From Candidatus Moraniibacteriota bacterium (GTDB lineage Bacteria > Patescibacteriota > Minisyncoccia > Moranbacterales > DUUL01): a stretch of 64,000 nucleotides of DNA. How positions within the stretch are numbered: position 1 is the stretch's first letter; each line of letters starts with the position of its first letter. Location: contig JALVDV010000005.1 of the NCBI GenBank assembly GCA_027008775.1, positions 3,300 through 67,299 on the forward strand, read 5' to 3'. A program made the translations under genes and the position numbers. The notes under the pieces are model-generated. The model had not been told where the DNA came from. It saw only the letters and a list, made by a program, of their open reading frames with translations, and ran no database searches. Positions 1 to 64,000 of this stretch are shown here, in pieces.

Positions 1-111
1 ATGGCAGCAAGAATCGCCGACATAACAACCAGACGTAAAATTTGTCCGGGAATCATTGATTTGATTATAAGCATAAAAGCAAGATTAATTATTAATATTT
101 TCCGGATTTAA
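1..111 (+). CDS. Possible 3' end of a plus-strand gene truncated by the window start (37 codons to TAA)
   Basis: Open frame from position 1 to TAA at 109-111; no recognisable motif; could be noise. Confidence 0.2.
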   Translation: MAARIADITTRRKICPGIIDLIISIKARLIINIFRI

Positions 112-623
112 AATAAATTTTTTAGTTTTCCGAAAATTGTTTTTCTATTTTTGTTTTTGTTTTTGTTTTTTATTTGTTAGCGGACTACAATATTTGATAA
201 ATTTTGTCTAAATACTCACTTGATCCGGTCCTGTTTTCAAGTAAGATTCTCAATTGATATCCAAATTTATTTTTATAAAAAATTATATTGATGATGCCAT
301 CTAGATTATCAACATGGTTTGATAAAAATACGTTTCCGCTCGTTTTTGTTTTGTTTTCTTGTAAAATTATCTGTTTCAAGTTTTATTATTTCGCGCAATT
401 AATAATGTATTTCCGCAATTCTTTTTTGTAGTTATAATTTTCCAATTACAGTTATTAATTTGCTAAATTTGTGTTGTGGTTTTCGTTGAATTGTTAAGTT
501 TTGTTTATCTTGACAGATGCGACTTTTTTCAGTATATCATAAAAATAAATTTTGACCAATTTTTCACATCAAATCATTTGAAATGAGACCGAAAGCTCTT
601 TTAATAAATCATTTAAATTAAAT

Positions 624-651
624 TAAAAAAACCCCGGAGCATTGCTCCGGG
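624..651 (-). terminator. Rho-independent terminator downstream of the pyrE-like gene
   Basis: Stem cccggagc/gctccggg (633-651), read on the minus strand it is followed by a U7 run (complement of A-run 624-630); sits right after the stop at 672-674. Confidence 0.6.
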
Positions 652-671
652 ATGTATTCTTGGCGGAACTT

Positions 672-1235
672 TTATAACAATTCCGCCAAGGTGAAAATTG
701 TGTTGAAGCTGTAACCAGCTTCAATGATTTTTTCTCTAGCCTCATTTTCCTGACGGTCAACGACCGTCAGGATTTTAGCAATGGTAAAGCCCGCTTCCTC
801 CAGGGCTGGCACTCCTATTTTTAAGAGGGTACCACCAGTGGTCAAAACGTCATCCACCAGGACAACGGAGGCTCTCTTCGGAACCGTTTCGGCTATCTCT
901 AGACGCCTATTGGTTCCGTATCCTTTCGGTGTCTTCCTGATGGCAACAACTGGCAAAGACCAGCCCCTGCCGTCGGCTATCAGACTGACGGCTGTAGCCA
1001 GGGGAATTCCCCCCAGTTCCACTCCCGCCACCGCCTGGGGCAGCGGGCCGGTGGAGGCCTCCAGTGTTAGGTGACAGAGTGCCTCGCCGATAAGGCGAGC
1101 GCCTCTGCCATCCAGCGCTACCTTCCTGACATCTACATAAATGTCAGAAATTTTACCCGAGGAGAGGGTGTGGCTTTCCCCCCTTCTCACTACTCTTTTT
1201 AGGATTTTCCTTAACCCATTCCTTCTTTCGTTCAA
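672..1235 (-). CDS. pyrE: Orotate phosphoribosyltransferase-like type I PRTase
   Basis: 187 aa; PRPP-binding loop VVLVDDVLTTGGTL, followed by VVDRQE typical of OPRTases; TTG start preceded by aaaggagg; gene is clearly more GC-rich than its surroundings. Confidence 0.65.
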   Translation of the reverse strand: MNERRNGLRKILKRVVRRGESHTLSSGKISDIYVDVRKVALDGRGARLIGEALCHLTLEASTGPLPQAVAGVELGGIPLATAVSLIADGRGWSLPVVAIRKTPKGYGTNRRLEIAETVPKRASVVLVDDVLTTGGTLLKIGVPALEEAGFTIAKILTVVDRQENEAREKIIEAGYSFNTIFTLAELL

Positions 1236-1339
1236 TTGAACAGCCTCCTTTTCATTTTTGCCGGGATATTAAATACCAGCACTAGTACCCCGACGATTAT
1301 CAGGTTTACTCCGTACCCAAAGTAACCATTAACTTTCAT
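1232..1339 (-). CDS. Tiny hydrophobic ORF (35 aa, MKVNGYFGYGVNLIIVGVLVLVFNIPAKMKRRLFN) whose TGA overlaps the pyrE TTG start (TTGA)
   Basis: ATG with ggagg RBS 7 nt upstream; single predicted TM helix; below ORF-track size cutoff; speculative. Confidence 0.2.
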   Translation of the reverse strand: MKVNGYFGYGVNLIIVGVLVLVFNIPAKMKRRLFN

Positions 1340-1427
1340 AACTTCCTCCTTTTTTGCTGAAAATGTACCAAACTACTTGTCATTATGCTCACAGTTTGTT
1401 CTGCAAGTCAAGACAAATTTTGATCCG

Positions 1428-3206
1428 CTATCTCCTTTGCGCTCTCTTGCGATCAATTTCCGTTAAATGTTTTTTACGTAAACGAACACTCTCGGGAGTG
1501 ATTTCCAAGTATTCATCCTCGCCCATAATTTCCAAACCCTTTTCAATATCCAATTCCATTGGCGGAGTTAATGAGATGGCGTCGTCTTTTCCACTGGCGC
1601 GCATATTGGTAAGCTGTTTTCCTTTAGTGGGGTTGACGGTCATTTCATCTCCTTTGGTAGTGTTGCCAATGACCTGTCCTTCATAAACATCAACGCCCGG
1701 ACCGATGTAAAGAGTGCCTCTGTTTTGCAGGTTGTCCAAAGCGTAACCCAAGGCTTTGCCGGTTACTCCGGAAATCATAGAACCGGTTTTCTTGCGAGCA
1801 ATTTCTCCGACGTAAGGTTTAAAATCCAAAAAACGACTGGAGAATATTCCCTTGCCTTTGGTATCAACAACAAATTCGTTACGATAACCCAAGATACCTC
1901 GGGTGGGAATTTCAAAAATCATTTTCACTTCGCCGTTCTCCGTTTTCATATCAACTAAAACCCCTTTGCGTTGTCCCAACTTCTCAATTATTGTTCCGGA
2001 AAATTCCTCCGGCACGGAAATGGTCACTTCTTCAAAGGGTTCCATTTTTTGCCCGTCCACTTCTTTGATAATGGCTTGCGGTTGCGAAACTTGGATTTCA
2101 AATCCCTCCCGGCGCATATTTTCCAATAAAACAGCAATGTGCAACTCCCCCCTACCACTGACGGCAAAAACTCCCGAATCCTTAAAATCAACTTTCAAAC
2201 CGACGTTAACCTCCAATTCTTTTTCCAGACGTTCTTTGATTTGCTGACTGGTGACAAATTCTCCTTCTTGGCCGGCAAAAGGAGAATCATTAACCAAAAA
2301 ATTCAAAGTAATGGTTGGTTCGTCCACGGTAATGGCCGGTAACGGTTCGGCCGTTTCTGCCTGACAGACGGTTTCACCAATGTCAATGTCGTCTATGCCG
2401 GCAATCATAACGATATCGCCGGCCTCCGACTCTTCAACTTCTTTTCGCTCCAGACCATCAAAAGTAAAAATTTTATTTATTTTTCCCGTTCTCGTTTCGC
2501 CTTGAGAATTTTTAACAAAAACCGGGCCTCGTTTGGCTGTGCCTTCGTAAACGCGGGCGATAGCCAAGCGTCCCAAAAAATTGTCATAAGCCAAAGAAAA
2601 TGGTTGCAGGCGGAAAGGAATTTCTTTGTCATTCCGAGCCGGTGGAACGGTTTCCAAAATTTTATCCAGAAGAGGGCTCATATCTTTTGATTCTTCCGTT
2701 GGCGTGTTTTTGGCGACGCCCTCTTTGGCAATGGTATAAACGGTTTCAAAATCAAGTTGTTCATCCGTGGCGCCCAAGTCCAGAAACAACTCGTAAATTT
2801 CTTCTTCCACTTCACCGAGACGAGCGGCCGGCTTATCAATTTTGTTGATTACCACCAAAGGTTTGTGTCCGATTTCCAAAGATTTCTTCAGGACAAATCT
2901 GGTTTGGGGCATTGGTCCTTCCTGAGCGTCAACCACCAAAATAACCGAATCAATGGCGCGCAAAACTCGTTCCACCTCCGAACCGAAATCAGCATGTCCC
3001 GGAGTGTCCACAATATTTATCTTTGTTCCTCGCCAATCAAGGGAAGCGTTTTTGGAATAGATGGTGATTCCTCGTTCTTGCTCCAAAGAATCGCTGTCCA
3101 TGGTGACATTCTCGGTTACTTTTTTGGTTTGCTTCATCAGGGCGTCGGTAATGGTGGTTTTACCGTGGTCAACGTGAGCGATAATGGCAATATTTCTGAT
3201 TTCCAT
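1428..3206 (-). CDS. typA: Translational GTPase TypA/BipA
   Basis: 592 aa; N-terminus MEIRNIAIIAHVDHGKTT (G1), DTPGHADF (G3), NKID (G4); EF-G-like domain arrangement. Confidence 0.92.
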   Translation of the reverse strand: MEIRNIAIIAHVDHGKTTITDALMKQTKKVTENVTMDSDSLEQERGITIYSKNASLDWRGTKINIVDTPGHADFGSEVERVLRAIDSVILVVDAQEGPMPQTRFVLKKSLEIGHKPLVVINKIDKPAARLGEVEEEIYELFLDLGATDEQLDFETVYTIAKEGVAKNTPTEESKDMSPLLDKILETVPPARNDKEIPFRLQPFSLAYDNFLGRLAIARVYEGTAKRGPVFVKNSQGETRTGKINKIFTFDGLERKEVEESEAGDIVMIAGIDDIDIGETVCQAETAEPLPAITVDEPTITLNFLVNDSPFAGQEGEFVTSQQIKERLEKELEVNVGLKVDFKDSGVFAVSGRGELHIAVLLENMRREGFEIQVSQPQAIIKEVDGQKMEPFEEVTISVPEEFSGTIIEKLGQRKGVLVDMKTENGEVKMIFEIPTRGILGYRNEFVVDTKGKGIFSSRFLDFKPYVGEIARKKTGSMISGVTGKALGYALDNLQNRGTLYIGPGVDVYEGQVIGNTTKGDEMTVNPTKGKQLTNMRASGKDDAISLTPPMELDIEKGLEIMGEDEYLEITPESVRLRKKHLTEIDRKRAQRR

Positions 3207-3373
3207 AAAATTTAAAAAATAATTTAAGAAAACAAAAAATTTAAGAAAACAAAAAGCCGCTCGGGCGACTTTTCTTTCAGTCTTTCTGATTTTACACCTT
3301 TAATTGCGGTTGTCAATTGTTATTGGTTTATTCTGTATTATTTTCAAATGATGCAATTTTTCCCACCGAAACC

Positions 3374-3967
3374 CTACTCCAACATCTTGTTGTAATAATA
3401 ACGAACATCTCTAATCCACTTGCCGGCGCCGGCGCTGGCCGGACCTCGGCAACGGCCACATTTCCAAATAACCATTTCCGGCGGGGTATCAATGCCTTTG
3501 GCGATTAAATCCTCAATTCTTTCGGCTACCGTTTCCACTGCATCAGCCGGGTCATCAAAACAAGTATGCCCGCCGGAACCCATCAACAAACGACGGCGAC
3601 GAAAACCCCAATAGTTGTAACATTCTTTGCCTTTGTATTTTGGCGTCCGTCGGCCCCAGTTACTTTCTTTCTTGGCAATGGCCACCAGAAAAGCGGCCAC
3701 TTGAGGATCCTGTTTGGCTATTTCCGCTGACATCTTTTGAATGGGATAGCCGGCAGTCAACTTGTCTATTTTTTCTTTTAAGGTCCAATTAATTTCCTTG
3801 GGCGGACCAAAATGACGCTGAATTTTGCGAGCCAATCTTTTCCACTCGTTACCCAGAAGAAGCATTCCGATTAAAAAAATAATAGTGAGCATTAAAAACA
3901 GTTTGAGGAAGTGCCGACGTTCTCGGAAAAGACTTTTTATTGAGGAAAAGTATTTTTTGTTTTTCAT
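3374..3967 (-). CDS. Membrane-anchored hypothetical protein; possible glucosaminidase/lysozyme-like motif (AIAKKESNWG)
   Basis: 197 aa; N-terminal TM helix; ESNWG resembles the catalytic ESGWG region of FlgJ-type glucosaminidases (weak). Confidence 0.45.
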   Translation of the reverse strand: MKNKKYFSSIKSLFRERRHFLKLFLMLTIIFLIGMLLLGNEWKRLARKIQRHFGPPKEINWTLKEKIDKLTAGYPIQKMSAEIAKQDPQVAAFLVAIAKKESNWGRRTPKYKGKECYNYWGFRRRRLLMGSGGHTCFDDPADAVETVAERIEDLIAKGIDTPPEMVIWKCGRCRGPASAGAGKWIRDVRYYYNKMLE

Positions 3968-4214
3968 TAGGAATCTTTTTAAATTTTGCTTGAAGGAAAA
4001 GTTTGAAGTTACAGTAATGATGACAAAAATTTCTTTGTCTTTGTCTTTGTCTTCAGTATATATTTGAAAGGTTGGAAAAGCAAATTATTGAGTGACGAAG
4101 TTGTTTAAAGTTTGATGATGAATAATTTTAAAATATTGCGCCAAATTGACTTTTGTTTTGAGCGATTTATACTGGGGAAAATGACAAATCTGTTATAATA
4201 GATTTTATATTTGG

Positions 4215-5171
4215 GTGGAAAAAATGAAAGAGAAAAATAATTTGAACCTAAAATTACACCTAGCGCCAATGTGCGGAATAACCGACAGGATCACTCGCAA
4301 AATCGCCAAAGAAAACGGTGCTGATGTTACTTGGAGTGAAATGGTTAGCAGTGAGGGTTTAATACGGCAGACTGGAGAAAACGGTAAGTCTTTATCGCTG
4401 GCGGAAAAATTTTCCGAAGAAGAAAAGCCCTATTGGGTGCAAATTTTCGGCAATAATCCGGATGTGATGGCCCGAGCGGCCGAGATTGTGGAGGAAAAAA
4501 TAAAGCCAAGTGGAATTGATATCAATTTGGGTTGTCCGGTACCAAAAGCCAAAAAAGCGGGCTACGGAGCGGTGCAAATAGCCGACATTCCGTCTGTGGT
4601 AAAAATTGTTAAGGCTATCAAGAAAAAAATTACCCTGCCTTTATCTCTGAAAACAAGACTGGGGCTGAGGGAGCCTGAGGAGATTTTGGCTTTTGCTCCC
4701 CGTTTAGAGAAGGCCGGTTTGGACCAACTGGTTGTTCACGCGCGCACCTTGACCGGCATGTTTTCCGCCGAACCGGATTGGCAAGTGGTTAAGAAATTAA
4801 AGGAAAAAATTTCCATTCCGATTGTTTACAACGGAGGAATAAACAGTCCGGAAAAAGCTTTGTTTTACCGGCAGAAGACCGGGTTGGATGATTTAATGAT
4901 TGGTCGGGGAGCGATTGGTCGGCCTTGGTTATTTGCCGAAATAAAACATTTTTTGAAAACGGGCGAGAAATTGAGCGTACCGTTAGTGAGAAAAAAAGAG
5001 ATTATTATCAAACAGGCCCGGATGATGGAGGAGAGCAAAGGCAGTCTTGTTTCTTTTCGCGGACAATTTTTGGCTTATCTGAAAGAATTGCGAGCGCCGA
5101 GAAAATTGCGAGTGGAAGCCAGTCAAATTAGGAGTTTGGCGGAAGTGAAAGGAGCTCTGGACAAAATTTAA
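4215..5171 (+). CDS. dus: tRNA-dihydrouridine synthase
   Basis: 318 aa; LAPMCGITDRITRKI (Dus FMN-binding LAPMxGxTD signature); TIM-barrel-length protein. Confidence 0.85.
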   Translation: MEKMKEKNNLNLKLHLAPMCGITDRITRKIAKENGADVTWSEMVSSEGLIRQTGENGKSLSLAEKFSEEEKPYWVQIFGNNPDVMARAAEIVEEKIKPSGIDINLGCPVPKAKKAGYGAVQIADIPSVVKIVKAIKKKITLPLSLKTRLGLREPEEILAFAPRLEKAGLDQLVVHARTLTGMFSAEPDWQVVKKLKEKISIPIVYNGGINSPEKALFYRQKTGLDDLMIGRGAIGRPWLFAEIKHFLKTGEKLSVPLVRKKEIIIKQARMMEESKGSLVSFRGQFLAYLKELRAPRKLRVEASQIRSLAEVKGALDKI

Positions 5172-5243
5172 ATTTTAGTTTAGAATTGGGAGATAGTTGG
5201 AGCGTTCTCCAAAATTTTTATTAATAGTTTAGAAAAAATTATT

Positions 5244-5501
5244 ATGGCCAATACCAAAGCGGCAAAGAAATACATCAGAACTTCCGCCAGAAAAAGAAAG
5301 TTGAATGATTTTTATCGCCGACGCTACCGACGTTTGGTGAAGAAAATAATGGACTTGTTGAAAGAGAAGAAAAACAAGGAAGCATTGAAATTGTACCCGG
5401 AAGCTCAGAAAGCCATTGACAAGGCGGTCAAACGGGGTGTAATTAAAAAGAACACCGGCGCTCGCAAGAAGTCATCTTTGATGAAAAAAATTCAAGCTTA
5501 G
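5244..5501 (+). CDS. rpsT: 30S ribosomal protein S20
   Basis: 85 aa; MANTKAAKKYIRTSARKR..., basic; S20 family signature. Confidence 0.85.
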   Translation: MANTKAAKKYIRTSARKRKLNDFYRRRYRRLVKKIMDLLKEKKNKEALKLYPEAQKAIDKAVKRGVIKKNTGARKKSSLMKKIQA

Positions 5502-5551
5502 GTCTTCCGTTTTTAGGTTTGGAATACTTTTCGCTTTAGTATTTTTCTGAG

Positions 5552-5576
5552 CCGTCCCTTGCCGGGGCGGTTTTGT
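5552..5576 (+). terminator. Rho-independent terminator of rpsT
   Basis: Stem ccgtccc/ggggcgg with ttgcc loop followed by TTTTGTG. Confidence 0.55.
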
Positions 5577-5611
5577 GTAAATGGTGCGACACGGACTGAA
5601 GCCAACAAAAA

Positions 5612-5636
5612 ATCGACCGAGCGGTCGATTTTTTGT
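5612..5636 (-). terminator. Bidirectional hairpin terminator downstream of rpoC
   Basis: atcgaccg/cggtcgat stem flanked by an A-run on one side and T6 on the other; 35 bp after the rpoC stop. Confidence 0.55.
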
Positions 5637-5669
5637 TGGCTTTTTAAATTACCAATTTAGGGACGGTTT

Positions 5670-8600
5670 TTATTGTTCACACTCCTCTTCGGCGGGAAAA
5701 CCGGTTCCGGCCGGAATCAATCTACCAATGATAACGTTTTCTTTGAGTCCGGTGAGATTATCAATTTTACCTTGAGTAGCGGCGTCAATAAGTACCTTGG
5801 TTGTTTCTTGGAAGGAAGCGGCGGAAAGGAAACTGTCCGTGGAAAGAGCCACTTTGGAAATTCCCATTACCAATCTTTCTCCCTTGGCTTCTTCTCCACC
5901 TTCTTTGGCCACTTTTTCATTGGCTTCCAAGAATTTTTCGTAGCTGACAATGTCGCCGGTGAGAAGCAAGGTGTCCCCGGGATCGGTGATTTGCACTCGG
6001 GAAATCATTTGTCGGACAATGATTTCAATATGTTTGTCATTAATTCCTTCTCCCTGTGTCTGGTAGATTTCTTGCACTTCTTTAATGATATATCTTTGTA
6101 AAGCGTCCCGACCGCTGATTTTGAACAACTTTTTAAGATCAAGGTGTCCCTCAGAAAGAACTTGTCCGGTAGTGACCAAGTCTCCTTTTTCCACTTTGGC
6201 ATTCATTACCGCCGGAATAACATATTCTTTGACATCACCTTTTTTGATTTTACCTTTTTTACCTTCGGTGTTTTTAGCCACTTTGATTATTTTTTGTTTC
6301 TTGTTGCTAACAATATCTTGAACCACTCCGTCAAATTCGGCAATAACGGCTTTGGTCTTCGGAGTTCTGACTTCAAAAATTTCATCAACACGAGGCAAAC
6401 CTTGGGTAATGTCGGCGCCGGCCACACCTCCGATGTGGAAAGTACGCATAGTTAACTGGGTGCCGGGTTCACCGATGGCTTGCGCAGCCACAATTCCCAC
6501 CGCTTCACCGAGATCAACCATTCTGCCCCGTCCCAAATCTTTGCCGTAACATTTTTGGCAAACACCGTCCTTGGTTAAACAACTGATAAGATTCCTGATC
6601 TTTATCTTTTCAACTTTTTCTTTCTCTATTTGCTCCGCTACCGGACCGGAAATCATTTCGCCTTTTTTGGCCAGGACTTTCTTGCCATCAGCGCTTTTAA
6701 CGTCTTCGGTCAAGACTCGCCCTTCTATACGGGAAGCAAAACTTTGCCCGACCTCATCGGAATCTTCTCGGTAAATATAGGCGCCCTCTGTGTCGCCACA
6801 ATCACATTCTCTAACAACGATATCTTGACTAACATCAACCAATCTTCGGGTAAGGTAACCGGCGGTGGCTGTTCTCAAGGCTGTGTCGGCCATACCTTTT
6901 CTAGCGCCGTGGGTGGAAATGAAGTATTCCAAAACATTGTAGCCTTCTTTCAACGACCCCTTGATAGGCAACTCAATGGTTTCTCCGGTCGGACCGGCCA
7001 CCAAACCTTTCATTCCGGACATCTGCACCACCACGGCGTGAGAACCGCGCGCTTTGGAATTTACCATGGCCGTTACCGGACCTTTGGGATCCATAACTTT
7101 TTTAACTTCCTCGGAAATGATGTTTTTGGTTTCATTCCAGATTTCCACGACTTTCACCTTTCTTTCCTGTTCGGTGAGAAGCCCTTGCTCATATTGTTTG
7201 TTAATTTCCCTGACTTGCTCTTCCGCTTTTTGGAAAATTTCTTCACGGGTTTTCGGAACCTGGAAGTCATCAATTCCCAAACTGATTCCCGATTTGGTTA
7301 CGTATTCAAAGCCAAGGGCTTTTAGTTTGTCAACAAAGATAGCCGTCTTCTCATTGTCTTCGTTTTCCAAAAATTTGGCAATGACTTCCTTCAGTTCAAC
7401 CTTGGTAATATCTTTATTGATAAATCTCAGTTTTTCGGAGAGGTTGTCGTTGAATATAACTCTACCGGCAGAAGTTTCAATCAGTTCTCCTTGCCAATTC
7501 ATCAAAACCTTTTCTTTTAGTTTGATAACCCCCATTTGGTAAGCGGTAATCACTTCCTCCATAGAGGCAAATTTTTTCGGTTCTTTATTCTCGTCGTCAT
7601 CAATAGTTGTCATATAGTAAATGCCGAGGACAATATCTTGGGAGGGAATGGTAATAGGGTCACCGCTGGATGGTTTAAGCAGATTAGTTTTGGAAAGCAT
7701 AATCTTTTCGCTTTCTTGACGAGCTTTGACAGTCAAAGGAACGTGGACAGCCATTTGGTCGCCGTCAAAGTCGGCATTGAAAGCGGCGCAAACCAAGGGG
7801 TGCAAACGAATGGCGCTACCCTCTATTAAAACGGGACGGAAAGCCTGAATAGAAAGTCGGTGCAGGGTGGGGGCGCGGTTTAGGAGAACATAATGTTCGT
7901 CAATAATTTGATCCAACATTTCGTAGGCCTCTTCCTGTTCGCTGTCAATCATACGACTGGCCGTTCTGATGTTGTGGGCGTATTCGTGAGCAATCAATTT
8001 GTTGATGATAAATGGTTTGAAGAGTTCCATAGCCATTTTTTTGGGAATACCACACTCGTCCAATTGCAGTTCCGGACCGACCACGATCACACTACGACCG
8101 GAGTAGTCAACTCTTTTTCCCAACAAATTTTGACGGAAGCGTCCTTGTTTTCCTTTAAGCATATCGGAGAGAGATTTCAAAGCGCGCCGTTGGCCGGTGG
8201 AAGCGGAAACCTGAGTTTGGTTGCGACGAGAACTGTTGTCTATCAAAGCATCCACCGCTTCTTGCAACATTCTTTTTTCATTGCGTTGAATAACTTCCGG
8301 CGCTTTTAATTCCATCAATTTTTTCAAACGATTGTTTCGGTTGATAATTCGTCGGTATAAGTCGTTCAAATCGGACGTGGCAAAATGACCGCCGTTCAAC
8401 TGAACCATCGGGCGAAGATCCGGCGGAATAACGGGGATGTTGGTTAACATCATCCATTCCGGTTTAATGCCGGCTTCCAAAAAACCGTTGAGAAGACGCA
8501 GTCTTTTAATCAATCTTTTCTTGTCAGCGCTTTTTGTTTTTTTAAGGCTTTCCCTGATTGCTTTGATTTCTTTTTTTAAATCAACTTTGGCCAACATTTC

Positions 8601-9269
8601 ATAAATGGCTTCGGCGCCAATCATCGCTTTGAATATTTGCCCACAAACCTTGGAAAGGTCATAATATTCTTGCTCGCTAAGAATTTGACCTTCGGCCAGT
8701 CTTTTGATGTTATTTCTTAAATCTTGAAATTTTTGTTTGATTTTAACTCGTTCTTTGGGACTTTTGCTGTTTTTAATGGCATTTTTCTCTTCTTTTTTCA
8801 GGTCCTTGAGAACTTCCTTTTTGGCTTCGGCATCAACTTCGGTGACTATGTAACTGGCAAAGTAGATTACTCTTTCCAATTGCTGGACAGACATGTTCAA
8901 AACCAAGCCAACGCGAGAAGGAACTCCTCGTAAAAACCAAATATGAGAAACGGGCACCGCTAAAGAAATGTGTCCCATTCTTTCCCGACGAACACTGGAC
9001 TTGGTAACCTCCACTCCACACTTATCACAAACAATGCCTTTGTGCTTGATTTTCTTGTATTTACCGCAATGACATTCCCAGTCTTTGGCCGGGCCGAATA
9101 TTTTTTCACAAAAAAGTCCGTCTTTTTCGTATTTCTGGGTACGGTAGTTGATGGTTTCCGGACGCAAAACTTCCCCGTGAGACCATTTCAAAATGTCCTC
9201 CGGTGAAGCAATTTTCAATTGAATAGCGTCAAAATCGGAAATACTGGCTATATTGTTTTTGGTTGGCAT
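5670..9269 (-). CDS. rpoC: DNA-directed RNA polymerase subunit beta'
   Basis: 1199 aa; zinc-binding CHCGKYK...CDKCGVEV, catalytic [15 protein letters not shown]. Confidence 0.97.
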
Positions 9270-9347
9270 TGGTTGAGTTTTAAAAAATTATTTTATCAAA
9301 GTTGAATTTGTTTTGATTGATCCTTGAGAAATCTCTGTACGTTACTC

Positions 9348-12300
9348 CTAGTTATTTATCTCCATATTTCCCTCCAAATATTTTCCGTCTTTCAAGAATT
9401 TGACATCCAGCGCCAGAGCTTTCAATTCATTGACCAAGACATGGAAAGAGGCGGGAATACTCGGGGTTTGAATCGGTTCGCCCTTAATGATTGATTCGTA
9501 AGCCTTGGAGCGTCCCAAAACATCATCGGATTTGATGGTGAGCATTTCTTGCAAGGTGTAAGCGGCTCCGTGTCCTTCCAGAGCCCAAACCTCCATTTCC
9601 CCGAAACGCTGTCCGCCGAATTGAGCTTTACCACCCAAGGGTTGCTGAGTGATGAGAGAGTAAGGACCGATGGAACGAGTGTGAATTTTGTCTTCCACCA
9701 AGTGGTTTAGTTTCATTATGTACATATAACCAACCATGGTTTTTTCGGAGAAATGTTCACCGGTGCGACCATCGGTTAACTGAATCTTGCCATCTTCCGG
9801 CAGACCGGCTTTGCGAAGTTCTTCTTTTATCTGTTCGGAAGTTACTCCGTCCAAGGCCGGCGAAGCGGCTTTGTAACCGAGTTTGGCGGCGGCCCAACCG
9901 AGATGGGTTTCCAAAATCTGACCAAGATTCATACGAGAAGGGACACCCAAAGGTGTTAAAACAACATCAACGGGAGTGCCGTCGGGTAAGTAAGGCATAT
10001 CTTCCACAGCGGCAATTTTGGAGATAACACCTTTGTTTCCGTGACGACCAGCCAACTTGTCACCAACGGAAATTTTTCTTAGACGCGCCACAGAAACTTG
10101 AATTTGTTTAATAACTCCGGCCGGCAGTTTGTCCCCGTTTTCTCGGGAGAAAATTTTGATATCAACCACTTTTCCTCTCTTGCCGTGAGGCAAGTAAAGA
10201 GAAGTGTCTTTAACATCCTTTGATTTGTCGCCGAAAATAGCGCGTAACAATCTTTCTTCGGCGGTTAAGTCACCTTCACCTTTGAGGGTAATTTTTCCCA
10301 CCAAGATATCGCCGGAATTTACTTCGGCGCCAATTCTGATAATTCCCTCTTCATCCAAATTTTTCAGACGGTCATCGCCGATGTTGGGAATATCTCTGGT
10401 AACCGTTTCCGGTCCCAATTTGGTTTCTTGAACGTCAACAGAAAATTCGTCAATGTGAATGGAACTGTAAGAATCTCTTTCCACCACTTTTTCGGAAATA
10501 ATAATGGCGTCTTCATAATTGTAACCGCTCCAAGGCATAAAAGCCACCAACATATTTTGTCCCAAAGCCAATTCACCATGATCGGTGGAGGCTCCGTCAG
10601 CCAACAAATCTTTCTTTTTAACTTTCTGTCCCAGAGTTACGCGCGGAACTTGGTTAAGACTGGTAAAAGCGTTTGATTTGGCAAAAGTTTGCAAATTGTA
10701 AATTCTTTTACGACTTTTTCCTTTGCCGTCTCTTTCTTTGATAGTGATGTGATTGGCATCAACCTCAACCACCTCGCCGGCTTCTTTGGCCAGAACAACT
10801 TGTCCGGAATCGGCGGCCGCCTTGTCCTCTAAGCCGGTGCCAACCAAAGGCGCTTGCGGGCGAACACAAGAGACGGCCTGTCGTTGCATATTGGAACCCA
10901 TTAAAGCGCGGTTGGAGTCGTCGTGCTCTAAGAAGGGGATCAAAGCGGTAGCTACGGAAATACACTGCTTGGGAGAAACGTCAATATAATCCAAAAGCTT
11001 TGATTCAATAATGGACGGTTCGGTTTTTACTCGAGCCTCCACTACGTCTTGCACTATGTTATCGTGCTCATCAAGTTCAATGCCGGCGTGGGCAATATTT
11101 TTCTCACCTTCCACAACGGCATTAAGATATTCAATAGTGGAAGTAACAAACGGTTTGACTTTGATGGTGTCTTTAGCCGACTTTTTCAACTTGGCGATAT
11201 TTTTTTCATCAATTTTTTCACCTTTTTTCAAGAGAACCTTCTTATTTTTGTCTTTAACATTTTCTGCCAAAATTCTGCCCAAAGCGTTTTTGTCATCTTT
11301 GCCGATAGAATGTCCGATGAGACGATAAGGGGTTTCAATAAAGCCGTATTCATTTATTTTGGCATAACAAGCCAAATGTCCAACCAAACCGATATTTGGT
11401 CCTTCCGGAGTTTGGACCGGACAAATTCGGCCATAGTGAGAGGTATGTACGTCACGAACCTCAAAGCCGGCTCTTTCTCTGGTTAAACCGCCGGGACCCA
11501 TAGCGCTCAGACGTCTTTTGTGTTCCAACTCGGCCAGAGGATTGACCTGATCCATAAATTGGGACAATTGAGAAGATGAGAAAAATTCTTTAACAGCGGC
11601 CACCACCGGTCGGGAATTAATAAGTTGAGCGTGAGCGACGGTGTTGATGTCGCAAGAACTCATCTTATCTTTAATGTTGCGAGCCATACGCATCAAGCCG
11701 ACACGAATACGAGATTGAATCAATTCCCCCACTCCGCGCAAACGACGACTGCCCAGGTGGTCAATGTCATCCGGTTCGGCGTTGGGGTCATTGTTAAGAC
11801 GAATGATTTCTTGAACGATTTTAACCAATTCTTCCTTACCCAAAAGACGATTCTTTTTGTCTTTTTCGTCTTTATCCATGCCCAGGCGGAAATTCAATCG
11901 GTAACGACCGACTTTGCCAAAATCATAACGATCGTAGTCAAAGAAGACACTGTCAATCATTTGCTTGGCGTTTTCCACAGTGGCCAAATCACCCGGTCTA
12001 AATCTCTTGTAAATTTCTTTGTAAGCCTCCATTTCATTTTTGACCGGATCGCGCAACAAAGTTTCGGTGATATATTTGGTTTCACCGGTATCCACTTCGG
12101 CAAAAGCTTCTTTGATTTCTTTGTCTGTCTTTAAGCCGAAAACTCGCAAAAGAGAGGTGACCGGAATTTTTCGCTTGCGATCTATTCTTACCCAAATCAC
12201 TCCGCTGAGATCCGTTTCCATTTCCAACCAAGCGCCTCGGTTGGGAATAATTTTGGCGCCGAAAGTTCGCCGACCCTTGATGTATTCGGCGGTAAAGAAT

Positions 12301-12764
12301 ACACCGGGGCTCCTGATAAGTTGGGAAACGATGACTCTTTCCACCCCGTTAATAATGAAAGTTCCGCGTTCGGTAATTAAAGGGAGGTCGGTTAGGAAAA
12401 CTTCCTGCTCCCTGACTTCACCGGTTTTTTTAATGAGTAATTTGGCATTGATACGCAAAGGAGCTTCGTAGGAAATATTTTTCTCTTTGGCGGTTTTTTC
12501 GTCATATTTCGGTTCATCCAAGTAATAGTCGCCGAAAGACAATTCCAGCTCTTTGCCGGTGAAATCTTGGATGGGGAATATCTCGTCAATGGCTTCACGC
12601 AAACCTTCTTGCAAGAATAAATCGTAAGAACTGGTTTGGGCCTCAATTAAATCGGGGAGGGAAACCATTGATTGCCTCTTGAAGAATTTTCTTTTGGACA
12701 AACTGGAATGACTGCTGAAGGAGGAACGAACAGCGATTTTTTTCTTTTTGGCGACTTTGCTCAT
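9348..12764 (-). CDS. rpoB: DNA-directed RNA polymerase subunit beta
   Basis: 1138 aa; conserved rpoB blocks (GPGGLTRERAGFEVRDVH, C-terminal ...ELKALALDVKF). Confidence 0.97.
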   Translation of the reverse strand: MSKVAKKKKIAVRSSFSSHSSLSKRKFFKRQSMVSLPDLIEAQTSSYDLFLQEGLREAIDEIFPIQDFTGKELELSFGDYYLDEPKYDEKTAKEKNISYEAPLRINAKLLIKKTGEVREQEVFLTDLPLITERGTFIINGVERVIVSQLIRSPGVFFTAEYIKGRRTFGAKIIPNRGAWLEMETDLSGVIWVRIDRKRKIPVTSLLRVFGLKTDKEIKEAFAEVDTGETKYITETLLRDPVKNEMEAYKEIYKRFRPGDLATVENAKQMIDSVFFDYDRYDFGKVGRYRLNFRLGMDKDEKDKKNRLLGKEELVKIVQEIIRLNNDPNAEPDDIDHLGSRRLRGVGELIQSRIRVGLMRMARNIKDKMSSCDINTVAHAQLINSRPVVAAVKEFFSSSQLSQFMDQVNPLAELEHKRRLSAMGPGGLTRERAGFEVRDVHTSHYGRICPVQTPEGPNIGLVGHLACYAKINEYGFIETPYRLIGHSIGKDDKNALGRILAENVKDKNKKVLLKKGEKIDEKNIAKLKKSAKDTIKVKPFVTSTIEYLNAVVEGEKNIAHAGIELDEHDNIVQDVVEARVKTEPSIIESKLLDYIDVSPKQCISVATALIPFLEHDDSNRALMGSNMQRQAVSCVRPQAPLVGTGLEDKAAADSGQVVLAKEAGEVVEVDANHITIKERDGKGKSRKRIYNLQTFAKSNAFTSLNQVPRVTLGQKVKKKDLLADGASTDHGELALGQNMLVAFMPWSGYNYEDAIIISEKVVERDSYSSIHIDEFSVDVQETKLGPETVTRDIPNIGDDRLKNLDEEGIIRIGAEVNSGDILVGKITLKGEGDLTAEERLLRAIFGDKSKDVKDTSLYLPHGKRGKVVDIKIFSRENGDKLPAGVIKQIQVSVARLRKISVGDKLAGRHGNKGVISKIAAVEDMPYLPDGTPVDVVLTPLGVPSRMNLGQILETHLGWAAAKLGYKAASPALDGVTSEQIKEELRKAGLPEDGKIQLTDGRTGEHFSEKTMVGYMYIMKLNHLVEDKIHTRSIGPYSLITQQPLGGKAQFGGQRFGEMEVWALEGHGAAYTLQEMLTIKSDDVLGRSKAYESIIKGEPIQTPSIPASFHVLVNELKALALDVKFLKDGKYLEGNMEINN

Positions 12765-13365
12765 GGTGGATTGGGTTAGATATTAAAAATATTTAAAATT
12801 TGCGTCTTGCTTGGGTAAGGTGTCAAAATTGGCGAAAATGGAAAAATGGGGACGACACTTTAAAACCGATTGATATTGGTAAATGCGCAAGGGAACGATT
12901 AAAAAATTGAGCAAACAAAAAACAATCAGCTTGACTGATTTGTTGTTTGTTGAATTGTTTAGAAAACGTTTCCCCCGAACATAAAAGAAGGACCAATACT
13001 ATTTCGGCTTTCTGAAACAGTATCAAATTATTTTTTACGGCTCCCGTCTGACCGAGAGGCAAGGAAATAAATTGCAAAAGCAAATTTATTCCCTCCTTAT
13101 CAAAAATACTGGGTATTTAAAAAAGATGAAACCATTTGTTACTCCCCCACATCAAAGGGGAACCTAAACTTGGCATTAACCCTATTGTATCCGTTTTAAA
13201 AAATTTGTCAAGACAACAAAGGGGCGTCCTGCCAACGCCAATCAAAATGCTTCTTATTTTGCTTTTTTGATTTTAAACATTTCGCGTGACTTTGTCAAAT
13301 TTGAATTCGCCTTTTGCAAGCGGTTGTAATTGATAGTTTGCTTTTCTGAGTTTTTGCTTGATTTT

Positions 13366-13465
13366 GAAAATAGGTTGGTTAATTTTTGTTGCTGAGTTTT
13401 GAGATGGTGGGTTGCTTGTACTATTTTTATTTTTGGATTTACTTTTGGATTTTTAGATGCAATGA
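13366..13465. repeat. Copy A of a ~90-bp T-rich direct repeat (aaataggttggttaatttttgtt...gagatggtgg...)
   Basis: About 85% identical to 17107-17195, same orientation; lies in the long region upstream of rpoB. Confidence 0.6.
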
Positions 13466-13671
13466 GTGAAAATTCGGTGATTCCATTTGAATTGAAACCG
13501 CAAAATGTTTTTATTTTCCGAGCTCAATGAATGGTGGGAGCAGTTGCAAAACTATTACAACTGCTCCATATTGTTTATACGTATCCGTGACTAATATGGG
13601 CCCACATTGTGGTAATATGCGTCCTGAGCCTTACCTAAAAGTGAGCCCTTCATTCTAACTTCGTCTTCTCT

Positions 13672-13833
13672 TTATTTTAGAAAAAATAGGACAACTAAGG
13701 TTGTCCAATACCAATCATGAGTTTTGCGCCAGACCATTAATCCGGCTCCCACGACTATGGCAATTTGTATCAACAGATGAATAGTGTTTCTGCCAGGCAA
13801 ATTATAAAAGAAAAAATTTTTTATTTTTTTCAT
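13672..13833 (-). CDS. Small hydrophobic ORF (53 codons, MKKIKNFFFYNLPGRNTIHLLIQIAIVVGAGLMVW...)
   Basis: ATG with ggagg RBS 6 nt upstream; one TM segment; below ORF-track cutoff. Confidence 0.3.
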   Translation of the reverse strand: MKKIKNFFFYNLPGRNTIHLLIQIAIVVGAGLMVWRKTHDWYWTTLVVLFFLK

Positions 13834-14176
13834 TTTTCCTCCTTTGCCCCTTTTTCAGGGGCTTTTTTGATTTAATTTTCCCACTCTTCCGAGCGGTTTT
13901 TGAGGTGGCAATTTTTTGAAACTGCTATCCCAAAAACCACTCGGAAAAGGTTGAGTTGGGGAGATTGGATTTTTAAAGAACTATTTTTTTCCGTGTCGGT
14001 CTGTGTAATGTCCGTGTTTTTCCGCGACTGCGGAGTAGTAAAAGAATACTTCTCTCAGAAATCTTGTTGATTATCAACAAGATTTCAGTTGAGAGGAGCA
14101 AGTTATTGGTTTATAACTTGCTCCCGAAACTTGTTCCCCTGGTCCACGCCCCGGGGGAAATTTTAGCGAGCGGGAA

Positions 14177-14959
14177 CTAAAATAATTCCCGCAGTATATT
14201 TACTATTTCATCACTGCTCATACCGAGCAGTGATAAGCCCCTAACTTCATCCCAATACTCTGGATTGGGATTGTTTTGGATGTTGTCAATAATTGAATCG
14301 ACAACATCCTTTAATTGTTGTTCCGAGGGGGTATATCCTTCGACATACCTCCTCAGGATTTGTTTTCTTACTATATTTTTTACGATGTTTTCCGGAGAAA
14401 ACATCGCCTGGTGTTCCGGAGGGATAGATATTTCCCCCTCCTCTTCTTCTTCGGCGAGAGATTTTATTCGGACTACGTATGTGTAGTCCGATTGACCCTC
14501 GGTCAGAAAAACTGACCTTGGGTCGAGCTCCGCAAGGAGCTCAACTCCGGCCAAAGCGGCTTCTGCACTGGCTGGGTTAGAATTTTCCATCCCAGCCAGT
14601 TTTTTTATTTCCGCCGGCCCCTTTATAAGGGTGCCGGCAATTGGTATAGTGAGAATTTTGAGACAGCCTTTTCCAAAAGGCTGTCCCAGTCCACCAACTA
14701 CGACTATGTCGTGGTGGGAACAACTCTCCTTTTTTATTTCTACAAACCCGGCCGAACTTCTGGCCGAGTATTCACCCATCAGTAAGATGGGCATTTTTGT
14801 TTCCAGACATCCATTTGATGCCTGGATGATTTTTTTCAATTTTCCGGTCTTCAGCCCATACCGCAGTATGAGCTGGTTGGGAAAATTTTTCACTGCCGTT
14901 ACAGAGGCAGTGAATGTTCTTAATTCCCTGTCCCGGCCGTCTATTACCATTGCTTTCAT
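14177..14959 (-). CDS. Hypothetical protein, 260 aa
   Basis: Long ORF with acidic linker (EEEEEGE) and elevated GC; no family recognised. Confidence 0.5.
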   Translation of the reverse strand: MKAMVIDGRDRELRTFTASVTAVKNFPNQLILRYGLKTGKLKKIIQASNGCLETKMPILLMGEYSARSSAGFVEIKKESCSHHDIVVVGGLGQPFGKGCLKILTIPIAGTLIKGPAEIKKLAGMENSNPASAEAALAGVELLAELDPRSVFLTEGQSDYTYVVRIKSLAEEEEEGEISIPPEHQAMFSPENIVKNIVRKQILRRYVEGYTPSEQQLKDVVDSIIDNIQNNPNPEYWDEVRGLSLLGMSSDEIVNILRELF

Positions 14960-15199
14960 TTTTCCTCCTTTTTTGCCTGCGGGTGTTCCGCAGGCGAAGC
15001 AGTTGGTCCGGGGATGCTCAGCCCCTTATTTTTTATTTTTTAAAGAGCATCAAGCTTTTTAAGCTTGACGCTGTAGGATAGCATAATTTAGTGTTTATGT
15101 CAATGGTTATTATGACATTTGTCTGTAAAATGTCGTTTTTATAGCTTACAAATTGTCTTAAAGCACTTTATTTATTTGATTATTTTGTCATAAATAAAA

Positions 15200-15228
15200 T
15201 TGATAAAATAACTTTAAAATGCTATAAT
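15200..15228 (+). promoter_or_regulatory. Sigma70-like promoter TTGATA-17 nt-TATAAT upstream of the TrmB-like gene
   Basis: ttgata aaataactttaaaatgc tataat; about 95 bp upstream of the ATG at 15326. Confidence 0.5.
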
Positions 15229-15325
15229 GCAAGTACTAAATTGATATTATGTGAATTTTAGGTGGTAAGCAGAAGAGTTTAATATTTCAGAAAAGACAAA
15301 AGAATAATTTGTAATTTACATTGCT

Positions 15326-16084
15326 GTGAAATATATAAAACTGCTAAAAAACATTGGCTTAACAACGGTTCAAGCGGAAATACTTGACTATCTTTTAAAT
15401 ACCGATAAAGAAAAAGCCAGTATTATAGCCAAAAAAATAAAGCGTCCGCGCGGAGTTGTTTACAACAGCTTGGATGAACTGTTGAAATTGGGACTGATAA
15501 CAAAAAAGGATGCCCCCAATCAAGTGAGCACTTTTTCTGCGGAGCATCCCGCTAAACTTAACAAATTGCTTGAGCAATATGAAAGTGATTTAAAACAAAA
15601 AAAGAACGCTTTTGAAAGCGTTTTGCCAAATATGATTTCTAATTATAATCTTGCCCATAACAAACCGGGAGTGAGGTTTTATGAAGGCATAGAAGGAATA
15701 AAAAAAGTTATCTGGGATACATTAACCAGTCAAACAGACATATATACTTACACCGATTTGGAAAAAATAGACGCGCATATCAAAGATATCAATAGGGAAT
15801 ATTCTAAAAAAAGAGACCGCTTGAAGATACGCAAAAAAGCTCTTTTGGCTAATTCTGATTATGCTAGAAACGCTTTAAAAAACTACGCGACCACAAATTT
15901 AGAGGTTAGATTTATACGCGACATTCGTCATTTTGCGACCATAATGCAAATTTATGATAATAAAGTTTCCTATATAACACTCAGCAAAGACAAAATGATA
16001 GGAATTATTATTCAAGACCAAACAATATACAATATGCACAAAAGTCTTTTTGAAAGTATGTGGAAAACCGCTGAAAGATATTAG
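15326..16084 (+). CDS. TrmB-family winged-helix transcriptional regulator
   Basis: 252 aa; N-terminal LTTVQAEILDYLLNTDKEKASIIAKKIKRPRGVVYNSLDELLKLGLI wHTH typical of TrmB-like regulators. Confidence 0.65.
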   Translation: MKYIKLLKNIGLTTVQAEILDYLLNTDKEKASIIAKKIKRPRGVVYNSLDELLKLGLITKKDAPNQVSTFSAEHPAKLNKLLEQYESDLKQKKNAFESVLPNMISNYNLAHNKPGVRFYEGIEGIKKVIWDTLTSQTDIYTYTDLEKIDAHIKDINREYSKKRDRLKIRKKALLANSDYARNALKNYATTNLEVRFIRDIRHFATIMQIYDNKVSYITLSKDKMIGIIIQDQTIYNMHKSLFESMWKTAERY

Positions 16085-16087
16085 CAT

Positions 16088-17074
16088 TTATACTTCTTTC
16101 TCTTTACGTATCTTCCAAATCTTGATATTGCCCAAATTAAATTCGCCGTATTTCTTGAATCCCTTTTCCTCAAGATAAGTTTTGGTTATTTTTTTGTTTG
16201 GGAGCGCTGTGGCTATAATTGTGGCGTTTTTTGACTCTTTGTCCAGAGATTCCTCCATCATTATCTCGCCCAGTTTTGAAAATCGGTGATGTCTATCCAC
16301 GTTAAAATTGGCAAATTCAACAATGCCATCTTCCTGAGGAGTGAAGCTGTTAAAAGCCAGCACTTTCCCATTATAATACAATATGTAAAACTTTGAGTTA
16401 GGATTTGCGAGCTTGTCATTTAAGCTCCCAAATAAGGCCTGTAGAAGCAATTCTCCATCCTCCAGATGTTCAAATAGTGAGTAGTTTTCCCGATAAATTT
16501 TCTTCATTTCTTCAACTACCTTCTTTTTATTTGCCAGCTCCGGACCGGAAATAGTATCCAGCTTAATGCCTTTAAAGTATTCCAAGAGATTTTTCTTTTT
16601 ATTTTTCTTTAAATATTTTAACACTTCTTTAAAGATCTCTCTGTTGATATCTAATGACGCTATCACATCCTCAACAAATTTCGGATTTGTGGCATCAAAA
16701 GAGTCGGCTAGCGCGCGTAAGAAATTAATCCCTTTTTGTTTTAATCCTTGGGTAATTTCATTTACTTGAACCAAATCAGTCTTGTTAAGATTTTTTTGCG
16801 TCCAACGTTCAACTTTGTCTGTTGCATCATCAAATTCGGCATATTTTGCAAAAATTTTATCCAGCAATTCTTTGTCGTATTTACGGGTCAGATATAAAGC
16901 TTTTTCACCATCACCCTTTTTGTCTTGTTCCAGAGCTAAAAATGCTTTTAAACCATTAGTACCGTATTTTTTAATAAAATCAGTATTTTTGATTTTTTCG
17001 GGGATGGTGTTTTTGTCCTTTTTGTCGTCTTTTTGTCTGGTGTTTTCTATTGTAAATTGTGGTTTGTTTTCCAT
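16088..17074 (-). CDS. Hypothetical protein with C-terminal GNAT acetyltransferase-like domain
   Basis: 328 aa; C-terminus ...HHRFSKLGEIMMEESL...YLEEKGFKKYGEF resembles GNAT motifs A/B. Confidence 0.5.
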   Translation of the reverse strand: MENKPQFTIENTRQKDDKKDKNTIPEKIKNTDFIKKYGTNGLKAFLALEQDKKGDGEKALYLTRKYDKELLDKIFAKYAEFDDATDKVERWTQKNLNKTDLVQVNEITQGLKQKGINFLRALADSFDATNPKFVEDVIASLDINREIFKEVLKYLKKNKKKNLLEYFKGIKLDTISGPELANKKKVVEEMKKIYRENYSLFEHLEDGELLLQALFGSLNDKLANPNSKFYILYYNGKVLAFNSFTPQEDGIVEFANFNVDRHHRFSKLGEIMMEESLDKESKNATIIATALPNKKITKTYLEEKGFKKYGEFNLGNIKIWKIRKEKEV

Positions 17075-17106
17075 ATATTTATTTCATTGAACTTTTCCCT
17101 GGTCTT

Positions 17107-17195
17107 GGAAATAGGTTGGTTAATTTTTGTTTTTGGGTTTTGGAGATGGTGGATCAATTGTGCTGTTTTTATTTTTGGGTTTTTAGTATTGGCTG
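17107..17195. repeat. Copy B of the ~90-bp T-rich direct repeat
   Basis: About 85% identical to 13366-13465; 33 bp upstream of the start of the 16088..17074 gene. Confidence 0.6.
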
Positions 17196-17576
17196 TTCAT
17201 TGTTGTTTTTGAAAATATTCGCTATTCTTTCCTTCTGTTTGGGGGCGATATTTTTTGGTAAGTTCCGGGGATTAAAAAAACGAATGTCGTCCGCTTCAGC
17301 GGTATTGATTATTTTTCCGCCTTGAATGTTACAGATAAAATTAAAAACTATTTCGTTCAGCGATGGTTTGTGATAAATTCCGCTTAATTTTTCTATTTTT
17401 ACGCTCAATCCCGTTTATTCTTTGGTTTCCCTGGCAACCGCTTGCCACGGCGACTCCCCTTTCTCCACTCCGCCTCCGGGCAAATTCCACAAATCATAAT
17501 CCCGCCGGTGGCACAATAAAATTTCTTTCTTTTTATTGAAAATAACAGCAAAGACGCCGATGGTAAATTTGGTCAT
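17169..17576 (-). pseudogene. NUDIX hydrolase gene interrupted by in-frame TAA (17416-17418) at the second Glu of the NUDIX box
   Basis: Single frame reads MTKFTIGVFAVIFNKKKEILLCHRRDYDLWNLPGGGVEKGESPWQAVARETKE*TGLSVKIEKLSGIYHK...; the canonical GX5EX7REUXEEXGU box has TAA where GAA is expected. Confidence 0.6.
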
Positions 17577-17613
17577 TGTTGCCACAAATTATTTACGGTT
17601 TTAGAAAGTGAAA

Positions 17614-18354
17614 CTACTCGCTGATTTTAATGTATTCAATCTCCCCTTTGGGGTTGATATACTTTAAAGCCAAAATGGGTTTCTCACTTTTCTTGATTTT
17701 CCAAACCGCCACGGTTGTTTCAGGATGACCATTGTTTAATTTTATATCTAAGCTTTTAGTCAATCCCTTTTTTCTGGCTAAAGTCCAGCTGTATCCAGAG
17801 CGAGAAAAGTGGGATTTGTTGTCAGAAGTAATAATTACTAGAGCCGGAGCCGGGTCCCAACCGGATTCGTCCAGTTTTGTGGGATGAATAGTCTCACCGG
17901 TGGGAGTGCCGGCCGAACCCTTGAAATCGTAAATAACATAGTAAAAAATTTTATCTCCCGTGGCTTTGTGAATACTGTTTAATTCTGTCAGCCGACCGGT
18001 TTCTTTGATTTTAAAAGTTGCTTGTCCGGTCAGGGAAATTACATTCTTTTTTATGTCGTCATAAGTCGTGTTTTTCTTGGGAACATTTTTGTAATCTCGC
18101 AAGCGATATTTTATATTTATTTCTTCCCCCACCTTAGCTGTCCGCACGAAATGTATCTTGTCTTTCTTTCCTTGTTGCTCCTCCATAGTTTTTTGCGCTT
18201 TTTCTACAATACTTTTAGCTGACTGCTTGCTCCCTTTTTTGTCTGTTGATGTACCAGTCTTGTTGTTTTTGCCACATCCACTCAAGACTATTACTAAAAA
18301 CAAAACAAAGAATATAGCTAGTCCTTGAGTGATAATTTTATTTTTTTTGTTCAT
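17614..18354 (-). CDS. Lipoprotein, hypothetical
   Basis: 246 aa; signal peptide plus lipobox LSGC. Confidence 0.6.
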   Translation of the reverse strand: MNKKNKIITQGLAIFFVLFLVIVLSGCGKNNKTGTSTDKKGSKQSAKSIVEKAQKTMEEQQGKKDKIHFVRTAKVGEEINIKYRLRDYKNVPKKNTTYDDIKKNVISLTGQATFKIKETGRLTELNSIHKATGDKIFYYVIYDFKGSAGTPTGETIHPTKLDESGWDPAPALVIITSDNKSHFSRSGYSWTLARKKGLTKSLDIKLNNGHPETTVAVWKIKKSEKPILALKYINPKGEIEYIKISE

Positions 18355-18520
18355 AGTTTTAAGTTTAAAAAATTTAATAGCCGATATTTTTAATTACTGG
18401 CGCTAATGAGTCATAAAAAGTTTTAGCGCCACCCTGCCCTTGTGATAACTGAAAGCTGTTGGTCTAAACCAATTATATTATATTTTTCTTTTTTGAAAAA
18501 GATACATTCCCCCTGGATTG

Positions 18521-20825
18521 ATTTATAGAAGTAGAAATTTGATAGGTCTATTTGAGGTGGGGATTTCGGACAGGAAGTTATAAATCTACAAAAGTAGAAA
18601 TTTGATAGGTCTATTTGAGAAAAATGACCTTACCTACCACTATGGAAATCTACAAAAGTAGAAATTTGATAGGTCTATTTGAGGATAAGGGGAATAGACC
18701 ACGGAGAAAATCTACAAAAGTAGAAATTTGATAGGTCTATTTGAGCTGCGTTGTATTGCAAATCATCGCCGTATCTACAAAAGTAGAAATTTGATAGGTC
18801 TATTTGAGCTGTTATTATGGACAAGAAATTAAGACAATCTACAAAAGTAGAAATTTGATAGGTCTATTTGAGTTTGCCAATGTCATCAATTATCCTAGAA
18901 TCTACAAAAGTAGAAATTTGATAGGTCTATTTGAGAAAACACCCCTTAATTCACCTAAATTATCTACAAAAGTAGAAATTTGATAGGTCTATTTGAGGCT
19001 GGCAGGGAAGAAGGTTTAAGACTGCATCTACAAAAGTAGAAATTTGATAGGTCTATTTGAGTACCACTTTATCACCTTTTTTTATGTCATCTACAAAAGT
19101 AGAAATTTGATAGGTCTATTTGAGTACCTCGTCTGGTTCAAGATTCTTATCATCTACAAAAGTAGAAATTTGATAGGTCTATTTGAGCAAACGCTTTGCC
19201 AGATTCTTTTTCCGATCTACAAAAGTAGAAATTTGATAGGTCTATTTGAGAGGAGATTGCCTAAAGGTAGCTACTACATCTACAAAAGTAGAAATTTGAT
19301 AGGTCTATTTGAGAAAGGGAAGGAATTTGTTGAGTTTTTCAATCTACAAAAGTAGAAATTTGATAGGTCTATTTGAGACGGTGGCCGATGAGTATTACCA
19401 CCGAATCTACAAAAGTAGAAATTTGATAGGTCTATTTGAGGATATAATCCCATGCGATTGGGTCTTGATCTACAAAAGTAGAAATTTGATAGGTCTATTT
19501 GAGTAGGAAATGACACTGTCCCGGTTATTATCTACAAAAGTAGAAATTTGATAGGTCTATTTGAGCATCCTCATAAAAGCGAAAATAAAAGTATCTACAA
19601 AAGTAGAAATTTGATAGGTCTATTTGAGTAACAAAAAAATCAACCCTGCTATAAATCTACAAAAGTAGAAATTTGATAGGTCTATTTGAGCCTGATTTCC
19701 TCTTTATCAAAGCAACAATCTACAAAAGTAGAAATTTGATAGGTCTATTTGAGGGTCTCCGTCAGCAATGACTGGTGAGAATCTACAAAAGTAGAAATTT
19801 GATAGGTCTATTTGAGCAATAGCCGATGAGTATTACCACCACGATCTACAAAAGTAGAAATTTGATAGGTCTATTTGAGAATATCCCTATATTATAGCTA
19901 TATTATAATCTACAAAAGTAGAAATTTGATAGGTCTATTTGAGAAGATTAGAAGTAAGATAATCGCCAGTATCTACAAAAGTAGAAATTTGATAGGTCTA
20001 TTTGAGCTGTTACATGGACGGAGCAAGGTAAGAATCTACAAAAGTAGAAATTTGATAGGTCTATTTGAGAGACCGTGAGCGGTGCGGGATGAAGTAATCT
20101 ACAAAAGTAGAAATTTGATAGGTCTATTTGAGTTCGTGAATTATTGGACGGAGCCAAACAATCTACAAAAGTAGAAATTTGATAGGTCTATTTGAGTTGG
20201 CGAAGGAAGCTTGATTGACTTCGTATCTACAAAAGTAGAAATTTGATAGGTCTATTTGAGTCCAAGGTGTAAATGTTGCAAATTATCATCTACAAAAGTA
20301 GAAATTTGATAGGTCTATTTGAGATAGGGGGGAGTCTGCAAGGTAGCAGTTATCTACAAAAGTAGAAATTTGATAGGTCTATTTGAGTTCATTAGACGGG
20401 CGGGAACGGAACAAATCTACAAAAGTAGAAATTTGATAGGTCTATTTGAGAAAGAAGGTTCTGGCCAGTCAGTATCATCTACAAAAGTAGAAATTTGATA
20501 GGTCTATTTGAGCTACAAGACAGACAAGGAATGGCAAATCTACAAAAGTAGAAATTTGATAGGTCTATTTGAGACAACGATGCGGCCGGCTGGCTTGTTT
20601 ATCTACAAAAGTAGAAATTTGATAGGTCTATTTGAGGTAATAGTCAAGCACCGCCTTTTTAAATCTACAAAAGTAGAAATTTGATAGGTCTATTTGAGTG
20701 GTGGTGCTAATTATTACACGCTAGAATCTACAAAAGTAGAAATTTGATAGGTCTATTTGAGCTCTGAAACACCAAAGCTTCATAGGATAATCTACAAAAG
20801 TAGAAATTTGATAGGTCTATTTGAG
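18521..20825 (-). CRISPR. Type V-A CRISPR array, 37 repeats of 36 bp and 36 spacers of 25-28 bp
   Basis: Plus-strand unit ATCTACAAAAGTAGAAATTTGATAGGTCTATTTGAG; crRNA strand CTCAAATAGACCTATCAAATTTCTACTTTTGTAGAT carries the Cas12a hairpin UCUACU..GUAGA; period 61-64 bp; leader-distal repeat (18521-18556) is degenerate (3 mismatches in the hairpin). Confidence 0.97.
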
Positions 20826-20990
20826 ACCACAAATCCTTTATTTAAGCCAAAAAGATGCAAGTTGTGGCACATAGCCCCAACGACTTTTTGGCTTAAACAA
20901 GGCAAAACCGAGACATTCAAATTGCGGTTTTGTATTTTTTGAACAGACCCACGGAAATTTCCACTTTTCTTAAGTTGTAAAAGTTCAATC
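20826..20990 (-). promoter_or_regulatory. CRISPR leader with 14-bp perfect inverted repeat (20841-20854 / 20884-20897)
   Basis: AT-rich 165 bp between the cas2 stop and the first repeat; TTTAAGCCAAAAAG ... CTTTTTGGCTTAAA. Confidence 0.55.
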
Positions 20991-21272
20991 TTAACTGATA
21001 TAAATGAGGTCGGACTCTTCATGTTTAGCGTAACCGTATCTTTTAACTTTTTTCTTGCATCCTTCACATAACCGGAAAATATAAATACTATCGGCATTAC
21101 TGAATTTTTTCTGATATCTTAATTCTACCTCAGTTAAAATATTTTGCAAGACTCGTTCACTATCACGTACTTGCCAAACCGAGTATTGAATACGATTGCC
21201 GTATTTTTCCAAAAAACGCGCAAATTTGGTCCTTGTTTTGTCATTTTCAAAATCGTAAGAAACAATCAGCAT
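20991..21272 (-). CDS. cas2: CRISPR-associated endoribonuclease Cas2
   Basis: 93 aa; MLIVSYDFENDKTRTKFARFLEKYG..., Cas2 size and fold pattern; immediately downstream of cas1. Confidence 0.85.
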   Translation of the reverse strand: MLIVSYDFENDKTRTKFARFLEKYGNRIQYSVWQVRDSERVLQNILTEVELRYQKKFSNADSIYIFRLCEGCKKKVKRYGYAKHEESDLIYIS

Positions 21273-21281
21273 AAATTCATT

Positions 21282-22280
21282 TTAACGAATTACGAAATCT
21301 TTTACTTCACCCTCTTCATTTAAGATTAAATAATAGTAGTTGCGAATATAGTGATAGATGTCCATTTTGTATCGTAAAATTTCTTGTAAGAAAATTTTGG
21401 CGTACTTCCCACTATTTTTGTAAGACAAATAGTATTGTCCTTGTTTGTAGCCAAAATCTTTTTTGTCAAATTGTCCCAAGGTATGCATTTTAAACAGAGC
21501 CTTTTCAATTATACAGCGAAATGGTTCCATCATATCACAGGCTAAAGATTTTCTCTGAAAAAATAGTTGATGATAAATTCCTTTATAAGTATCAAAACCG
21601 TAAACTCGCAAAATGGAATCAATAAAATGAAAAAGGAAATTGTAGCCCATATCAAGCAGGATGTTATTTTCATCAACTTTTCCTCTGGGCACCCGCCGGT
21701 ACCAGTTTATTTTGGAAAAATAAGCGCTAAAAAAGTCTTTGGAAATTACGCCTTCTATTCCTCGGAGTGACGCCAAATCGTTAGTATTTTTTATTTTCTG
21801 GCGCATTTCTCTTTTATATTGCAAACGAGATTTCTTGTTAATTTTTTTAATTCCGGCACTACGCAACAAGGCAATTGAATTTCGTAATTTATTGGCAACG
21901 ATTTTTTGGGAAATTTTCAGAGATTGTTCCGGAGACAAAGAATATTGTTTTTGGCGCAAAATATAATTTCCTTCGGCATAAGCGCCCGTGTTAGCATAAG
22001 TCTCAAAATTACGTTTCAAAAAATACAAGGAGGCGCCGACTCGTGAAATTTTTTGCAATAACTTGCTAGTAATGGTTAGGTCTCCAATAATAAAAATTGC
22101 CACCAATTTGTTGACGGGAATTTTATCCTTAGTTTTTCCATCTTCTCTAATTAAAATATTTTCATTACGCAAACTCAATTGGCAATCGGGAATTTTCATT
22201 GCATCTAAGAAAAATATTTGTCTTTCTTTGAAATCGGGCGCCTGGATCATGGTGTTGAAATTAAAAGTTAACTGCCGCAT
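21282..22280 (-). CDS. cas1: CRISPR-associated integrase Cas1 (longest ORF extends to 22355; start at MRQ 22280 or MIQ 22250 more likely)
   Basis: About 330 aa; Cas1-like N-terminal beta-domain (IFFLDAMKIPDCQLSLRNENILIRED), position between cas4 and cas2. Confidence 0.85.
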   Translation of the reverse strand: MRQLTFNFNTMIQAPDFKERQIFFLDAMKIPDCQLSLRNENILIREDGKTKDKIPVNKLVAIFIIGDLTITSKLLQKISRVGASLYFLKRNFETYANTGAYAEGNYILRQKQYSLSPEQSLKISQKIVANKLRNSIALLRSAGIKKINKKSRLQYKREMRQKIKNTNDLASLRGIEGVISKDFFSAYFSKINWYRRVPRGKVDENNILLDMGYNFLFHFIDSILRVYGFDTYKGIYHQLFFQRKSLACDMMEPFRCIIEKALFKMHTLGQFDKKDFGYKQGQYYLSYKNSGKYAKIFLQEILRYKMDIYHYIRNYYYLILNEEGEVKDFVIR

Positions 22281-22881
22281 TTTGACGAGTTGCTCCACTT
22301 TCCTGACGGCATAACTCACGATAAATACAAGCAGAACATTTAGCCTTGCTAACATTTGTGTTTTTATGAAAGCTGAAACTTCTTATTTCAGAAAGTGTTT
22401 GCCAAAATAACTCTTTCTGTTTTTCGCCAATTTCAACCGGATAAACACGATTATCAACCAATGAATAAAGTTTTATTTTTTTAACGGGATATCCCATTTC
22501 CTCCAAGCACAATTTTTGAGCATATAATTGAAATAGATATCCGTCATAGACTTTTTTGATCATTCGCTTTCTTTCAATCAACTCCTGTTTTTTGGTGTCA
22601 TAGATATCAATCTTACCGATTATTCCGTGTCGGGCGGAGAAAACTTCCATTCCTTGTAAAATATTTTTTCGGGAAGAAAATTTTCCTTCTTCTACGCTTT
22701 TATGCGCAATTGTACCGGCAATCTGCGGGCGCGCTTTATATTGCGTTTTATCAAAACTTTCATAAACGCTGTGGAAATACAACGATCGCGGGCAAAAAGT
22801 GAAATCATTGATTTTAGAAATTTGGATATAATCGTAGTACATATTTTTTTGCTTAAATGAAAACAGCGCATTGTAGCACAA
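22261..22881 (-). CDS. cas4: CRISPR-associated exonuclease Cas4
   Basis: 206 aa; N-terminal CPRSLYF and C-terminal Cys cluster CSACIYRELC (RecB-like nuclease with Fe-S cysteines). Confidence 0.8.
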   Translation of the reverse strand: MCYNALFSFKQKNMYYDYIQISKINDFTFCPRSLYFHSVYESFDKTQYKARPQIAGTIAHKSVEEGKFSSRKNILQGMEVFSARHGIIGKIDIYDTKKQELIERKRMIKKVYDGYLFQLYAQKLCLEEMGYPVKKIKLYSLVDNRVYPVEIGEKQKELFWQTLSEIRSFSFHKNTNVSKAKCSACIYRELCRQESGATRQNAAVNF

Positions 22882-22917
22882 ACACGCTGTTTTGTCTAGA
22901 TGTCTATAGCAGGACCA

Positions 22918-25900
22918 TTAGTTATTATTTATTGCTCTTCTTTCAAATTCTGGATAAATAAGATTATAAGCCGCCAAAGTATCTGGAGAATCTATTCCAA
23001 GCTCATTATTTCCTATTTCAAAATCGCAAAACTGACATTTTTGCGTAATTTTTATATATTTTTTAATTCCGTCTTTATTAGTGAAATTAAATTGTAGGCA
23101 TTCAGGGCAAAAAGAGCTACTTTTACCAGTTGGCAAATACTTTATAATTCCCGCTTGTTTTAATTTTTTGATCTCTGCAAAGTAAATTGTTTGCCCCAAT
23201 TTTGGCGGAACTAAATCAAAATCATTTTCAATTTTTCCAAGTCTTCTGTAAAGAGCCCATTCAAATTCCCTGCTTATTGCCCTGCCGTTTTTACTGTGGT
23301 CATCCTTGAATTGAGCCGATAGGTCTTCAAGGTGAATAATCGCTTGGTTGTTAAATTCTTTTTCAATCAAATACGCTATCACACCTGCAATATTGCTTGC
23401 CAAAGCTTCTTTTGTGTTTTTAGGCAAAGTATCTATTGAAATTTGTCCTATTTTTATGAGTGGCAATACTCGTTCATTAAATATCTTCAACTTGTGTTCC
23501 AACACTTTTATCAAAAAAGCAGAAATGAAATTTTCTTTAACATCTTCTGTAATATTCCCATTTAAATACAAATAACTTGCATTTATTCCAAATTTTTTAG
23601 AATTTATTCCATTAAATTTAAGCTGAATTGTTTTTGTTTTATCAACAAACCCAGGTTCAGCCACTATAAGGTTTTCTACCTGCTCAATGTTCAAATCTGC
23701 AAAAGTGATATACATTAGTTGATTTACAACTGATGAAATATCAGCATTCATAATCACTTTATCTTTAATAACTTTTGCATAACTTAAATTTTCTTGGCTT
23801 ATTTCTTTTTCTATTAAGTGCTTGGTGTATTTTGTATAAGGCTTATTCTCATCAAACAAAAGCGATGGGTTTAAAAATATTTTAACTGCACCTTCTTGAT
23901 TTTCATCAAATATCTTTTTGTAATCTATGTAGTAAACCTGTATTTTCTGAAACTTTACTCTACCTTCCTCAATCTTTCCAAAAACAGCAGACACAAGTTC
24001 TGATTCACCCCTATCCAAACCAATTCTTACCGCATTTTTTAAGTTTTCATTAACCACTTTGTTTAATTCAAATATTCTTGTCTCCAAATCTTCATCTTGC
24101 GCAAAAGCTGGCAAAAAGTCTTCTTCTTCTTTTGCGTTTTTTGTAATAGTAAAGACAATGCTTAGTCTATCTTTACCACGTCTTGTTTTGCTTGCTAATT
24201 CTTTTAGCTCTTCACTACTTTGAGTATCAAGTCCTAATTCTAGGAAAATCTTAATCTCTGGGTTTAGTCTAATTGATTCAAAATCTTGTTTTTTAATACT
24301 TTGGAGTAATTCTTTTTCCTCCTTTAAGTATCTTCTGTTTTGCCTGTAATTTCCTTTTACTCCTGAGCTAGTAAGTAAAAACAAATTGCTAAATTGCAAA
24401 TTGTTTGGGTTGTTAAATTTCTTTTGTGCTTCTTGAATTAGTTTTATTAATTTACCACTATTTACATTTGCAACTAAAACAAAATTATAAAGCTCTGTAA
24501 AATCTTTTTTAAAGTCAGCTACATCGCTGTAATCTTTCTCTACAATTGAAATTGATTTTTCAGCAAACGAATGACTCAACTCAATATGACTAAATCGATT
24601 TTTTGAATTACAAATAAGCTTATCTACGACACCTATAAATTTATCAGCTTCTTTTTGTTCTTGTCCTCCAAGTGATGCATATTCTATAAGCTTTTTAAAC
24701 TCTTCTACTACTTTACATTTAAGTGCTGCTGCTTTTGTGCTATTAATAGATCCTGCATCAAGCAAGTATTTAATCAAAAACGCTTTAAATGCAAAAATTG
24801 TATGCCATTTGCCAGCTTTAAAAAATGGGATGAGCTCGCCCAAATTAGCACTTATCAAAGTCTTTGCAGAACGGAGAGTTAAAGATTCTATTTTGTAAAT
24901 TTTCTTGTCTCCAACAGGTTCATTTAATCTCTCAAGAGTGTATAAAAATTCTTTTTTAAATTTTTTGGGAACAAGTAATAAATCAAAGTTTTCATCTTTT
25001 TTATCTAAAACAAGCAATGCCAGATGGCTTAAATTTTTTTTATCCTTTTTATATGTTGCTATTTTTGCTTTTATATTGCCAATATATTTTGCAACTTTGT
25101 TTTTATTTTGAATAAAGTTAGATTTGTTTATTATGTGTGTATAATTTGTACCTGCTGTGTGCGCCGCCTTTTGTTTTTTATTGAGCAAAATTTCAATTAT
25201 TTGAGATTCTTCCAAGTTATCTTCTGACTTGTTGTTTATGATTTTTGCTAGCTCATTAGCTGCATTTTTGCGCTCTGGTTTTATTTGATATTTTTTGTTT
25301 TCTTTTCCAATCAAGTTATCAATTAAAACTTTTAAAATTCTGTTTCGCAAAAATTTAATTAGAAAATCATCTTTAATATTTGAGGGTAAATCTGGCAAGT
25401 ATTTTTTAAAAATATTTATTGCAGAATTTTTTATGTTCTGATCTATTTTTATTTTATTTACTCTTATTTTGTCTTTATTAGATTTTACAAATTCTTCCAA
25501 ATCAGAACCAATAATCTGCTTTGCAAGCTCATCTACCTCTTTTTTCAATCCTTTTATTTCAGTTTTATAACCTTCCGCAATAATTTTGTAAAACTTTTTT
25601 GTCCATTTCCCCGCTTCCTCTACTGTAATAAAGTTATCATTAATTGATTTTCCTAGATAATTCATCGTTGCTTTAAATGCATTTTTATGACCTGCTACAA
25701 ATCTGCTTATGTAATTTAAGTTATCTTTAAGATCCCCCGCCCAAACTTTTTGGGTCAACTTATCTTCTTCTTCTTTAATCTTTTTTTCTCTTTCTTCGAG
25801 AGTAGTTTGTCTTGTAAGAGTATGTTCGTTTAGCGATGCTGTTATGACTTCGTGAAATATGGAGAGTGATTCTTTGAGCTTATCTAAAATTTTTGATAGT

Positions 25901-26487
25901 TTTGCTAAAGTTTTTTGCAACTCTGCAAACTCTTGCGGAACAAGATCATCAGAATGATAATTTTGCTTTTGGATCAAATCAATTGCTTCTTTTAAGGTTG
26001 GCGCTTTTCGTTTTAGCAACTCATGTTCTATATCGAGTGAGCTTTTAAAGATTTCATCTAATATTTTTCTTGTATTTTTAGGAGAAAAATTGGGTGTATT
26101 TTTTTCTGTTAGTTGTTTTTCGAGCGAAATGAGTGATTCGTTTGTTTTTTTAAATAAAGTTGAGAAGAACCCTTTAAGTTTACGACTATTTAAGCGCAAG
26201 CTATCTGCTCGCCCAGAACCTGAAATAAACAAACCAAACTCTGACCCAATGATATGCGGAGAAAGTTTTAGCTTGTAGAGTAAACTTTTGTATTCATCTT
26301 TTTTTACTTCTTCTTTGTCAAATAATTCTATTACTTTCTTTAAAATCTCTATAAGTCTGGAACACAATTCTTCAGGATCAGCTGTATTCTTTTTATAAGT
26401 CTCGATTGCATTTTTTAAATTAGACTCAAAATTTTCATTAACTTTCAAAGCCAGTCTAATAGCAGATGTTTTTTGATACTTGTTCAT
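22918..26487 (-). CDS. cas12a2: Second type V effector, Cas12a2-like (RuvC nuclease with C-terminal zinc ribbon, no Nuc domain)
   Basis: 1189 aa, 19 bp downstream of cas12a. Motifs: N-terminal NKYQKTSAIRLALKV (like the Cas12a WED start), RuvC-I IGLDRGESE (~aa 826), RuvC-II IIHLEDLSAQ (~1054), CPEC...CQFC (~1127-1154), RuvC-III DSPDTLAAYNL (~1166). Confidence 0.7.
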   Translation of the reverse strand: MNKYQKTSAIRLALKVNENFESNLKNAIETYKKNTADPEELCSRLIEILKKVIELFDKEEVKKDEYKSLLYKLKLSPHIIGSEFGLFISGSGRADSLRLNSRKLKGFFSTLFKKTNESLISLEKQLTEKNTPNFSPKNTRKILDEIFKSSLDIEHELLKRKAPTLKEAIDLIQKQNYHSDDLVPQEFAELQKTLAKLSKILDKLKESLSIFHEVITASLNEHTLTRQTTLEEREKKIKEEEDKLTQKVWAGDLKDNLNYISRFVAGHKNAFKATMNYLGKSINDNFITVEEAGKWTKKFYKIIAEGYKTEIKGLKKEVDELAKQIIGSDLEEFVKSNKDKIRVNKIKIDQNIKNSAINIFKKYLPDLPSNIKDDFLIKFLRNRILKVLIDNLIGKENKKYQIKPERKNAANELAKIINNKSEDNLEESQIIEILLNKKQKAAHTAGTNYTHIINKSNFIQNKNKVAKYIGNIKAKIATYKKDKKNLSHLALLVLDKKDENFDLLLVPKKFKKEFLYTLERLNEPVGDKKIYKIESLTLRSAKTLISANLGELIPFFKAGKWHTIFAFKAFLIKYLLDAGSINSTKAAALKCKVVEEFKKLIEYASLGGQEQKEADKFIGVVDKLICNSKNRFSHIELSHSFAEKSISIVEKDYSDVADFKKDFTELYNFVLVANVNSGKLIKLIQEAQKKFNNPNNLQFSNLFLLTSSGVKGNYRQNRRYLKEEKELLQSIKKQDFESIRLNPEIKIFLELGLDTQSSEELKELASKTRRGKDRLSIVFTITKNAKEEEDFLPAFAQDEDLETRIFELNKVVNENLKNAVRIGLDRGESELVSAVFGKIEEGRVKFQKIQVYYIDYKKIFDENQEGAVKIFLNPSLLFDENKPYTKYTKHLIEKEISQENLSYAKVIKDKVIMNADISSVVNQLMYITFADLNIEQVENLIVAEPGFVDKTKTIQLKFNGINSKKFGINASYLYLNGNITEDVKENFISAFLIKVLEHKLKIFNERVLPLIKIGQISIDTLPKNTKEALASNIAGVIAYLIEKEFNNQAIIHLEDLSAQFKDDHSKNGRAISREFEWALYRRLGKIENDFDLVPPKLGQTIYFAEIKKLKQAGIIKYLPTGKSSSFCPECLQFNFTNKDGIKKYIKITQKCQFCDFEIGNNELGIDSPDTLAAYNLIYPEFERRAINNN

Positions 26488-26506
26488 ATTTGCATTTTAG
26501 CATATT

Positions 26507-29500
26507 TTATAAATCTCTTTGTTCACTTCTCTGTTGGTGTGTATACTCATCCCACTCTTTCAAAATGACTTTTGCCTTGTTTTTTTCCGCAAGATTTTGT
26601 TTTGCGAGTATTCCTTTTCTCGCAATATTATATGCACCAACTGCGTCGCCGTTTATAAGATGGTTTGCTTTTCTTGTATCAAAGTGACAACTTGGACATT
26701 GTAAAACATCTCTTTTGTCATCCTCTATGTCAGACCAGTTATCTTCAAAACGCAAGTTAGTCCAGTATTTAAGGGCCATTTTAAGTTTTGAAAAACTTAC
26801 TTCAATATCGGGAATTTCAAAAATATTTTTGTTAATGGCTAAATCATCCAAATCAACATCCAACAAAGCTTCTTTTAAAATTTTTGTTACATTAATCCTT
26901 TCTACATTATGCTGTTTTTTTCTCCAGACTGATCTATCTATATTGCTGTAAATTGTTTCAAAACCATTTGAATCTGTAAGTAAATAATCTGAACGGAATG
27001 GAATTTCATTGCCGCTGGGATTTTTATATTTATATTCCCATTTGTATTTTACAATAAATCTGTCGTTTTCTTTATCGTAGAATAGTTGCAAGTCTTTTTT
27101 ATCCATCATTTTTCTTATGTCTTTGCTTGAACCAAAATTTACACCCCGTCTTCTGTATCCGCACTTCGGACAAGTTTTTGAGGTAAACTTTGCATCCACA
27201 TAAAACACAACCCCTTGTTGTGAGCCCCATTTGTATTGCGGACCAACAGGTGGAACAAGTTGGTATGCATTTCTTATCCCTCCTGAGGTCTTTTCTTTTA
27301 CAAAGTATTCAAGCTTATGCAGAAGCGCATTTTCAAGTTGCTGATAAATATTTTTTTCAATTTTCATCCTTCCGCGCTTGAAGCCTCTGTTTAGCTCTTC
27401 CATTGTAAGAATCGTGTTATTATCAACAATCATTTCAGCAAGTTTGCGTATAACAAAAGATATGTAACCCTTCTTTAAGTCTTTTATCTGCTCTATTGTT
27501 TTCCAAAGCTTTCTGTTTTTCATTCTTTGCTCCTCCCTTGCAGTTAGTTTTTCCTGAAATTTAATGCCTTCTATTTCATTTAAAGAATCTATCTCTTTTA
27601 TATTTCCATCTTTATCAAGCAGGCAATAATAAGCCAAATGCTTTTCTCCTCTGTCTACTCCTATAACAGAGATTTCATCTTTATTATTTTTTATATATTC
27701 TTTAATTTCATCAGCAACTCCCCCCTTTCCTGCCAGCCTGTTTATTTCTATTGGAACATGGAATAATATTTTTGGACTTGCAAATCTCTTTTTTCTGTAA
27801 GGAATTTTATCTGTTTTTGGTTTTTTTAGTTCTGCTTTTGAAACTTTTTCTCTTTCTGACTCTGGCAATGCATCACGGAAAAATACTTCTGCTTGACCGG
27901 ATAGTTTAAATTGCGAATTCTTTTTATTTTCTGCTGAAAACAGCTCCAAAAAGTATAGAGTATGAATGTTTTTTGTTGAATCTGCCTCTTTTTTATCTGA
28001 AAAATCTTTATTGTAAATTTCAAATAACACCAAATTTGTAGGCGGATTCTTTTTGTTTACATTAATAAATTCTATTTCATACATATATTTTTCAAGGGTC
28101 GCAATATAACACATAGCAACTTCATTTCCAGATAAAACACCTTCTTTTTTATCAAGAATGCTTTTTATTTTATTAACAATGCAGTGTAACGGAATTGTGT
28201 TTAATATTTGTTCATCTACCAGATATTTTGACAATTCTTCCATTCTATCAAGTTTAGTACTCTTATCAGAATCATCGTCTTTGTATTCAGTAGAAAACTT
28301 TTTCGCATACAAACTCGACAGTTTTTCATAAGATAATTCAAAATCAACTTTACCTGATTCCAATAAAGCTACTATTTCTTTAAATTTATCTGTTATTGCA
28401 CTAAAATAATTTGTCTTAACAAATTTTTCATTCAAAAATTCTGCAAGCATTTTATTAATCTTTTTTACAGCCGTGTCAGGATTCTCTTTTCGTAATCTTT
28501 CAAGGGTGTAATTTGGTGAAGATTCATTAAAGTACCCTCTCCAACTAGATCCAAACAAGGTTTTATTCTTTAGTAGCTTGTATTCCATTATTTCAAAACC
28601 GTCTAAATTAAAATTGTTTTCTATCCTAAATGGCAATTTAGCATTAATTCCAAGATGATACTTATCATTCTTTTTTAATATAAATGCCTCATACTGATTT
28701 CCCCATCTGTTTTCTGTCTTTTTCAAAGACCATCCATCTGCTAGTTTTTGCCTTTCAAAAGTAAGCTTTATCTTATCCTCAACAACTATCGCTTTCGTAG
28801 CATAATTTCGCGTAGCATTGAATGCTTCGTTGATTTTGTTTTTTCTCGGATTTATTTTTACAATTTCTTGCAAAGCTTTATTTGTGTACAAACTTTCATC
28901 GTCTGCCAATTCAAACAAGTAAAGGAATTTGTTCATATCATTCAAGCGGTAAAACAAAATGCTTAACTTTTCCATGTAGTCATTACGTTTATTTTTGCTT
29001 TCTTTTATCTGTTCACCATGCGCGCTGACATAAGATTTTAAATCTTCAAACAACTCTCTTAAACTTTTATGCTCTGGGCAAGTTTTTTTGTCACAACTTT
29101 CTTCCATTTCTTTTTCTTCAACTGCTGTGTGCCAAGCTCTTCCATTTCTTAATGAATTAAAGTAAAGCTCAAATACTAAAAGTAAGTTATACAAAGCGGC
29201 GTCGCCTGTATCTTCTTGAGAAAATTTTTGTAGTTCTTCTTTTGGTAAGTTCCACGCGCTTTCTTCTTTTACCAATTTATACAAATCTTTTCCTGTAAGA
29301 TTTATTTTTGTCTTTTCTGAGCTGTCTGGATCTTCAACTTTAAACCTAAAAATTTGCACCAACTCACTCAGCGCTATTTCATTCTCATCTAAGAATTTGT
29401 TTACAGAATCAATAACTTGCTTTTCTTCCCCTGTCAATTCATCGTCTTTTTTGTTCTTTAATTCTTCTTTTACTCTTTTTACCGCATCGCGAAATACTTC

Positions 29501-30883
29501 CCAATTTCCAAATGCAAAATTAGATATGAAAGATAGCTGATTTGTATTTAGCCTAAACTCGCCTAATTCAGTCTCCGGGAAATTAAGTTTTTTATTTTCT
29601 TTATCAAGAAGTCCTGTAAATATATCTTTATCCAATAAGTCTACCGCGTATTGCAAAAATGGCTTTCCGTCATAATCATTTGCTACCAATAGGAATTTTT
29701 GCAACTCGTCAATAGTATCAAACTCTAAAAATTCATCTTTACTATCACTGTTTTCATCTTTGTTTTCTTTTCCTAAAATTTGCTTGTAAAGTTTTTTAAA
29801 GAAATCCGGTTTTTTGCCTGACCCTTGCAATTTCTCGTTTAAAAATCTGTTTGCAATCCCAACAGCTTTATTGTATATATCAATTTGAGATTGCGATAAA
29901 ACATTTGCAAAATTTTCAGGTTTAAATATATCTGAGTTTACAGATAATTCTTTGCTTAGCTGTTCATCTAATTTTGCTTTGTAGTCTTTTTCGGCTATTT
30001 GACTTAAATATTTTTGATAGTTTTGTACAAAAAGCTCGGCATTGTCATCAAGAATTCTTGTTGTGATTTGATGTGCGAGGCCTTTTACAATTCCGCTGTT
30101 TTCTGTATCTGAATCATACCCATCGGTATCATATATTTTCGCGCGAATTTGATAGAATTTGCGTAAATAAGTTTTCCATTTATGAAAAAACGAAAATGGA
30201 TTCAATGCGTCTGCTTCTTTACCCCAGCTTATATCTTCTAAATCCCAATCTTGTTCGTCTATATAATGTTTAAAAATCTCAGCTTTTTTTAAATCTTCAA
30301 TAGGAATTTCTCTAAAAGCTTCTACTAATTTATCTGCCCCAGGGTCACCAGCACCTGTTAAAGCATTAAAGTCAATCGTAATATTTCTTTCACCTATCGC
30401 AATTTCTATTGCGTTATTTTTGTTTTTTAAAACCTTGTTTATTGAGCTGGCCAATTCTTTTTTAAGTTTATTTACATTTTTCTCAATATCTGATAAGTCA
30501 TCACTTTCTCTTGATTTTTTGTTTTTATAATCAACTAATTTATTTATAAGTGAGGCAAAATCATCAGAAAGGGATTCTGTATTATCATTTTCACTTAAAA
30601 CCCTGTCTATATACTCTGCATGCAAAGCGGTAACAAGCTTTTTAAACAGAGAAAAAACTCTCGCGCGTTTCTTGTCTCTTTCTAAAAGGTGTACTCCGGT
30701 TTTATTTTTGTTTATAAAATATTTCGCTTTATCTTCCCTTGTAATTTTATCCATACTTGAATACCCTCTCTCGCTTACAATTTCTTCTAGTTCCTCGTCT
30801 ATTAAAACAGGAACGAGTGAGAAGCGAAGCGTTTTTTGTAATGAATACTTGTTCGTAAAATCTTTAAAGCTTTGTGTGGTCAT
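26507..30883 (-). CDS. cas12a: Type V-A effector Cas12a (Cpf1), 1458 aa
   Basis: N-terminal FTNKYSLQKTLRFSLVPV; RuvC-I IGVDRGEKHLAYY; RuvC-II ELNRGFKRGRMKIEKNIYQQLE; RuvC-III GDAVGAYNIARKG. Confidence 0.92.
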   Translation of the reverse strand: MTTQSFKDFTNKYSLQKTLRFSLVPVLIDEELEEIVSERGYSSMDKITREDKAKYFINKNKTGVHLLERDKKRARVFSLFKKLVTALHAEYIDRVLSENDNTESLSDDFASLINKLVDYKNKKSRESDDLSDIEKNVNKLKKELASSINKVLKNKNNAIEIAIGERNITIDFNALTGAGDPGADKLVEAFREIPIEDLKKAEIFKHYIDEQDWDLEDISWGKEADALNPFSFFHKWKTYLRKFYQIRAKIYDTDGYDSDTENSGIVKGLAHQITTRILDDNAELFVQNYQKYLSQIAEKDYKAKLDEQLSKELSVNSDIFKPENFANVLSQSQIDIYNKAVGIANRFLNEKLQGSGKKPDFFKKLYKQILGKENKDENSDSKDEFLEFDTIDELQKFLLVANDYDGKPFLQYAVDLLDKDIFTGLLDKENKKLNFPETELGEFRLNTNQLSFISNFAFGNWEVFRDAVKRVKEELKNKKDDELTGEEKQVIDSVNKFLDENEIALSELVQIFRFKVEDPDSSEKTKINLTGKDLYKLVKEESAWNLPKEELQKFSQEDTGDAALYNLLLVFELYFNSLRNGRAWHTAVEEKEMEESCDKKTCPEHKSLRELFEDLKSYVSAHGEQIKESKNKRNDYMEKLSILFYRLNDMNKFLYLFELADDESLYTNKALQEIVKINPRKNKINEAFNATRNYATKAIVVEDKIKLTFERQKLADGWSLKKTENRWGNQYEAFILKKNDKYHLGINAKLPFRIENNFNLDGFEIMEYKLLKNKTLFGSSWRGYFNESSPNYTLERLRKENPDTAVKKINKMLAEFLNEKFVKTNYFSAITDKFKEIVALLESGKVDFELSYEKLSSLYAKKFSTEYKDDDSDKSTKLDRMEELSKYLVDEQILNTIPLHCIVNKIKSILDKKEGVLSGNEVAMCYIATLEKYMYEIEFINVNKKNPPTNLVLFEIYNKDFSDKKEADSTKNIHTLYFLELFSAENKKNSQFKLSGQAEVFFRDALPESEREKVSKAELKKPKTDKIPYRKKRFASPKILFHVPIEINRLAGKGGVADEIKEYIKNNKDEISVIGVDRGEKHLAYYCLLDKDGNIKEIDSLNEIEGIKFQEKLTAREEQRMKNRKLWKTIEQIKDLKKGYISFVIRKLAEMIVDNNTILTMEELNRGFKRGRMKIEKNIYQQLENALLHKLEYFVKEKTSGGIRNAYQLVPPVGPQYKWGSQQGVVFYVDAKFTSKTCPKCGYRRRGVNFGSSKDIRKMMDKKDLQLFYDKENDRFIVKYKWEYKYKNPSGNEIPFRSDYLLTDSNGFETIYSNIDRSVWRKKQHNVERINVTKILKEALLDVDLDDLAINKNIFEIPDIEVSFSKLKMALKYWTNLRFEDNWSDIEDDKRDVLQCPSCHFDTRKANHLINGDAVGAYNIARKGILAKQNLAEKNKAKVILKEWDEYTHQQRSEQRDL

Positions 30884-30937
30884 AGATAATTTTATTAAAA
30901 CTTATAAATAAACAGAAAAGCTCCCGCAAGGCGAATG

Positions 30938-30993
30938 TGACCACACACAAAAAAAATACCTCACGGAAGCTTCTCAATTTTTGTGTGTGGTCA
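30938..30993. promoter_or_regulatory. 15-bp perfect inverted repeat (TGACCACACACAAAA / TTTTGTGTGTGGTCA) 55 bp upstream of the cas12a start
   Basis: Arms 30938-30952 and 30979-30993, 26-nt spacer containing GAAGCTTC palindrome. Confidence 0.5.
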
Positions 30994-31195
30994 TCATGTC
31001 TTTATAATACAATCTTATCCTTAATAAAGCAAGTTTTGTCTGGCAAACAAAAGCCGTTAAATGTGTTTTATCCCACTAGTTGTTATTCTAAATTTTGTTT
31101 GATTATAAATTTTTTACTTAAAGTTTATCTAACGCTATCCTCATTTTGATAAATATTGCGCAGTCTTTTGATAATTGCCGATAGCTTGGCGGTAG

Positions 31196-31510
31196 CTAAT
31201 TGTTTCTTAGGGCGTGGTTGAGGGTTTTGGCGGTGATTTTGATAATTCTGGCGGTGGTGTATTTTTGTCCGGGGGCGATTTTAGCTTCCACTTTTTGCAA
31301 ATCTCTGACGGTGGAGTTGTTTGCTCGTAAAAAATTGTCTATTTTGGCCAAAAGCTCTCGGGAAATATTTTGCTGATCATTCCATTTTTGCTCGGCTATG
31401 ATTTTCGCCTCCCCCTTTTCGGACGGACTCGGCTTTTTTAATTGCAAAGTTATGATGTCTTCTTGGTTAAGAGAAATAATCAAAATGTTTCTGTGTGTTT
31501 TTTTGGTCAT
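31196..31510 (-). CDS. Short TsaB/YeaZ-like protein (N-terminal ASKHA-fold fragment of the t6A pathway)
   Basis: 104 aa; RNILIISLNQEDIITLQL...ISRELLAKIDNFL...DLQKVEAKIAPGQKYTTARIIKITAKTLNHAL parallels the TsaB N-terminal domain pattern. Confidence 0.45.
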   Translation of the reverse strand: MTKKTHRNILIISLNQEDIITLQLKKPSPSEKGEAKIIAEQKWNDQQNISRELLAKIDNFLRANNSTVRDLQKVEAKIAPGQKYTTARIIKITAKTLNHALRNN

Positions 31511-31658
31511 AATGATTTTTGTGTTTAGTGATAATTAAAATTAACTTTTGCTTAGATGTCAGAGGGAAAGTGAGAAAATGCTCGCAAAAAATATTAAAAA
31601 ATCATCCGGCAAAAAGGACGATTTTTGAAAGACCGGATGATTAGTTTGTTAATCAGTG

Positions 31659-31730
31659 AGCGGGTAACGGGAATCGAACCCGTATCCTCAGCTTGGAAGG
31701 CTGATGTAATAGCCATTATACAATACCCGC
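31659..31730 (-). tRNA. tRNA-Gly (anticodon UCC)
   Basis: Minus-strand cloverleaf: acceptor GCGGGTA/TACCCGC, anticodon loop CTTCCAA, T-arm ACGGG-TTCGATT-CCCGT; CCA not encoded. Confidence 0.85.
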
Positions 31731-31955
31731 AAATGGTTCTGTGTTTTAAAAAATTAGCGACCAATTCTCTATTAAGTATATATTTTTTTCGCCTTTAGTC
31801 AATATTGGCGGAAGATTTTGAAAGTTGCCGAAAATTTTGGCGGAAGATAGACACCCCCGCCCCTACAGGCGGGGAATTCTCGCTGGATTAAATTTTTACA
31901 AAAGCCGGGACCGGATTTTTACCCAAAGCCCTCCCATTTTTTTGTTTGACAACAG

Positions 31956-33674
31956 TTATTTAAAATCCAACACTTGCCAGACAGTTATCAGGCCGAAGCG
32001 ACGGGGTTGGCTGAGTTTGATGGTGTGATTTCTTTGCCGGTAGCTTTCAATGATTTCCGCGCTGTTTTTGCGGCCATGCTTTATCAAGTAAACTCGGCAT
32101 TGAGCCAAATAGCGACCGGGATTTTTGGCGCTGATAAATTTAACCTCTGTTCCGGAAAAGGAGCGCTTGAAAATGTAGGCATAGGAGGCCCTGTTTTTGG
32201 AAGGAGCGATAAGACAAATTTTATCTGGGGAGGCGGGATTTTTGATGAAAGCGACCGCTTCCGTCATTTTTTGATAAGTAACAAAATCGCTTTGTTGCAA
32301 AGTGCTGGTGGTCGGTTGTCGCCAAAAGTGTGATTGTCCGTCTTGTTTGGCCAAACCCAGATACCAGTTGGCCACGGCGCTAAGGTTTAACAATAAAATA
32401 ATTGTCGTCAAGATCAGTACCAACCACTCGCCCACTTTTTCTCGGAGCCAAGCAAAAACAACCGCCAAGGCCACGAAAGGCGCCAAAAAATCAATAAACC
32501 AAAAACGCATTTGGTCCAATTTGTAAGCCAAAGGAAAGAAAAGAACAAAAAAGACGACCCACCAAATCAGGTTGAGAACCAGGAAGTCTTTGGGTATTTT
32601 GGCCAGAGCTGAAGAGACAAAAAATCGCTGGCGAGGAAAAGAGAAAAGCATTATTGCCAAAACAATCGGGACCAGACCGAGATAATCAATGAGATGATTC
32701 TTTTTGCTTCCCCAAGTTATTTCCTTGTGATTGAGGGAAAAAACGTTGAGAGTGTAATACTTGCCCATCAAATTTATTTCCCGAAACAATTTTTGTCCGA
32801 CAGTTTTGTCGGAGCCGGTGGTTTTGCCAACCAAGGCCTTGGTGAATTCCCGCCAATTTTTTCCTTGATGGTTCCAGTTGTAAATAATTACCGGTGAATA
32901 AAGAGCAACTAGAATCAAAATCACTCCCAACCAGTAGGACCATTTGATTTTGCCAAGATTATCAGCGGAAGCGGTTCGTAAATTTCGCCAACAATTTCGC
33001 CAATAATCAGAGAGACTTTTCGGCAAGTTTGCATTATCGTTTCCCGAACAAGCTCGCCGATAAAGCCAGTAGCAAAGAAAAACCAGCGGATAACCGAACA
33101 AGGCGGTGGTGTGTAGTTGACTGGAAATTCCGTAGCTGAGAGAAAGAAGGAGCAACCAATACCCGGCTTGTTGAAGTTTTTCACTTTGGAATAGCTTATA
33201 AAGACTGAAAACAAAAAGAAGTCCCCAGAACAACAGTCCGTTGGGATTCCAAGAGAAACGGGAATACTGGATAGCAACATAGCTAAAAGCATATAAAGCG
33301 GAAATGGAAAGAGAAACAAATTTATCAAAGCCTTGGTGGAGAAAAATGTAAACCAATAAAATACTGGCGAGAACAAAAAAGAGATTGCTGTAAACAATTA
33401 TCGCCGGATGGTTTAAGCCAAAAAGCAAAGCGGGAATCGTTTCCAAATAGTAAGAGATTGGCCCCAAATGAAAATCGGTGCCACCGGCTTTCGGTCCGAG
33501 CAAAGGAAGCCCTCTCCAACCTTTCTCCAGAATTTCGTGGGCGTGGTTGGTATTGCGTACTTGGTCCGCTTGGAAATAGAGCCAATCTTTTAAATGAAAT
33601 ATTCTAACAAGGAAAGCTAGAAAAAGAAGCGCGCCCAGAACGATTGCAAGTAGATTTGATTTTTGCTTAGTCAT
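31956..33674 (-). CDS. GT39/GT83-like (ArnT/PMT-type) polytopic glycosyltransferase
   Basis: 572 aa, >10 TM helices, N-terminal pattern ...FQADQVRNTNHAHEILEKGWRGLPLLGPKAGGTDFHLGPISYY. Confidence 0.6.
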   Translation of the reverse strand: MTKQKSNLLAIVLGALLFLAFLVRIFHLKDWLYFQADQVRNTNHAHEILEKGWRGLPLLGPKAGGTDFHLGPISYYLETIPALLFGLNHPAIIVYSNLFFVLASILLVYIFLHQGFDKFVSLSISALYAFSYVAIQYSRFSWNPNGLLFWGLLFVFSLYKLFQSEKLQQAGYWLLLLSLSYGISSQLHTTALFGYPLVFLCYWLYRRACSGNDNANLPKSLSDYWRNCWRNLRTASADNLGKIKWSYWLGVILILVALYSPVIIYNWNHQGKNWREFTKALVGKTTGSDKTVGQKLFREINLMGKYYTLNVFSLNHKEITWGSKKNHLIDYLGLVPIVLAIMLFSFPRQRFFVSSALAKIPKDFLVLNLIWWVVFFVLFFPLAYKLDQMRFWFIDFLAPFVALAVVFAWLREKVGEWLVLILTTIILLLNLSAVANWYLGLAKQDGQSHFWRQPTTSTLQQSDFVTYQKMTEAVAFIKNPASPDKICLIAPSKNRASYAYIFKRSFSGTEVKFISAKNPGRYLAQCRVYLIKHGRKNSAEIIESYRQRNHTIKLSQPRRFGLITVWQVLDFK

Positions 33675-35502
33675 TTTTTTGTTTTTTGTTAAAAATATCT
33701 TCCCAAAAAATTACTCGGGGGTCGGAGGTTCTTACTTCTTCTTTCTTTTCCACTTTTTGTTTATTTGTTTTTTTATTTATCGGGACCAATTTCCAAACGG
33801 CCAGAGATTCAAATTTTTGCGGTTTTTCAATAAAATAGTCTCCCTGAATTTTACTCAAGCTATCTTTGCCGCGCGAACTTTTGGTAATGACAAAGAAAGC
33901 GCAGTCGTATTTTTCGCCGGCAAGTGTTTGTTGATAGGGTATTTGCGGATAATATTTTTCCAGCACAAACTTTAACCCGCCTTTGGTTTGGTATTCAAAA
34001 TCGGCGAAACAAATGGCCGGTTTGCTTTCTTTGCTTGTTTCTTTTTCCAGATAGTCCCCTATTTTTTTCAGGCGACCGTAAGTGTAAAAACCGCTGTAAG
34101 GACCAAGAGTTGGTCGTTGATGCCAGAGGCCGAAAGTTTTTTCTCCGGTTTGCAAAGAACGGTAAAATGCTTGAGTGGCGTCAAGGTTACTGAAAAGAAT
34201 AAGCCCGCTGATTAGAATGATGAGAAAGTTTGTAATGTAGCGATTCCAAAATTTATACTCACCACTACCTAAACGGTCCAAGACATAAAACCAAAAAGCC
34301 AGAAAGATAAAAGGGAGCGGACTGACCATCAGCCAATAACGATGTTTTCCCAGACGAGGCAAGATGCGCCAGTAAAGAAGGAAGAAGATGAAAAACCAGA
34401 GAGAAATGATAATTAAAAATTGTTTCCGTTGTTTGTTTAGTTTAAACATTTTATTGATTTGCCTGACCAGCCCTTTGGGTAAACGGCTGATGCCCAGTAA
34501 GCGTTTTCGAAAAAGCGCCAAGCGAATGAGAATTAGAGAGAGAATAATGAACCAATCACCGAGAATGGCGATTTTTTTGTAATCATATTTGTTGAAAGCG
34601 GTTAAAATTAGCAGATAATTTTTACCGTGGTAATAGCCGACTTTATTGAAAGCTTGCCAAAAATTGAGCCGGCTCTTTTTTTCTTGTTGGGAAGCAAGAA
34701 AAAATCTTTTAATGTTATCACCGTGATTGTAGTAATCACTGATTAGCATCGGACTGTAAAGGATTAAAAGAAGCAAAAGTCCCCAAAAGTAGGCTGACCG
34801 TGACAGGCGGGGACGATAAATTAGCCAAGTCGCCAACCCGATGAAGGAAAAGGCAAAAATATTTAGGAGATGCAACTGTCCCAAAACGCCGAAAGAAAAA
34901 ATTAGTAACAAGAACCATTTGGTCAGCCGGTCCGGGGACTTCTCTTTGTCTTGATTGTTTAATTGTAAAATTTTCAAAAGACTGATGACAAAAAGCAATT
35001 CCCAAAAAACTGTTTGATTGATGTTCCAAGCGAAACGGGAATAAAGAGTAAGAAAATAAGAACCGGCGAAAAGGATGGTAACCGACAAACTGATTTTGCG
35101 GTTGAAAAAGAAGCGAAGGAAGAAGTAGAAAAGAATAATACTGAGCAGAGAGAAAAACCAATCCGGCCAAAGGAGCTGTCTGGCGTCAAGTTGGCCGGTG
35201 AACAGAACCGACAAATACTGTTCGTAGTTGTAAAAAGGGCCAAGTTTGAAGGCGCCTCTAATATTGTTTAGCTTAACGGCGGCGCCGGCTTTCGGTCCCA
35301 GAAGCTTGGCTCGTTTCCAGCCGTGTTTCTGAACATTTTGGGCGGAAAAAGCGTCCCGAGCTTGGTCAGCTTTGAAAAGAGCTTGTTCATTTAATTGCCA
35401 ACCACGCCAAGAGGCGGTTAGCAAAACAATAAAGCAAACCGCTATTAGTGCCCAAAATTTTTGCCAGAATTCGCGCTTGAACCGAAACTTTATTTTACTC
35501 AT
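33667..35502 (-). CDS. GT39/GT83-like polytopic glycosyltransferase, tandem paralog
   Basis: 611 aa; parallel N-terminal motif FKADQARDAFSAQNVQKHGWKRAKLLGPKAGAAVKLNNIRGAFKLGPFYNY; 8-bp overlap with neighbour. Confidence 0.6.
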   Translation of the reverse strand: MSKIKFRFKREFWQKFWALIAVCFIVLLTASWRGWQLNEQALFKADQARDAFSAQNVQKHGWKRAKLLGPKAGAAVKLNNIRGAFKLGPFYNYEQYLSVLFTGQLDARQLLWPDWFFSLLSIILFYFFLRFFFNRKISLSVTILFAGSYFLTLYSRFAWNINQTVFWELLFVISLLKILQLNNQDKEKSPDRLTKWFLLLIFSFGVLGQLHLLNIFAFSFIGLATWLIYRPRLSRSAYFWGLLLLLILYSPMLISDYYNHGDNIKRFFLASQQEKKSRLNFWQAFNKVGYYHGKNYLLILTAFNKYDYKKIAILGDWFIILSLILIRLALFRKRLLGISRLPKGLVRQINKMFKLNKQRKQFLIIISLWFFIFFLLYWRILPRLGKHRYWLMVSPLPFIFLAFWFYVLDRLGSGEYKFWNRYITNFLIILISGLILFSNLDATQAFYRSLQTGEKTFGLWHQRPTLGPYSGFYTYGRLKKIGDYLEKETSKESKPAICFADFEYQTKGGLKFVLEKYYPQIPYQQTLAGEKYDCAFFVITKSSRGKDSLSKIQGDYFIEKPQKFESLAVWKLVPINKKTNKQKVEKKEEVRTSDPRVIFWEDIFNKKQKND

Positions 35503-37295
35503 TTTCTTTGTTTCTTCTTTAAGTCCTCTTCGTTGTCTTTTACTAGATAAATTTTATCAGCCAAAATGTCAATACCTTCAATGTTATGGTCATTTAGCTC
35601 TTCAATGACTCTTTCTTGCCAACCGAGAGGATTAACACCAATCACCTTGCCTTCTCGGCCACTAACCAGATAAAGGATTCCTTTGTGAAAAGTGGCGCCA
35701 GCTAAATCCGAATGGGGGATTTTGCGTTTGCTGACAATTTTTCCGGTGGAAAAATTAATCAGAAAAACATTAGCTTGAGAAATTTCTTTTTGGTAAACAA
35801 CAAAAAACAAGTTGTCTTTGTAATAAGCGAGACCTTCGGCGCCCAAGTTGACATCCTGAGGAAGAGGTATCTGAATTTTTTGTTTGTGAATAATGTTAAA
35901 ATCTTTGTCCAGTTGATAAATGGTGTTTTGCAACTCGCTGAGAACGTAAAGATATTTTTTATCGTGGGTTAAACCCTCGGCATCGGGAACAAGAAACTGT
36001 TTTTGGCGAATGATTTGTTTGTCTTTTATTTGGTAGAGAGCGCCGTCGTCCCCGACCAGATAAGTAAAACCGTTCCAGAAAGTCAGTCCGGACAGTTCCG
36101 GCAAATCAGACGGTAACAAGTTGACCGGCAAATCAAGCGGTGGTCCGCCAAATTCCGGAGGTAAAGGGTCAAGCAACTGCTGGCCGTCTTGGCAGTTGTA
36201 TTCTTCAGTCACTGGTAATTTAAACCAGCCTTTCAGTTTATCTAAATGATTACCTTTTTTGACTTTGTCATTAAAAACACGACGTTCCATCACCACTGAG
36301 ACTTTATCTTTGTCAACAGTGATGTAGTAGAAAGCTCCGGCGTCTTTAAAGCGGTACTGTTCTTTTAAATAACCTTTGCCTTTCCAGAATCCCTGCAGAA
36401 CAAAATAATGAGTTGGGCCATCTACAACGTGACAAAGATTTTCAATATGTCCGGAAAAAACCGCTCTTACTTTGTGTTTGCTAAATAATTTATGCAGAGC
36501 CTCTCCTTGAGGGAAAACTCCCCAGTTGGGAAAGAAGTCGGTGCTAAGCGGTGGTTGGTGAATGAATACCAGAATGTTTTTGTTTTGTTCATTGGCTTCT
36601 TGCAAAGTTTTTTCCAGCCAGCGCCATTGTTTTTGGTCAATGTGTCCCGGGTAATAGTGACGTTCCGGAGTGGCATCGGAATCGTCCGGCCAGGAGTTGC
36701 CATCTAAAACGATTATGCGGTAGCCGACACCATTTTTGGAGAAATCTTTGAAATAGTAAGTTTTGTCATAGCCAGTTAATTGCAACCATTTTTGTTTGGT
36801 AAAACTGTTGGTTTCGTGATTTCCCAAGACGTGAAAGTAAGGCGCTTTTAATTTTTTCATCATTTGGTCCGCTTCTTGCCAAGTTTGAAGAGCGCGCTTA
36901 TCTTTGCCGTCAATCAAATCCCCATTTTCTACGACTAAATCCGGCTTGAATTCGTCATTCATTTTTTGGATAAACCTTTCCATAGCTTCCCGACTGCGCC
37001 AGTCAAGTTTCCACTTTTTGGTTTTTTTGTTCCGTTCGGCATTAAAATGGGCATCTGTTATAAAACCGATTTTAAGAGTTGTTTTGGCCGGCTTGTTTTT
37101 TTGCCAAAGCCAAAATTGATAACCACTAAAGACGCTGCTAATTATTAAAGCAAACAGTAAAAACTTGGTTGGTATTTTTTTATTTTGTTTCTTTGTTTTT
37201 TTCTTGGTCGTTGTTTTCTCTTTCTTCTCTTTCATTAACCGCTGTTTTATTATTAGTTCCTTTGGAATTACCTGAGACAACTGCCCGGCTATCAC
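35499..37295 (-). CDS. Membrane-anchored calcineurin-like metallophosphoesterase with C-terminal beta-propeller-like domain (start may be at the internal M at 37235)
   Basis: 598 aa; GDLIDG and GNHE phosphoesterase motifs; C-terminal repeats resemble SdiA-regulated/phytase-like propellers. Confidence 0.65.
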   Translation of the reverse strand: MIAGQLSQVIPKELIIKQRLMKEKKEKTTTKKKTKKQNKKIPTKFLLFALIISSVFSGYQFWLWQKNKPAKTTLKIGFITDAHFNAERNKKTKKWKLDWRSREAMERFIQKMNDEFKPDLVVENGDLIDGKDKRALQTWQEADQMMKKLKAPYFHVLGNHETNSFTKQKWLQLTGYDKTYYFKDFSKNGVGYRIIVLDGNSWPDDSDATPERHYYPGHIDQKQWRWLEKTLQEANEQNKNILVFIHQPPLSTDFFPNWGVFPQGEALHKLFSKHKVRAVFSGHIENLCHVVDGPTHYFVLQGFWKGKGYLKEQYRFKDAGAFYYITVDKDKVSVVMERRVFNDKVKKGNHLDKLKGWFKLPVTEEYNCQDGQQLLDPLPPEFGGPPLDLPVNLLPSDLPELSGLTFWNGFTYLVGDDGALYQIKDKQIIRQKQFLVPDAEGLTHDKKYLYVLSELQNTIYQLDKDFNIIHKQKIQIPLPQDVNLGAEGLAYYKDNLFFVVYQKEISQANVFLINFSTGKIVSKRKIPHSDLAGATFHKGILYLVSGREGKVIGVNPLGWQERVIEELNDHNIEGIDILADKIYLVKDNEEDLKKKQRK

Positions 37296-38385
37296 CTGTT
37301 TCTTCTTTAATGGAAAGCCCTCTTTTCTTTGGATCTAGACGCTGACCGTCTTGGCAATTATATTCTTGGGGATTGAGAACCAATGTTTCCCATTTTTTCA
37401 CACGTTCTTGGCGTTGCTTTTTGGAGGATTGATTTTTGTCATGAAATATTCTGTACTCCCCTTTGACTTCAACTTTGTCCGGGGTGATGGTAATGTAATA
37501 AAAATTGCCGGCATCTTTAAAGCGATATTCTTTTTTTAGGCCAGCGTTGGCTTTCCACATTCCTTGGAGAACAAAATACTCGGTGGCGCCATCTTTAATG
37601 TCGCAAAGTCTCTCAATGTGACCGGAGAAGACAGCGCGAACTTTGTATTTGTTGAAAAGTTGATGCAATTTCTCTCCTTCGGGAAAAAGAGCCCAATTTG
37701 GTTTGGCATCGGTGGAAATGGGCGGTTGATGAATGAAGACTATCGGATCTTTATCGTTAAGGGCGGCGTCTTTCAAAACGCTTTCCAACCACTGCCATTG
37801 TTCATTCCCGAGCACCCCGGGGTAATATTCTTTTTCTGGGCCGGTATCCTTTCCGCCGGGAAAATGATTTCCGTCTAAAACAATTATTCGGTAGCCCTTG
37901 ATATCGCGGTAATAATATGGTTTGTCGTAGCCGGTTAACTGAAGCCAGGTGGCTTTGTCAAAACTACGCATTTCGTGATTCCCAATAACATGGTAGTAGG
38001 GCGTTTTCAATGTTTGTAGCATTTTATCAATAATCAGCCAATCCTCTTTAGAATTTTTATCCTTGCCGTCAACCAAATCTCCATTTTCTATAACCAAGTC
38101 CGGTTTGAATTCGTTGTTCATTTTTTGAATAAATCTTTCTATAGCTTCTCGGCTACGCCAATTTATTTGCCATTGACCGGCAACCTCCTTGCCGTAGGCA
38201 TGAACATCGGTGAGAAAACCGATTTTTAAGGGTTGTTTTGGTGTTCGCTGGGCCAGTTTTTCTTGGATAATTTCCTCTTCCGACTTTGTTTTATTAACGG
38301 ATTTCTTTATCCCCGACCAAAAAACGAATACTCCGGCGATGGCCAATATTACTAGCCCGCTGAGGAATAACTTGGAATATTTCAT
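37180..38385 (-). CDS. Membrane-anchored calcineurin-like metallophosphoesterase, tandem paralog
   Basis: 401 aa; GFLTDVH, GDLVDG, GNHE motifs; about 60% similar to the catalytic half of the neighbour. Confidence 0.7.
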   Translation of the reverse strand: MKYSKLFLSGLVILAIAGVFVFWSGIKKSVNKTKSEEEIIQEKLAQRTPKQPLKIGFLTDVHAYGKEVAGQWQINWRSREAIERFIQKMNNEFKPDLVIENGDLVDGKDKNSKEDWLIIDKMLQTLKTPYYHVIGNHEMRSFDKATWLQLTGYDKPYYYRDIKGYRIIVLDGNHFPGGKDTGPEKEYYPGVLGNEQWQWLESVLKDAALNDKDPIVFIHQPPISTDAKPNWALFPEGEKLHQLFNKYKVRAVFSGHIERLCDIKDGATEYFVLQGMWKANAGLKKEYRFKDAGNFYYITITPDKVEVKGEYRIFHDKNQSSKKQRQERVKKWETLVLNPQEYNCQDGQRLDPKKRGLSIKEETGDSRAVVSGNSKGTNNKTAVNEREERENNDQEKNKETK

Positions 38386-38484
38386 TTGTATTTTGAAATT
38401 TGTTAAAGCCTTTTATTAAAGCCTTGTTATAGTACACCTTTTTAATCCGTTCGGTCAAATTGTTTTGAGAGGTTTTCCTCCGGA

Positions 38485-39258
38485 CTAAAAAGGGTTGTTC
38501 TGACCGAATTTTATTAGAGTCAAAATATGACCCTTGTTTTTATACCTCACAATTTTTGGGGTTTTATATTTTCGCAATTGATAAACTAATTTCTCTCCGA
38601 ATTTGGTGGGAATATAAAGGTCATGACTAGGCAAATGAATTTCAATATCATCGGGTAGATTTTCCAAATTAGCAATGGGATTGGTTTCTTTCAGACAATT
38701 GTTGTATTCGGTGGAATTCTTGTAACCCAATTGGATAGCTTTCTGTTTAATTTTTGACGTAGCGATGCTGTCGTAGAAATTACCTAATTCTGACCCGGGA
38801 GCTACAGCTACCATTTTCTTAGCGTTAAGATGATTGGCCACAAAGAAGCCGGGATAAGTTCCAGCACTATAAGCTAGAACGTTGAAATTTTTTAAGTTTA
38901 AGGAGGTGATATCTTCAAATACTTTTCTCAACAGATTTTTGGCCACAGAGGGATTGGGGTTGATTAAGTTGCCCGGAATTTCATAAACCAAAACCCTGCC
39001 CCTTTTGGGTATCAGGCCTATTTTTTTGGCTTCTTTAAAGCTCACTCTCCAAGGGAGAAAGCAAACCCAAGTTGAATTATCACTGTTTTTTATTTCAATT
39101 CTCTTGAAATTTGTGGTTTGAGTTTTACTCTTATTTTTTAGGTTTTCAAGGAAGGAATAAACTTTGTCCAGAAACCCATAGTCGTTTATTTTGGCGAGAA
39201 AAGATAACATTGGATCGGATTTGCTTTGTAAATATTTAAAGAAATTTTTTAATCTCAT
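38485..39258 (-). CDS. Alpha/beta-hydrolase-fold esterase/lipase-like protein
   Basis: 257 aa; nucleophile elbow AYSAGT (GxSxG variant). Confidence 0.5.
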   Translation of the reverse strand: MRLKNFFKYLQSKSDPMLSFLAKINDYGFLDKVYSFLENLKNKSKTQTTNFKRIEIKNSDNSTWVCFLPWRVSFKEAKKIGLIPKRGRVLVYEIPGNLINPNPSVAKNLLRKVFEDITSLNLKNFNVLAYSAGTYPGFFVANHLNAKKMVAVAPGSELGNFYDSIATSKIKQKAIQLGYKNSTEYNNCLKETNPIANLENLPDDIEIHLPSHDLYIPTKFGEKLVYQLRKYKTPKIVRYKNKGHILTLIKFGQNNPF

Positions 39259-39669
39259 CTCTGATTACCTTGATTGTTTGAGAAGATTCTATCTTATTAC
39301 TCCAAATGGGTGGTTGATTGGGATTCTTATCCAGCCAAATTTTATGAAAAAATTTTTTGGGACAATTATACCTAGGAATGCCATGGATATGCAAGTGATG
39401 AACTTTGTTACCCATTTGCCAATAAGTAAAACGAATGGGATTAAAAGTTTTATTTTGGATTAAAGCCAATTCTATTTCTTGCATCACTTCTTTTAACTCT
39501 AAAATTTCTTTATCAGATAATTCGGAAAGTTTTTTACTCCTTTTCTTTTGCAAAAAATAATAAAATTGCCAAAAGTATGTTGTTTGTAGCTCACTTCCAG
39601 TGACCAAAATTTATATTCTTTTAATTCCCCGTCCGGATATTCTTTGTTTTTATCCCAAAATCTTTTCAT
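39236..39669 (-). pseudogene. HIT-family (histidine triad) hydrolase gene split by a frameshift at a T6 homopolymer (39530-39535)
   Basis: Upstream frame MKRFWDKNKEYPDGELKEYKFWSLEVSYKQHTFGNFIIFCKRKGVKNF*; downstream frame ...SELSDKEILELKEV...NKVHHLHIHGIPRY (HxHxHxx triad). One extra T would restore a single ORF. Confidence 0.55.
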
Positions 39670-39822
39670 AGTTCTGGAGATTTAATGTGAAAGCTTAAGT
39701 TTTCCTTTATATTATGCCACTTTTTTTATTTTTTACCCACACATTTTATTATAGAGCCTGCGTCAACTTGACAAAATACCTATTATGTGTTATGATTGGA
39801 GAAAAGAAGGAGGGTTAAAAAA

Positions 39823-39987
39823 ATGAAGAGGTTGCTCTTTTTTGGTGGAGTTTCTCTGTTACTGGGAGATTTGTATTGTTTTAAATTAGGTCTCCCGACC
39901 GCCGCCGGACTGGCGGCGATCCTGGTTGCGATTAGTCGCGACCAGGGTGCGTACCCGGACTGGAGGAGTAAGTATCGTCCGGGGTAG
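39823..39987 (+). CDS. Small ORF (54 aa) with strong SD (aaggaggg) overlapping a GC-rich triple-hairpin element; could instead be a structured ncRNA
   Basis: ATG 7 nt after aaggaggg; hairpins 39902-39916, 39921-39946, 39954-39983; intrinsic terminator 40001-40038. Confidence 0.3.
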   Translation: MKRLLFFGGVSLLLGDLYCFKLGLPTAAGLAAILVAISRDQGAYPDWRSKYRPG

Positions 39988-40000
39988 TCAGATTAGTCAA

Positions 40001-40038
40001 GGTGTTGCTTTAACACGAGCAGCACCTTTTTCTTTTTG
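40001..40038 (+). terminator. Rho-independent terminator (ggtgttgc...gcagcacc + T-run)
   Basis: 8-bp stem with one G-U pair followed by TTTTTCTTTTT. Confidence 0.6.
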
Positions 40039-40146
40039 CCGTATTTAATTTTTTGAGAATTAAACCATTATAAAAAGTGGATTTGAGAAACAAAAACAGA
40101 CCGGGGTTTGTGATCTGTTTTTGTGTTTTGGTTGACCTTTTCTGTT

Positions 40147-40722
40147 TTAACGATGGACCGGCTTCCCCTGGGAATTTAGGCAATAGTCCGCCCAACTGAC
40201 AGGGTAACCGTAAGGATTGACTTCGCTACACTTGGGCACTCCTTGACCGACATAGGTTATCGTCCAAACTCCGTTACTTTTATGAGCAAACCAACCGGCG
40301 CCGCCAATATCGTTCTTGTCCTTGACTGTTCCCCGAGCAATAGTTCCGTTGTTGTCGGCGATATCAAACATAAAGTCGGCCGGATTGATACCCGTTTTAT
40401 CAAGGAGGGCTTGCTTGATAAGATCCCTATCACTCTTAGTGGGGGTTTGAGCTTGCTGGGAATTATTACTTTCAGACAAAGAGCGGGGAGTGGATTGTTT
40501 TCCGGAGGCGTTGTCACCGGTAGCGAAAGCTTCGCTGGGGGAATTGCTTGTTTTTCCCTGAATTGTTTTAGCCGGCTCTTTGTTTAAGTTACCGCCGTTG
40601 GTTTGAGAAATTCTACTTTGGTAGTAAAAACCCAGCCAGATAGCAACGGCAATGATGATAGCTCCGGCAATAATGGCAAGAACTACCGCTGAAGTATCAC
40701 CCTTGTTACCAAGATTTTTCAT
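40147..40722 (-). CDS. Hypothetical membrane-anchored extracellular protein
   Basis: 191 aa; N-terminal TM helix, Ser/Thr-rich linker, C-terminal globular part with conserved Cys pair. Confidence 0.5.
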   Translation of the reverse strand: MKNLGNKGDTSAVVLAIIAGAIIIAVAIWLGFYYQSRISQTNGGNLNKEPAKTIQGKTSNSPSEAFATGDNASGKQSTPRSLSESNNSQQAQTPTKSDRDLIKQALLDKTGINPADFMFDIADNNGTIARGTVKDKNDIGGAGWFAHKSNGVWTITYVGQGVPKCSEVNPYGYPVSWADYCLNSQGKPVHR

Positions 40723-40825
40723 TGTTTGAAGATTAATTTTTAAGCAAGGTTTAAACTGTTTGGCTATTGAAATTTATTTAATGAACCAATTTGGAAACTC
40801 GGAGAGTGGGTGGTTTTGCCGGAGC

Positions 40826-43810
40826 TTACTCGGTAACAAATTTTTTGTGTACCCAACCTTTGATTTCTTCTTGGCCATCTTGGGCGGGAATAATAATTTG
40901 TATCCAATTTCCTTTCTCACCTATTTTTTGAAAACGGCCCGTTTCTTTAATCTTGGTTAGTTTTTGGGCGGAAAGAGAAGCATCGGCCCGGACATTAATG
41001 GGTCCCTCGGAATCAACAGAGATGGTTACCATTTCTTTCTCCGCAGAAGTTGACTGTTTTTCTTTGTCATTGTTTTCTGCCCGGTTATTTGCAGTCGCTT
41101 TTTCCTCTTTGTTTTCGCTTCCTTTTTGTTCTGCCCCCTCTTCCGCAGTTGCTTGCTCTCCTTTGGCGGAAAAATTGACCTTTCCGTTTTCTAAATTCTG
41201 GAGAAGTTCCTCAAAGTGTTTCTTGAGTGTTTTGTTTTTTTCCGAATCTCCAAGTAAGCCAATGATTTTTTTATAAACGTCTTTAGCTTTGTCTATTTGA
41301 TTGGTTTGTTCATAAAAGATGGCCAGTTCGGAAAGAATTTTGACGTTGGTGGGATATTTCTTGCCAAGGGCGACCAATATTTTTTCCGCTTTAGTCAGAT
41401 TGTCTTGTCCGCCCTTCTCCTGATAAAGCTTGGCCAGATTTATTTTGTAAAAAATGTTTTTGGGATCTAGGAGAATAGCTTTAGCCGTATTGACAATAGC
41501 CTTGTCCAGGTCTCCCTGTAAATAGTAAACTGTGGCCAGGCGGTCATATAAGACCGGGGAATTAGGGTCTAATCTTAGTCCTTTTTGGTACCAGTAAATA
41601 GCTTGTCCGGCCAGCTTGTTTCTCTCTTTCTTGTCGCCCGTAGAAACGGCGTCGGCTACCCAAAGGTCGCCCAAGGCCAAGTAATTTGACAAGGTGTTGG
41701 GTTCCAGTTCAATAGCCCGACGATAAAATTCTTTTAGTTTATCTCGTTCCTGAGGAAGATATTTGGAATAAATATCTGCCAAGACGTTCACTGTTTCAAC
41801 ATTATTGGGCATCAATTTTTTGGCTTGATTGGCGTGCCGAATGGCTTCGGCGATTTTTTCGTTGTTTTCTTTTTTAATTTTTTCGCTGTCTTCTTTTTTG
41901 TTAACAGGTTTAACAGCCAGAGCCGTGGCTTCAGCCAACTTGAGGTAATAGTAACCTTCTTTACTTTGATCACCATAAATAATCCTTTTTAGTTTTCGCA
42001 AGGCTTCATCGTTTTCATTGTCTGATTGTTGACCGGCAGAAACAATCCGGGCTAATTTAACGTCGGTGATAAATCTTTGCGCATTGTAGATGCCACCGGC
42101 AACTAAAACAAGGAAAAGAACTATGAGAGATCCGCTCAGACCAATCATGGCCGCTGATGGTTTTTTCAGGTCAACTTGCAAAAATTTTTCTTTTCTTTGG
42201 CGAAGGATGAAAGCGAAGATTAGACCTGTAAGAAGAAGCCCCAGAAAAGCATTACTGGCATCTATACGATTGGTAAAAGCGTTCCAAAGCCAAACAAGGA
42301 GCGCGCTGCTGAGTCCGGCGAAATAAATTTTGTCAAAGGAAAAATCGGTTTCTTCAGTATTTTTACCTTCCGGCCAAGGATTGATGAAAATTTCTTTGAT
42401 AACAATGACCACCAGCCAAATTACCAGCAATCCGCCCAAGAGTCCGATGGTGGGAATAGCCTCTCCCAGAAGCCCGTCGCCCTGGTAGAGATAGCTGACG
42501 CCCCTAACGGGAGAAACAAGCTTGGCCGGATGAAATTTGGCGAAGTCATAACTGAAGGTGGCCGGACCGCTGCCAAGAAGACTTTGTTTGTAGCCGGTTG
42601 TTAGGGATTTTTCAGCAATTTCCACTGTTAGCGGTATTCCCACTCGCACCTCTTGATTTAGTTTTACCTTTGGCCGAAGAGATAAATAGGTTCCATATTG
42701 GGAAACCATTAAACCGGCGATAAGCAGAACAATAACAATCAGAGAAAGTGTCAATTTGGAGAAGAAATTGTCTTTAAAGGAATGGAGAGGAGCTGTTGGT
42801 TCTTTTTTGAAATAAACCAAGTAGGTGAATAAAATCACTCCCAAGAATAAGCCACTCCAGGAAACTAAATTTTTGATAACCAACAGATCCAAAAGACCCA
42901 GGACGGTGGCCACTGAGAGAATGGCGACCGCTAAAACTTTAAGGACTTTTTTCTTTGTCTGGGCCAATAAAAGAATACCGGCCAAAAAAATTGGCAACAC
43001 TACCGAGAGAAGAACCGCTAAGCTTTTTAAGGAACCGGTCGGGCTGTAAGGCAAATACTGCAAAGAGTTTTTAGGAATCAGGAGAAAGTTAATCAAAAAG
43101 ACATAAATGGAAACAATTACGCCGGCGGCCGTTAATGGTCGCAGAGCCCTTTTGGCTCCGGTAATATCCAGAAAATTGACAAGAAGATAAAACAAGACCA
43201 CTCCCGACAAGACGGTTAGAAATCCCTTGGAAGGGTCAATGAAAAAGCCAAAAAAACTGTGCCACTTGTCAACGGAAAATAGGGCCGAGATTAAAATTAG
43301 AAGAAGAAAGAGGGGTAAGGCTTTGTCAAAAGGAGTTTGAAGAAATTTAAATTTCCTTTTCAAAATTATTTTGAGAAAAACCAAGGTGAATAAAAAGGCC
43401 GACACAACAGATAAGAGAATGGTCTTTTCAAAATTAATGCCTTGAAAAGTTTGACCGGTAAAAAATAGCGGAATTAGCAAAAAAAGCAGTGTCAATGAGC
43501 ATTGAATAAATGTGTAGAACGCGCCCTTCTTTTTTTTGTTTTGTTTTTGAGAAGATAATTTTCTTTTAGTGCTTTGACCGTTATTTTTTTTGAAGGAGAA
43601 AAAACTTCCTTTCTTGGAACTTGACAACTTGGTTCGTCGTAGCAATTTTTTGGCGCTTGTCAATTTTCCGACCTTACTTGGGCTAGCGTCCTTGCTCTTT
43701 TTGCGATTCCGGCGCGTAGGTGATTTGGTTTTACTATTTGTTTCTTCTTTAGCGGTGATATTTTTTTTGGCAAAAAAACTATCTATGGAACTGTCCGTTT
43801 TTTTCTTCAT
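40826..43810 (-). CDS. Large polytopic membrane protein (O-antigen-ligase-like, tentative) with TPR repeats and C-terminal SH3b-like domain
   Basis: 994 aa; basic N-terminus, about 12 TM helices, TPR-like repeats (YYLKLAEATA..., ALGDLWV...), C-terminal ...GNWIQIIIPAQDGQEEIKGWVHKKFV resembles bacterial SH3. Confidence 0.5.
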   Translation of the reverse strand: MKKKTDSSIDSFFAKKNITAKEETNSKTKSPTRRNRKKSKDASPSKVGKLTSAKKLLRRTKLSSSKKGSFFSFKKNNGQSTKRKLSSQKQNKKKKGAFYTFIQCSLTLLFLLIPLFFTGQTFQGINFEKTILLSVVSAFLFTLVFLKIILKRKFKFLQTPFDKALPLFLLLILISALFSVDKWHSFFGFFIDPSKGFLTVLSGVVLFYLLVNFLDITGAKRALRPLTAAGVIVSIYVFLINFLLIPKNSLQYLPYSPTGSLKSLAVLLSVVLPIFLAGILLLAQTKKKVLKVLAVAILSVATVLGLLDLLVIKNLVSWSGLFLGVILFTYLVYFKKEPTAPLHSFKDNFFSKLTLSLIVIVLLIAGLMVSQYGTYLSLRPKVKLNQEVRVGIPLTVEIAEKSLTTGYKQSLLGSGPATFSYDFAKFHPAKLVSPVRGVSYLYQGDGLLGEAIPTIGLLGGLLVIWLVVIVIKEIFINPWPEGKNTEETDFSFDKIYFAGLSSALLVWLWNAFTNRIDASNAFLGLLLTGLIFAFILRQRKEKFLQVDLKKPSAAMIGLSGSLIVLFLVLVAGGIYNAQRFITDVKLARIVSAGQQSDNENDEALRKLKRIIYGDQSKEGYYYLKLAEATALAVKPVNKKEDSEKIKKENNEKIAEAIRHANQAKKLMPNNVETVNVLADIYSKYLPQERDKLKEFYRRAIELEPNTLSNYLALGDLWVADAVSTGDKKERNKLAGQAIYWYQKGLRLDPNSPVLYDRLATVYYLQGDLDKAIVNTAKAILLDPKNIFYKINLAKLYQEKGGQDNLTKAEKILVALGKKYPTNVKILSELAIFYEQTNQIDKAKDVYKKIIGLLGDSEKNKTLKKHFEELLQNLENGKVNFSAKGEQATAEEGAEQKGSENKEEKATANNRAENNDKEKQSTSAEKEMVTISVDSEGPINVRADASLSAQKLTKIKETGRFQKIGEKGNWIQIIIPAQDGQEEIKGWVHKKFVTE

Positions 43811-43888
43811 TTTTTTATTTTTATATTAGTTTTTATTTTAAAATTATTTTGTGACTTTATGTGACTCTGTTTGCAAATACGCAACTAT

Positions 43889-45373
43889 TTACTTGGCCGG
43901 TTCGGCTTGTAATTTGGGATGTCGGATTATAATTTTTTTGGTTAAAACCCCGGCGTCGTAAACTTTAATGCGCTTACGGAAATTTAAACCTTTATTTGTC
44001 TCAATTTCCAGTATATATTCTCCCGGATCTAAAACAATATAGTAATTTCCCTTGGTGTTGGTAACGGCGCGGGTGATTATCTTTCCGCTTTGCGGTTCCA
44101 ATATTTTGACTATGGCAAATGGTTCCGGTCTTCCATTTTCATCAACAATTCTGCCAAATTTAGCTTTGCCCAGAAAGATTAATTTGAAAAACAAAATGAT
44201 GAGATAGAATCCAAAGACTATGAAATTGAATATTTTAGGACTAGCATAAACGCTCCAGAGACTAAAAGCAAAGCCAATATAAAACAAGATATTGAAGACA
44301 ATTTGCCAAACCTTACCTCTAACTAAAACGTTAACAAGCCCGAAACCGGAAATACTAGCCTGTTCTTTAAGGATAGCGATGTTTTTCTTAACAATACCCG
44401 GTTTGTTTAATTCAATATCTAAATTTAAATCTTCTTTCTTTAGAATATTTTTTAAAAATGAAACTTCATCAAGCTTGACGATTTTGTAACCTTTTTTGTA
44501 AACCTTCAAATGGAACTTACCCGGAGGAACTAAAAAGTAGTACATTCCGTTTTTGTCGGTAAATTTGGTGGCTTGAACACGACCGGTTTCACTGTTTATC
44601 AAGTCAACTCGGGCAAGACTAATTGGTTCGCCGGTTTCAATATCGTAAATCATACCTTTCTTGTAATTTCTGCTCTTGGAGAGTAAACCGAGCAAGGAGG
44701 CAAACATTTGTCCAAGAGCTAAAAATAAATTGGAAAGACCGTTGAGGGAAATCAACAACATTAAAAGGGAGGCGGAGGCGGTAGCATTGGCGATGGCGCT
44801 AACCCCTTTAACTCTCGCCGGATCAGTGATTGTTAAATCAATTTTTTGTTTAAGACCGGCTATTTTCTCAACATAATCCGGCAACTCCACTTTCTTGCCG
44901 AAGTTTCCGCTATTTGTTCTGAAAGTTAAATTTAACTCCGGCCCAGATGTTTTTGAGTCTGGCAAAACCCCGACTATCACCCAGTATCCCTCTACTTGAG
45001 AACTGAGAATTTGGTAAACGAAATAATCTCCGTCTTTTCCCTTGGATTGATAGTTGACTCTTTGCCAATGTCCATCTTGATAATGTAAGAAGATGACATC
45101 CTTGATTTTGTTTTTATTATACCAGTTTTTATCAACAATAAATTTTATTTTTACCCCACTGACGGAGATCGTTTGATCAAACTGAAAAAGAATATATTTG
45201 TAAATCAAGTATTTGTCTTGCCGATAGTATTTATCATCTAATTTTACATTTGACGGAAGCTCCGATAGATATTTTATTTTTAAATTGGCGGCCTCGGCCC
45301 CATACTGGAATAGACCTAGTAACAATAAAATACTAAAAAAAGTCGCTACCACTGTGGAAATTCCTTTAAACAT
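43889..45373 (-). CDS. Membrane protein with two carboxypeptidase-regulatory-like (CarbopepD_reg) beta-sandwich domains
   Basis: 494 aa; signal peptide, central TM segments, motifs GMIYDIETGEPISLARVDL... and GRIVDENGRPEPFAIVKILE... Confidence 0.5.
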   Translation of the reverse strand: MFKGISTVVATFFSILLLLGLFQYGAEAANLKIKYLSELPSNVKLDDKYYRQDKYLIYKYILFQFDQTISVSGVKIKFIVDKNWYNKNKIKDVIFLHYQDGHWQRVNYQSKGKDGDYFVYQILSSQVEGYWVIVGVLPDSKTSGPELNLTFRTNSGNFGKKVELPDYVEKIAGLKQKIDLTITDPARVKGVSAIANATASASLLMLLISLNGLSNLFLALGQMFASLLGLLSKSRNYKKGMIYDIETGEPISLARVDLINSETGRVQATKFTDKNGMYYFLVPPGKFHLKVYKKGYKIVKLDEVSFLKNILKKEDLNLDIELNKPGIVKKNIAILKEQASISGFGLVNVLVRGKVWQIVFNILFYIGFAFSLWSVYASPKIFNFIVFGFYLIILFFKLIFLGKAKFGRIVDENGRPEPFAIVKILEPQSGKIITRAVTNTKGNYYIVLDPGEYILEIETNKGLNFRKRIKVYDAGVLTKKIIIRHPKLQAEPAK

Positions 45374-45482
45374 TGTTTTTAAATTTTACTTTGACCTAAA
45401 ACCTCGGCTTGACCAGTTGTGGGACTAATTGCTGGGGAGTTGTTTTTGGTGAGAATTTAAAACTTTGACAGAAATTTAAAAA

Positions 45483-45950
45483 TTAATTGTCCACCACTAC
45501 TGAATCAGCGCCAAATTCGTCTCCCTCCATCTCAAAGTCGCCCACTCCAATTGAACTTTGGTCCTCTTGGATGTTTATGTCTTCATTTGGACCGGAATTG
45601 TTTTTCTTCAGTTGGAAGATGTAAAACAAGCCGGCTCCCAACAAGGCCAGTAAAAGCAAAATAATGATAATGGTGATTATTCTCCTTAGCAATTTCCCCT
45701 CCTCTTTAATTTCAATGACCTCTCCTTCTTGTTTTTGTTGATCGGTGTTGTTTTCGCTATTTTTGGACGAAGCGGTGGTATGGCTCATCTCAGATTTTCG
45801 TTCGTCGGTTTCTTGAAAATCTGTGCTTGACTCTTCTTTTTCGGAAAGGTTTTTTGTTTGGATTTGATCGTCGGAAGTATTTGTAGACTGCTGAAAATCA
45901 TTTTCGGGAGATTCTTCTGAAAGAAAGGGGCTTTTAGTTTTGTTGTCCAT
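45483..45950 (-). CDS. Acidic low-complexity protein with C-terminal TM anchor, hypothetical
   Basis: 155 aa; Ser/Glu/Gln-rich, TM IITIIIILLLLALLGAGLFYI. Confidence 0.4.
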   Translation of the reverse strand: MDNKTKSPFLSEESPENDFQQSTNTSDDQIQTKNLSEKEESSTDFQETDERKSEMSHTTASSKNSENNTDQQKQEGEVIEIKEEGKLLRRIITIIIILLLLALLGAGLFYIFQLKKNNSGPNEDINIQEDQSSIGVGDFEMEGDEFGADSVVVDN

Positions 45951-46065
45951 AATTTTCTTTTTTAGTTTTTGTTTTAATTTGGTTTCTGCTATTTTTAGAA
46001 AAAGAAATTGCTTCTCTAAAAGAGATTATAACACATATAAAACTAAAAACAAGCATTTTACTTTT

Positions 46066-46097
46066 AAAACAAAACCCCGTTTATAAGTGGGGTTTTT
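46066..46097 (-). terminator. Bidirectional hairpin terminator downstream of the giant gene
   Basis: aaaacccc/ggggtttt stem with gtttataagt loop, flanked by A/T runs. Confidence 0.55.
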
Positions 46098-46149
46098 GAG
46101 TTAAGTGATTTTTTTGTCAGTGATTCGCAATTTGAAACTGAGTATTTTG

Positions 46150-49100
46150 CTATTCCCTGTTTACCAATAACCATTCAACTTTGATGTCTTCTTCGGCTTC
46201 TTTTGCCAGAACAATCTCAAAACTTTCGCCTTTTTTAATTTTTCCCACACCAACCACCACAGCGCCGTGAGGAGTAAGGATAATATGAGAGCCAGCAGAG
46301 ACTTTATCTGTTTCTACAACCACTTTTTTCTTACCGGCTTTAATGGTAGCCGTACCAATATTATTTTCGTCGGAAATCGTCAGATTATCGGTAGCCAATT
46401 CTTTCGCTTCTAATTTCTCCGTTTTTATTTCTTCAACCACCAACTTGCCATCTAGAGTAAATTCAACCTTTTTGCCTTCTTTTTGCAAAGATTTTAGATT
46501 CTCGGCGAAGATTTGTAAAGATTTTGGCAAGTCTGTTTTCTCTTCTTGATCTAGATTTGCACCGTTGTCTTTAAGAATACTTTCCAATTTGCTGATCCTT
46601 TTTTCATGATCAGAAAGAGTGTTGGTTAGATTCGTTGTAAGTTCTGTTAAACTATTAATATTAGCGCTAAGTGTTTTTAAATTGTTTTCATTATCTTCTA
46701 TGTTTTCTTGATTGATTGCCAATTGTTTGTTGACTTCTTTTAGGGAGTCGTTGATGAGAAGAAGGTTTTGGTTGATGTTTTTTTGCAGATCGCTGAGGGA
46801 ATTGATATTTTGATTGGTCTTGAGACTGAGAACATTTAGAATATTTTCTCCCAGATCTATTTCTTGACCATTTTCTTTAATATAGCCTCCACCGAATGTT
46901 TTGTTTAATTCTTTCATTAATCTTTCCATTTCTATTTGCAAAGTCTGACCGGTCCTGACATTGGTGGAATTATACCACCACTCGCCATTCTTGTTATGGG
47001 GAGAAATTTGGGTAGAGTTGCCACTGTCGTCAAAAGCGTACAATTCGCCACTGCTAGTGTATATTCCGGCAAAACCTTGAGAAGCGGTTGGGGCTGGCGA
47101 ATCTTCCAGCATTAAAGCGCCACCACTGATGGTTAATTTGTAAGCAGGAGAAGCTGTTCCAATTCCCACTCTTTCATCAGTAGTGTCAATACTCAAGATC
47201 GGGGTTCCACCATCAGCATCCAAAAATTGAAACCCATTTGTTGAATCAACAGAATTTTGCAAAGTCAACCTATTGACGCTTGTGTTATATGATATATTTG
47301 AATAACCCAATGTATTGCTACCAATGTTTAAACCGCCGCTTGACGAGAGGTACAAATTTAACCAACGTTTTGAGTCGCTTCCCAAGCTATAGCTACTGTT
47401 ATCCGGACCAACATCTCCGTGCACTTCCAGTTTGAAACTTGGATCGGTTACACCTATTCCCAGATTGCCATCATGATTTAAGACCATGGCTACCTCCGCT
47501 CCGAGATCATTTCCAGGATTGGTTAAAAATTCCAATTTTGATGGCACATTGTCAGTTCCCACTGTGCCGTCAACTTTTACTATTAAACCTCCGGTTGTCA
47601 TATATCTGGTCCCGTCATAAGCAGCTGTGGCAAATTCGGCAATTTCATCACCATCCTGAACAGCCGTTTCCGCTCCTTCGCTACCTCTGGCTTTCAAAAA
47701 GCTAATTCTACCGGGTTCTCCGTCGTCGCCATACTTAACCGCCGTAAACGTTGACATGGCGGTTGGTTCTTGATTCACAACGAAGACAGAATGTTGGGTA
47801 CCAAAGTAGGCCAGGTCGTAGTCTGTTTTTTCTGTTCCGTAGCTCAACAGCCCATTATTATCTATTCTCATCCTTTGTGTACCGGCGGTATCAAAACGAA
47901 TCATATCTTCGTCAGCCGATTCTTCCACTTGGATACCGGTGTCGGAGTCAGCATCCCAGAGAGCGGTTAAATCTCCTTCTTCTAGTAATCTGACCCACCC
48001 AGTATTGGTATTGTCGTTATCATTTTTGATGTAAATATTGCCATTTACACCATCAATGGCCAAGTCGCCTCTGAAAGCCGAAATATTTCCTTCGGGGTTA
48101 GTGGCCGTTTCAAAGATTGATGAATAATCTTCATTTGTATTTTGTAGAATAATTACTGCTCCACTATTATCTTGAGTATTTCTAATGTGCAGCGGGGCTC
48201 CGGGGTTGCTACTTCCTATTCCCACTCTATTGTTTCCATTGACTACAAATTGGATACCATTGTTATTTCTGGTTTCAATTAAGCGATGTAAAGTGGATGC
48301 TTCGGCGTCAACAACTAAATGCGCCGCTTCTCCATTGGTACCCGTTCCTCGAGCCACCAAAGCTCTATCCGTTTGAATATTACCACCAACGACATCCAAA
48401 CGACTGCTTGGAGTAGATGTCCCCAATCCCAGTCTGTCATTAGTATCATCCCAGAAAAAATTATTATTGTCTTGACTGAACAATCCTCCGGCTCCAATGA
48501 AAGGAATTGAACCTTGTGTTAAATCAGAGATGCTTAAAGTTTCGCCGGCGTTTAACAGAATGTCATCTCCGGCGGTGGTTGGGGAAAGATTGGTTCCGTT
48601 CTTTGTCCAAGGAGAATTATTGGCAATCGCGGTATCAACATAAGCTTTATTGGGGATGTCATCATCATCTGTTACTAAAAGTTCGTAATCAGTTGTACCG
48701 GCAACATTTAGAGTGCCGTCATTTTCAATTTCTAATCTTCTTACGGGTGCATCCGTTCCATTTAAGGATGTTTGGAATTGTAGAGCTGCGCCATGCGCTG
48801 TGTTTGTCCAAGTTTCGGTGGCAATGGCATTTATAAATGTTGACGCAACATAATCTGTTGTTGTAGAATTCCTGCCGATAAAACCTATCTGGCCCAATAT
48901 ATCATTCGCCACAACTCCACTTTCCGAAGCCGAATTGTTTTTAGCTCGATATAAAGCGATTCGTGGATAAGCAGAGTCACTGGCGGCGCCAATAAATAAC
49001 ATTGAATCAGTATTTGAATTGCCGTCTGACATAATAGATAATTGGGTCCCATGATGCAATTGGTTTGTGTTATCCAAAAACAAGTTGCCATCTTCCGTGA

Positions 49101-52100
49101 GCCTCAAGAGCGCATTTGTGTCATTAACATTAGCGCCCTGACCGATATAGAAGAAGCCGGGACCGATATTTTCTTCTTCATCAATTCCCATAACCCAATT
49201 GTAGCCGGTATCTCTACCTTCAAGGATAATTTGCGGATCTACACCATCTCGGGATAACTTAGCATTTCCATCATAAACAACCAAACTCTCATCAGGTGTG
49301 GCTGTCCCAATACCAACACGATCCGTTAGAAATTTCTGATAAATATAACCATTGGTTGTATCTCTAAACCAAGGAGAAGCCGATGCTACTTGGTTATCCA
49401 CATATTCCTTGTCCACCAAGGACCGATTGGTGTAGTTGGCGGAATAGTCGGCGGCGTAAACCGCACCTCTGTTGCTCAATAGATCAGTTATTGTTACGTA
49501 ATCGCCAACATTGACGCTAACTCTGCTCCCTACTCCTCCACCCTGATGATAAAGCTCAGAGCTGGTGTGATTATAGGTCATCCCGGAATCTATTAATCCA
49601 TCTGTCATGTTGAAATCAACTGTGTGAGCTCCTGTGCCAGCAATTGATCTATCCTCACTGATTGTTCCATCATTGTTATAAATATTATTAGCGTTAGTAG
49701 CAATTGCATTGTCCACATATTCTTTAGTCGTCAAAGAAGTGTTTCCCCGAGCGTTTATTTCGGCAATGCTAAATTCCGGAGCTAAAATACTGCCGTCAGT
49801 ATAAATCTCAAAAGCATTCATTCTGTTAGACGTTCCCGTTCCAATTCCAACCTCCATTATCGTATCGTTGGCAGTGCCAACATTGTACATTCCTCCGGCA
49901 AATTGATAGTTATTTTGAGCAATGGTTCCAGTTCCTTCGGAGTGAGAACCTGATCCATTGGCCTGAGTAAAAAGACCTTCGGCGTGAGACGCATACCCTC
50001 CGGCAACACTTTGTTGTCCTTCAGCATGAGAAGCATGTCCCTGAGCTCTAGAACCTCGTCCTTCGGCATGAGAGCCTTCACCATTGGCACTAGTAGCTGC
50101 TCCCTCAGCTATAGCGTAGTAAGTGCTTGCTGAAGTGTTATAGCCCATGGCCACAGAATAATTCCCTGTGGCGTCTCCCCCGGAAGCGGTGTTTCCGGTA
50201 GTTCTAATGGAAAAAGTTCCCGAAGATCCCGCCACCCAAAAACTACTGGACGAAACAAGACTGTCTACATAACCTTTGTCAACTAAAGTTCTATCTGTAT
50301 AATTGGCGGAATAATCGGCAAGGTACTCTATGCCTCTATGATTAATGTCATCTCTGATTGTGGCATTTGTATCGGATATATCCAATTGAAAAGTGTTTCC
50401 ACTGGTACTTTCCGTATAGTAGAGATATACTTCATCGGCTTGTATGCCAAAACCGCTATTTTGGGTTCCGTCCTCAACAGATCCCAAAAACTCCGAATCC
50501 GTCAGTTCCATCGTTGTTAAATTGCTGGCTCCATCAGTGATTTCAAACAAAGTGGAATTTAGGTTGTTAAAACTTAAAGCGTGCATACCACCATCTACAC
50601 TTCTATCCCCCGTCAATGTTCCGTTAGAGTTATAGATGTTGGTTATGTTCAGTGTGGAAGGATTTGTCCATGATAAATTGCCGGCGCCATCTGTTTGAAG
50701 TAAATAGCCATTATTGCCATCACTGCTCGGCAGTGTCCAAACAACACTGGAAGCGACATCATTGGGAGCTTTAAAGCCAACATAATCACTTTGACTACCC
50801 GCGAATTCGTGAAGTCTAAAGTCGCCACCATAAAAGTCTAAAGAATCAGTTGTTGTATTGATACCAAAGGAAAGATGGTCGTAGGCCCAATCCCAATCCC
50901 CGAAAGTTACTATCAGATCATCGTTTGCCAATGATCCCCGCGCCCTGAAGATATTTTCTCCGTCTTGATCCCTAAAAGTGGCAATATTCATATAGGCGGG
51001 ATTGGCAGCAACGGCAAAAGTGGATGCTTCGGATGTTCCCGGACCGATTTGCAAAACAGAAACCAATGGATTGTTGCCGATTCCGATACCGGTGTTTCCA
51101 TTGTTATCAATTATAAAGCGTTCCGTACCGGCCGTTTGCATCCTTATATAATCTTCGTCCGGATTAGCTTCAACCTGGATACCGGTATCAGCATCAGCAT
51201 CAAATATGGAATTTCCAACCCGACTATCAACATACTCTTTTGTTGTCAATGCTGTGGCTCCGGCTGCATTGATTTCGGTTAAACTAAAAGATGGGGCTGT
51301 AATTGTCCCGTTTTTTAGAATCACAAAAGCATTACTTCTGTTAGCATTTTGGTAACCGGTTCCATTACCCACAACAAACAAATAATCCGTATCAACCCAA
51401 GTGTCAGAAGATTGATTACTATCTACCACGTTAAATCTTCCGACTGCGGTCATCATATAAGAATTGGCAACTGTGTCGTTGAGCGCCACCGCATTGTTTC
51501 CGCTGGCTTCAGAATAATAACCCGTTGCCAGAGTATATTGCCCACTGGCAGTAGTTCTATATCCAAAAGCGGTGGCGCCTAATCCAGTGGCATTTGTATC
51601 ATTACCCCAAGCAACCGCATAATCATTGCCGGCAATAGTGGAGCGCCCAAAAGCTAGGGAATAATTGTTAGAAGCCGTGGTATCATAACCAAAAGCGGTA
51701 GCGTAAGCTCCGGAAGCAACAGTATTTCTACCAAAAGACAATGACCTAGCACCAGTGGCCTGTGTATTGTAACCAAAAGCAGTTGCTTCATCAGCTGTCG
51801 CTTGATTATTCATCCCCCAGGCCATCGCTCTGACGTCCGTTGCTTGATTGGTCTGACCAAAAACACTACTGGCGTAACCACCGGCGGTGTTTTGGTAGCC
51901 ACCGGCCACCGCATAACTACCGGTGACTGTGTGATATCTTCCCAAAGCGACGGAGTAAACATCGTTTATGTTATTACCACCGCCAAGCGCGCTGGAATAA
52001 TTTCCACTAACAATATTGTTCCGTCCGCTAGCAAAAGAACCGTTGCCAATATTGGCGTCATTCCACTCGTTGTTGTTTGTTTCTCCGAAACGAAGAGCGA

Positions 52101-52944
52101 ATTTATCATTTCGGAAGAGTAGTCCTTGTAAATTTCCGGGATTTGATAAGTCGGCCGGTTCTGTGTTGGAAAGCAAGAGATTGCCCTGTTGATCAAGCAT
52201 AAATCTTTGTGCGCCGGCGGTGTCCATCCTGATGATATCTTCATCTGCCGATTCTTCCACTTGAATACCGGTGTCGTGATCAGTATCCCAAAGCGAGCCG
52301 GCAGATAAACTGGAGGGGCTGATCCAATCTAAGCCGTTGCCGGTAGAAGACAAAATCTCCCCGGCAACACCAACACTATTATTGGTATCATGAATTAAAA
52401 TGTCACCAGCGGATTGCAAAACTATATTTCCGGAGGAAACAGTTGTTATGAAAATATCCTCTCCTTCCGCATAAAGCCTTTTAGAAGTAAATGCGTATGG
52501 ATGAGTGGAAAGAGGAACACGAGGGGTTGCTTCCGCATCACTTCCTATTTTTACTCCCAAATAATATTGTTGAGTGAAATCTAAGTAATCGGGAAAATGA
52601 ATACATTCCCCCAAGTGTTGAGCAAAGATTCCATCTGTTCCGGGAGTTATTTGTTGACAATTGGGACTACTACCATCGTAGGTTTCCGTCCAAAGCAAAT
52701 AACCTCCGGCACTAGGGGTATCGGTAGGCGAGCCGTGAACAGGATCAGTGTATAACGAGAATTGGATTGTCACCGGAGTTGTAATAGGGTTACCAGAAGA
52801 ATCTCTAAGCCTGCCTTGGTAGTTAACAAAATCCGGGACCTGAGCTTTGGTGAAGTAGGAATAAGATAAAAATGCCAAAACGCTGAGAGCGAGAAAAGCT
52901 CCCAGTTTCATGACTTGTTTAAAAATGTATTTCTGTTTTTGCAT
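46150..52944 (-). CDS. Giant secreted tail-fibre/adhesin-like protein (2264 aa) with Gly/Ser-rich beta-helical repeats and C-terminal coiled-coil plus beta-sandwich module
   Basis: Signal peptide; long runs of SxAxGxxxxAxG head-type repeats (e.g. GGYASSVFGQTNQATDV, GAYATAFGYDTTASNNYSLAFG); C-terminus paralogous to that of the 57322..63621 gene. Confidence 0.85.
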   Translation of the reverse strand: MQKQKYIFKQVMKLGAFLALSVLAFLSYSYFTKAQVPDFVNYQGRLRDSSGNPITTPVTIQFSLYTDPVHGSPTDTPSAGGYLLWTETYDGSSPNCQQITPGTDGIFAQHLGECIHFPDYLDFTQQYYLGVKIGSDAEATPRVPLSTHPYAFTSKRLYAEGEDIFITTVSSGNIVLQSAGDILIHDTNNSVGVAGEILSSTGNGLDWISPSSLSAGSLWDTDHDTGIQVEESADEDIIRMDTAGAQRFMLDQQGNLLLSNTEPADLSNPGNLQGLLFRNDKFALRFGETNNNEWNDANIGNGSFASGRNNIVSGNYSSALGGGNNINDVYSVALGRYHTVTGSYAVAGGYQNTAGGYASSVFGQTNQATDVRAMAWGMNNQATADEATAFGYNTQATGARSLSFGRNTVASGAYATAFGYDTTASNNYSLAFGRSTIAGNDYAVAWGNDTNATGLGATAFGYRTTASGQYTLATGYYSEASGNNAVALNDTVANSYMMTAVGRFNVVDSNQSSDTWVDTDYLFVVGNGTGYQNANRSNAFVILKNGTITAPSFSLTEINAAGATALTTKEYVDSRVGNSIFDADADTGIQVEANPDEDYIRMQTAGTERFIIDNNGNTGIGIGNNPLVSVLQIGPGTSEASTFAVAANPAYMNIATFRDQDGENIFRARGSLANDDLIVTFGDWDWAYDHLSFGINTTTDSLDFYGGDFRLHEFAGSQSDYVGFKAPNDVASSVVWTLPSSDGNNGYLLQTDGAGNLSWTNPSTLNITNIYNSNGTLTGDRSVDGGMHALSFNNLNSTLFEITDGASNLTTMELTDSEFLGSVEDGTQNSGFGIQADEVYLYYTESTSGNTFQLDISDTNATIRDDINHRGIEYLADYSANYTDRTLVDKGYVDSLVSSSSFWVAGSSGTFSIRTTGNTASGGDATGNYSVAMGYNTSASTYYAIAEGAATSANGEGSHAEGRGSRAQGHASHAEGQQSVAGGYASHAEGLFTQANGSGSHSEGTGTIAQNNYQFAGGMYNVGTANDTIMEVGIGTGTSNRMNAFEIYTDGSILAPEFSIAEINARGNTSLTTKEYVDNAIATNANNIYNNDGTISEDRSIAGTGAHTVDFNMTDGLIDSGMTYNHTSSELYHQGGGVGSRVSVNVGDYVTITDLLSNRGAVYAADYSANYTNRSLVDKEYVDNQVASASPWFRDTTNGYIYQKFLTDRVGIGTATPDESLVVYDGNAKLSRDGVDPQIILEGRDTGYNWVMGIDEEENIGPGFFYIGQGANVNDTNALLRLTEDGNLFLDNTNQLHHGTQLSIMSDGNSNTDSMLFIGAASDSAYPRIALYRAKNNSASESGVVANDILGQIGFIGRNSTTTDYVASTFINAIATETWTNTAHGAALQFQTSLNGTDAPVRRLEIENDGTLNVAGTTDYELLVTDDDDIPNKAYVDTAIANNSPWTKNGTNLSPTTAGDDILLNAGETLSISDLTQGSIPFIGAGGLFSQDNNNFFWDDTNDRLGLGTSTPSSRLDVVGGNIQTDRALVARGTGTNGEAAHLVVDAEASTLHRLIETRNNNGIQFVVNGNNRVGIGSSNPGAPLHIRNTQDNSGAVIILQNTNEDYSSIFETATNPEGNISAFRGDLAIDGVNGNIYIKNDNDNTNTGWVRLLEEGDLTALWDADSDTGIQVEESADEDMIRFDTAGTQRMRIDNNGLLSYGTEKTDYDLAYFGTQHSVFVVNQEPTAMSTFTAVKYGDDGEPGRISFLKARGSEGAETAVQDGDEIAEFATAAYDGTRYMTTGGLIVKVDGTVGTDNVPSKLEFLTNPGNDLGAEVAMVLNHDGNLGIGVTDPSFKLEVHGDVGPDNSSYSLGSDSKRWLNLYLSSSGGLNIGSNTLGYSNISYNTSVNRLTLQNSVDSTNGFQFLDADGGTPILSIDTTDERVGIGTASPAYKLTISGGALMLEDSPAPTASQGFAGIYTSSGELYAFDDSGNSTQISPHNKNGEWWYNSTNVRTGQTLQIEMERLMKELNKTFGGGYIKENGQEIDLGENILNVLSLKTNQNINSLSDLQKNINQNLLLINDSLKEVNKQLAINQENIEDNENNLKTLSANINSLTELTTNLTNTLSDHEKRISKLESILKDNGANLDQEEKTDLPKSLQIFAENLKSLQKEGKKVEFTLDGKLVVEEIKTEKLEAKELATDNLTISDENNIGTATIKAGKKKVVVETDKVSAGSHIILTPHGAVVVGVGKIKKGESFEIVLAKEAEEDIKVEWLLVNRE

Positions 52945-53220
52945 TTTCTAGACTATTTTGAAATCGTCGTTTGTTTATATTTTCTACATTCTTCTTTATT
53001 TTCTGCGTCTTCTACATCCTCCGTGTAAACCCGCGTTTAATCCGCGTTAGTCTGCGATTGCGAAGCAATAAAAAAAGCGATTCCGCAGAATCACCCAATA
53101 AGCCCCCTATTAGCTTGTACTTGAATTTTACCAGAATTTGAGGAGAATGTCAAATTTTTTTGGTTTTTAGGATTTTATTGACATCTTATTAACATATTTA
53201 TAGCTGTTGTTAGTATTCTG

Positions 53221-53469
53221 TTAATTACTCCGATTAAGATATTGTAAAATTTCCTTTTTAAACAAATTCAAACTATCCATTTTTTCTCGCAAATACGCAT
53301 AGACTTTTTTACGGTCAATCTTTCCATATTCGTGAACCAAAATATTATGAAATCCCACAATTCCATCTAACTGCTCAACTAATTTTTTGGAAATAATTTT
53401 TTGCTTAAACAATAAACTAATGGCGTCTTGATTATCCTCCGGTCGCTCCAATTTATTGTCTATTATCAC
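53221..53469 (-). CDS. hepT: HepT-like (DUF86) toxin, N-terminally short
   Basis: 82 aa; GFHNILVHEYGKID resembles the HepT Rx4HxY RNase motif with R replaced by H. Confidence 0.5.
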   Translation of the reverse strand: MIIDNKLERPEDNQDAISLLFKQKIISKKLVEQLDGIVGFHNILVHEYGKIDRKKVYAYLREKMDSLNLFKKEILQYLNRSN

Positions 53470-53657
53470 TAGTTGTGTCGTGTCAATAATAATCTGAATT
53501 CATAATTGCAAATACCGTTCTGCTGTTCCAAAATAATGAAAATCACTTAAAAAGTGTTTTCACTACTAACCTCTTTGTTTATCTTTTTTAGATATTTTAA
53601 ATATTCGTCTAGTTGTTATATTTTATCATAAATTTTATTTCTGGTGGTTGGGCTCAT

Positions 53658-54104
53658 CTATGGTTTTGTTAAGAGTTCCAACTCTCTATCTGTATAGACC
53701 TTGTTGTACATCTCTAAAAATGGTTTAAAATCATAATACTCATTTGTTGTTTTCAAATCAAAATCCAACAAGGCATCATAATCTTTCTTGAAAAGAATTT
53801 TACCGGGTTGAACTATGGCAAATTTAAACAAAATATCTCTAGTATCATTGAGGGATACTACTTCCACTTTCTTTCCGTTAAAAACTGACGATAGTTCCGT
53901 TATCAACCTTAAACGATTTTTAAACCTTTCATCCTCATCAACCTTATCGGCAAACATTACGGCAATATCCACATCACTGCTTCCCATTGCCGTTCCATCC
54001 GCTTGTGAACCAAAAAGGTACGCAAAAATAATTTTGCGCTTTTCAAATAATTTTTCTATTTTTTTATTTTGTCGCATTCTCGGTCTTTTGGTTTCAATTG
54101 GCAA
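53658..54104 (-). CDS. mntA: MntA-like minimal nucleotidyltransferase (antitoxin partner of HepT)
   Basis: 148 aa; FAYLFGSQADGTAMGSSDVDIAV (GSxxxGxxxxxSDxD NTase motif). Confidence 0.6.
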   Translation of the reverse strand: MPIETKRPRMRQNKKIEKLFEKRKIIFAYLFGSQADGTAMGSSDVDIAVMFADKVDEDERFKNRLRLITELSSVFNGKKVEVVSLNDTRDILFKFAIVQPGKILFKKDYDALLDFDLKTTNEYYDFKPFLEMYNKVYTDRELELLTKP

Positions 54105-56362
54105 TACTTTTTTTGAAAACGTTTATATTTTCTGTAGAAATTCAATGCCAGTAAGAGCATTATTAACAATAATAGCCAGCACCACCAACCATAACGAAAG
54201 CGCAAAACCCTAAATTTCGCCAATTCTTTTGTTTTGACAATATAGTTATCCTCTGAGAGTGTGACCGCTGAAACTTTGTGCATTCCGTTAGTGAAGATGT
54301 TAGCCATCTCAATGCGCCAATAACCATTATTGTCGCTAAGACCGGTTACTATAATTGGAGTTGATTCAATCATCAGTGTTATTTGCGTATTGGGCAAGGC
54401 GGTTCCTTCAAAGATAACCTTGTCGGAGCTAACGGTAACCAACACCTGTTTCTCTCCACCAACTATGGCTGTTGATAAGCTGTTAGTTTTTAATTTGTCA
54501 AGCTTGTGTATATTGATATCATTTATTTCATTTAGGCTGATATAACTTAATTGGGAATTACTGATTTTGCTTTTGGCCGGCAACCATTTATCAAGACCCT
54601 CTTTTTTTGTTATTTGATTGATGATTGTGCAATCTTTGTATTTGGTAACGGTTTTTGTTTTTTCTTCGCAATCACAAGATGTCTCCTCGCAAGTTTCACA
54701 AACAGGGCAAGCTTCGCAATCGGGACAACTGCCATTAACCCCCGAAGCCAAACCGAAAGCCACTTGATTAGCGGCGTTGTTACTGAAGTCTCGCGCGTTA
54801 ACAACCACTTCCCAGGCGTGATCAAGAGCAAAATTACTGACCGGGTCAACGGTTATAAAATAGTCAGCCGGAGTACCGGAGTAGGTAAATTGATTGGCGC
54901 CGGTAGCGGTGTAAATAATTCCGTCAACTTGAGCGGTGACAGTGTTAATATTCACTCCCACTCCGCTATCGGTGCAGTGAAAAGTGATATTATCAGCTGT
55001 GCCGACATTAACCACCCCGGGGGTCGGTGTGAAAAGTGTACAAACCGGTCCTTGAGTATCGGCAGTGGTGAAGCTGTAAGTTAAATGTTGGTGATTGACA
55101 CTTGGGCAACCGTAATCATCAACATCTACCGTGACTGTGACCAGAGTGTTTTCCGGAAAGTCATTAGCCGGGTCTATAACAATGGAATAGTCATAAACGT
55201 TGCCATAATCATTTGTATTTAAAGGAGTGACTGTTAATTCCGGACTGGCAACAGTGTATGTTTGACTTCCCCAACCGGGGGCAGATACTGTGATTGTTAA
55301 AGTGGAGATGTTAACACCCGTACCCGGATAACCACCAGGATTAGCCAAGTCTCTTAAATTAAGAGATATATTACTATCGGAAGAAATGCCGGTCGCCCCA
55401 TTATTCGGATTTTGATTGTATATTTCCACCGGATCATTGTCCGGTTCGGTGGAAAAAGTATAGTTGTAATTGTTGAGACTATGGACAATCGGATTACCCA
55501 AATCGGAAAAACTCAAGTTCACTGTATAATTTTCGCAATAGTAAAGATTGTTTGTGGGGTTTATGGTAACATCGCAATAGGGAACGCGGTTGGCATTGGT
55601 AGTATGACAGGAGTGAGAAACTTGCGGACTGCCGGCCGTGTAATTGGTTGTTCCCCAGTTGGCGCCGGTCAGACTTTCCGTTAAAGTGGAGAAATTAACT
55701 CCGGCATCATCATCATTTAAACGATGTTGAATGTTGGCAATAACCGGCACATTGGAATCTCCGCCAGCCGGATTTTCATTGGTAACATAGGGAGTGTCAT
55801 CATCATCAGCAAAGTGTAAAGTATAGCTGTCGGCATGTTGCAGGATATCATTTCCGGAACCCGATTCCGCCAGGTTGGTATCGGTTGTATTGCCGGGAGT
55901 AAATTCAAAATCAAGGTCATAATCGCCGGCGCCATCCAGAACGGTGAAATAGAAATAAGCGAAACGACCAGAACCGGTGTATGAGTTACCGGGATTATCA
56001 TAAGCGCCCAAGGTGATTTTATTGCTGGTAACATGGTTGTTGGGATAATTATCGTATTGAGTTCCCGGGTAAATGGTGGTAGCGGGAGTGGAACAATCAC
56101 TGTTGACTATCTGTATGCGAGAATTGTCGTAGTTGATTTCCAAATCGGCGCCACCGGTAGCATGACCATCGGTGTCTAGCATCACGTCAACGCGGACACA
56201 ACGTCCGTGGTAGAATTCATTATGATTTGACCCCTGCCCTTCCGGTACGCTGAAACTAAAAGATGTGTCCGCCTGAGAAATTTTTCCAATTAAAAGAAAA
56301 AAGAGGACAAAACTCAAAAGAAATAGTCTTTTCAATATTGGTTTTTTATTCGTTTTTGTCAC
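54056..56362 (-). CDS. Cell-surface protein with N-terminal cohesin-like domain, Ig-like repeats, Cys-rich segment and C-terminal TM anchor
   Basis: 768 aa; signal peptide; VDVMLDTDGHATGGADLEINYDNSRIQIV...RFAYFYFTVLDGAGDY resembles the cohesin fold pattern; CPDCEACPVCETCEETSCDCEE; C-terminal WWCWLLLLIMLLLALNFY. Confidence 0.5.
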   Translation of the reverse strand: MTKTNKKPILKRLFLLSFVLFFLLIGKISQADTSFSFSVPEGQGSNHNEFYHGRCVRVDVMLDTDGHATGGADLEINYDNSRIQIVNSDCSTPATTIYPGTQYDNYPNNHVTSNKITLGAYDNPGNSYTGSGRFAYFYFTVLDGAGDYDLDFEFTPGNTTDTNLAESGSGNDILQHADSYTLHFADDDDTPYVTNENPAGGDSNVPVIANIQHRLNDDDAGVNFSTLTESLTGANWGTTNYTAGSPQVSHSCHTTNANRVPYCDVTINPTNNLYYCENYTVNLSFSDLGNPIVHSLNNYNYTFSTEPDNDPVEIYNQNPNNGATGISSDSNISLNLRDLANPGGYPGTGVNISTLTITVSAPGWGSQTYTVASPELTVTPLNTNDYGNVYDYSIVIDPANDFPENTLVTVTVDVDDYGCPSVNHQHLTYSFTTADTQGPVCTLFTPTPGVVNVGTADNITFHCTDSGVGVNINTVTAQVDGIIYTATGANQFTYSGTPADYFITVDPVSNFALDHAWEVVVNARDFSNNAANQVAFGLASGVNGSCPDCEACPVCETCEETSCDCEEKTKTVTKYKDCTIINQITKKEGLDKWLPAKSKISNSQLSYISLNEINDINIHKLDKLKTNSLSTAIVGGEKQVLVTVSSDKVIFEGTALPNTQITLMIESTPIIVTGLSDNNGYWRIEMANIFTNGMHKVSAVTLSEDNYIVKTKELAKFRVLRFRYGWWCWLLLLIMLLLALNFYRKYKRFQKKYCQLKPKDRECDKIKK

Positions 56363-56449
56363 TTGTTTATTTTTTGTTTTTAGTTGTGAATGGCAATTCT
56401 ATTTCCATTCTACACAAATATACGGAAAAAACAATTGTTAATTTTAGCT

Positions 56450-57229
56450 TTAGTCGCCTACTAGGGCATAGTTATTAACAACTTTGGTCATATCCAAAGA
56501 GTTAACTTGACCATTCTCGTCAACATCCGCTCTTTCGTCGGAAACGCCACTGTCCATAATTGCCCAGCGAGAAGTTAAATAAGTGACATCAACGGAATTG
56601 ACCATATTATCTCCGTCAGGATAAGAGGCGTTAACATAAACATCTCCGCAAAGCAGTTTCTCCGTACCGCCGACAGAAAAATCAACATCATTAACTCCAC
56701 TATTTAGAACAACATTATTGAGTCTTTTTCTTAGATGAGCATATCCTTTAACCGCCAAATCATAAGTGCCGGGAGAAATGCCCGTTAAAACCAGACCGCT
56801 GTAATGACCGTTGTTATCCGTATCATAATAGGAATAGACATGAATAGGAATTGTGTTACCAACACTGTACACATAAATTAAAACCCTGGTGCTATCGTTG
56901 CCGGTAGGGGGGATTCTTTTTTCGGGAATAACAGTGAAATTTATGGTCACTTCCCCATCCTCGGGATATAAATGCCCGTGACGAATATTGAAATCCGTAC
57001 TGTTTGACACATCCACACTGACATCACCAACTTGTTGTCTATCTAAATTGAAGTTACCTGAATTACTTTCTATACCACCAGCATTACCGACGTTTAACGG
57101 ATCAAGTTGGTAATTGGCAGAAGAAATAGCCAAAGCCAAACCGGGAATAAAAAGCAAGAGAAAAATCAATTTATTAGATATTTGTTGAAGCTTCATCGTT
57201 ATGTTGATGTTGTATTTATCGGGCGTCAT
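56450..57229 (-). CDS. Secreted protein with C-terminal dockerin-like tandem Ca-binding repeats (probable start at MKLQQ, 57196)
   Basis: Signal peptide LIFLLLFIPGLALA; DGDNMVNSVDVTYLTSRW and DVDENGQVNSLDMTKVVNNY match the dockerin D-x-N-x-DG-x-VNS-x-D pattern. Confidence 0.55.
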   Translation of the reverse strand: MTPDKYNINITMKLQQISNKLIFLLLFIPGLALAISSANYQLDPLNVGNAGGIESNSGNFNLDRQQVGDVSVDVSNSTDFNIRHGHLYPEDGEVTINFTVIPEKRIPPTGNDSTRVLIYVYSVGNTIPIHVYSYYDTDNNGHYSGLVLTGISPGTYDLAVKGYAHLRKRLNNVVLNSGVNDVDFSVGGTEKLLCGDVYVNASYPDGDNMVNSVDVTYLTSRWAIMDSGVSDERADVDENGQVNSLDMTKVVNNYALVGD

Positions 57230-57321
57230 TTGAAATCATAAGGTGTTTATCTTCCAATCCGTCTCTGCGCGTATTATTCCCACCAGAAGCGGATTTGCTG
57301 TTGTTTCAAAATTTTGCGCGA

Positions 57322-60300
57322 TCATTTTTCGTTAATGATAAACCATTGCACCTTCAAATCTTTGTCTAAAGCCTCACTTATTTTTATTTCAAAATATTCG
57401 CCCTTTTTGATTTTTCCCAAGGCGACATTGATTGGTTGACGCGGTGTTAGAAGGATGTGAGAATCTTCGTTAACAACTTTGTTGTTTATCCTGATTTTTG
57501 TTTCTCCGGCCGGAATTATGCCTTCACCAACTATTTTTTTCTCAACATCTTGATTGGAAACGGTAAATTTGGCAGTGGTGAGCGCTTCGGCTTCAAGATT
57601 TTTTACCTTTAGGTTTCCATCCAGATCAAAAGTTATTTTCTGTCCCTGTTTTTCAATTACCGCAATATGTTGCGCCCAATCTTTGATTGCCTGTTTAACT
57701 GTTCCATCTTCTTGGTTGACAAGACTAATATCTTGCGAGTCAATCTTTTCTTCCAAAACATTTACTTTATTTTCCAAATCGGCAATTCTTTCTTCGTGGT
57801 TTTCCAGGGTGGCGGTTATTTGCGTATTAAGATCGGCAAGACTGTTTATGTTGTCACTGAGATGTTTTCTTTCTTCTTCAGTTTCTTGAACAATATCCTT
57901 GATTTTATCAAGTTTAGCCTGATTATCTTGAACGTTGTTCCAGATATCTTTGAGAGCCTCCACTGTTACAGCCATAATTTTACCGTACTCCAGAGATAAA
58001 TATCCGTCCTTCTCCACATTAACAACTTCCGGCAATACTTTTTGCACATCCTGGGCTATAAAACCGATTTCCGGTTTGTTATCCATGCCCCGACGGAACG
58101 GGTGGCGAACAGTGTCCCATTTATAACTTACTCCCTGTAATTGCAAAACTTTGTCCAGGGCTGTTTCCGGCTCTATATTTTCAATATTTCTTTTTAGACG
58201 ACGATCAGAACTGGTAGCGGCGGACAAAGCGGTACAATTTGCATCAAATAGAGTGATGGAAAACGCTCTGTCGCGATATGTATTTGCGCTTGTTCCGTTG
58301 TCTCCTTCATGAATTATCACTTGGACATTATTTGTATTGTACGCGGAAACATCTATATTGACATCATCGCGAGTGGACGTTGATTCTTCTTTGGAAAGAT
58401 GAACATAATAATCATTGGTATTTACCGATTGCGAAAAATTAATTGTATAGCGACCGGTGTTTGTTCTGTTTACAGAAGATATTATTCCATAACTATTGGT
58501 AATTGTTCCATTGCCTTGTATTTTAGCTCCTCCCATTACACAAGATGTTGGATTTTGCCATTCAAAGCCGGTAGCAGTAGCCGTTAGGACCTGTCCAATG
58601 GTGCCGGCAGAATTGTTGTTGTCTTTTAAGGCTCCCTCCACACGTAGAGAACCGGCAATATGCAATGTATCTGTTGGAGAAGAAACACCAATTCCAACAT
58701 TACCATCGTTCTGAACGGTTAACAAAGCGTTTGATGTTTGAGCCACCGATTCATCCACGTTAGCCACCGAATCTAAGCGGGCAATGATATATTTATCGGA
58801 GTCGGCGTAGGGACGACCGGCAAACCACTCATTGTCTCCACCTTCATCGTGCATAAATATACCGGTGCCACGGTAGTTGGTGCCGGAGGTGGCTTGTAAA
58901 ATAAGGGCGGCATTGGTGTAACCGGAAGAACTTCCCCGTAGTCTTATTCTGGCGGAACGATTTGGATTGGAGCCGGTTCTATCAACATCAATATCATAAC
59001 TTGGAGAAACAGTACCAATACCAATCAAGTCAAAATTGTTTATTATTAAATTGTGATTATTGTTGTTTCCATTGATAATTAGGTCACCAGTATTATTTTG
59101 TATATACGAATTTGTTCCATTGTGATATAAGGCAAGATCTTGACTTTCACCAAGCATTAAATCACCGCCGGGACCTGTTCCACCGGCAACACCATCTCCA
59201 TCTTCATCTAAAATCCAGTCACCGCTTTCGGCATAAATCCCATAGTTATTGGTTGAAGCGTTGGCGACATTTATATATAATCCGTAATTGGTTGTCGCAT
59301 TGCTACTGTTGGCGTAAAATCTTCCGGCATAAGCCGTGTTGGCAGCGGCAACAGCGGCATAAAGCGCTGTAGCATTTATCATATTGTTAGCACCGATACG
59401 CTTCGTAACACTAAAATAACCACCGTAACCATTCGTTATGTCTCCTCCGTCATCGGAATCAACTCTCACCTGACCGCGAATTCCATAGGCGGTACCGATA
59501 TCTCCGTCATATCCATTATTCGTACTGATATACCCGTATATGCCATAGGCTGTATTGATGTTTGATTTATAAGGATAAACATTTGCGTAGGATCCGTAAG
59601 CCATATTAATATCGCCGGCCGTACTACCAGCGCCGGAATATCCAACGGATTGTCCATAAGAACCTATGATGGTGGTAACATCAGCAGCGTCGTCACTGGC
59701 ATATTGACGCGCTACACCAACCACTCCATATAAGTTGCCTAGATCTGAAGTTGCATTGCTGGAGTTCCTGGCTTCAAACAAGCCTCCCCGATTATATCTG
59801 AAGGTATGTGTTCCATTGGTTTGCGTGAAACCATAAACAGCCGTCCCATCAGAATCATATCCATTAGCAATATCTTCTGTTTTATTGTTAATGAGATAAA
59901 AGTAGCCTCCATAAGATATTCTATCAGCAGTTAGTGTTGGGGAAGTAATGATGCCAGAAGCTTGAATTTGCACACTGTTGCTATCAATATTAAAATTTTC
60001 TGTTACCCTCAAGGTTTGATTATTGACAATACCGGCATTGGCGCCAACAGCGGCGTGATTGGCAACATCAAGACCTTCTCCTTCGGTAAGTCTCATCAAC
60101 TCCAGAGCTCCAGTGGTGGAGTCTGAGTCGCTTGACCATCTGAAATATTCACTTGTGCTGTTATTATCAGCATCAATATTAAATAACATATTGGAATCTG
60201 CAGAAAGCAGTCCCTGAGCATCAAACCAAACATCAGACCCATTAGAAACATTGCCATCACCTTTATCAAAGACAATGTGATTAGCAATATCAAATCTTGA

Positions 60301-63300
60301 CAAAGGACTATTTGTTCCGATTCCCACATTTCCACTACCCACAAAGTACAAGTTATTCCCACCAAGACTAACCGTCCTGTCTCCGGTCAGTGTCCCATCG
60401 GCAGTATAAATATTATCGGTGTAAGCGGTGGATGAAGTTGTTACCCAGTTGGAACCATCCCAAGTGAGAATGTCTCCATTGCCGGGAGGAGTGGTGGAAG
60501 TATCTACGTCAGTTAGTAAATCTATGCCGGCGTTTAGACTGAAGGTTGTGCCACTGAGGTTTAAACCGGTACCGGCGGAGTAGGTGGTGTCCACATCAGC
60601 TGAACAAACAAAAGAAGTTCCGTTCCACTGTAGTTTGTCTGTGCCGGCGCAAGTGGGAGAGTTGATAGAGAATTCATTACCGGCGGAGAGATTAAGACCA
60701 TTGCCAGCGGAGTAAGTGGTGTCATCATCACCATCATCTAAACCACTGGGGCGATTTTGAATAGAAGTCCAATCGGGAGTAATGAGGGTTTGACCGGCAG
60801 CGGTTAGTCTGCCTTGTTGATCTACGGTAAAGGTGGAACTATGAGTGGCGTCTCCGTAGGAACCGGTGGTAACAGCCGTATCAGCCAAGTTAAAGGTTGT
60901 ACCACTGAGATTTAAACCGGTACCGGCGGAATAAGTTGTGTCATTATCATCGGCAGGTACCCAGTTGGAACCGTCCCATTTAAGAGTTTGTCCGTTTGTA
61001 GGAGCAGTGGTGGTGGTATCTACGTCAGAGTGTTGGTCAATGGAACCGAGGGTAACACTGCTAGCATCAACCCAATCAGTACCCGATACCGTTGAAGAAA
61101 GAATTTGTCCATTTGTGCCGGGAGAATTAGATGAGTCATAGAGCGCTCCTTCCAATCGAGCGTTTCCGGCAACATGCAGTCTTTCCGAGGGTGAGGTGGT
61201 TCCAATTCCGATGTTACCGGTCACCTTGTCAATGAGCAATCTAACATTTCCAGATGTACCGTGGGTAGATATTCCATAATCAACAATTGTGAAATCATCG
61301 CCGCTAGATCCGGCGACATTTGCCGGTCCAAAGAGCCAGGAACTTTGGACATTGGAGCCGTTGACTCGCACTTGTAGAATAGCCGGTCCATAGGTATCAT
61401 TTCTATCAAATCTGATAAAGTCGTTGCCGGAGATATGTAAAATTCTGTCTGGAGCAGGCGTCCCAATACCAACCCTGCCATTACTGGCTATTCTTACCCT
61501 TTCATTTCCCCCGGTAGTAAAGGCTAATTGATTAGTACCGGCCCTAAACATTCCAGTATCCGCATCGGAAGAAAATCTAAAAGCAGGTGAACCAGCTGTT
61601 CCATCGGAGGAAACAAATCTGGTGGCGCGAACATTACCATTTACTTGCAATTTATTTACAGGGGAGCTAGTCCCTATTCCTATATTTCCACTACCCGTAA
61701 AGTACAAATCATTCCCACCAAGACTAACCGTCCTATCTCCGGTCAAAGTCCCATCCGCCGTATAAATGTTTGTCGTGTAAGCGGTGGATGAAGTAGTTAC
61801 CCAGTTGGAACCGTCCCAAGTTAGTAAATCTCCATTACTGGGAGCATTGGTGCTTGTGTCAACATCCGTTAACAAATCTATGCCGGCGCTTAGACTAAAG
61901 GTTGTCCCGGAAAGAGAAAGTCCGGTTCCGGCGGAGTAGGTGGTGTCATTATCATCGGCGGGTACCCAGTTGGAACCGTCCCATTTAAGAGTTTGTCCGT
62001 TTGTAGGAGCAGTAGTGGAGGTGTCCACGTCGGAATGGTTATCTATAGAGCCAAGGGTTAAACTGGCCGGATCAATATAGCTGAGGGCGTTGCTACCGTT
62101 GGTTTGAACCAAATAACCATTTGTTCCATAATTGTTAGGAGTATCTGTTAAACCAACAAAGGTAGTGGAACCGACAGTGTTGGGATCGGTGTTACAAACT
62201 AAACCTGTTCCGGCTTCGTAAGTACAGAGTCTGGTATCAGTCAGGGTTCCTTCGTTAACGGAGAAGGTGTTTCCAGAAAGGTTAAGAAGAGTTCCGCTGG
62301 CAGTATAGGTAGTATCATTATCATCAGCTGGTACCCAGTTGGAACCGTCCCATTTTAGAGTTTGTCCATTTGTAGGAGCAGTGGTGGTGGTGTCTACGTC
62401 AGTTAGTAAATCTATGCCGGCGTTTAGACTGAAGGTTGTGCCACTAAGGTTTAAACCGGTGCCGGCGGAGTAAGTGGTATCCACATCACTGGAACAAACA
62501 AAAGAGGTTCCGTTCCATTGGAGTTTGTCTGTGCCGGCGCAAGTGGGAGAATTAATAGAGAAGGTGGTTCCGGTGAGAGACAAACCATTGCCGGCGGAAT
62601 ATTCGTCATTTAAAGACGAGAGATCAACATTACCACCGTTGGTCAAACTGAGAATATTGGTAATGTTATCAAAAGAAAGAGCCTGATTGTCAGTGTTATC
62701 CAAATAACCGGACAAATCTATGTTGGTAATTGTTCCGTCTTCATCGGTGTAATCAAGAGAATTTCCATTCAGAGCCAAAGAGGTGATGGTTTCGTTAATG
62801 TCTTGTACCACCCCGTTTTCATTGGTGTAGTCAGCTATTTTATGCCCGACAACTTGATTGGCAATATTTGTAACTGTTTCCAGGCTGGTAGTGGAAGCTG
62901 GCACCCAATTGTTTCCATTCCAGCTGAGAATTTGGCCGCTAACCGGTGGGTTGGTGGAAGTATCTACATCTCCCAGCTCGTTAATTGATTCAGTATTGTC
63001 TATATATTTTGACAAATTCACACTAAGTGTTCCGCCGTTGTCTGTAATGTTTAAATTGTCTCCGGAAAGATTAAAAGATAAGTTGAGTTCATTATTTGAG
63101 TCCCCGTCTTCTTCTTCTGTTAAATAACCATTGTTACTAACATAATCGTCAACTTCCGCTTCGGTAATTTTTTCAACGTCCTTTTCCACCACTTTTTCTA
63201 TTCTTCCCTGGCTGTCAACGGTTATTTGGGGGATTTTATTGGCGGAACCGAAAGTTCCCTGGGCATTCCGCCTGCTTAAACTGATTAGATTGTCGGAAAT

Positions 63301-63621
63301 GGTAATCCCTTGTCCGGCTTTTAGATTTTGAGAAGTTATTTTTACCGCTTGTTTTTTGGCCGGCGAAGCAATTTGAGAAGTTTTTGGTTGGGGAACTAAG
63401 CGAGTTTGAATGTTTAAATTTGCAGAAAAGAAATTTTTTGGTAAAGGAAAAAATAACAACAAGATTAAGAAACCAACAATTGTCAGTTGGTAGGAAATTT
63501 TTTCCTTTTTCTTCCGGAAAAATTTAAAAATGAGAATGGAAATGAATACCAAAAACAAGCCGATCAGTAAAAGCACCGGCGGAGAAAATATTGTTTCCAT
63601 TTTGAGCATTTCCCCTAGCAT
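57322..63621 (-). CDS. Giant membrane-anchored tail-fibre-like protein (2099 aa) with peptidase-S74-like intramolecular chaperone domain near the C-terminus
   Basis: Two N-terminal TM helices; repeated NWVPADDNDTTYSAGTGL modules; SSDRRLKRNIENIEPETALDKVLQLQGVSYKW...IGFIAQDVQKVLPEVV...EALKDIW matches the phage endosialidase/tail-fibre autoprocessing chaperone; C-terminal coiled-coil plus beta-sandwich shared with the 2264-aa protein. Confidence 0.85.
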   Translation of the reverse strand: MLGEMLKMETIFSPPVLLLIGLFLVFISILIFKFFRKKKEKISYQLTIVGFLILLLFFPLPKNFFSANLNIQTRLVPQPKTSQIASPAKKQAVKITSQNLKAGQGITISDNLISLSRRNAQGTFGSANKIPQITVDSQGRIEKVVEKDVEKITEAEVDDYVSNNGYLTEEEDGDSNNELNLSFNLSGDNLNITDNGGTLSVNLSKYIDNTESINELGDVDTSTNPPVSGQILSWNGNNWVPASTTSLETVTNIANQVVGHKIADYTNENGVVQDINETITSLALNGNSLDYTDEDGTITNIDLSGYLDNTDNQALSFDNITNILSLTNGGNVDLSSLNDEYSAGNGLSLTGTTFSINSPTCAGTDKLQWNGTSFVCSSDVDTTYSAGTGLNLSGTTFSLNAGIDLLTDVDTTTTAPTNGQTLKWDGSNWVPADDNDTTYTASGTLLNLSGNTFSVNEGTLTDTRLCTYEAGTGLVCNTDPNTVGSTTFVGLTDTPNNYGTNGYLVQTNGSNALSYIDPASLTLGSIDNHSDVDTSTTAPTNGQTLKWDGSNWVPADDNDTTYSAGTGLSLSGTTFSLSAGIDLLTDVDTSTNAPSNGDLLTWDGSNWVTTSSTAYTTNIYTADGTLTGDRTVSLGGNDLYFTGSGNIGIGTSSPVNKLQVNGNVRATRFVSSDGTAGSPAFRFSSDADTGMFRAGTNQLAFTTGGNERVRIASNGRVGIGTPAPDRILHISGNDFIRFDRNDTYGPAILQVRVNGSNVQSSWLFGPANVAGSSGDDFTIVDYGISTHGTSGNVRLLIDKVTGNIGIGTTSPSERLHVAGNARLEGALYDSSNSPGTNGQILSSTVSGTDWVDASSVTLGSIDQHSDVDTTTTAPTNGQTLKWDGSNWVPADDNDTTYSAGTGLNLSGTTFNLADTAVTTGSYGDATHSSTFTVDQQGRLTAAGQTLITPDWTSIQNRPSGLDDGDDDTTYSAGNGLNLSAGNEFSINSPTCAGTDKLQWNGTSFVCSADVDTTYSAGTGLNLSGTTFSLNAGIDLLTDVDTSTTPPGNGDILTWDGSNWVTTSSTAYTDNIYTADGTLTGDRTVSLGGNNLYFVGSGNVGIGTNSPLSRFDIANHIVFDKGDGNVSNGSDVWFDAQGLLSADSNMLFNIDADNNSTSEYFRWSSDSDSTTGALELMRLTEGEGLDVANHAAVGANAGIVNNQTLRVTENFNIDSNSVQIQASGIITSPTLTADRISYGGYFYLINNKTEDIANGYDSDGTAVYGFTQTNGTHTFRYNRGGLFEARNSSNATSDLGNLYGVVGVARQYASDDAADVTTIIGSYGQSVGYSGAGSTAGDINMAYGSYANVYPYKSNINTAYGIYGYISTNNGYDGDIGTAYGIRGQVRVDSDDGGDITNGYGGYFSVTKRIGANNMINATALYAAVAAANTAYAGRFYANSSNATTNYGLYINVANASTNNYGIYAESGDWILDEDGDGVAGGTGPGGDLMLGESQDLALYHNGTNSYIQNNTGDLIINGNNNNHNLIINNFDLIGIGTVSPSYDIDVDRTGSNPNRSARIRLRGSSSGYTNAALILQATSGTNYRGTGIFMHDEGGDNEWFAGRPYADSDKYIIARLDSVANVDESVAQTSNALLTVQNDGNVGIGVSSPTDTLHIAGSLRVEGALKDNNNSAGTIGQVLTATATGFEWQNPTSCVMGGAKIQGNGTITNSYGIISSVNRTNTGRYTINFSQSVNTNDYYVHLSKEESTSTRDDVNIDVSAYNTNNVQVIIHEGDNGTSANTYRDRAFSITLFDANCTALSAATSSDRRLKRNIENIEPETALDKVLQLQGVSYKWDTVRHPFRRGMDNKPEIGFIAQDVQKVLPEVVNVEKDGYLSLEYGKIMAVTVEALKDIWNNVQDNQAKLDKIKDIVQETEEERKHLSDNINSLADLNTQITATLENHEERIADLENKVNVLEEKIDSQDISLVNQEDGTVKQAIKDWAQHIAVIEKQGQKITFDLDGNLKVKNLEAEALTTAKFTVSNQDVEKKIVGEGIIPAGETKIRINNKVVNEDSHILLTPRQPINVALGKIKKGEYFEIKISEALDKDLKVQWFIINEK

Positions 63622-63664
63622 TTTGATTGATTTTTTATTTTGATTTTTGGTTTTTCTATTATCC

Positions 63665-63735
63665 GATAATTATTATTTTAGACCCTTCGTCTCGGGGATA
63701 AGACGAAGCACCCGTGGTCTAAAATAATAATTATC
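63665..63735. promoter_or_regulatory. Nested inverted repeats upstream of the giant gene: 20-bp perfect outer IR enclosing an 8-bp hairpin
   Basis: gataattattattttagacc (63665-63684) / ggtctaaaataataattatc (63716-63735) with inner cttcgtct-cggggata-agacgaag. Confidence 0.5.
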
Positions 63736-64000
63736 AGACAATAAAAAAATGGCTCACAGAAATGAACCACCCCTTTTGTGTTTTGATAAACCCCCTAATA
63801 TGAGTTTGTACTGACATTTTAGCACAAAAACCGCTAATAGTCAATTGGAATTTTTGCCGGTTTTTCGGCTGATTTTCCCATTTTTTTATTTTTTCTGTTT
63901 GAACCGTAGTTGGGTCGGTTTTTTTTGATTATCAACATATTATCCACAAGAAAAATCCTTTTAATTAGCCATTTTTGTTGAATTTGACAAAATTTTTCAA

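Follow-up and report, generated by a model that had tools for sequence, protein, structure and literature searches.

Probable loss of function through a nonsense codon in a dispensable NUDIX hydrolase gene of an uncultured Moranbacteria-like Patescibacteria species

The Nudix superfamily (PF00293) includes a small single-domain subfamily that is widespread among the Patescibacteria, with hundreds of intact members of ~140-150 aa. The glutamates of the Nudix box are Mg2+ ligands, and the catalytic base differs between Nudix enzymes (PMC4974056). The gene addressed in this work is 54-78% identical to these intact proteins and shares with its subfamily a full-length domain match, the remaining Nudix-box positions and the subfamily signature CHRRDYDLWNLPGGG. 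Unlike the members of the superfamily, however, the copy described here cannot encode the domain, because the second glutamate of the EE pair is a stop. Polymorphic single-nonsense pseudogenes of bacteria offer the closest parallel: they combine one point mutation in an otherwise intact frame with persistence of the intact allele and with an independent or secondary deletion in another strain. Nothing essential distinguishes the present locus from them, and it is unusual only in that it can be traced across several public CPR metagenomes. The locus also resembles cases of stop-codon reassignment and read-through, in that an in-frame stop occupies a position where an amino acid is needed. UGA is read as glycine in Gracilibacteria/Absconditabacteria, and TAG or TGA is recoded in some phages; bacteria are not known to reassign UAA or to read through it in a programmed manner.

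The gene lies in a 64-kb stretch of DNA, referred to here as the window. Named relatives of the RpoB protein encoded in it belong to Candidatus Moranbacteria and other Patescibacteria (72-76% identity), as do the relatives of the Nudix protein; both rpoB and rpoC are present in the window. In our interpretation, to which we give a probability of roughly 0.86, an uncultured Moranbacteria-like Patescibacteria species carries here a dispensable NUDIX hydrolase gene in the form of a genuine loss-of-function allele. Its parts are as follows.

17169..17576, minus strand: NUDIX hydrolase gene, probable pseudogene allele, 135 codons plus stop, broken at codon 54
17418..17576, minus strand: N-terminal 53 codons, up to RETKE of the Nudix box, the sole portion expected to be translated (family profile, Pfam and gene calls)
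17415..17417, minus strand: premature TAA at codon 54 (TTA on the plus strand)
17172..17414, minus strand: in-frame downstream 81 codons, undecayed, matching the family profile

Translation of the minus strand (window 17600..17160) reads from the ATG at 17576 through MTKFTIGVFAVIFNKKKEILLCHRRDYDLWNLPGGGVEKGESPWQAVARETKE to the TAA, resumes as TGLSVKIEKLSGIYHKPS...QPILKTQK (TGLSVKIEKL...LKTQK) and ends at the natural stop TAA at 17169-17171. Set against the Nudix box G-x5-E-x7-R-E-U-x-E-E-x-G-U, the gene gives GgvekgEspwqavaREtkE, the stop and then tGL, so that of the EE pair the second Glu is lost. The in-frame TAA reported at this position by the initial annotation is thus borne out both by translation and by the family profile, and the downstream half is indeed retained in frame, with the 79-aa ORF starting at a TTG found at 17169..17408. 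Two of the figures given there require correction: the stop occupies 17415-17417 and not 17416-17418, where read pile-ups were to be inspected, and the N-terminal piece comprises 53 rather than 52 aa when read from ATG 17576 (56 aa from GTG 17585). The description of the lost residue as the catalytic Glu holds insofar as this is the invariant Glu of the Nudix box, but the term is a loose one, given that the glutamates are Mg2+ ligands (PMC4974056), and 'essential metal-binding Glu' is the more accurate designation for codon 54.

Both sides of the stop belong to a single gene. The repaired 135-aa protein matches Pfam PF00293 over residues 4-118 (E = 6e-23, 81.7 bits against a cut-off of 21.1), and the N-terminal half still does so by itself (E = 1.5e-14, 54.6 bits). 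The C-terminal piece, which comprises the remainder of the Nudix helix together with the C-terminal beta-strands and tail, matches no family on its own. On a profile built from 14 homologues and the query itself, the two stop-to-stop segments align to positions 2-53 (E = 2e-31) and 55-134 (E = 3e-35), leaving a gap of exactly one codon in the same frame. The halves are hence consecutive on the family profile, which makes a chance juxtaposition of ORFs impossible. The TAA allele carries no frameshift and no second stop. What the window allele lacks is an uninterrupted ORF for the whole alpha/beta/alpha domain, of which the stop leaves 53 of the 135 codons, and a complete Nudix box with all its metal-binding glutamates. 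The gene is therefore best filed as a Nudix pseudogene allele.

The lost glutamate is under strict conservation in the family. Some 570 proteins match the query at E <= 1e-3, the nearest intact homologues being 78% identical (P0001/P0124, 142 aa) and 73% identical (P0002, 154 aa); in the GTDB representative genomes the relatives reach at most 61% identity and none is of the same species. The homologues checked are single uninterrupted ORFs, none of them split, and the EE pair with its second Glu is kept in all 119 of the 119 closest listed homologue clusters. At the nucleotide level, the orthologue comparison that had been proposed for this site returns GAA in 63 and GAG in 18 of the 81 relatives' loci, and a stop in none. 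Most family members carry a C-terminal tail of ~10-15 residues (GxSSIxLxKxGKL) that is missing from both alleles of the species, which end in ...LK(T/I)QK (window 17169-17185).

Labels within the subfamily vary among 'NUDIX hydrolase', 'ADP-ribose pyrophosphatase YjhB' and '8-oxo-dGTP diphosphatase', and the 'YjhB' label on homologues is an automatic JGI annotation. No substrate is assigned by the NCBIfam equivalogs (MutT, RppH, NudB, NudE, YffH and others), all of which score far below their cut-offs, both for the MutT 8-oxo-dGTP diphosphatase (TIGR00586, 43.3 bits against 97.9; NF008044, 38.3 against 148) and for the ADP-ribose pyrophosphatase type (TIGR00052 YffH/AdpP, 19.5 bits against 79.55; NudE NF008736, 19.9 against 169). 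Of the solved structures, 3smd comes closest (E = 1e-16); like the others near the query, it is an uncharacterised member of the 'MutT/NUDIX family'. A search of the window with the family profile located no second Nudix paralogue able to compensate for the broken one.

Comparison with other assemblies establishes that the stop codon is real. An exact-sequence look-up found the 53-aa N-terminal product called in JGI and Logan assemblies, together with a V8A variant of it, and the 90% cluster of the C-terminal half includes a 135-aa ENA protein. Five further loci of the same species were retrieved, designated L001 to L005. The sequence AAA GAA TAA ACG is present in L001 (SRR8439053), L002 (SRR18691003), L004 (SRR13622961) and L005 (SRR33151379), whereas L003 (ENA ERZ23491057, JOHN19-1_SAMN10217873) reads AAG GAG GAA ACG and encodes an intact 135-aa NUDIX protein (P0121). 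The single transversion from GAA to TAA postulated by the initial annotation is the difference observed at the stop codon between the window and this intact allele, the neighbouring codon being also different but synonymous (GAG in L003, GAA in the window); the changed base lies at window 17417 and reads T in place of G on the coding strand, or A in place of C on the plus strand. L003 further shows a 12-nt duplication-like insertion directly after the NUDIX stop codon.

A single-base difference from an intact allele is just the kind of change that sequencing or assembly errors produce, and the true codon could on that account be GAA. The same TAA nonetheless recurs in four further assemblies, which come from other SRA runs and strains and were built with another assembler, and this recurrence on different backgrounds excludes an error, so that the sequencing error initially entertained has to be rejected and an artefact retains a practically nil probability. 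Nor are the TAA carriers duplicates of a single assembly. As a measure of their flanks we used a neighbouring gene, which is listed here with its position.

17614..18354, minus strand: 246-aa gene, hypervariable among strains (from the ORF list; no family match)

Relative to the window, this gene differs by 0% in L001, 7.0% in L002, 4.9% in L004 and 5.1% in L005; in addition, the last CRISPR spacer of L002 differs from that of the window, and L001 has unrelated DNA at the site of the window's CRISPR array. The four other TAA assemblies thus occupy at least three different flanking backgrounds. The four SRA runs could nevertheless stem from related sites: a literature search with the run, sample and assembly accessions returned no relevant paper. 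A scan of metagenome contigs for the exact stop-region pattern, in which GAR-NAA was allowed, produced no further haplotype, the source contig evidently lying outside that collection.

Once the stop is accepted as real, it might be argued that it is not obeyed. A TAA that is read through or decoded, by programmed read-through, a suppressor tRNA or reassignment, would yield a full-length active enzyme, and such a reading accords with a downstream half that is whole and in frame, with the placement of the stop at a required Glu and with the Cas12a gene of a related MAG, in which a Glu codon has likewise become an in-frame stop (GAG to TAG). Against it, TAA is the main terminator of the window (17 of the stops of 29 non-overlapping long ORFs, with 10 TAG and 2 TGA) and TAA-A the commonest stop tetranucleotide (11), which is the very context of the internal NUDIX stop. 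ORFs of 1138, 1199, 1189, 1458, 2099 and 2264 aa run uninterrupted. tRNA-Gly(TCC) is the sole tRNA gene within the 64-kb window, which thus holds no suppressor tRNA. Moreover, a recoded stop would be expected to be conserved in orthologues, whereas here the relatives have GAA or GAG and L003 has GAA; nor is TAA a codon unused as terminator, or recurrent in frame, in the ORFs of the window, no other gene being affected. In an AT-rich genome, the codons for Glu rank with those that most commonly give rise to TAA and TAG in one step, so that two Glu-to-stop events are unremarkable. The standard code fits the window and nothing suggests that TAA is decoded; read-through, which the initial annotation had left as an option, is unsupported and in our view very improbable.

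A related proposal would have the gene split into two functional parts, with the 53-aa fragment and a C-terminal fragment initiated at TTG 17408 both made and acting together or separately. An in-frame TTG does lie two codons past the stop, and a gene caller derived the 79-aa ORF from it. The break, however, interrupts the Nudix helix and costs the protein an invariant metal-ligand Glu, there is no split relative, and 22 of the 24 trusted genes of the window start with ATG. The C-terminal piece, which alone matches no family, is absent from Logan gene calls, and a look-up of the 79-aa TTG ORF as a called gene returned no record. A Shine-Dalgarno test before TTG 17408 is uninformative, because such a motif precedes only 2-3 of the 24 confidently called genes of the window, whose start regions are A/T-rich; this scarcity suggests that initiation in the organism is largely SD-independent. 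We hold a split gene to be extremely improbable. Re-initiation at TTG 17408 would be possible in principle, but no C-terminal fragment devoid of the Nudix box could act as a hydrolase.

Under the preferred reading of a genuine loss-of-function allele, one G-to-T transversion on the coding strand has turned the GAA of the invariant second Glu into TAA. Ribosomes should then terminate at codon 54 and release a 53-residue fragment that would end inside the Nudix helix, without the beta-strands of the C-terminal part or the second helix of the alpha/beta/alpha fold. Without the C-terminal half of the fold, this fragment should be inactive and is probably unstable, so that no enzyme would be made.

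The distribution of variation within the gene bears on the age of the allele. L003-type bases occur in L005 at codons 6-9 and in L004 through codon 20, both sequences being of the window type thereafter and carrying the TAA. These within-gene blocks of SNPs would reflect either recombination with an L003-like haplotype or the short contigs of L004 and L005 being strain chimeras, and the argument from recombinant backgrounds is weakened to the extent that Logan contigs might be such chimeras. Beginning at about codon 21, the remainder of the gene is identical in all the TAA carriers that cover the region, and the downstream 81 codons are identical in the window, L001 and L002. An invariant TAA haplotype on diverged flanks must be young relative to the divergence of those flanks, and the absence of further lesions and of sequence variation among carriers likewise marks the TAA allele as recent. 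When the intact allele is taken as reference, codons 1-53 give a pN/pS of 0.04 (2 differences non-synonymous, 14 synonymous) and codons 55-135 one of 0.17 (4 non-synonymous, 6 synonymous), but this relaxation of constraint downstream of the stop is not significant (Fisher p = 0.15) in a test that is underpowered, complicated by the mosaic history of the gene and thus unsuited to dating the lesion. Undetectable relaxation fits a recent event, as it would also fit continued function of the C-terminal half.

A second disruption of the gene is seen in a sister strain. A search with RpoB retrieved a 100% identical protein on GCA_026992875.1 JALWYA010000093.1 and on ENA scaffold ERZ23491050 (JOHN19-1_SAMN10217877), two records (L090/L091) that amount to one underlying assembly, on which the deletion described here therefore rests. 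In blastn, window 18544-17444 is covered by L090 8059-9160, after which the alignment resumes at window 13597. The deletion spans 3.85 kb and takes with it NUDIX codons 45 onward, leaving 44 codons in a gene that both records call as 75 aa. The segment and the genes inside it are the following.

13598..17443, no strand assigned: segment deleted in the sister strain (blastn blocks and junction sequence)
16088-17074: GNAT gene
15326-16084: TrmB-type regulator
14177-14959: ORF

GTGG microhomology is seen at the junction, along with a small number of filler bases, and the NUDIX remnant carries D28N at a family-invariant Asp. With codon 54 among those lost, the deletion may have arisen on the TAA background and not independently; whichever the background, loss of the gene by deletion indicates that it is dispensable in the species. 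Over the ~21 kb common to the window and L090, every other gene is equal in length, which argues against a generally decaying region. Part of an ORF-poor spacer is also missing in L090/L091. This spacer (12765-14176, the 1.4 kb immediately upstream of rpoB) matches nothing in Rfam and offers no convincing ORF in any of the frames, its sole candidate gene being a 53-aa hydrophobic ORF at 13672-13833, and its distal part (13598 onward) lies within the L090 deletion. A search of the window for further TAA-interrupted genes, which would have pointed to recoding, gave 12765-14176 as its one candidate, where in-frame TAAs lie between open segments of moderate length; it was rejected, no coding signal being found in any frame.

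The species thus presents three states of the NUDIX gene, intact, nonsense and deleted, which taken together indicate that the gene is being lost from the lineage. The initial annotation had offered a freshly inactivated pseudogene as one of its explanations, and this is the one that stands, with no further lesions, a coexisting intact allele and a deletion elsewhere; yet the allele is already widespread. On the sequences at hand, the TAA allele appears to be widespread in the sampled population, on what would be several recombinant backgrounds, and the best reading is that of a recent loss-of-function allele spreading or drifting through a recombining population.

The 246-aa gene lies 37 nt upstream of NUDIX on the same strand, and the two are hence probably co-transcribed. 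The protein appears, from its N-terminal hydrophobic Cys-containing leader, to resemble lipoproteins. DNA divergence among strains is 5-7% in this gene and 0-2% in the adjoining ones, making it a local diversity hotspot that stems either from diversifying selection or from recombination. Beyond it lies a Cas12a CRISPR island, whose elements are listed here together with a nearby tRNA gene.

18529-20826: CRISPR array of ~36 repeats, with Cas12a-type repeat ...ATTTCTACTTTTGTAGAT on the minus strand
20792-21097: 101-aa ORF, presumably cas2 (no family hit)
21282-22355: Cas1
22261-22881: Cas4
22918-26487, minus strand: second Cas12a-like gene, 1189 aa, between cas4 and the canonical Cas12a gene
26507-30883: canonical Cas12a gene, 1458 aa
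31658-31730: tRNA-Gly, just beyond the CRISPR-Cas island

The array ends in a degenerate repeat at ~18515-18545. Between 18545 and 31200 the GC content is 29-35%, as opposed to ~40% elsewhere, and this whole island is absent from L090/L091, with their identical RpoB protein, where the degenerate terminal repeat alone remains. The canonical Cas12a gene (window 26541-29728) is 97.5% identical in DNA to positions 1-3222 of L086 (GCA_027038515.1, JALVWD010000014.1), while the Nudix orthologue of that MAG, a different species, is only 78% identical in protein, a disparity that implies recent horizontal transfer. The L086 gene has an in-frame TAG at the window's GAG (Glu, ...KKTCPEHKS...), a second G-to-T Glu-to-stop lesion, and no cas4, cas1 or array follows it before the end of the contig ~2 kb downstream. 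Neither Pfam nor NCBIfam yields a hit for the 1189-aa ORF, and no sequence relative is found in PDB even at E <= 10, but it matches the PADLOC 'Cas12a' profiles PDLC01230 (E = 3.5e-47) and PDLC01232 (E = 4.8e-42), and it has in common with the adjacent Cas12a the RuvC-like motifs IGLDRGE, LEDLS and the CPEC zinc ribbon, with 29% identity over 126 aa. Judging by these similarities, the ORF appears to encode a further type V effector, the second to use the one array; it is very divergent and possibly of the Cas12a2 type. The Cas12a island with its second Cas12a-like gene is more notable than the NUDIX nonsense allele itself.

The vicinity of this island raises the possibility that the loss of NUDIX is adaptive, relieving for example a cost linked to the neighbouring defence genes, and that the TAA has spread by recombination in a gene-specific sweep. 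No carrier departs from the TAA haplotype between about codon 21 and the end of NUDIX, while differences of 5-7% are seen in the flanking 246-aa gene, and the species has a second disruptive NUDIX lesion. The gene is ~1 kb from the Cas12a CRISPR array, the 78% orthologue also adjoins a Cas12a gene, and the gene weakly matches PDC-S07, a candidate defence gene of PADLOC (E = 4.7e-16, 56.7 bits, to a profile without a curated cut-off). That match is, however, no better than generic Nudix similarity, the 73% orthologue sits among arginine-biosynthesis genes and most family members are away from cas genes. Furthermore, the TAA accompanies the array in the window and in L002 but other DNA at that site in L001, and thus shows no association with CRISPR presence. 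An association of NUDIX with defence islands, as drawn from the PDC-S07 match and the proximity of Cas12a, is accordingly a hint to which little weight should be given. Neutral hitch-hiking or drift would yield the same pattern if the adjacent surface-protein gene is under diversifying selection: an invariant TAA haplotype on diverged flanks fits a gene-specific sweep and fits equally drift beside a diversifying surface-protein gene. We therefore consider adaptive loss unlikely. It is quite improbable, too, that the TAA is as such the selected state, either through a favoured loss of NUDIX, possibly tied to the Cas12a island, or through low read-through that keeps a trace of enzyme; if it were, this would be a nonsense codon that persists and spreads by recombination across CPR strains.

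Taken as a loss-of-function allele, the NUDIX TAA is a textbook nonsense pseudogene, and one practical consequence is that the 53-aa and 79-aa 'proteins', being fragments of a single pseudogene, should not be annotated as separate proteins. The intact, nonsense and deleted alleles can all be recovered from public metagenomes, with apparent recombination breakpoints inside a 400-bp gene. The locus thereby provides a clean natural case, of modest value, of ongoing gene loss in an uncultured Patescibacteria species with a reduced genome: an ordinary gene loss caught in progress.

What the first reader, a model, noticed from the sequence alone, without database searches (positions are those of the whole stretch)
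18521..20825. Array polarity and spacer content: Cas12a-type repeat on the minus strand, degenerate distal repeat, and two spacers sharing a 19-nt core
The 36 spacers are short (25-28 nt). The repeat's hairpin (UCUACUUUUGUAGA) is on the minus strand, so transcription runs from the leader at 20826-20990 toward 18521. The leader-distal repeat at 18521-18556 has 3 substitutions that destroy the hairpin. Spacer 19378-19404 (acggtgGCCGATGAGTATTACCACCga) and spacer 19817-19843 (caataGCCGATGAGTATTACCACCacg) share a 19-nt core but differ in both flanks. This implies independent acquisitions from two diverged alleles of the same target, i.e. recurrent encounters with variants of one invader. One spacer (19880-19907) is low-complexity (tatattatagctatattata).
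Basis: seen in the sequence. Interest (0 to 1): 0.55.

Follow-up and report, generated by a model that had tools for sequence, protein, structure and literature searches.

The report
Ordinary Cas12a CRISPR array, polarity confirmed
This is a normal type V-A (Cas12a) CRISPR array read on the minus strand, in a candidate-phyla (Parcubacteria-like) bacterium; its two look-alike spacers are separate captures from related phage-like coding sequence, and the neighbouring "second effector" is an already published RNA-sensing nuclease (MG60_8 Cas12a3).

Summary
There are 37 repeats of 36 nt. Thirty-six are identical and one, the cas-distal repeat, carries 3 substitutions. The 36 spacers are 25-28 nt. 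Spacers 19378-19404 and 19817-19843 share an exact 19-nt core.

Polarity on the minus strand is right, but not because of the hairpin, which is palindromic and folds on both strands. It follows from the Cas12a handle AAUUUCUACUUUUGUAGAU at the repeat's 3' end, the orientation cas12a, second effector, cas4, cas1, cas2, leader, array, a leader conserved across species, and decayed cas-distal repeats in at least six related arrays.

The twin spacers are independent acquisitions. They are offset by 1 nt, 5 of 8 flank positions differ, and every repeat is identical. Whether the sources were two alleles, two paralogous repeats or two phages is unresolved, because no protospacer was found in any collection.

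A second case appeared: window spacer S11 and spacer M1 of a sister strain overlap on opposite strands of a phage helicase-loader-like gene, differing only at wobble positions. Their flanks fit a TTTV PAM and a GAA(A) flank on the RNA.

The 1189-aa second effector is identical to published MG60_8 Cas12a3. Strand bias toward mRNA-complementary guides is suggestive only. The finding is ordinary and of low interest.

The parts
18521..20825 (-). Type V-A CRISPR array: 37 repeats of 36 nt (minus strand CTCAAATAGACCTATCAAATTTCTACTTTTGTAGAT) and 36 spacers of 25-28 nt. S1 is leader-proximal at 20762-20789 and S36 is at 18557-18583.
   Evidence: the array is identical in source contig ENA ERZ27262687 k141_209517
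18521..18556 (-). Degenerate terminal (leader-distal) repeat. Three substitutions fall in the loop and 3' stem arm (GUAGAU becomes AUAAAU) and the hairpin is lost.
   Evidence: The same three substitutions occur in sister strain L002. Last repeats are degenerate in the same part in L045, L046, L047, L048, L051 and L062.
20826..20990 (-). Leader between the cas2 stop codon and repeat 1. The motif TTGCATCTTTTTGGCTTAAAT is conserved across species.
20835..20902 (-). Long leader hairpin (outer stem TTTAAGCCAAAAAG/CTTTTTGGCTTAAA plus a variable inner stem), ending about 9 nt before repeat 1.
   Evidence: z -3.7; 12 of 35 pairs with compensatory changes among 3 independent leaders; L064
20903..20932 (-). 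Shorter leader hairpin, CAAAACCG...CGGTTTTG.
19378..19404 (-). Spacer S23, the older twin; crRNA sense TCGGTGGTAATACTCATCGGCCACCGT.
19817..19843 (-). Spacer S16, the newer twin; crRNA sense CGTGGTGGTAATACTCATCGGCTATTG. The core is offset by 1 nt relative to S23.
20133..20160 (-). Spacer S11. It overlaps spacer M1 of sister strain L002 on the opposite strand (20/24 identical). The target family is a phage DUF6291 / DnaD-like helicase-loader protein with the motif NYWTEPN.
19880..19907 (-). Spacer S15, AT-rich, made of an 11-nt direct duplication. It has no open frame in crRNA sense.
20991..21272 (-). cas2 (93 aa)
21282..22355 (-). Type V cas1. These are ORF coordinates; gene callers give 322-332 aa.
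22261..22881 (-). Type V cas4. These are ORF coordinates; gene callers give 193 aa.
22918..26487 (-). Second effector, 1189 aa, identical to published MG60_8 Cas12a3. RuvC residues D825, E1054 and D1169 and the zinc ribbon C1127, C1130, C1151, C1154 are present.
26507..30883 (-). cas12a (1458-aa ORF; 1415 aa by one gene caller)

Best explanation
The feature is a canonical type V-A CRISPR array.

Inferred from what is established for Cas12a systems:
- It is transcribed on the minus strand from the leader next to cas2.
- Each repeat's 3' end forms the Cas12a handle (AAUUUCUACUUUUGUAGAU), and the pre-crRNA is cut upstream of it. Each crRNA is therefore handle plus the downstream spacer.
- Cas4-Cas1-Cas2 insert new spacers at the leader-proximal repeat. 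S1 at 20762-20789 is then the youngest and S36 the oldest. The last repeat is never renewed and has decayed. It is not needed as a handle for any spacer.
- The same crRNAs most likely load two effectors. Cas12a would cut DNA next to a 5'-TTTV PAM. The adjacent MG60_8 Cas12a3 would sense complementary RNA with a purine-rich 3' flank, then cleave tRNA CCA tails and arrest growth, as shown for other members of that clade.

Shown here:
- Spacers S23 (older) and S16 (newer) are two separate acquisitions from homologous, diverged protein-coding DNA. The only frame open in both reads [T][V/I]ADEYYH[R/H].

The most likely history is that an invader variant differing in the PAM-proximal and PAM-distal parts of the S23 protospacer escaped S23. 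The same PAM-rich site was then re-sampled one nucleotide over. This step is inferred.
For: The published V-A motif UCUAC[N3-5]GUAGAU at the repeat 3' end is described in PMC7757703.

All cas genes lie on the minus strand upstream of the array.

Leader sequence and structure are conserved in other species.

In L045, L046, L047, L048, L051, L062 and L002, oriented by the handle, the last repeat is the degenerate one.

Sister strain L002 has a 100% identical Cas2 and the same repeat, terminal repeat and trailer. It shares none of its 8 spacers with the window, as expected for a turning-over array with a fixed trailer end.

For the twins:
- The 19-nt core is far beyond chance.
- The register is shifted by 1 nt, and 5 of 8 comparable flank positions differ. 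Four of these are transitions, and 3 fall at the wobble position of the only frame open in both. This was read directly from the sequences.
- All 36 working repeats are identical, so mutation within the array cannot explain the flanks.

S11 and M1 are independent support for repeated sampling of conserved invader genes:
- They are 20/24 identical on opposite strands, and every comparable difference is at the wobble position of F-V-N-Y-W-T-E-P-N.
- That motif marks a phage protein family (phrog_19415, DUF6291, DnaD-like helicase loader).
- Their mutual flanks read TTC and TTCG on the 5' side.
- On the coding strand the 3' flank reads GAA.
- These fit TTTV and a purine-rich RNA flank.

For the second effector:
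- It is identical to MG60_8 Cas12a3.
- A profile of it and its relatives hits Cas12a3 structures at E 6e-192 and 3e-178, against 2.5e-47 for Cas12a2.
- The same tandem arrangement of cas12a and a Cas12a3-like gene recurs in L062, L065 and L067.
Against: No protospacer was found. The PAM, the target identity for S16 and S23, and the escape scenario are therefore all inferred.

No sigma-70-like promoter was detected on the minus strand inside the leader. The nearest lies inside cas2 at 21149-21122.

No expression data are available.

MG60_8 itself has not been tested biochemically, and it is only about 20-30% identical to its nearest relatives apart from one 74-75% identical homologue.

The wobble argument for S16 and S23 rests on only five differences.
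Confidence: 0.85

Rival explanations
1. The twin spacers come from two paralogous copies of a repeated motif within one invader genome, for example a duplicated module in one tail-fibre gene. They would then not record two alleles met at different times.
For: A wobble-relaxed version of the core (GCNGAYGARTATTAYCAYC) hit 28 IMG/VR contigs. Twelve of these lie in long tail-fibre-like proteins with L.GLQGG[TA]ADEYYHLT (phrog_5668 tail fiber). One of them, L025, carries the motif twice in a single protein. The core is identical at all six wobble positions while the flanks diverge. That pattern suits a conserved module boundary.
Against: The spacer flanks encode [T][V/I]ADEYYH[R/H], not GG[TA]ADEYYHL, so membership of that tail-fibre family is not shown. 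Seven spacers separate the twins in the array, which fits acquisitions at different times. No contig carrying both protospacers was found.
Confidence: 0.3
2. The twins arose by duplication of one spacer inside the array (repeat-mediated recombination), followed by point mutation.
For: Recombination between repeats does occur in CRISPR arrays (general knowledge). No result obtained here favours it.
Against: The core is offset by 1 nt relative to the repeats, and 5 of 8 flank positions differ. Meanwhile all 36 working repeats (1296 nt) carry no substitution at all. Neighbouring spacers are not duplicated.
Confidence: 0.02
3. The array is transcribed from the + strand, from the 18521 side, so the degenerate repeat is leader-proximal.
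For: The stem-loop is palindromic and folds on both strands. A promoter-like site exists near the 18521 end, but it lies on the minus strand at 18499-18472.
Against: Only the minus strand places the hairpin at the repeat's 3' end with the conserved AAUUUCUAC...GUAGAU handle. The cas operon and the conserved leader are on the other side. Degenerate repeats are cas-distal in seven related arrays.
Confidence: 0.02
4. Selection by the RNA-sensing Cas12a3 shapes the spacer repertoire, so guides are enriched for the mRNA-complementary orientation beyond what the PAM causes.
For: A codon-model strand classifier was 77% accurate on held-out viral 27-mers.
- It window spacers antisense to coding.
- Across five arrays next to Cas12a3-like genes it, with P=0.012 against a TTTV-only null of 55.6%.
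- Spacers are pyrimidine-rich in crRNA sense (purine 0.457).
- S11, S16 and S23 are all antisense to their inferred frames.
Against: The window alone is not significant (P=0.12). 69/103 is also below what an all-antisense repertoire would give (P=0.012). The pooling was post hoc. The only clear Cas12a-only control is tiny: L049 3/9 and L051 6/8. True protospacers and transcription data are lacking. M1 is sense.
Confidence: 0.25

Closest known systems
Type V-A (Cas12a/Cpf1) CRISPR arrays, with 36-nt repeats ending in UCUAC[N3-5]GUAGAU (Zetsche 2015 from my own knowledge; Goltsman et al. 2020, PMC7757703)
   Same: Repeat length, the 3' stem-loop handle with a 4-nt loop, the cas12a-cas4-cas1-cas2-array layout, spacers of about 27 nt, and no tracrRNA-like element detected by Rfam.
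   Different: Nothing essential. The host is an uncultivated Parcubacteria-like bacterium, and the same repeat occurs in MAGs so named. The Cas12a is long, at 1415-1458 aa.
Tandem Cas12a plus Cas12a2 systems sharing one array (Dmytrenko et al. 2023, PMC9811890)
   Same: Two Cas12a-family effectors lie in tandem upstream of cas4/1/2 and a single array with the Cas12a-type repeat. The proposed logic is a DNA cutter plus an RNA-triggered back-up.
   Different: The second effector here groups with Cas12a3, not Cas12a2. The profile gives E 6e-192 and 3e-178 against Cas12a3 structures and 2.5e-47 against SuCas12a2.
Cas12a3 systems (Dmytrenko et al. 2026, PMC12851939), specifically the entry MG60_8Cas12a3
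   Same: The 1189-aa protein at 22918-26487 is identical in sequence to MG60_8Cas12a3 in Supplementary Data 1 and has the same length as in Supplementary Table 1. The clade has a RuvC domain, a zinc ribbon, a purine-rich RNA flank preference, and RNA-triggered cleavage of tRNA CCA tails.
   Different: The paper lists no contig, cas genes or array for MG60_8. The window supplies that context. MG60_8 was not among the orthologues named as tested in the sections I read.
Repeated or overlapping spacers against one invader gene in natural arrays, as an arms-race signature (general CRISPR population-genomics knowledge, not checked in papers here)
   Same: There are two spacers from the same site in diverged versions within one array, and overlapping spacers in two strains (S11 and M1).
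   Different: Nothing distinctive was shown. Primed adaptation, which creates such clusters in type I systems, is not known for type V-A and is not needed here.

Membership tests
Type V-A CRISPR array | Direct repeats of about 36 nt whose 3' end carries UCUAC[N3-5]GUAGAU preceded by AAUU | tested here: met
   The minus-strand repeat ends in AAATTTCTACTTTTGTAGAT in 36 of 37 copies. The stem folds at -4.8 kcal/mol. The motif definition is in PMC7757703.
Type V-A CRISPR array | Adjacent cas12a plus the adaptation genes cas4, cas1 and cas2, in the same orientation as the handle | tested here: met
   TIGR04330 Cas12a scores 393 bits against a cut-off of 300. TIGR04329 type V Cas1 scores 303.7 against 300. 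TIGR04328 type V Cas4 scores 203 against 70. Cas2 is also present. All are on the minus strand upstream of the array.
Type V-A CRISPR array | Unique spacers of foreign origin flanked by a 5'-TTTV PAM in the target | tested here: inconclusive
   Spacers are unique and there is no self-match of 16 nt or more. No protospacer was found in GenBank phages (with a positive control), PLSDB, IMG/VR or JGI metagenomes. Only the indirect flanks TTC, TTCG and C from overlapping spacers are available.
Type V-A CRISPR array | Polarised growth: conserved leader at the cas-proximal end and a degenerate terminal repeat at the far end | tested here: met
Type V-A CRISPR array | Transcription and Cas12a-mediated processing into crRNAs with a 5' handle | not testable with these tools
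   No RNA data are available. No consensus promoter was found in the leader.
Cas12a3 (the second effector that would use this array) | Placement in the Cas12a3 clade rather than Cas12a, Cas12a2 or Cas12a4 | tested here: met
   The sequence is identical to MG60_8Cas12a3 as classified by the authors. A profile of it plus 16 relatives hits 21we/9hlx (Cas12a3) at 5.7e-192 and 3e-178 over the full length, 8d49 (Cas12a2) at 2.5e-47, and Cas12a at 1e-13 or weaker. Caveat: the protein alone finds no PDB chain, so the profile hit is carried by its relatives.
Cas12a3 (the second effector that would use this array) | Intact RuvC motifs and a C-terminal zinc ribbon | tested here: met
   The invariant columns D825, E1054, D1169 and C1127, C1130, C1151, C1154 are present in the window protein (sequence).
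Cas12a3 (the second effector that would use this array) | tRNA-loading insertion domain, and absence of the Cas12a2 aromatic clamp | not tested
   This would need a structure model or a residue-level alignment to Ba1Cas12a3. I did not run either.
Cas12a3 (the second effector that would use this array) | RNA-triggered cleavage of tRNA 3' CCA tails, with a purine-rich 3' flank on the RNA target | not testable with these tools
   This is a biochemical property. It is shown for other orthologues in PMC12851939.

The most novel reading that the evidence does not exclude
In arrays shared by Cas12a and a Cas12a3-like RNA sensor, the spacer repertoire would be skewed toward mRNA-complementary guides beyond the bias a TTTV PAM creates. 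The RNA-sensing partner would then shape what a DNA-targeting array retains. The S23 to S16 pair would record one escape-and-recapture cycle on a conserved phage gene. In that cycle the older, mismatched guide may still serve a mismatch-tolerant RNA sensor. Such tolerance has so far been shown only for Cas12a2.
Probability: 0.2. Interest if true: 0.5.

Novelty: already known. Interest (0 to 1): 0.22.

Why it matters
It matters little in itself. It is a correct routine annotation of a type V-A array.

Its modest value is context. It gives the native locus for the published but context-less MG60_8 Cas12a3: a tandem cas12a, the adaptation genes, a 36-spacer array and a conserved structured leader.

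It also shows that two strains of one candidate-phyla (CPR) population sampled the same phage replication gene independently.

If the orientation skew held up in a large, properly controlled set, it would show that an RNA-triggered partner nuclease influences which spacers a shared array keeps.

Tried and rejected
Searches for protospacers:
1. All 36 spacers against GenBank phages gave nothing. A repeat with a lambda 27-mer as positive control found only the control. PLSDB plasmids gave nothing.
2. The exact 19-nt core had 0 hits in IMG/VR. It had 3 hits in JGI metagenomes. All were GC-rich with unrelated flanks, so they are chance.
3. Prefixes of 18-20 nt from S1, S4, S12 and S17 in IMG/VR gave either no hit or chance hits only (19-21/27, no extension, no PAM).

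Attempt to reach the true S11 target through the protein database:
- I used a profile of the NYWTEPN domain, including two synthetic 'FV' variants.
- Only 92 short candidates were scored, and none contained FVNYWTEPN.

S2 and M4 share 12 nt. This is borderline, because 3 of 30 shuffles reach that score. A scan gave 8 hits, and two read as a WGANYYT motif that I recalled as methyltransferase-like, without testing. The flanks do not fit, so I make no claim.

Other spacer matches dismissed as chance:
- S11 and S13 share 10 nt.
- S33 has a 15-mer match in L002 (about 0.1 expected after multiple testing).

Family-level assignment of S16 and S23 to tail fibres is suggestive only, because the flanks differ from the family motif.

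Other negatives:
- Rfam reports nothing for the array region; the only hit above its family threshold in 17000-32000 is the tRNA at 31659-31730.
- The promoter and terminator scan is not above shuffles.
- Word-indexed homologue searches for the second effector returned only itself and one 74% relative. phmmer against the PDB found nothing.
- A host-trained strand classifier (72% accuracy) gave 21/36, which is uninformative.
Full report
**1. Observation**

The region 18521-20825 holds 37 copies of a 36-nt repeat.
- Thirty-six are identical. The copy at 18521-18556 has three substitutions, at 18523, 18526 and 18528.
- The 36 spacers measure 25-28 nt, 20 of them 27 nt.
- On the minus strand the repeat reads CTCAAATAGACCTATCAAATTTCTACTTTTGTAGAT.
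- Its last 15 nt form a 5-bp stem with a 4-nt loop (-4.8 kcal/mol). The degenerate copy loses this pairing (-0.5 kcal/mol with a different structure).
- The stem is palindromic and folds equally on the + strand.
- Spacers 19378-19404 (S23, counted from the leader) and 19817-19843 (S16) share an exact 19-nt core. The expected number of such pairs by chance is 3.7e-7. The similarity score was 19 against at most 12 in 30 shuffles.
- Spacer 19880-19907 has 18% GC and is an 11-nt direct duplication.

**2. Context**

All neighbouring genes are on the minus strand:
- cas12a at 26507-30883 (TIGR04330, 393 bits);
- an 1189-aa ORF at 22918-26487;
- type V cas4, cas1 and cas2 at 22881-20991;
- a 165-nt leader, then the array.

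The window is part of ENA ERZ27262687 contig k141_209517. The same or nearly the same repeat occurs in MAGs labelled Parcubacteria or Patescibacteria. The host is therefore most likely a candidate-phyla (CPR) bacterium.

**3. Polarity**

Four independent lines agree.
- (a) Only the minus strand puts the stem-loop at the repeat's 3' end with the published V-A motif UCUAC[N3-5]GUAGAU preceded by AAUU (PMC7757703).
- (b) The cas operon points into the array.
- (c) The sequence just upstream of repeat 1 is conserved in other species, as ...TTGCATCTTTTTGGCTTAAAT... in L046, L047 and L064, and partly in L049.
- (d) When related arrays are oriented by the handle, the last repeat is the degenerate one in L045, L046, L047, L048, L051 and L062. 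The damage always falls in the hairpin part.

Sister strain L002 (GCA_027038515.1) adds to this. Its Cas2 is 100% identical and it has the same repeat. It also carries the same three terminal-repeat substitutions and the same trailer, yet none of its 8 spacers is shared with the window. The trailer end is therefore ancestral and fixed while the spacers turn over.

No RNA data exist. The consensus scan found no promoter inside the leader. Transcription itself is therefore inferred.

**4. The twin spacers**

- In crRNA sense S23 is TCGGTGGTAATACTCATCGGCCACCGT and S16 is CGTGGTGGTAATACTCATCGGCTATTG.
- The core sits one nucleotide further from the repeat in S16.
- Five of the eight comparable flank positions differ, and four of these are transitions.
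- Only one frame is open in both, on the window + strand. It reads T-V-A-D-E-Y-Y-H-R against x-I-A-D-E-Y-Y-H-H, with three of the five differences at wobble positions.
- All working repeats are identical. Duplication within the array followed by drift is therefore excluded, and these are independent acquisitions from homologous coding DNA.
- S23 would meet a shifted PAM, two PAM-proximal mismatches and four distal mismatches on an S16-type target. This fits escape followed by re-acquisition, which is inference.

I could not tell alleles from paralogues.
- A wobble-relaxed core hit 28 IMG/VR contigs.
- Twelve of these lie in long tail-fibre-like proteins with L.GLQGG[TA]ADEYYHLT. One of the three such proteins scanned matched a tail-fibre PHROG family.
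- One protein, L025, carries the motif twice.
- The spacer flanks do not encode that family's flanks, so this assignment is only a lead.

**5. A second, clearer case**

- Window spacer S11 (20133-20160) and spacer M1 of strain L002 overlap on opposite strands and are 20/24 identical (score 15).
- All comparable differences fall at the wobble positions of F-V-N-Y-W-T-E-P-N.
- The shared 17-mer hit ten IMG/VR contigs.
- Nine of these lie in one protein family, with a C-terminal ...F[YF]NYWTEPN.S.TKMRFE.EKTWD..RRL..W domain. This is phrog_19415 combined with DUF6291 or DnaD-like helicase-loader N-termini.
- None is an exact protospacer; the best is 22/27.
- Two strains therefore sampled the same phage replication gene independently.

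The overlaps give an indirect view of the flanks.
- The 5' flank of S11 in the M1 allele is TTC.
- The 5' flank of M1 in the S11 allele is TTCG. This is a Phe codon plus G, so TTTG is one synonymous change away.
- Position -1 of S23 in the S16 allele is C.
- On the coding strand the 3' flank of the S11 target reads GAA.

These fit a TTTV PAM and the purine-rich RNA flank reported for the Cas12a2 and Cas12a3 clades. They do not prove it.

**6. Searches for real protospacers failed**

- GenBank phages gave nothing. A positive control worked.
- PLSDB gave nothing.
- IMG/VR gave nothing exact.
- JGI metagenomes gave three chance hits.
- The protein database gave nothing useful.
- There is no self-target in the window or in related contigs.

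**7. The second effector**

- The 1189-aa protein has no Pfam or NCBIfam hit.
- It matches two PADLOC 'Cas12a' models over its full length (E 3.5e-47).
- It is identical to 'MG60_8Cas12a3' in Supplementary Data 1 of Dmytrenko et al. 2026. Passages covering all 1189 residues match, and the length agrees with Supplementary Table 1.
- That entry came from Goltsman et al. 2020, who had already noted divergent type V effectors encoded next to Cas12a and sharing its repeat.
- A profile of the protein and 16 relatives hits Cas12a3 structures at 5.7e-192 and 3e-178, Cas12a2 at 2.5e-47, and Cas12a only weakly.
- The RuvC and zinc-ribbon residues are intact.
- The same tandem layout recurs in L062, L065 and L067.
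- L064 has the identical repeat, but its Cas12a3-like protein is only about 31% identical.

MG60_8 itself remains untested as far as I read.

**8. Transcribed-strand bias**

No protospacers were available, so I inferred orientation with a codon model. It was trained on long ORFs of the fetched viral contigs and was 77% accurate on held-out 27-mers.
- 24 of 36 window spacers are called antisense to coding, meaning they could pair with mRNA. Spacers are also pyrimidine-rich in crRNA sense (purine 0.457).
- A TTTV PAM alone favours the antisense strand. 57% of such sites lie there, and the classifier would.6% antisense. The window result is therefore not significant (P=0.12).
- Pooling five arrays next to Cas12a3-like genes gives 69/103. 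That is P=0.012 against the PAM-only null, and also P=0.012 below a fully antisense repertoire.
- The pooling was post hoc, and the Cas12a-only control is tiny. This is a lead, not a result.

**9. Verdict**

'Alleles of one invader', the PAM and the strand bias remain open.

Everything belongs to known kinds: a type V-A array, a decayed terminal repeat, repeated sampling of conserved phage genes, and a tandem partner nuclease that is already published. Interest is low.

Noticed in passing
window 20835-20932 (minus strand), inside the leader 20826-20990: The leader folds into two hairpins just upstream of repeat 1 (MFE -47.3 kcal/mol, z -3.7). The architecture recurs in leaders of other CPR V-A arrays (L046, L049, L064), with inner-stem sequences that differ but stay complementary. 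RNAalifold on 3 independent leaders found 12 of 35 pairs with both sides changed. An invariant TTGCATC sits in the 3' part. The function is unknown; it could be an integration anchor, a promoter element or an RNA structure. Too few sequences are available for a firm covariation test.
   Followed up: partly
window 22918-26487 (-): The ORF between cas12a and cas4 is identical to the published MG60_8 Cas12a3, for which the paper lists no genomic context. The window supplies that context: a tandem cas12a, cas4/1/2 and a 36-spacer array. Apart from one 74-75% identical homologue, its nearest relatives are only about 20-30% identical.
   Followed up: yes
L064 (GCA_054024795.1 JBPMOD010000005.1) 1187-8464; also L062, L065, L067: L064 carries the identical 36-nt repeat, but its Cas12a3-like effector is only about 31% identical to the window's. 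The repeat is therefore far more conserved than the partner nuclease. Tandem cas12a plus a Cas12a3-like gene recurs in several MAGs. L062 has a nucleotidyltransferase toxin-antitoxin-like pair inserted before cas4. L065 has a type II (Cas9) locus immediately downstream of the V-A array.
   Followed up: partly
protein cluster of window 26507-30883: The 90%-identity cluster of this Cas12a includes an 822-aa and a 460-aa product on one NCBI contig of 55.8 kb. This may be a split or pseudogenised cas12a in another strain, which would leave the Cas12a3 partner as the only intact effector there.
   Followed up: no
window 20699-20725 (S2) and L002 spacer M4: S2 and M4 share 12 nt on opposite strands. 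This is borderline, because 3 of 30 shuffles reach that score. Read together they encode ...YYFR[E/G]GANYYTL.... Two of the 8 IMG/VR hits to the S2 17-mer show a WGANYYT motif that I recalled as methyltransferase-like, without testing it. They may mark a second gene sampled by both strains.
   Followed up: partly
window 31659-31730 (-): A tRNA gene (Rfam RF00005, 66.6 bits) lies about 0.8 kb upstream of cas12a. I did not examine whether it marks an integration site for the CRISPR-cas island.
   Followed up: no
L002 6286-12023 compared with the window downstream of the TrmB-like gene: Downstream of the shared TrmB-family gene the sister strain carries different genes, including a MoxR-type AAA ATPase. 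The neighbourhood of the array therefore varies between strains with identical Cas2.
   Followed up: no

Follow-up and report, generated by a model that had tools for sequence, protein, structure and literature searches.

What is encoded between cas12a and cas4 in this type V CRISPR locus of a Candidatus Moraniibacteriota bacterium, and which activity may be expected of it? The window that we analysed is the whole 64,000-nucleotide stretch of contig JALVDV010000005.1. On its minus strand cas12a (1458 aa) is followed, after a gap of 19 nt, by an open reading frame of 1189 aa, by cas4, cas1 and cas2 and finally by the CRISPR array (Table 1). Gene order, ORF sizes and the 19-nt spacing are exactly those claimed by an earlier reading made from the letters alone (the sequence-only reading), which took the 1189-aa product for a Cas12a2-like nuclease.

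The 1458-aa product is Cas12a, with a TIGR04330 score of 393 bits at a cut-off of 300. Its RuvC motif positions are D1077/E1162/D1413, and it keeps four zinc-ligand cysteines (1238, 1241, 1396 and 1399) on both sides of a Nuc insertion. In the array 36 of the 37 copies of the 36-nt repeat are perfect and the last copy carries 3 mismatches; the spacers are 25–28 nt long. The repeat contains the canonical Cas12a handle: it ends in AATTTCTACTTTTGTAGAT, and the handle hairpin is UCUAC-UUUU-GUAGA. No protospacers were found for the array spacers.

Table 1. Features of the two-effector locus (positions within the window).
Feature	Position	Strand	Remarks
cas12a	26507..30883	-	1458 aa; TIGR04330, PF18516; PADLOC Cas12a E=3.6e-206
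Intergenic gap, cas12a / second effector	26488..26506	-	19 nt, A/T-rich, without SD motif
Second effector, Cas12a3-clade	22918..26487	-	1189 aa; = MG60-8; 1189/1189 identity, clade tests, dN/dS 0.15
RuvC-I D825 codon (IGLDRGE)	24013..24015	-	invariant in 35 aligned sequences; aligns with Su D848, Ba1 D712
RuvC-II E1054 codon (IIHLEDL)	23326..23328	-	invariant; aligns with Su E1063, Ba1 E1032
Zinc ribbon C1127-x2-C1130 ... C1151-x2-C1154	23026..23109	-	four Cys invariant in 19-sequence family alignment
RuvC-III D1169 codon (SPDTLAAYN)	22981..22983	-	invariant; aligns with Su D1213, Ba1 D1137
cas4	22261..22842	-	193 aa from ATG start; TIGR04328 type V Cas4, 203 bits; called gene
cas1	21282..22250	-	322 aa; TIGR04329 type V Cas1, 304 bits; called gene
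cas2	20991..21272	-	93 aa; PF09827 and TIGR01573
Putative leader, cas2 to first repeat	20826..20990	-	inferred from position; degenerate terminal repeat at other array end
CRISPR array	18521..20825	-	37 repeats of CTCAAATAGACCTATCAAATTTCTACTTTTGTAGAT, 36 spacers

Architecture and published identity of the second effector

The RuvC and cysteine motifs quoted in the sequence-only reading are all present in the 1189-aa protein. Its split RuvC carries the intact triad D825/E1054/D1169, in alignment with D712/E1032/D1137 of Ba1Cas12a3. The conserved D/E/D had been recognized correctly, except that the RuvC-III aspartate is the second D of DSPD, D1169, and not D1166. The three catalytic residues and the four zinc ligands (C1127, C1130, C1151 and C1154) all occupy invariant columns, across 19 to 35 homologues. 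RuvC-I and RuvC-II are 229 aa apart, RuvC-II and RuvC-III 115 aa.

With 20 residues from one cysteine pair to the other, the zinc ribbon is compact; at this position the neighbouring Cas12a carries a Nuc insertion of ~155 aa. In the alignment no Nuc insertion was found in the 1189-aa protein and the ribbon stands in its place, in agreement with the proposed lack of a Nuc domain. The proposed WED-like N-terminus was recovered as well, its N-terminal strand being matched with the start of WED in both Cas12a and Cas12a3. A conventional Cas12a was rejected, the protein having neither the Nuc insertion nor a TIGR04330 or Pfam match. Its identity to the neighbouring Cas12a is 29% across 126 aa only.

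Against a 75%-identical homologue the dN/dS of the gene is 0.15, i.e. the gene is real and under purifying selection. The ribosome binding site that had been assigned to it could not be recovered, as the 19-nt gap (AATATGCTAAAATGCAAAT) shows no SD motif. Since only 2 of the 28 genes of the window have such a motif, this counts nothing against translation. Two residues with counterparts in characterised relatives are conserved: R769, corresponding to the crRNA-site arginine R785 of SuCas12a2, and S535, corresponding to the PFS-contact serine S469 of Ba1. The second crRNA-processing residue of SuCas12a2, K784, is not conserved and is T768 here.

The locus is a two-effector CRISPR locus of a kind that is already known. 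Over 1189 of 1189 residues the second effector is identical to MG60_8Cas12a3 (Dmytrenko et al., Nature 2026, Supplementary Data 1); it is also MG60-8 or 'Cas12l' of type V-L (Goltsman et al., CRISPR J 2020), for which the identical 36-nt repeat was given. The neighbouring Cas12a is MG56-1 of Goltsman 2020, listed with the same repeat, and its published sequence begins at M44. Tandems of cas12a and a divergent partner on one array have been on record since 2019, and the dual-effector idea is found in Dmytrenko 2023. With the exact protein, repeat, Cas12a partner and concept in print, the novelty implied by the sequence-only reading is unsupported.

Placement in the Cas12a3 clade

The broader assignment made earlier was borne out: besides Cas12a the locus encodes another type V effector, which has a split RuvC and a zinc ribbon replacing Nuc and falls into the Cas12a2/a3/a4 supergroup. 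Its gene stands in tandem with cas12a, and the locus has one array, with a Cas12a-type repeat. Within the supergroup the best BLASTP matches of the protein were Cas12a3 throughout (E=1e-23 to 1e-11, in alignments of 450–600 aa); Cas12a2 reached 1e-4 to 1e-6 in alignments of about 150 aa, and Cas12a4 gave no significant match. Searched against the PDB, a profile of its five-sequence sub-branch matched only Cas12a3 entries (21we at 5.6e-43, 9hlx at 2.6e-26); SuCas12a2 (8d49) was matched neither by phmmer nor, at E<=1, by the profile. The hhalign scores were 473 for Cas12a3, 142 for Cas12a2 and 55 for Cas12a4. In a distance-based neighbour-joining (NJ) tree with one outgroup sequence the protein grouped with Cas12a3 in 99.5% of the bootstrap replicates, with Cas12a2 in 0.5% and with Cas12a4 in 0%. 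Cas12a4 was rejected on BLASTP, hhalign and tree. Core motifs (ASxN, ESLT, RLNPE, AKVIxxKVIxNxD, EWALYRK..VPP) agree with Cas12a3, the name that the defining paper (Dmytrenko 2026) gives to the protein. Judged by sequence comparison, the 1189-aa protein belongs to the Cas12a3 clade and not to Cas12a2.

An orthologue of Cas12a2, as proposed by the sequence-only reading, would respond to an RNA trigger by degrading ssRNA, ssDNA and dsDNA and would kill by DNA shredding. Supergroup, zinc ribbon, lack of Nuc and the tandem with cas12a agree with such an enzyme, as do Foldseek E-values that are equal for both clades (4.6e-24 for Cas12a2, 5.1e-24 for Cas12a3), but tree, hhalign, profile and published name all oppose it. 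The Foldseek TM scores are higher for Cas12a3 (0.50/0.48) than for Cas12a2 (0.37–0.39) and Cas12a (0.27); the AF2 model has low confidence in its N-terminal part (pLDDT <50 at residues 56–187). The RuvC spacing, which had been likened to that of SuCas12a2, is not diagnostic: 229 aa between RuvC-I and RuvC-II lies within the Cas12a2 range but fits Cas12a3 alike, and 115 aa between RuvC-II and RuvC-III fits Cas12a3. Collateral cleavage of dsDNA by Cas12a2 is enabled by two aromatic clamps, Y465/Y1080 and Y1069/F1092, and of these residues Y1069, Y1080 and F1092 are indispensable both for the dsDNase activity and for function in vivo; absence of the aromatic clamp is a criterion for Cas12a3. In the alignment the 25–30 aa loop carrying these three residues is absent from the 1189-aa protein, and Y400 occupies the column of Su Y465 in a REC region where the alignment is unreliable. 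Because the clamp loop is missing, dsDNA shredding is not expected, and we regard a Cas12a2 orthologue as very improbable. The corrected label matters in practice, since a Cas12a3-type enzyme would be expected to cut RNA only and to leave DNA unshredded.

A rare sub-branch and its predicted activity

The sub-branch of the 1189-aa protein comprises five proteins and stands, with 100% support in the NJ tree, as sister to all other Cas12a3, to which it is ~21% identical on conserved columns. Beyond the sub-branch hardly any sequence similarity to the N-terminal 640 residues could be detected. Among 1.8 billion representatives no more than 32 relatives turned up, almost none of them aligning to the N-terminal half. 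All five members lie directly downstream of cas12a, and each of the nine related loci has cas12a immediately upstream together with a single Cas12a-type array. A Ba-type tRNA-loading domain (tRLD) was not found in the alignment: the insertion at Ba1 855–960 and its contact residues are absent. Its position holds a segment of ~110 aa that is specific to the sub-branch and might shift the choice of substrate. The tRLD marks a tRNA-specific subgroup, about 35% of the Cas12a3 clade, and not the whole clade.

The reading that we favour, with a probability of about 0.68, is that MG60-8 represents a deep, tRLD-less sub-branch of the Cas12a3 clade which would share the crRNAs of Cas12a, be activated by RNA, cleave only RNA collaterally and cause growth arrest. 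Shared crRNAs, RNA activation and RNA-only collateral cleavage are most likely by analogy with the characterised relatives Ba1, Sm3, ca23Cas12a3, BaCas12a3 and especially the tRLD-less RoiCas12a3. Tandem Cas12a/Cas12a2 partners were shown to share crRNA (Dmytrenko 2023). For Cas12a3 and Cas12a4 RNA is the only substrate cleaved, and RoiCas12a3, without tRLD, cuts target RNA and has strong collateral RNase activity (Li et al., NAR 2026).

In the proposed process transcription of the array would start at the cas2-proximal leader. Cas12a and the second effector would both bind the 3' handle of the repeat (AAUUUCUACUUUUGUAGAU pseudoknot), the crRNAs being matured at their WED sites. While Cas12a would cut PAM-flanked invader dsDNA, the second effector, using the same guide, could pair with a transcript that is complementary to it and bears a purine-rich 3' flank, the complement of the T-rich PAM. 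This pairing would open the protein and expose the RuvC site D825/E1054/D1169, which is predicted to cleave RNA only, both the target and, with the tRNAs among it, bystander RNA, and to spare dsDNA. Translation shutdown and growth arrest would then form a back-up layer if DNA clearance fails.

A strict tRNA-tail nuclease of the Ba1 type, RNA-activated and selectively removing the 3' CCA while sparing the target and other RNAs, is an unlikely alternative. It would be in agreement with membership in the Cas12a3 clade and with the cleavage of tRNA tails by Ba1 and Sm3Cas12a3, and Sm2/Sm3-type proteins likewise have a short segment replacing the Ba1 insertion. However, the tRLD contacts K881, K885, Y922 and N924 of Ba1 sit in insertions that the 1189-aa protein lacks, tRLD deletion abolishes tRNA cleavage in the Ba proteins, the REC2 loop 251–257 is not conserved, and RoiCas12a3, which likewise has no tRLD, shows broad cleavage of target and bystander RNA. 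Unlikely too is a protein that is Cas12a3 in name only, its sub-branch having a collateral substrate or activation rule of its own, unlike those of Cas12a2, Cas12a3 and Cas12a4, and an obligate Cas12a partner. The deep position, the rarity and nearly unalignable N-terminal half of the relatives, the sub-branch-specific segment, the absence of both tRLD and aromatic clamp and the invariable place behind cas12a point in this direction, and the literature terms these clades 'hyper-evolvable'. Positive evidence for another activity is lacking, however, and the core motifs agree with Cas12a3. Hardly credible is a second DNA-targeting nuclease on the same crRNA, the original suggestion of Goltsman et al. 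2020 for type V-L: all characterised Cas12a2, Cas12a3 and Cas12a4 are RNA-activated, and the 1189-aa protein has no Nuc / target-strand-loading domain and conserves a PFS-type PI motif.

Relation to known systems

As a discovery the locus adds little, protein, repeat, Cas12a partner, clade and dual-effector concept having been published. The Nature 2026 table lists MG60_8 without contig, organism or cas context, and the window supplies its chromosomal location, complete adaptation module and 36-spacer array. Being deep, tRLD-less and always accompanied by cas12a, the MG60-8 branch is a reasonable candidate for studying how substrate choice evolved in the family, and also how DNA-cutting and RNA-triggered effectors cooperate on one guide set.

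MG60_8Cas12a3 / MG60-8 differs from the 1189-aa protein at no position and has the identical repeat and the partner MG56-1; relative to its table entry the window adds the whole locus from cas12a and the effector through cas4, cas1, cas2 and the 36-spacer array to the chromosomal flanks. RoiCas12a3 / Rb2Cas12a3 from Roizmanbacteria (Li et al., NAR 2026) likewise belongs to the Cas12a3 clade, has a zinc ribbon and a Cas12a-type repeat, lacks the tRLD insertion and has a similar RuvC I-to-II distance (227 aa vs 229 aa). Identity to RoiCas12a3 is about 25% over the C-terminal 600 aa only, the N-terminal lobe being unalignable by sequence, and the two proteins fall into separate sub-branches, of which that of the 1189-aa protein is the sister to all other Cas12a3.

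The best PDB matches by profile and fold are the tRNA 3'-CCA nucleases Ba1Cas12a3 / BaCas12a3 (9hlx, 21we), which share the RuvC triad, the zinc ribbon and the PFS serine. They possess a tRNA-loading domain of ~100 aa (R902, Y922, N924) that is absent from the 1189-aa protein, and RuvC-I and RuvC-II are 320 aa apart in them, compared to 229 aa here. SuCas12a2 (8d49; Dmytrenko 2023, Bravo 2023) resembles the second effector in supergroup, architecture, the zinc ribbon replacing Nuc, the Cas12a repeat and the tandem with cas12a, but belongs to a different clade and has the aromatic-clamp loop that is missing here. The Cas12a / Cas12a' pairs of Roizmanbacteria (Chen et al., Front Microbiol 2019) are another case, in uncultivated bacteria, of a CRISPR locus with two Cas12a-like genes; in their group 1 proteins the RuvC-II glutamate is reported to be substituted, whereas the triad of the 1189-aa protein is intact.

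Organization of the locus and its genomic setting

The sequence-only reading had described two large minus-strand reading frames of 1458 and 1189 amino acids, and both were recovered, with 19 nt between them. Type V cas4, cas1 and cas2 genes lie downstream of the 1189-aa frame (in the following, the ORF), with a gap of only 75 nt between ORF and cas4, and are followed by the CRISPR array.

Features of the window discussed in the text
Feature	Position	Strand	Description
cas12a	26507-30883	-	1458 aa; TIGR04330, PF18516, PADLOC
Second effector ORF	22918-26487	-	1189 aa; ORF call
CRISPR array	18521-20825	-	37 repeats, 36 spacers
Spacer 16	19817-19843
Spacer 23	19378-19404
CRISPR-cas island	18500-31000		G+C 0.29-0.35
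tRNA-Gly(tcc)	31658-31730		upstream boundary of the island
Giant ORF	46150-52944	-
Giant ORF	57322-63621	-

The array repeat, CTCAAATAGACCTATCAAATTTCTACTTTTGTAGAT, carries the canonical Cas12a handle at its end and upon folding yields a hairpin of 5 bp with a 4-nt loop. Since a degenerate repeat sits at the cas2-distal array end, the leader adjoins cas2 and the array runs in the direction of the cas genes. Five of the 36 spacers were searched against viral contigs and gave no protospacer match, and no self-targets of the spacers were found within the window. Spacers 16 and 23 have the 19-nt core GGTGGTAATACTCATCGGC in common while their flanks differ, and so derive from two acquisitions of one target region or of its variants; neither spacer had a match in the viral collection.

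The 1458-aa protein reached 393 bits against TIGR04330 (cut-off 300) and matched PF18516 (RuvC_1, E=1.9e-64) as well as the PADLOC Cas12a profile (E=3.6e-206), and by these profiles it is a bona fide Cas12a. It has a Nuc domain of ~155 aa between two Cys pairs. The protein is unusually long, its relatives in the related loci L008 and L006 having 1483 and 1556 aa. All four zinc-ribbon cysteines are kept around the Nuc insertion (CPKC 1238-1241, CPSC 1396-1399), and a match to the TNB domain PF07282 was obtained.

With rpoB, rpoC and typA, the window is part of a bacterial chromosome. A Shine-Dalgarno (SD) core precedes only 2 of the 28 larger genes, the leaders being A/T-rich, so that translation in this organism seems to initiate largely without SD pairing. 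An own ribosome binding site had been claimed for the ORF. No SD motif is visible upstream of it, which is uninformative given how few genes here have one. Low G+C, near-absent SD motifs and a pair of giant genes for surface proteins are compatible with the CPR-like host proposed at first, though no proof of one. The CRISPR-cas island is lower in G+C than its flanks (~0.40-0.45), and this, together with the bordering tRNA gene, would fit an acquisition by horizontal transfer at a tRNA site. Of the two giant ORFs, one (2264 aa) contains YadA-head repeats and the other (2099 aa) Peptidase_S74, an intramolecular-chaperone domain known from tail-fibre and endosialidase-like proteins. Proteins with Ig-like and dockerin domains are encoded between them, and together these genes probably form a cluster for adhesion or the cell surface. 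Promoter and terminator scans gave chance-level output.

Family assignment of the second effector

In the Pfam and NCBIfam libraries no match to the ORF was found; two short PADLOC 'Cas12a' profiles matched it end to end (E=1e-42 to 1e-47). A single-sequence phmmer search with the ORF matched nothing in the PDB or in the reference set, and profiles were therefore needed. The reference set consisted of 16 labelled sequences from the Nature 2026 supplement, whose lengths all agree with its table, and was joined with the full-length matches of an exhaustive HMMER search. Among 1.84 billion representatives this search found only 32 relatives, nearly all of which aligned solely from about residue 650 onward.

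The ORF had initially been assigned to Cas12a2. Its best non-self BLASTP matches were all Cas12a3 (MG60_9 3e-23, Rb2 1e-21, Sm2 4e-20, ca1 6e-19), with 24-27% identity across 450-600 aa for the top ones. Matches to the Cas12a2 references were confined to ~130-200 aa at RuvC-II and the zinc ribbon, and their E values (1e-4 to 2e-6) did not surpass that of the neighbouring Cas12a (9e-7); those to Cas12a4 were not significant. A profile built only from the sub-branch, i.e. the ORF and its homologues P0002, P0007, P0008 and P0011, retrieved from the PDB only the two Cas12a3 cryo-EM entries (21we 5.6e-43, 9hlx 2.6e-26) and no SuCas12a2 or Cas12a chain at E<=1. With a wider 19-sequence profile the Cas12a3 entries reached 6e-194 and 4e-173; SuCas12a2 followed at 2e-51, and Cas12a got no further than 7e-14. 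Aligning the sub-branch with hhalign gave 473 for Cas12a3, 142 for Cas12a2 and 55 for Cas12a4.

A neighbour-joining tree (924 well-occupied columns, 200 bootstraps) supported the sub-branch at 100% and Cas12a3 with the sub-branch included at 99.5%. Its sister group consists of the remaining Cas12a3 together, supported at 85.5%; 0.5% of the replicates placed the sub-branch with Cas12a2 and 0% with Cas12a4. Judged by profiles, alignments and tree, the ORF thus belongs to Cas12a3 and not to Cas12a2.

An AlphaFold model from a 2-sequence alignment was unusable (pLDDT 32), and the 19-sequence alignment provided a model with a mean pLDDT of 69 and 80-90 in the NUC lobe. This model matched Cas12a3 and Cas12a2 structures with E values both near 5e-24; Cas12a3 gave the best TM scores (0.50 and 0.48 vs 0.37-0.39 for Cas12a2), a ranking that is supporting only because the Cas12a3-rich alignment biases the model that way. 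Cas12a was far behind (E near 1e-13, TM 0.27).

Functional anatomy of the ORF

All motifs quoted in the sequence-only reading are found in the ORF, and the RuvC triad and zinc ribbon it proposed hold up, except that the RuvC-III catalytic residue is D1169 instead of D1166. The triad D825/E1054/D1169 aligned in 35/35 sequences and corresponds to D848/E1063/D1213 of SuCas12a2 and D712/E1032/D1137 of Ba1Cas12a3. The zinc ribbon is compact and its four cysteines are invariant. R769 corresponds to the crRNA-site arginine R785 of SuCas12a2 and is invariant, while the SuCas12a2 K784 position is T768 in the ORF. The PFS-contacting serine S469 of Ba1Cas12a3 is S535 here, inside a conserved ESLT motif.

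The RuvC II-to-III distance of 115 aa lies inside the Cas12a3 range (105-152) and outside that of Cas12a2 (150-173). The I-to-II distance of 229 aa fits both tRLD-less Cas12a3 (225-248) and Cas12a2 (200-236), and was dropped as clade discriminator because the ranges overlap. The tRNA-loading domain (tRLD) of Ba1Cas12a3 comprises residues 855-960 with the contacts K881, K885, R902, Y922 and N924. In the alignment it proves to be mainly an insertion of the Ba type. Most Cas12a3, the ORF among them, have a much shorter unrelated segment at this place, in agreement with only ~35% of Cas12a3 having a tRLD (Li et al.). The tRLD residues were dropped as clade test because most Cas12a3 are without them.

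In SuCas12a2, three of the four aromatic-clamp residues, which are required for dsDNase activity and immunity, lie on a 25-30 aa loop after RuvC-II. This loop is missing from the ORF and from all Cas12a3 and Cas12a4 in the alignment, which argues against the DNA shredding predicted earlier.

Against the gene of the 75%-identical P0002 the ORF gave dN/dS = 0.15, which indicates purifying selection over its whole length. A duplicated Cas12a fragment and a pseudogene are both ruled out by the full-length homologues, the invariant catalytic residues and this ratio.

Earlier descriptions, related loci and mode of action

The locus is already known down to exact protein, repeat and partner, contrary to the novelty implied at first. 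When the supplementary FASTA of Dmytrenko et al. 2026 (PMC12851939) was searched as text, the N-terminal and RuvC-I strings of the ORF turned up in MG60_8Cas12a3, and a scripted comparison found 1189/1189 residues identical. The table there gives DOI 10.1089/crispr.2020.0043 as source, without contig, organism or cas context. That paper, Goltsman et al. 2020 (PMC7757703), lists MG60-8 with a 36-nt repeat exactly that of the window. This repeat is also given there for MG56-1, which is the window Cas12a with a start at M44 of the frame read here, and Supplementary Fig. 3 of the paper has as its title 'co-occurring Type V-A and V-L effectors'. Cas12a/Cas12a' pairs in Roizmanbacteria were described by Chen et al. 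2019, and the tandem-effector arrangement is also covered by Dmytrenko et al. and Li et al. The FASTA entries MG26_14, MG26_15 and MG60_3 have W at conserved-G sites (e.g. WLDKW for GLDKG), which suggests that UGA=Gly (code 25) genes were translated as UGA=Trp; such references would skew alignments built with them.

In every retrieved related locus a Cas12a homologue is encoded immediately upstream of the Cas12a3-type gene. Loci with an array have one array each, with a Cas12a-type repeat. A metagenome scan added one distant locus only.

Retrieved loci related to that of the window
Locus	Cas12a3-type protein	Source	Arrangement
L001	P0002	P0002 contig	Cas12a C-terminus 74% identical to that of the window
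L008	P0007		cas12a directly upstream
L009	P0008	GCA_054024795.1, JBPMOD010000005.1	cas12a directly upstream
L010/L003	P0011	Pseudobdellovibrionaceae MAG	cas12a directly upstream
L004		Phycisphaerae MAG	cas12a directly upstream
L007		Spirochaetia MAG	cas12a directly upstream
L005		Candidatus ainarchaeum MAG (DPANN archaeal)	tandem pair; stop/start codons overlap
L006		Woesearchaeota MAG chromosome OZ242164.1 (DPANN archaeal)	1556 aa then 1185 aa, 16-nt gap

The L009 repeat (6926-8464) is identical to that of the window at 36/36 positions, and the adaptation modules are similar (Cas1 69%, Cas2 74%, Cas4 57% identity), whereas identity falls to 37% for the Cas12a C-terminus and 27% for the Cas12a3-type effector. 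Module plus repeat thus seem to have had a history different from that of the effector pair. Some related loci have extra genes upstream of cas4, directly after the Cas12a3-type gene: L008 carries an NTase_sub_bind and NTP_transf_2 (HEPN/MNT-like) pair (11450-12137) and L004 a 670-aa TPR protein (11854-13866), possibly the TPR-DUF3800 accessory of Li et al. 2026.

The kind of system recognized from the beginning, two effectors in tandem with one array of Cas12a-type repeats, stands. The best-supported reading is that both would work from one guide set: Cas12a would cut PAM-flanked DNA, and the Cas12a3-type partner would be switched on by complementary transcripts, cleave RNA and spare dsDNA, leading to growth arrest. 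That the ORF shares crRNAs with Cas12a, is activated by RNA and cleaves RNA only is inferred from characterised relatives, while its identity, architecture and clade, the common repeat, the recurring tandem order and the purifying selection are shown by the sequences themselves. MG60-8 is mildly interesting as member of a rare deep Cas12a3 branch that is always found beside cas12a. Because the ORF is without tRLD, broader RNA cleavage is favoured over that of tRNA tails. Its closest experimental proxy is the likewise tRLD-less RoiCas12a3 from Roizmanbacteria, which cleaves target ssRNA efficiently and has strong collateral RNase activity with a different tRNA degradation pattern.
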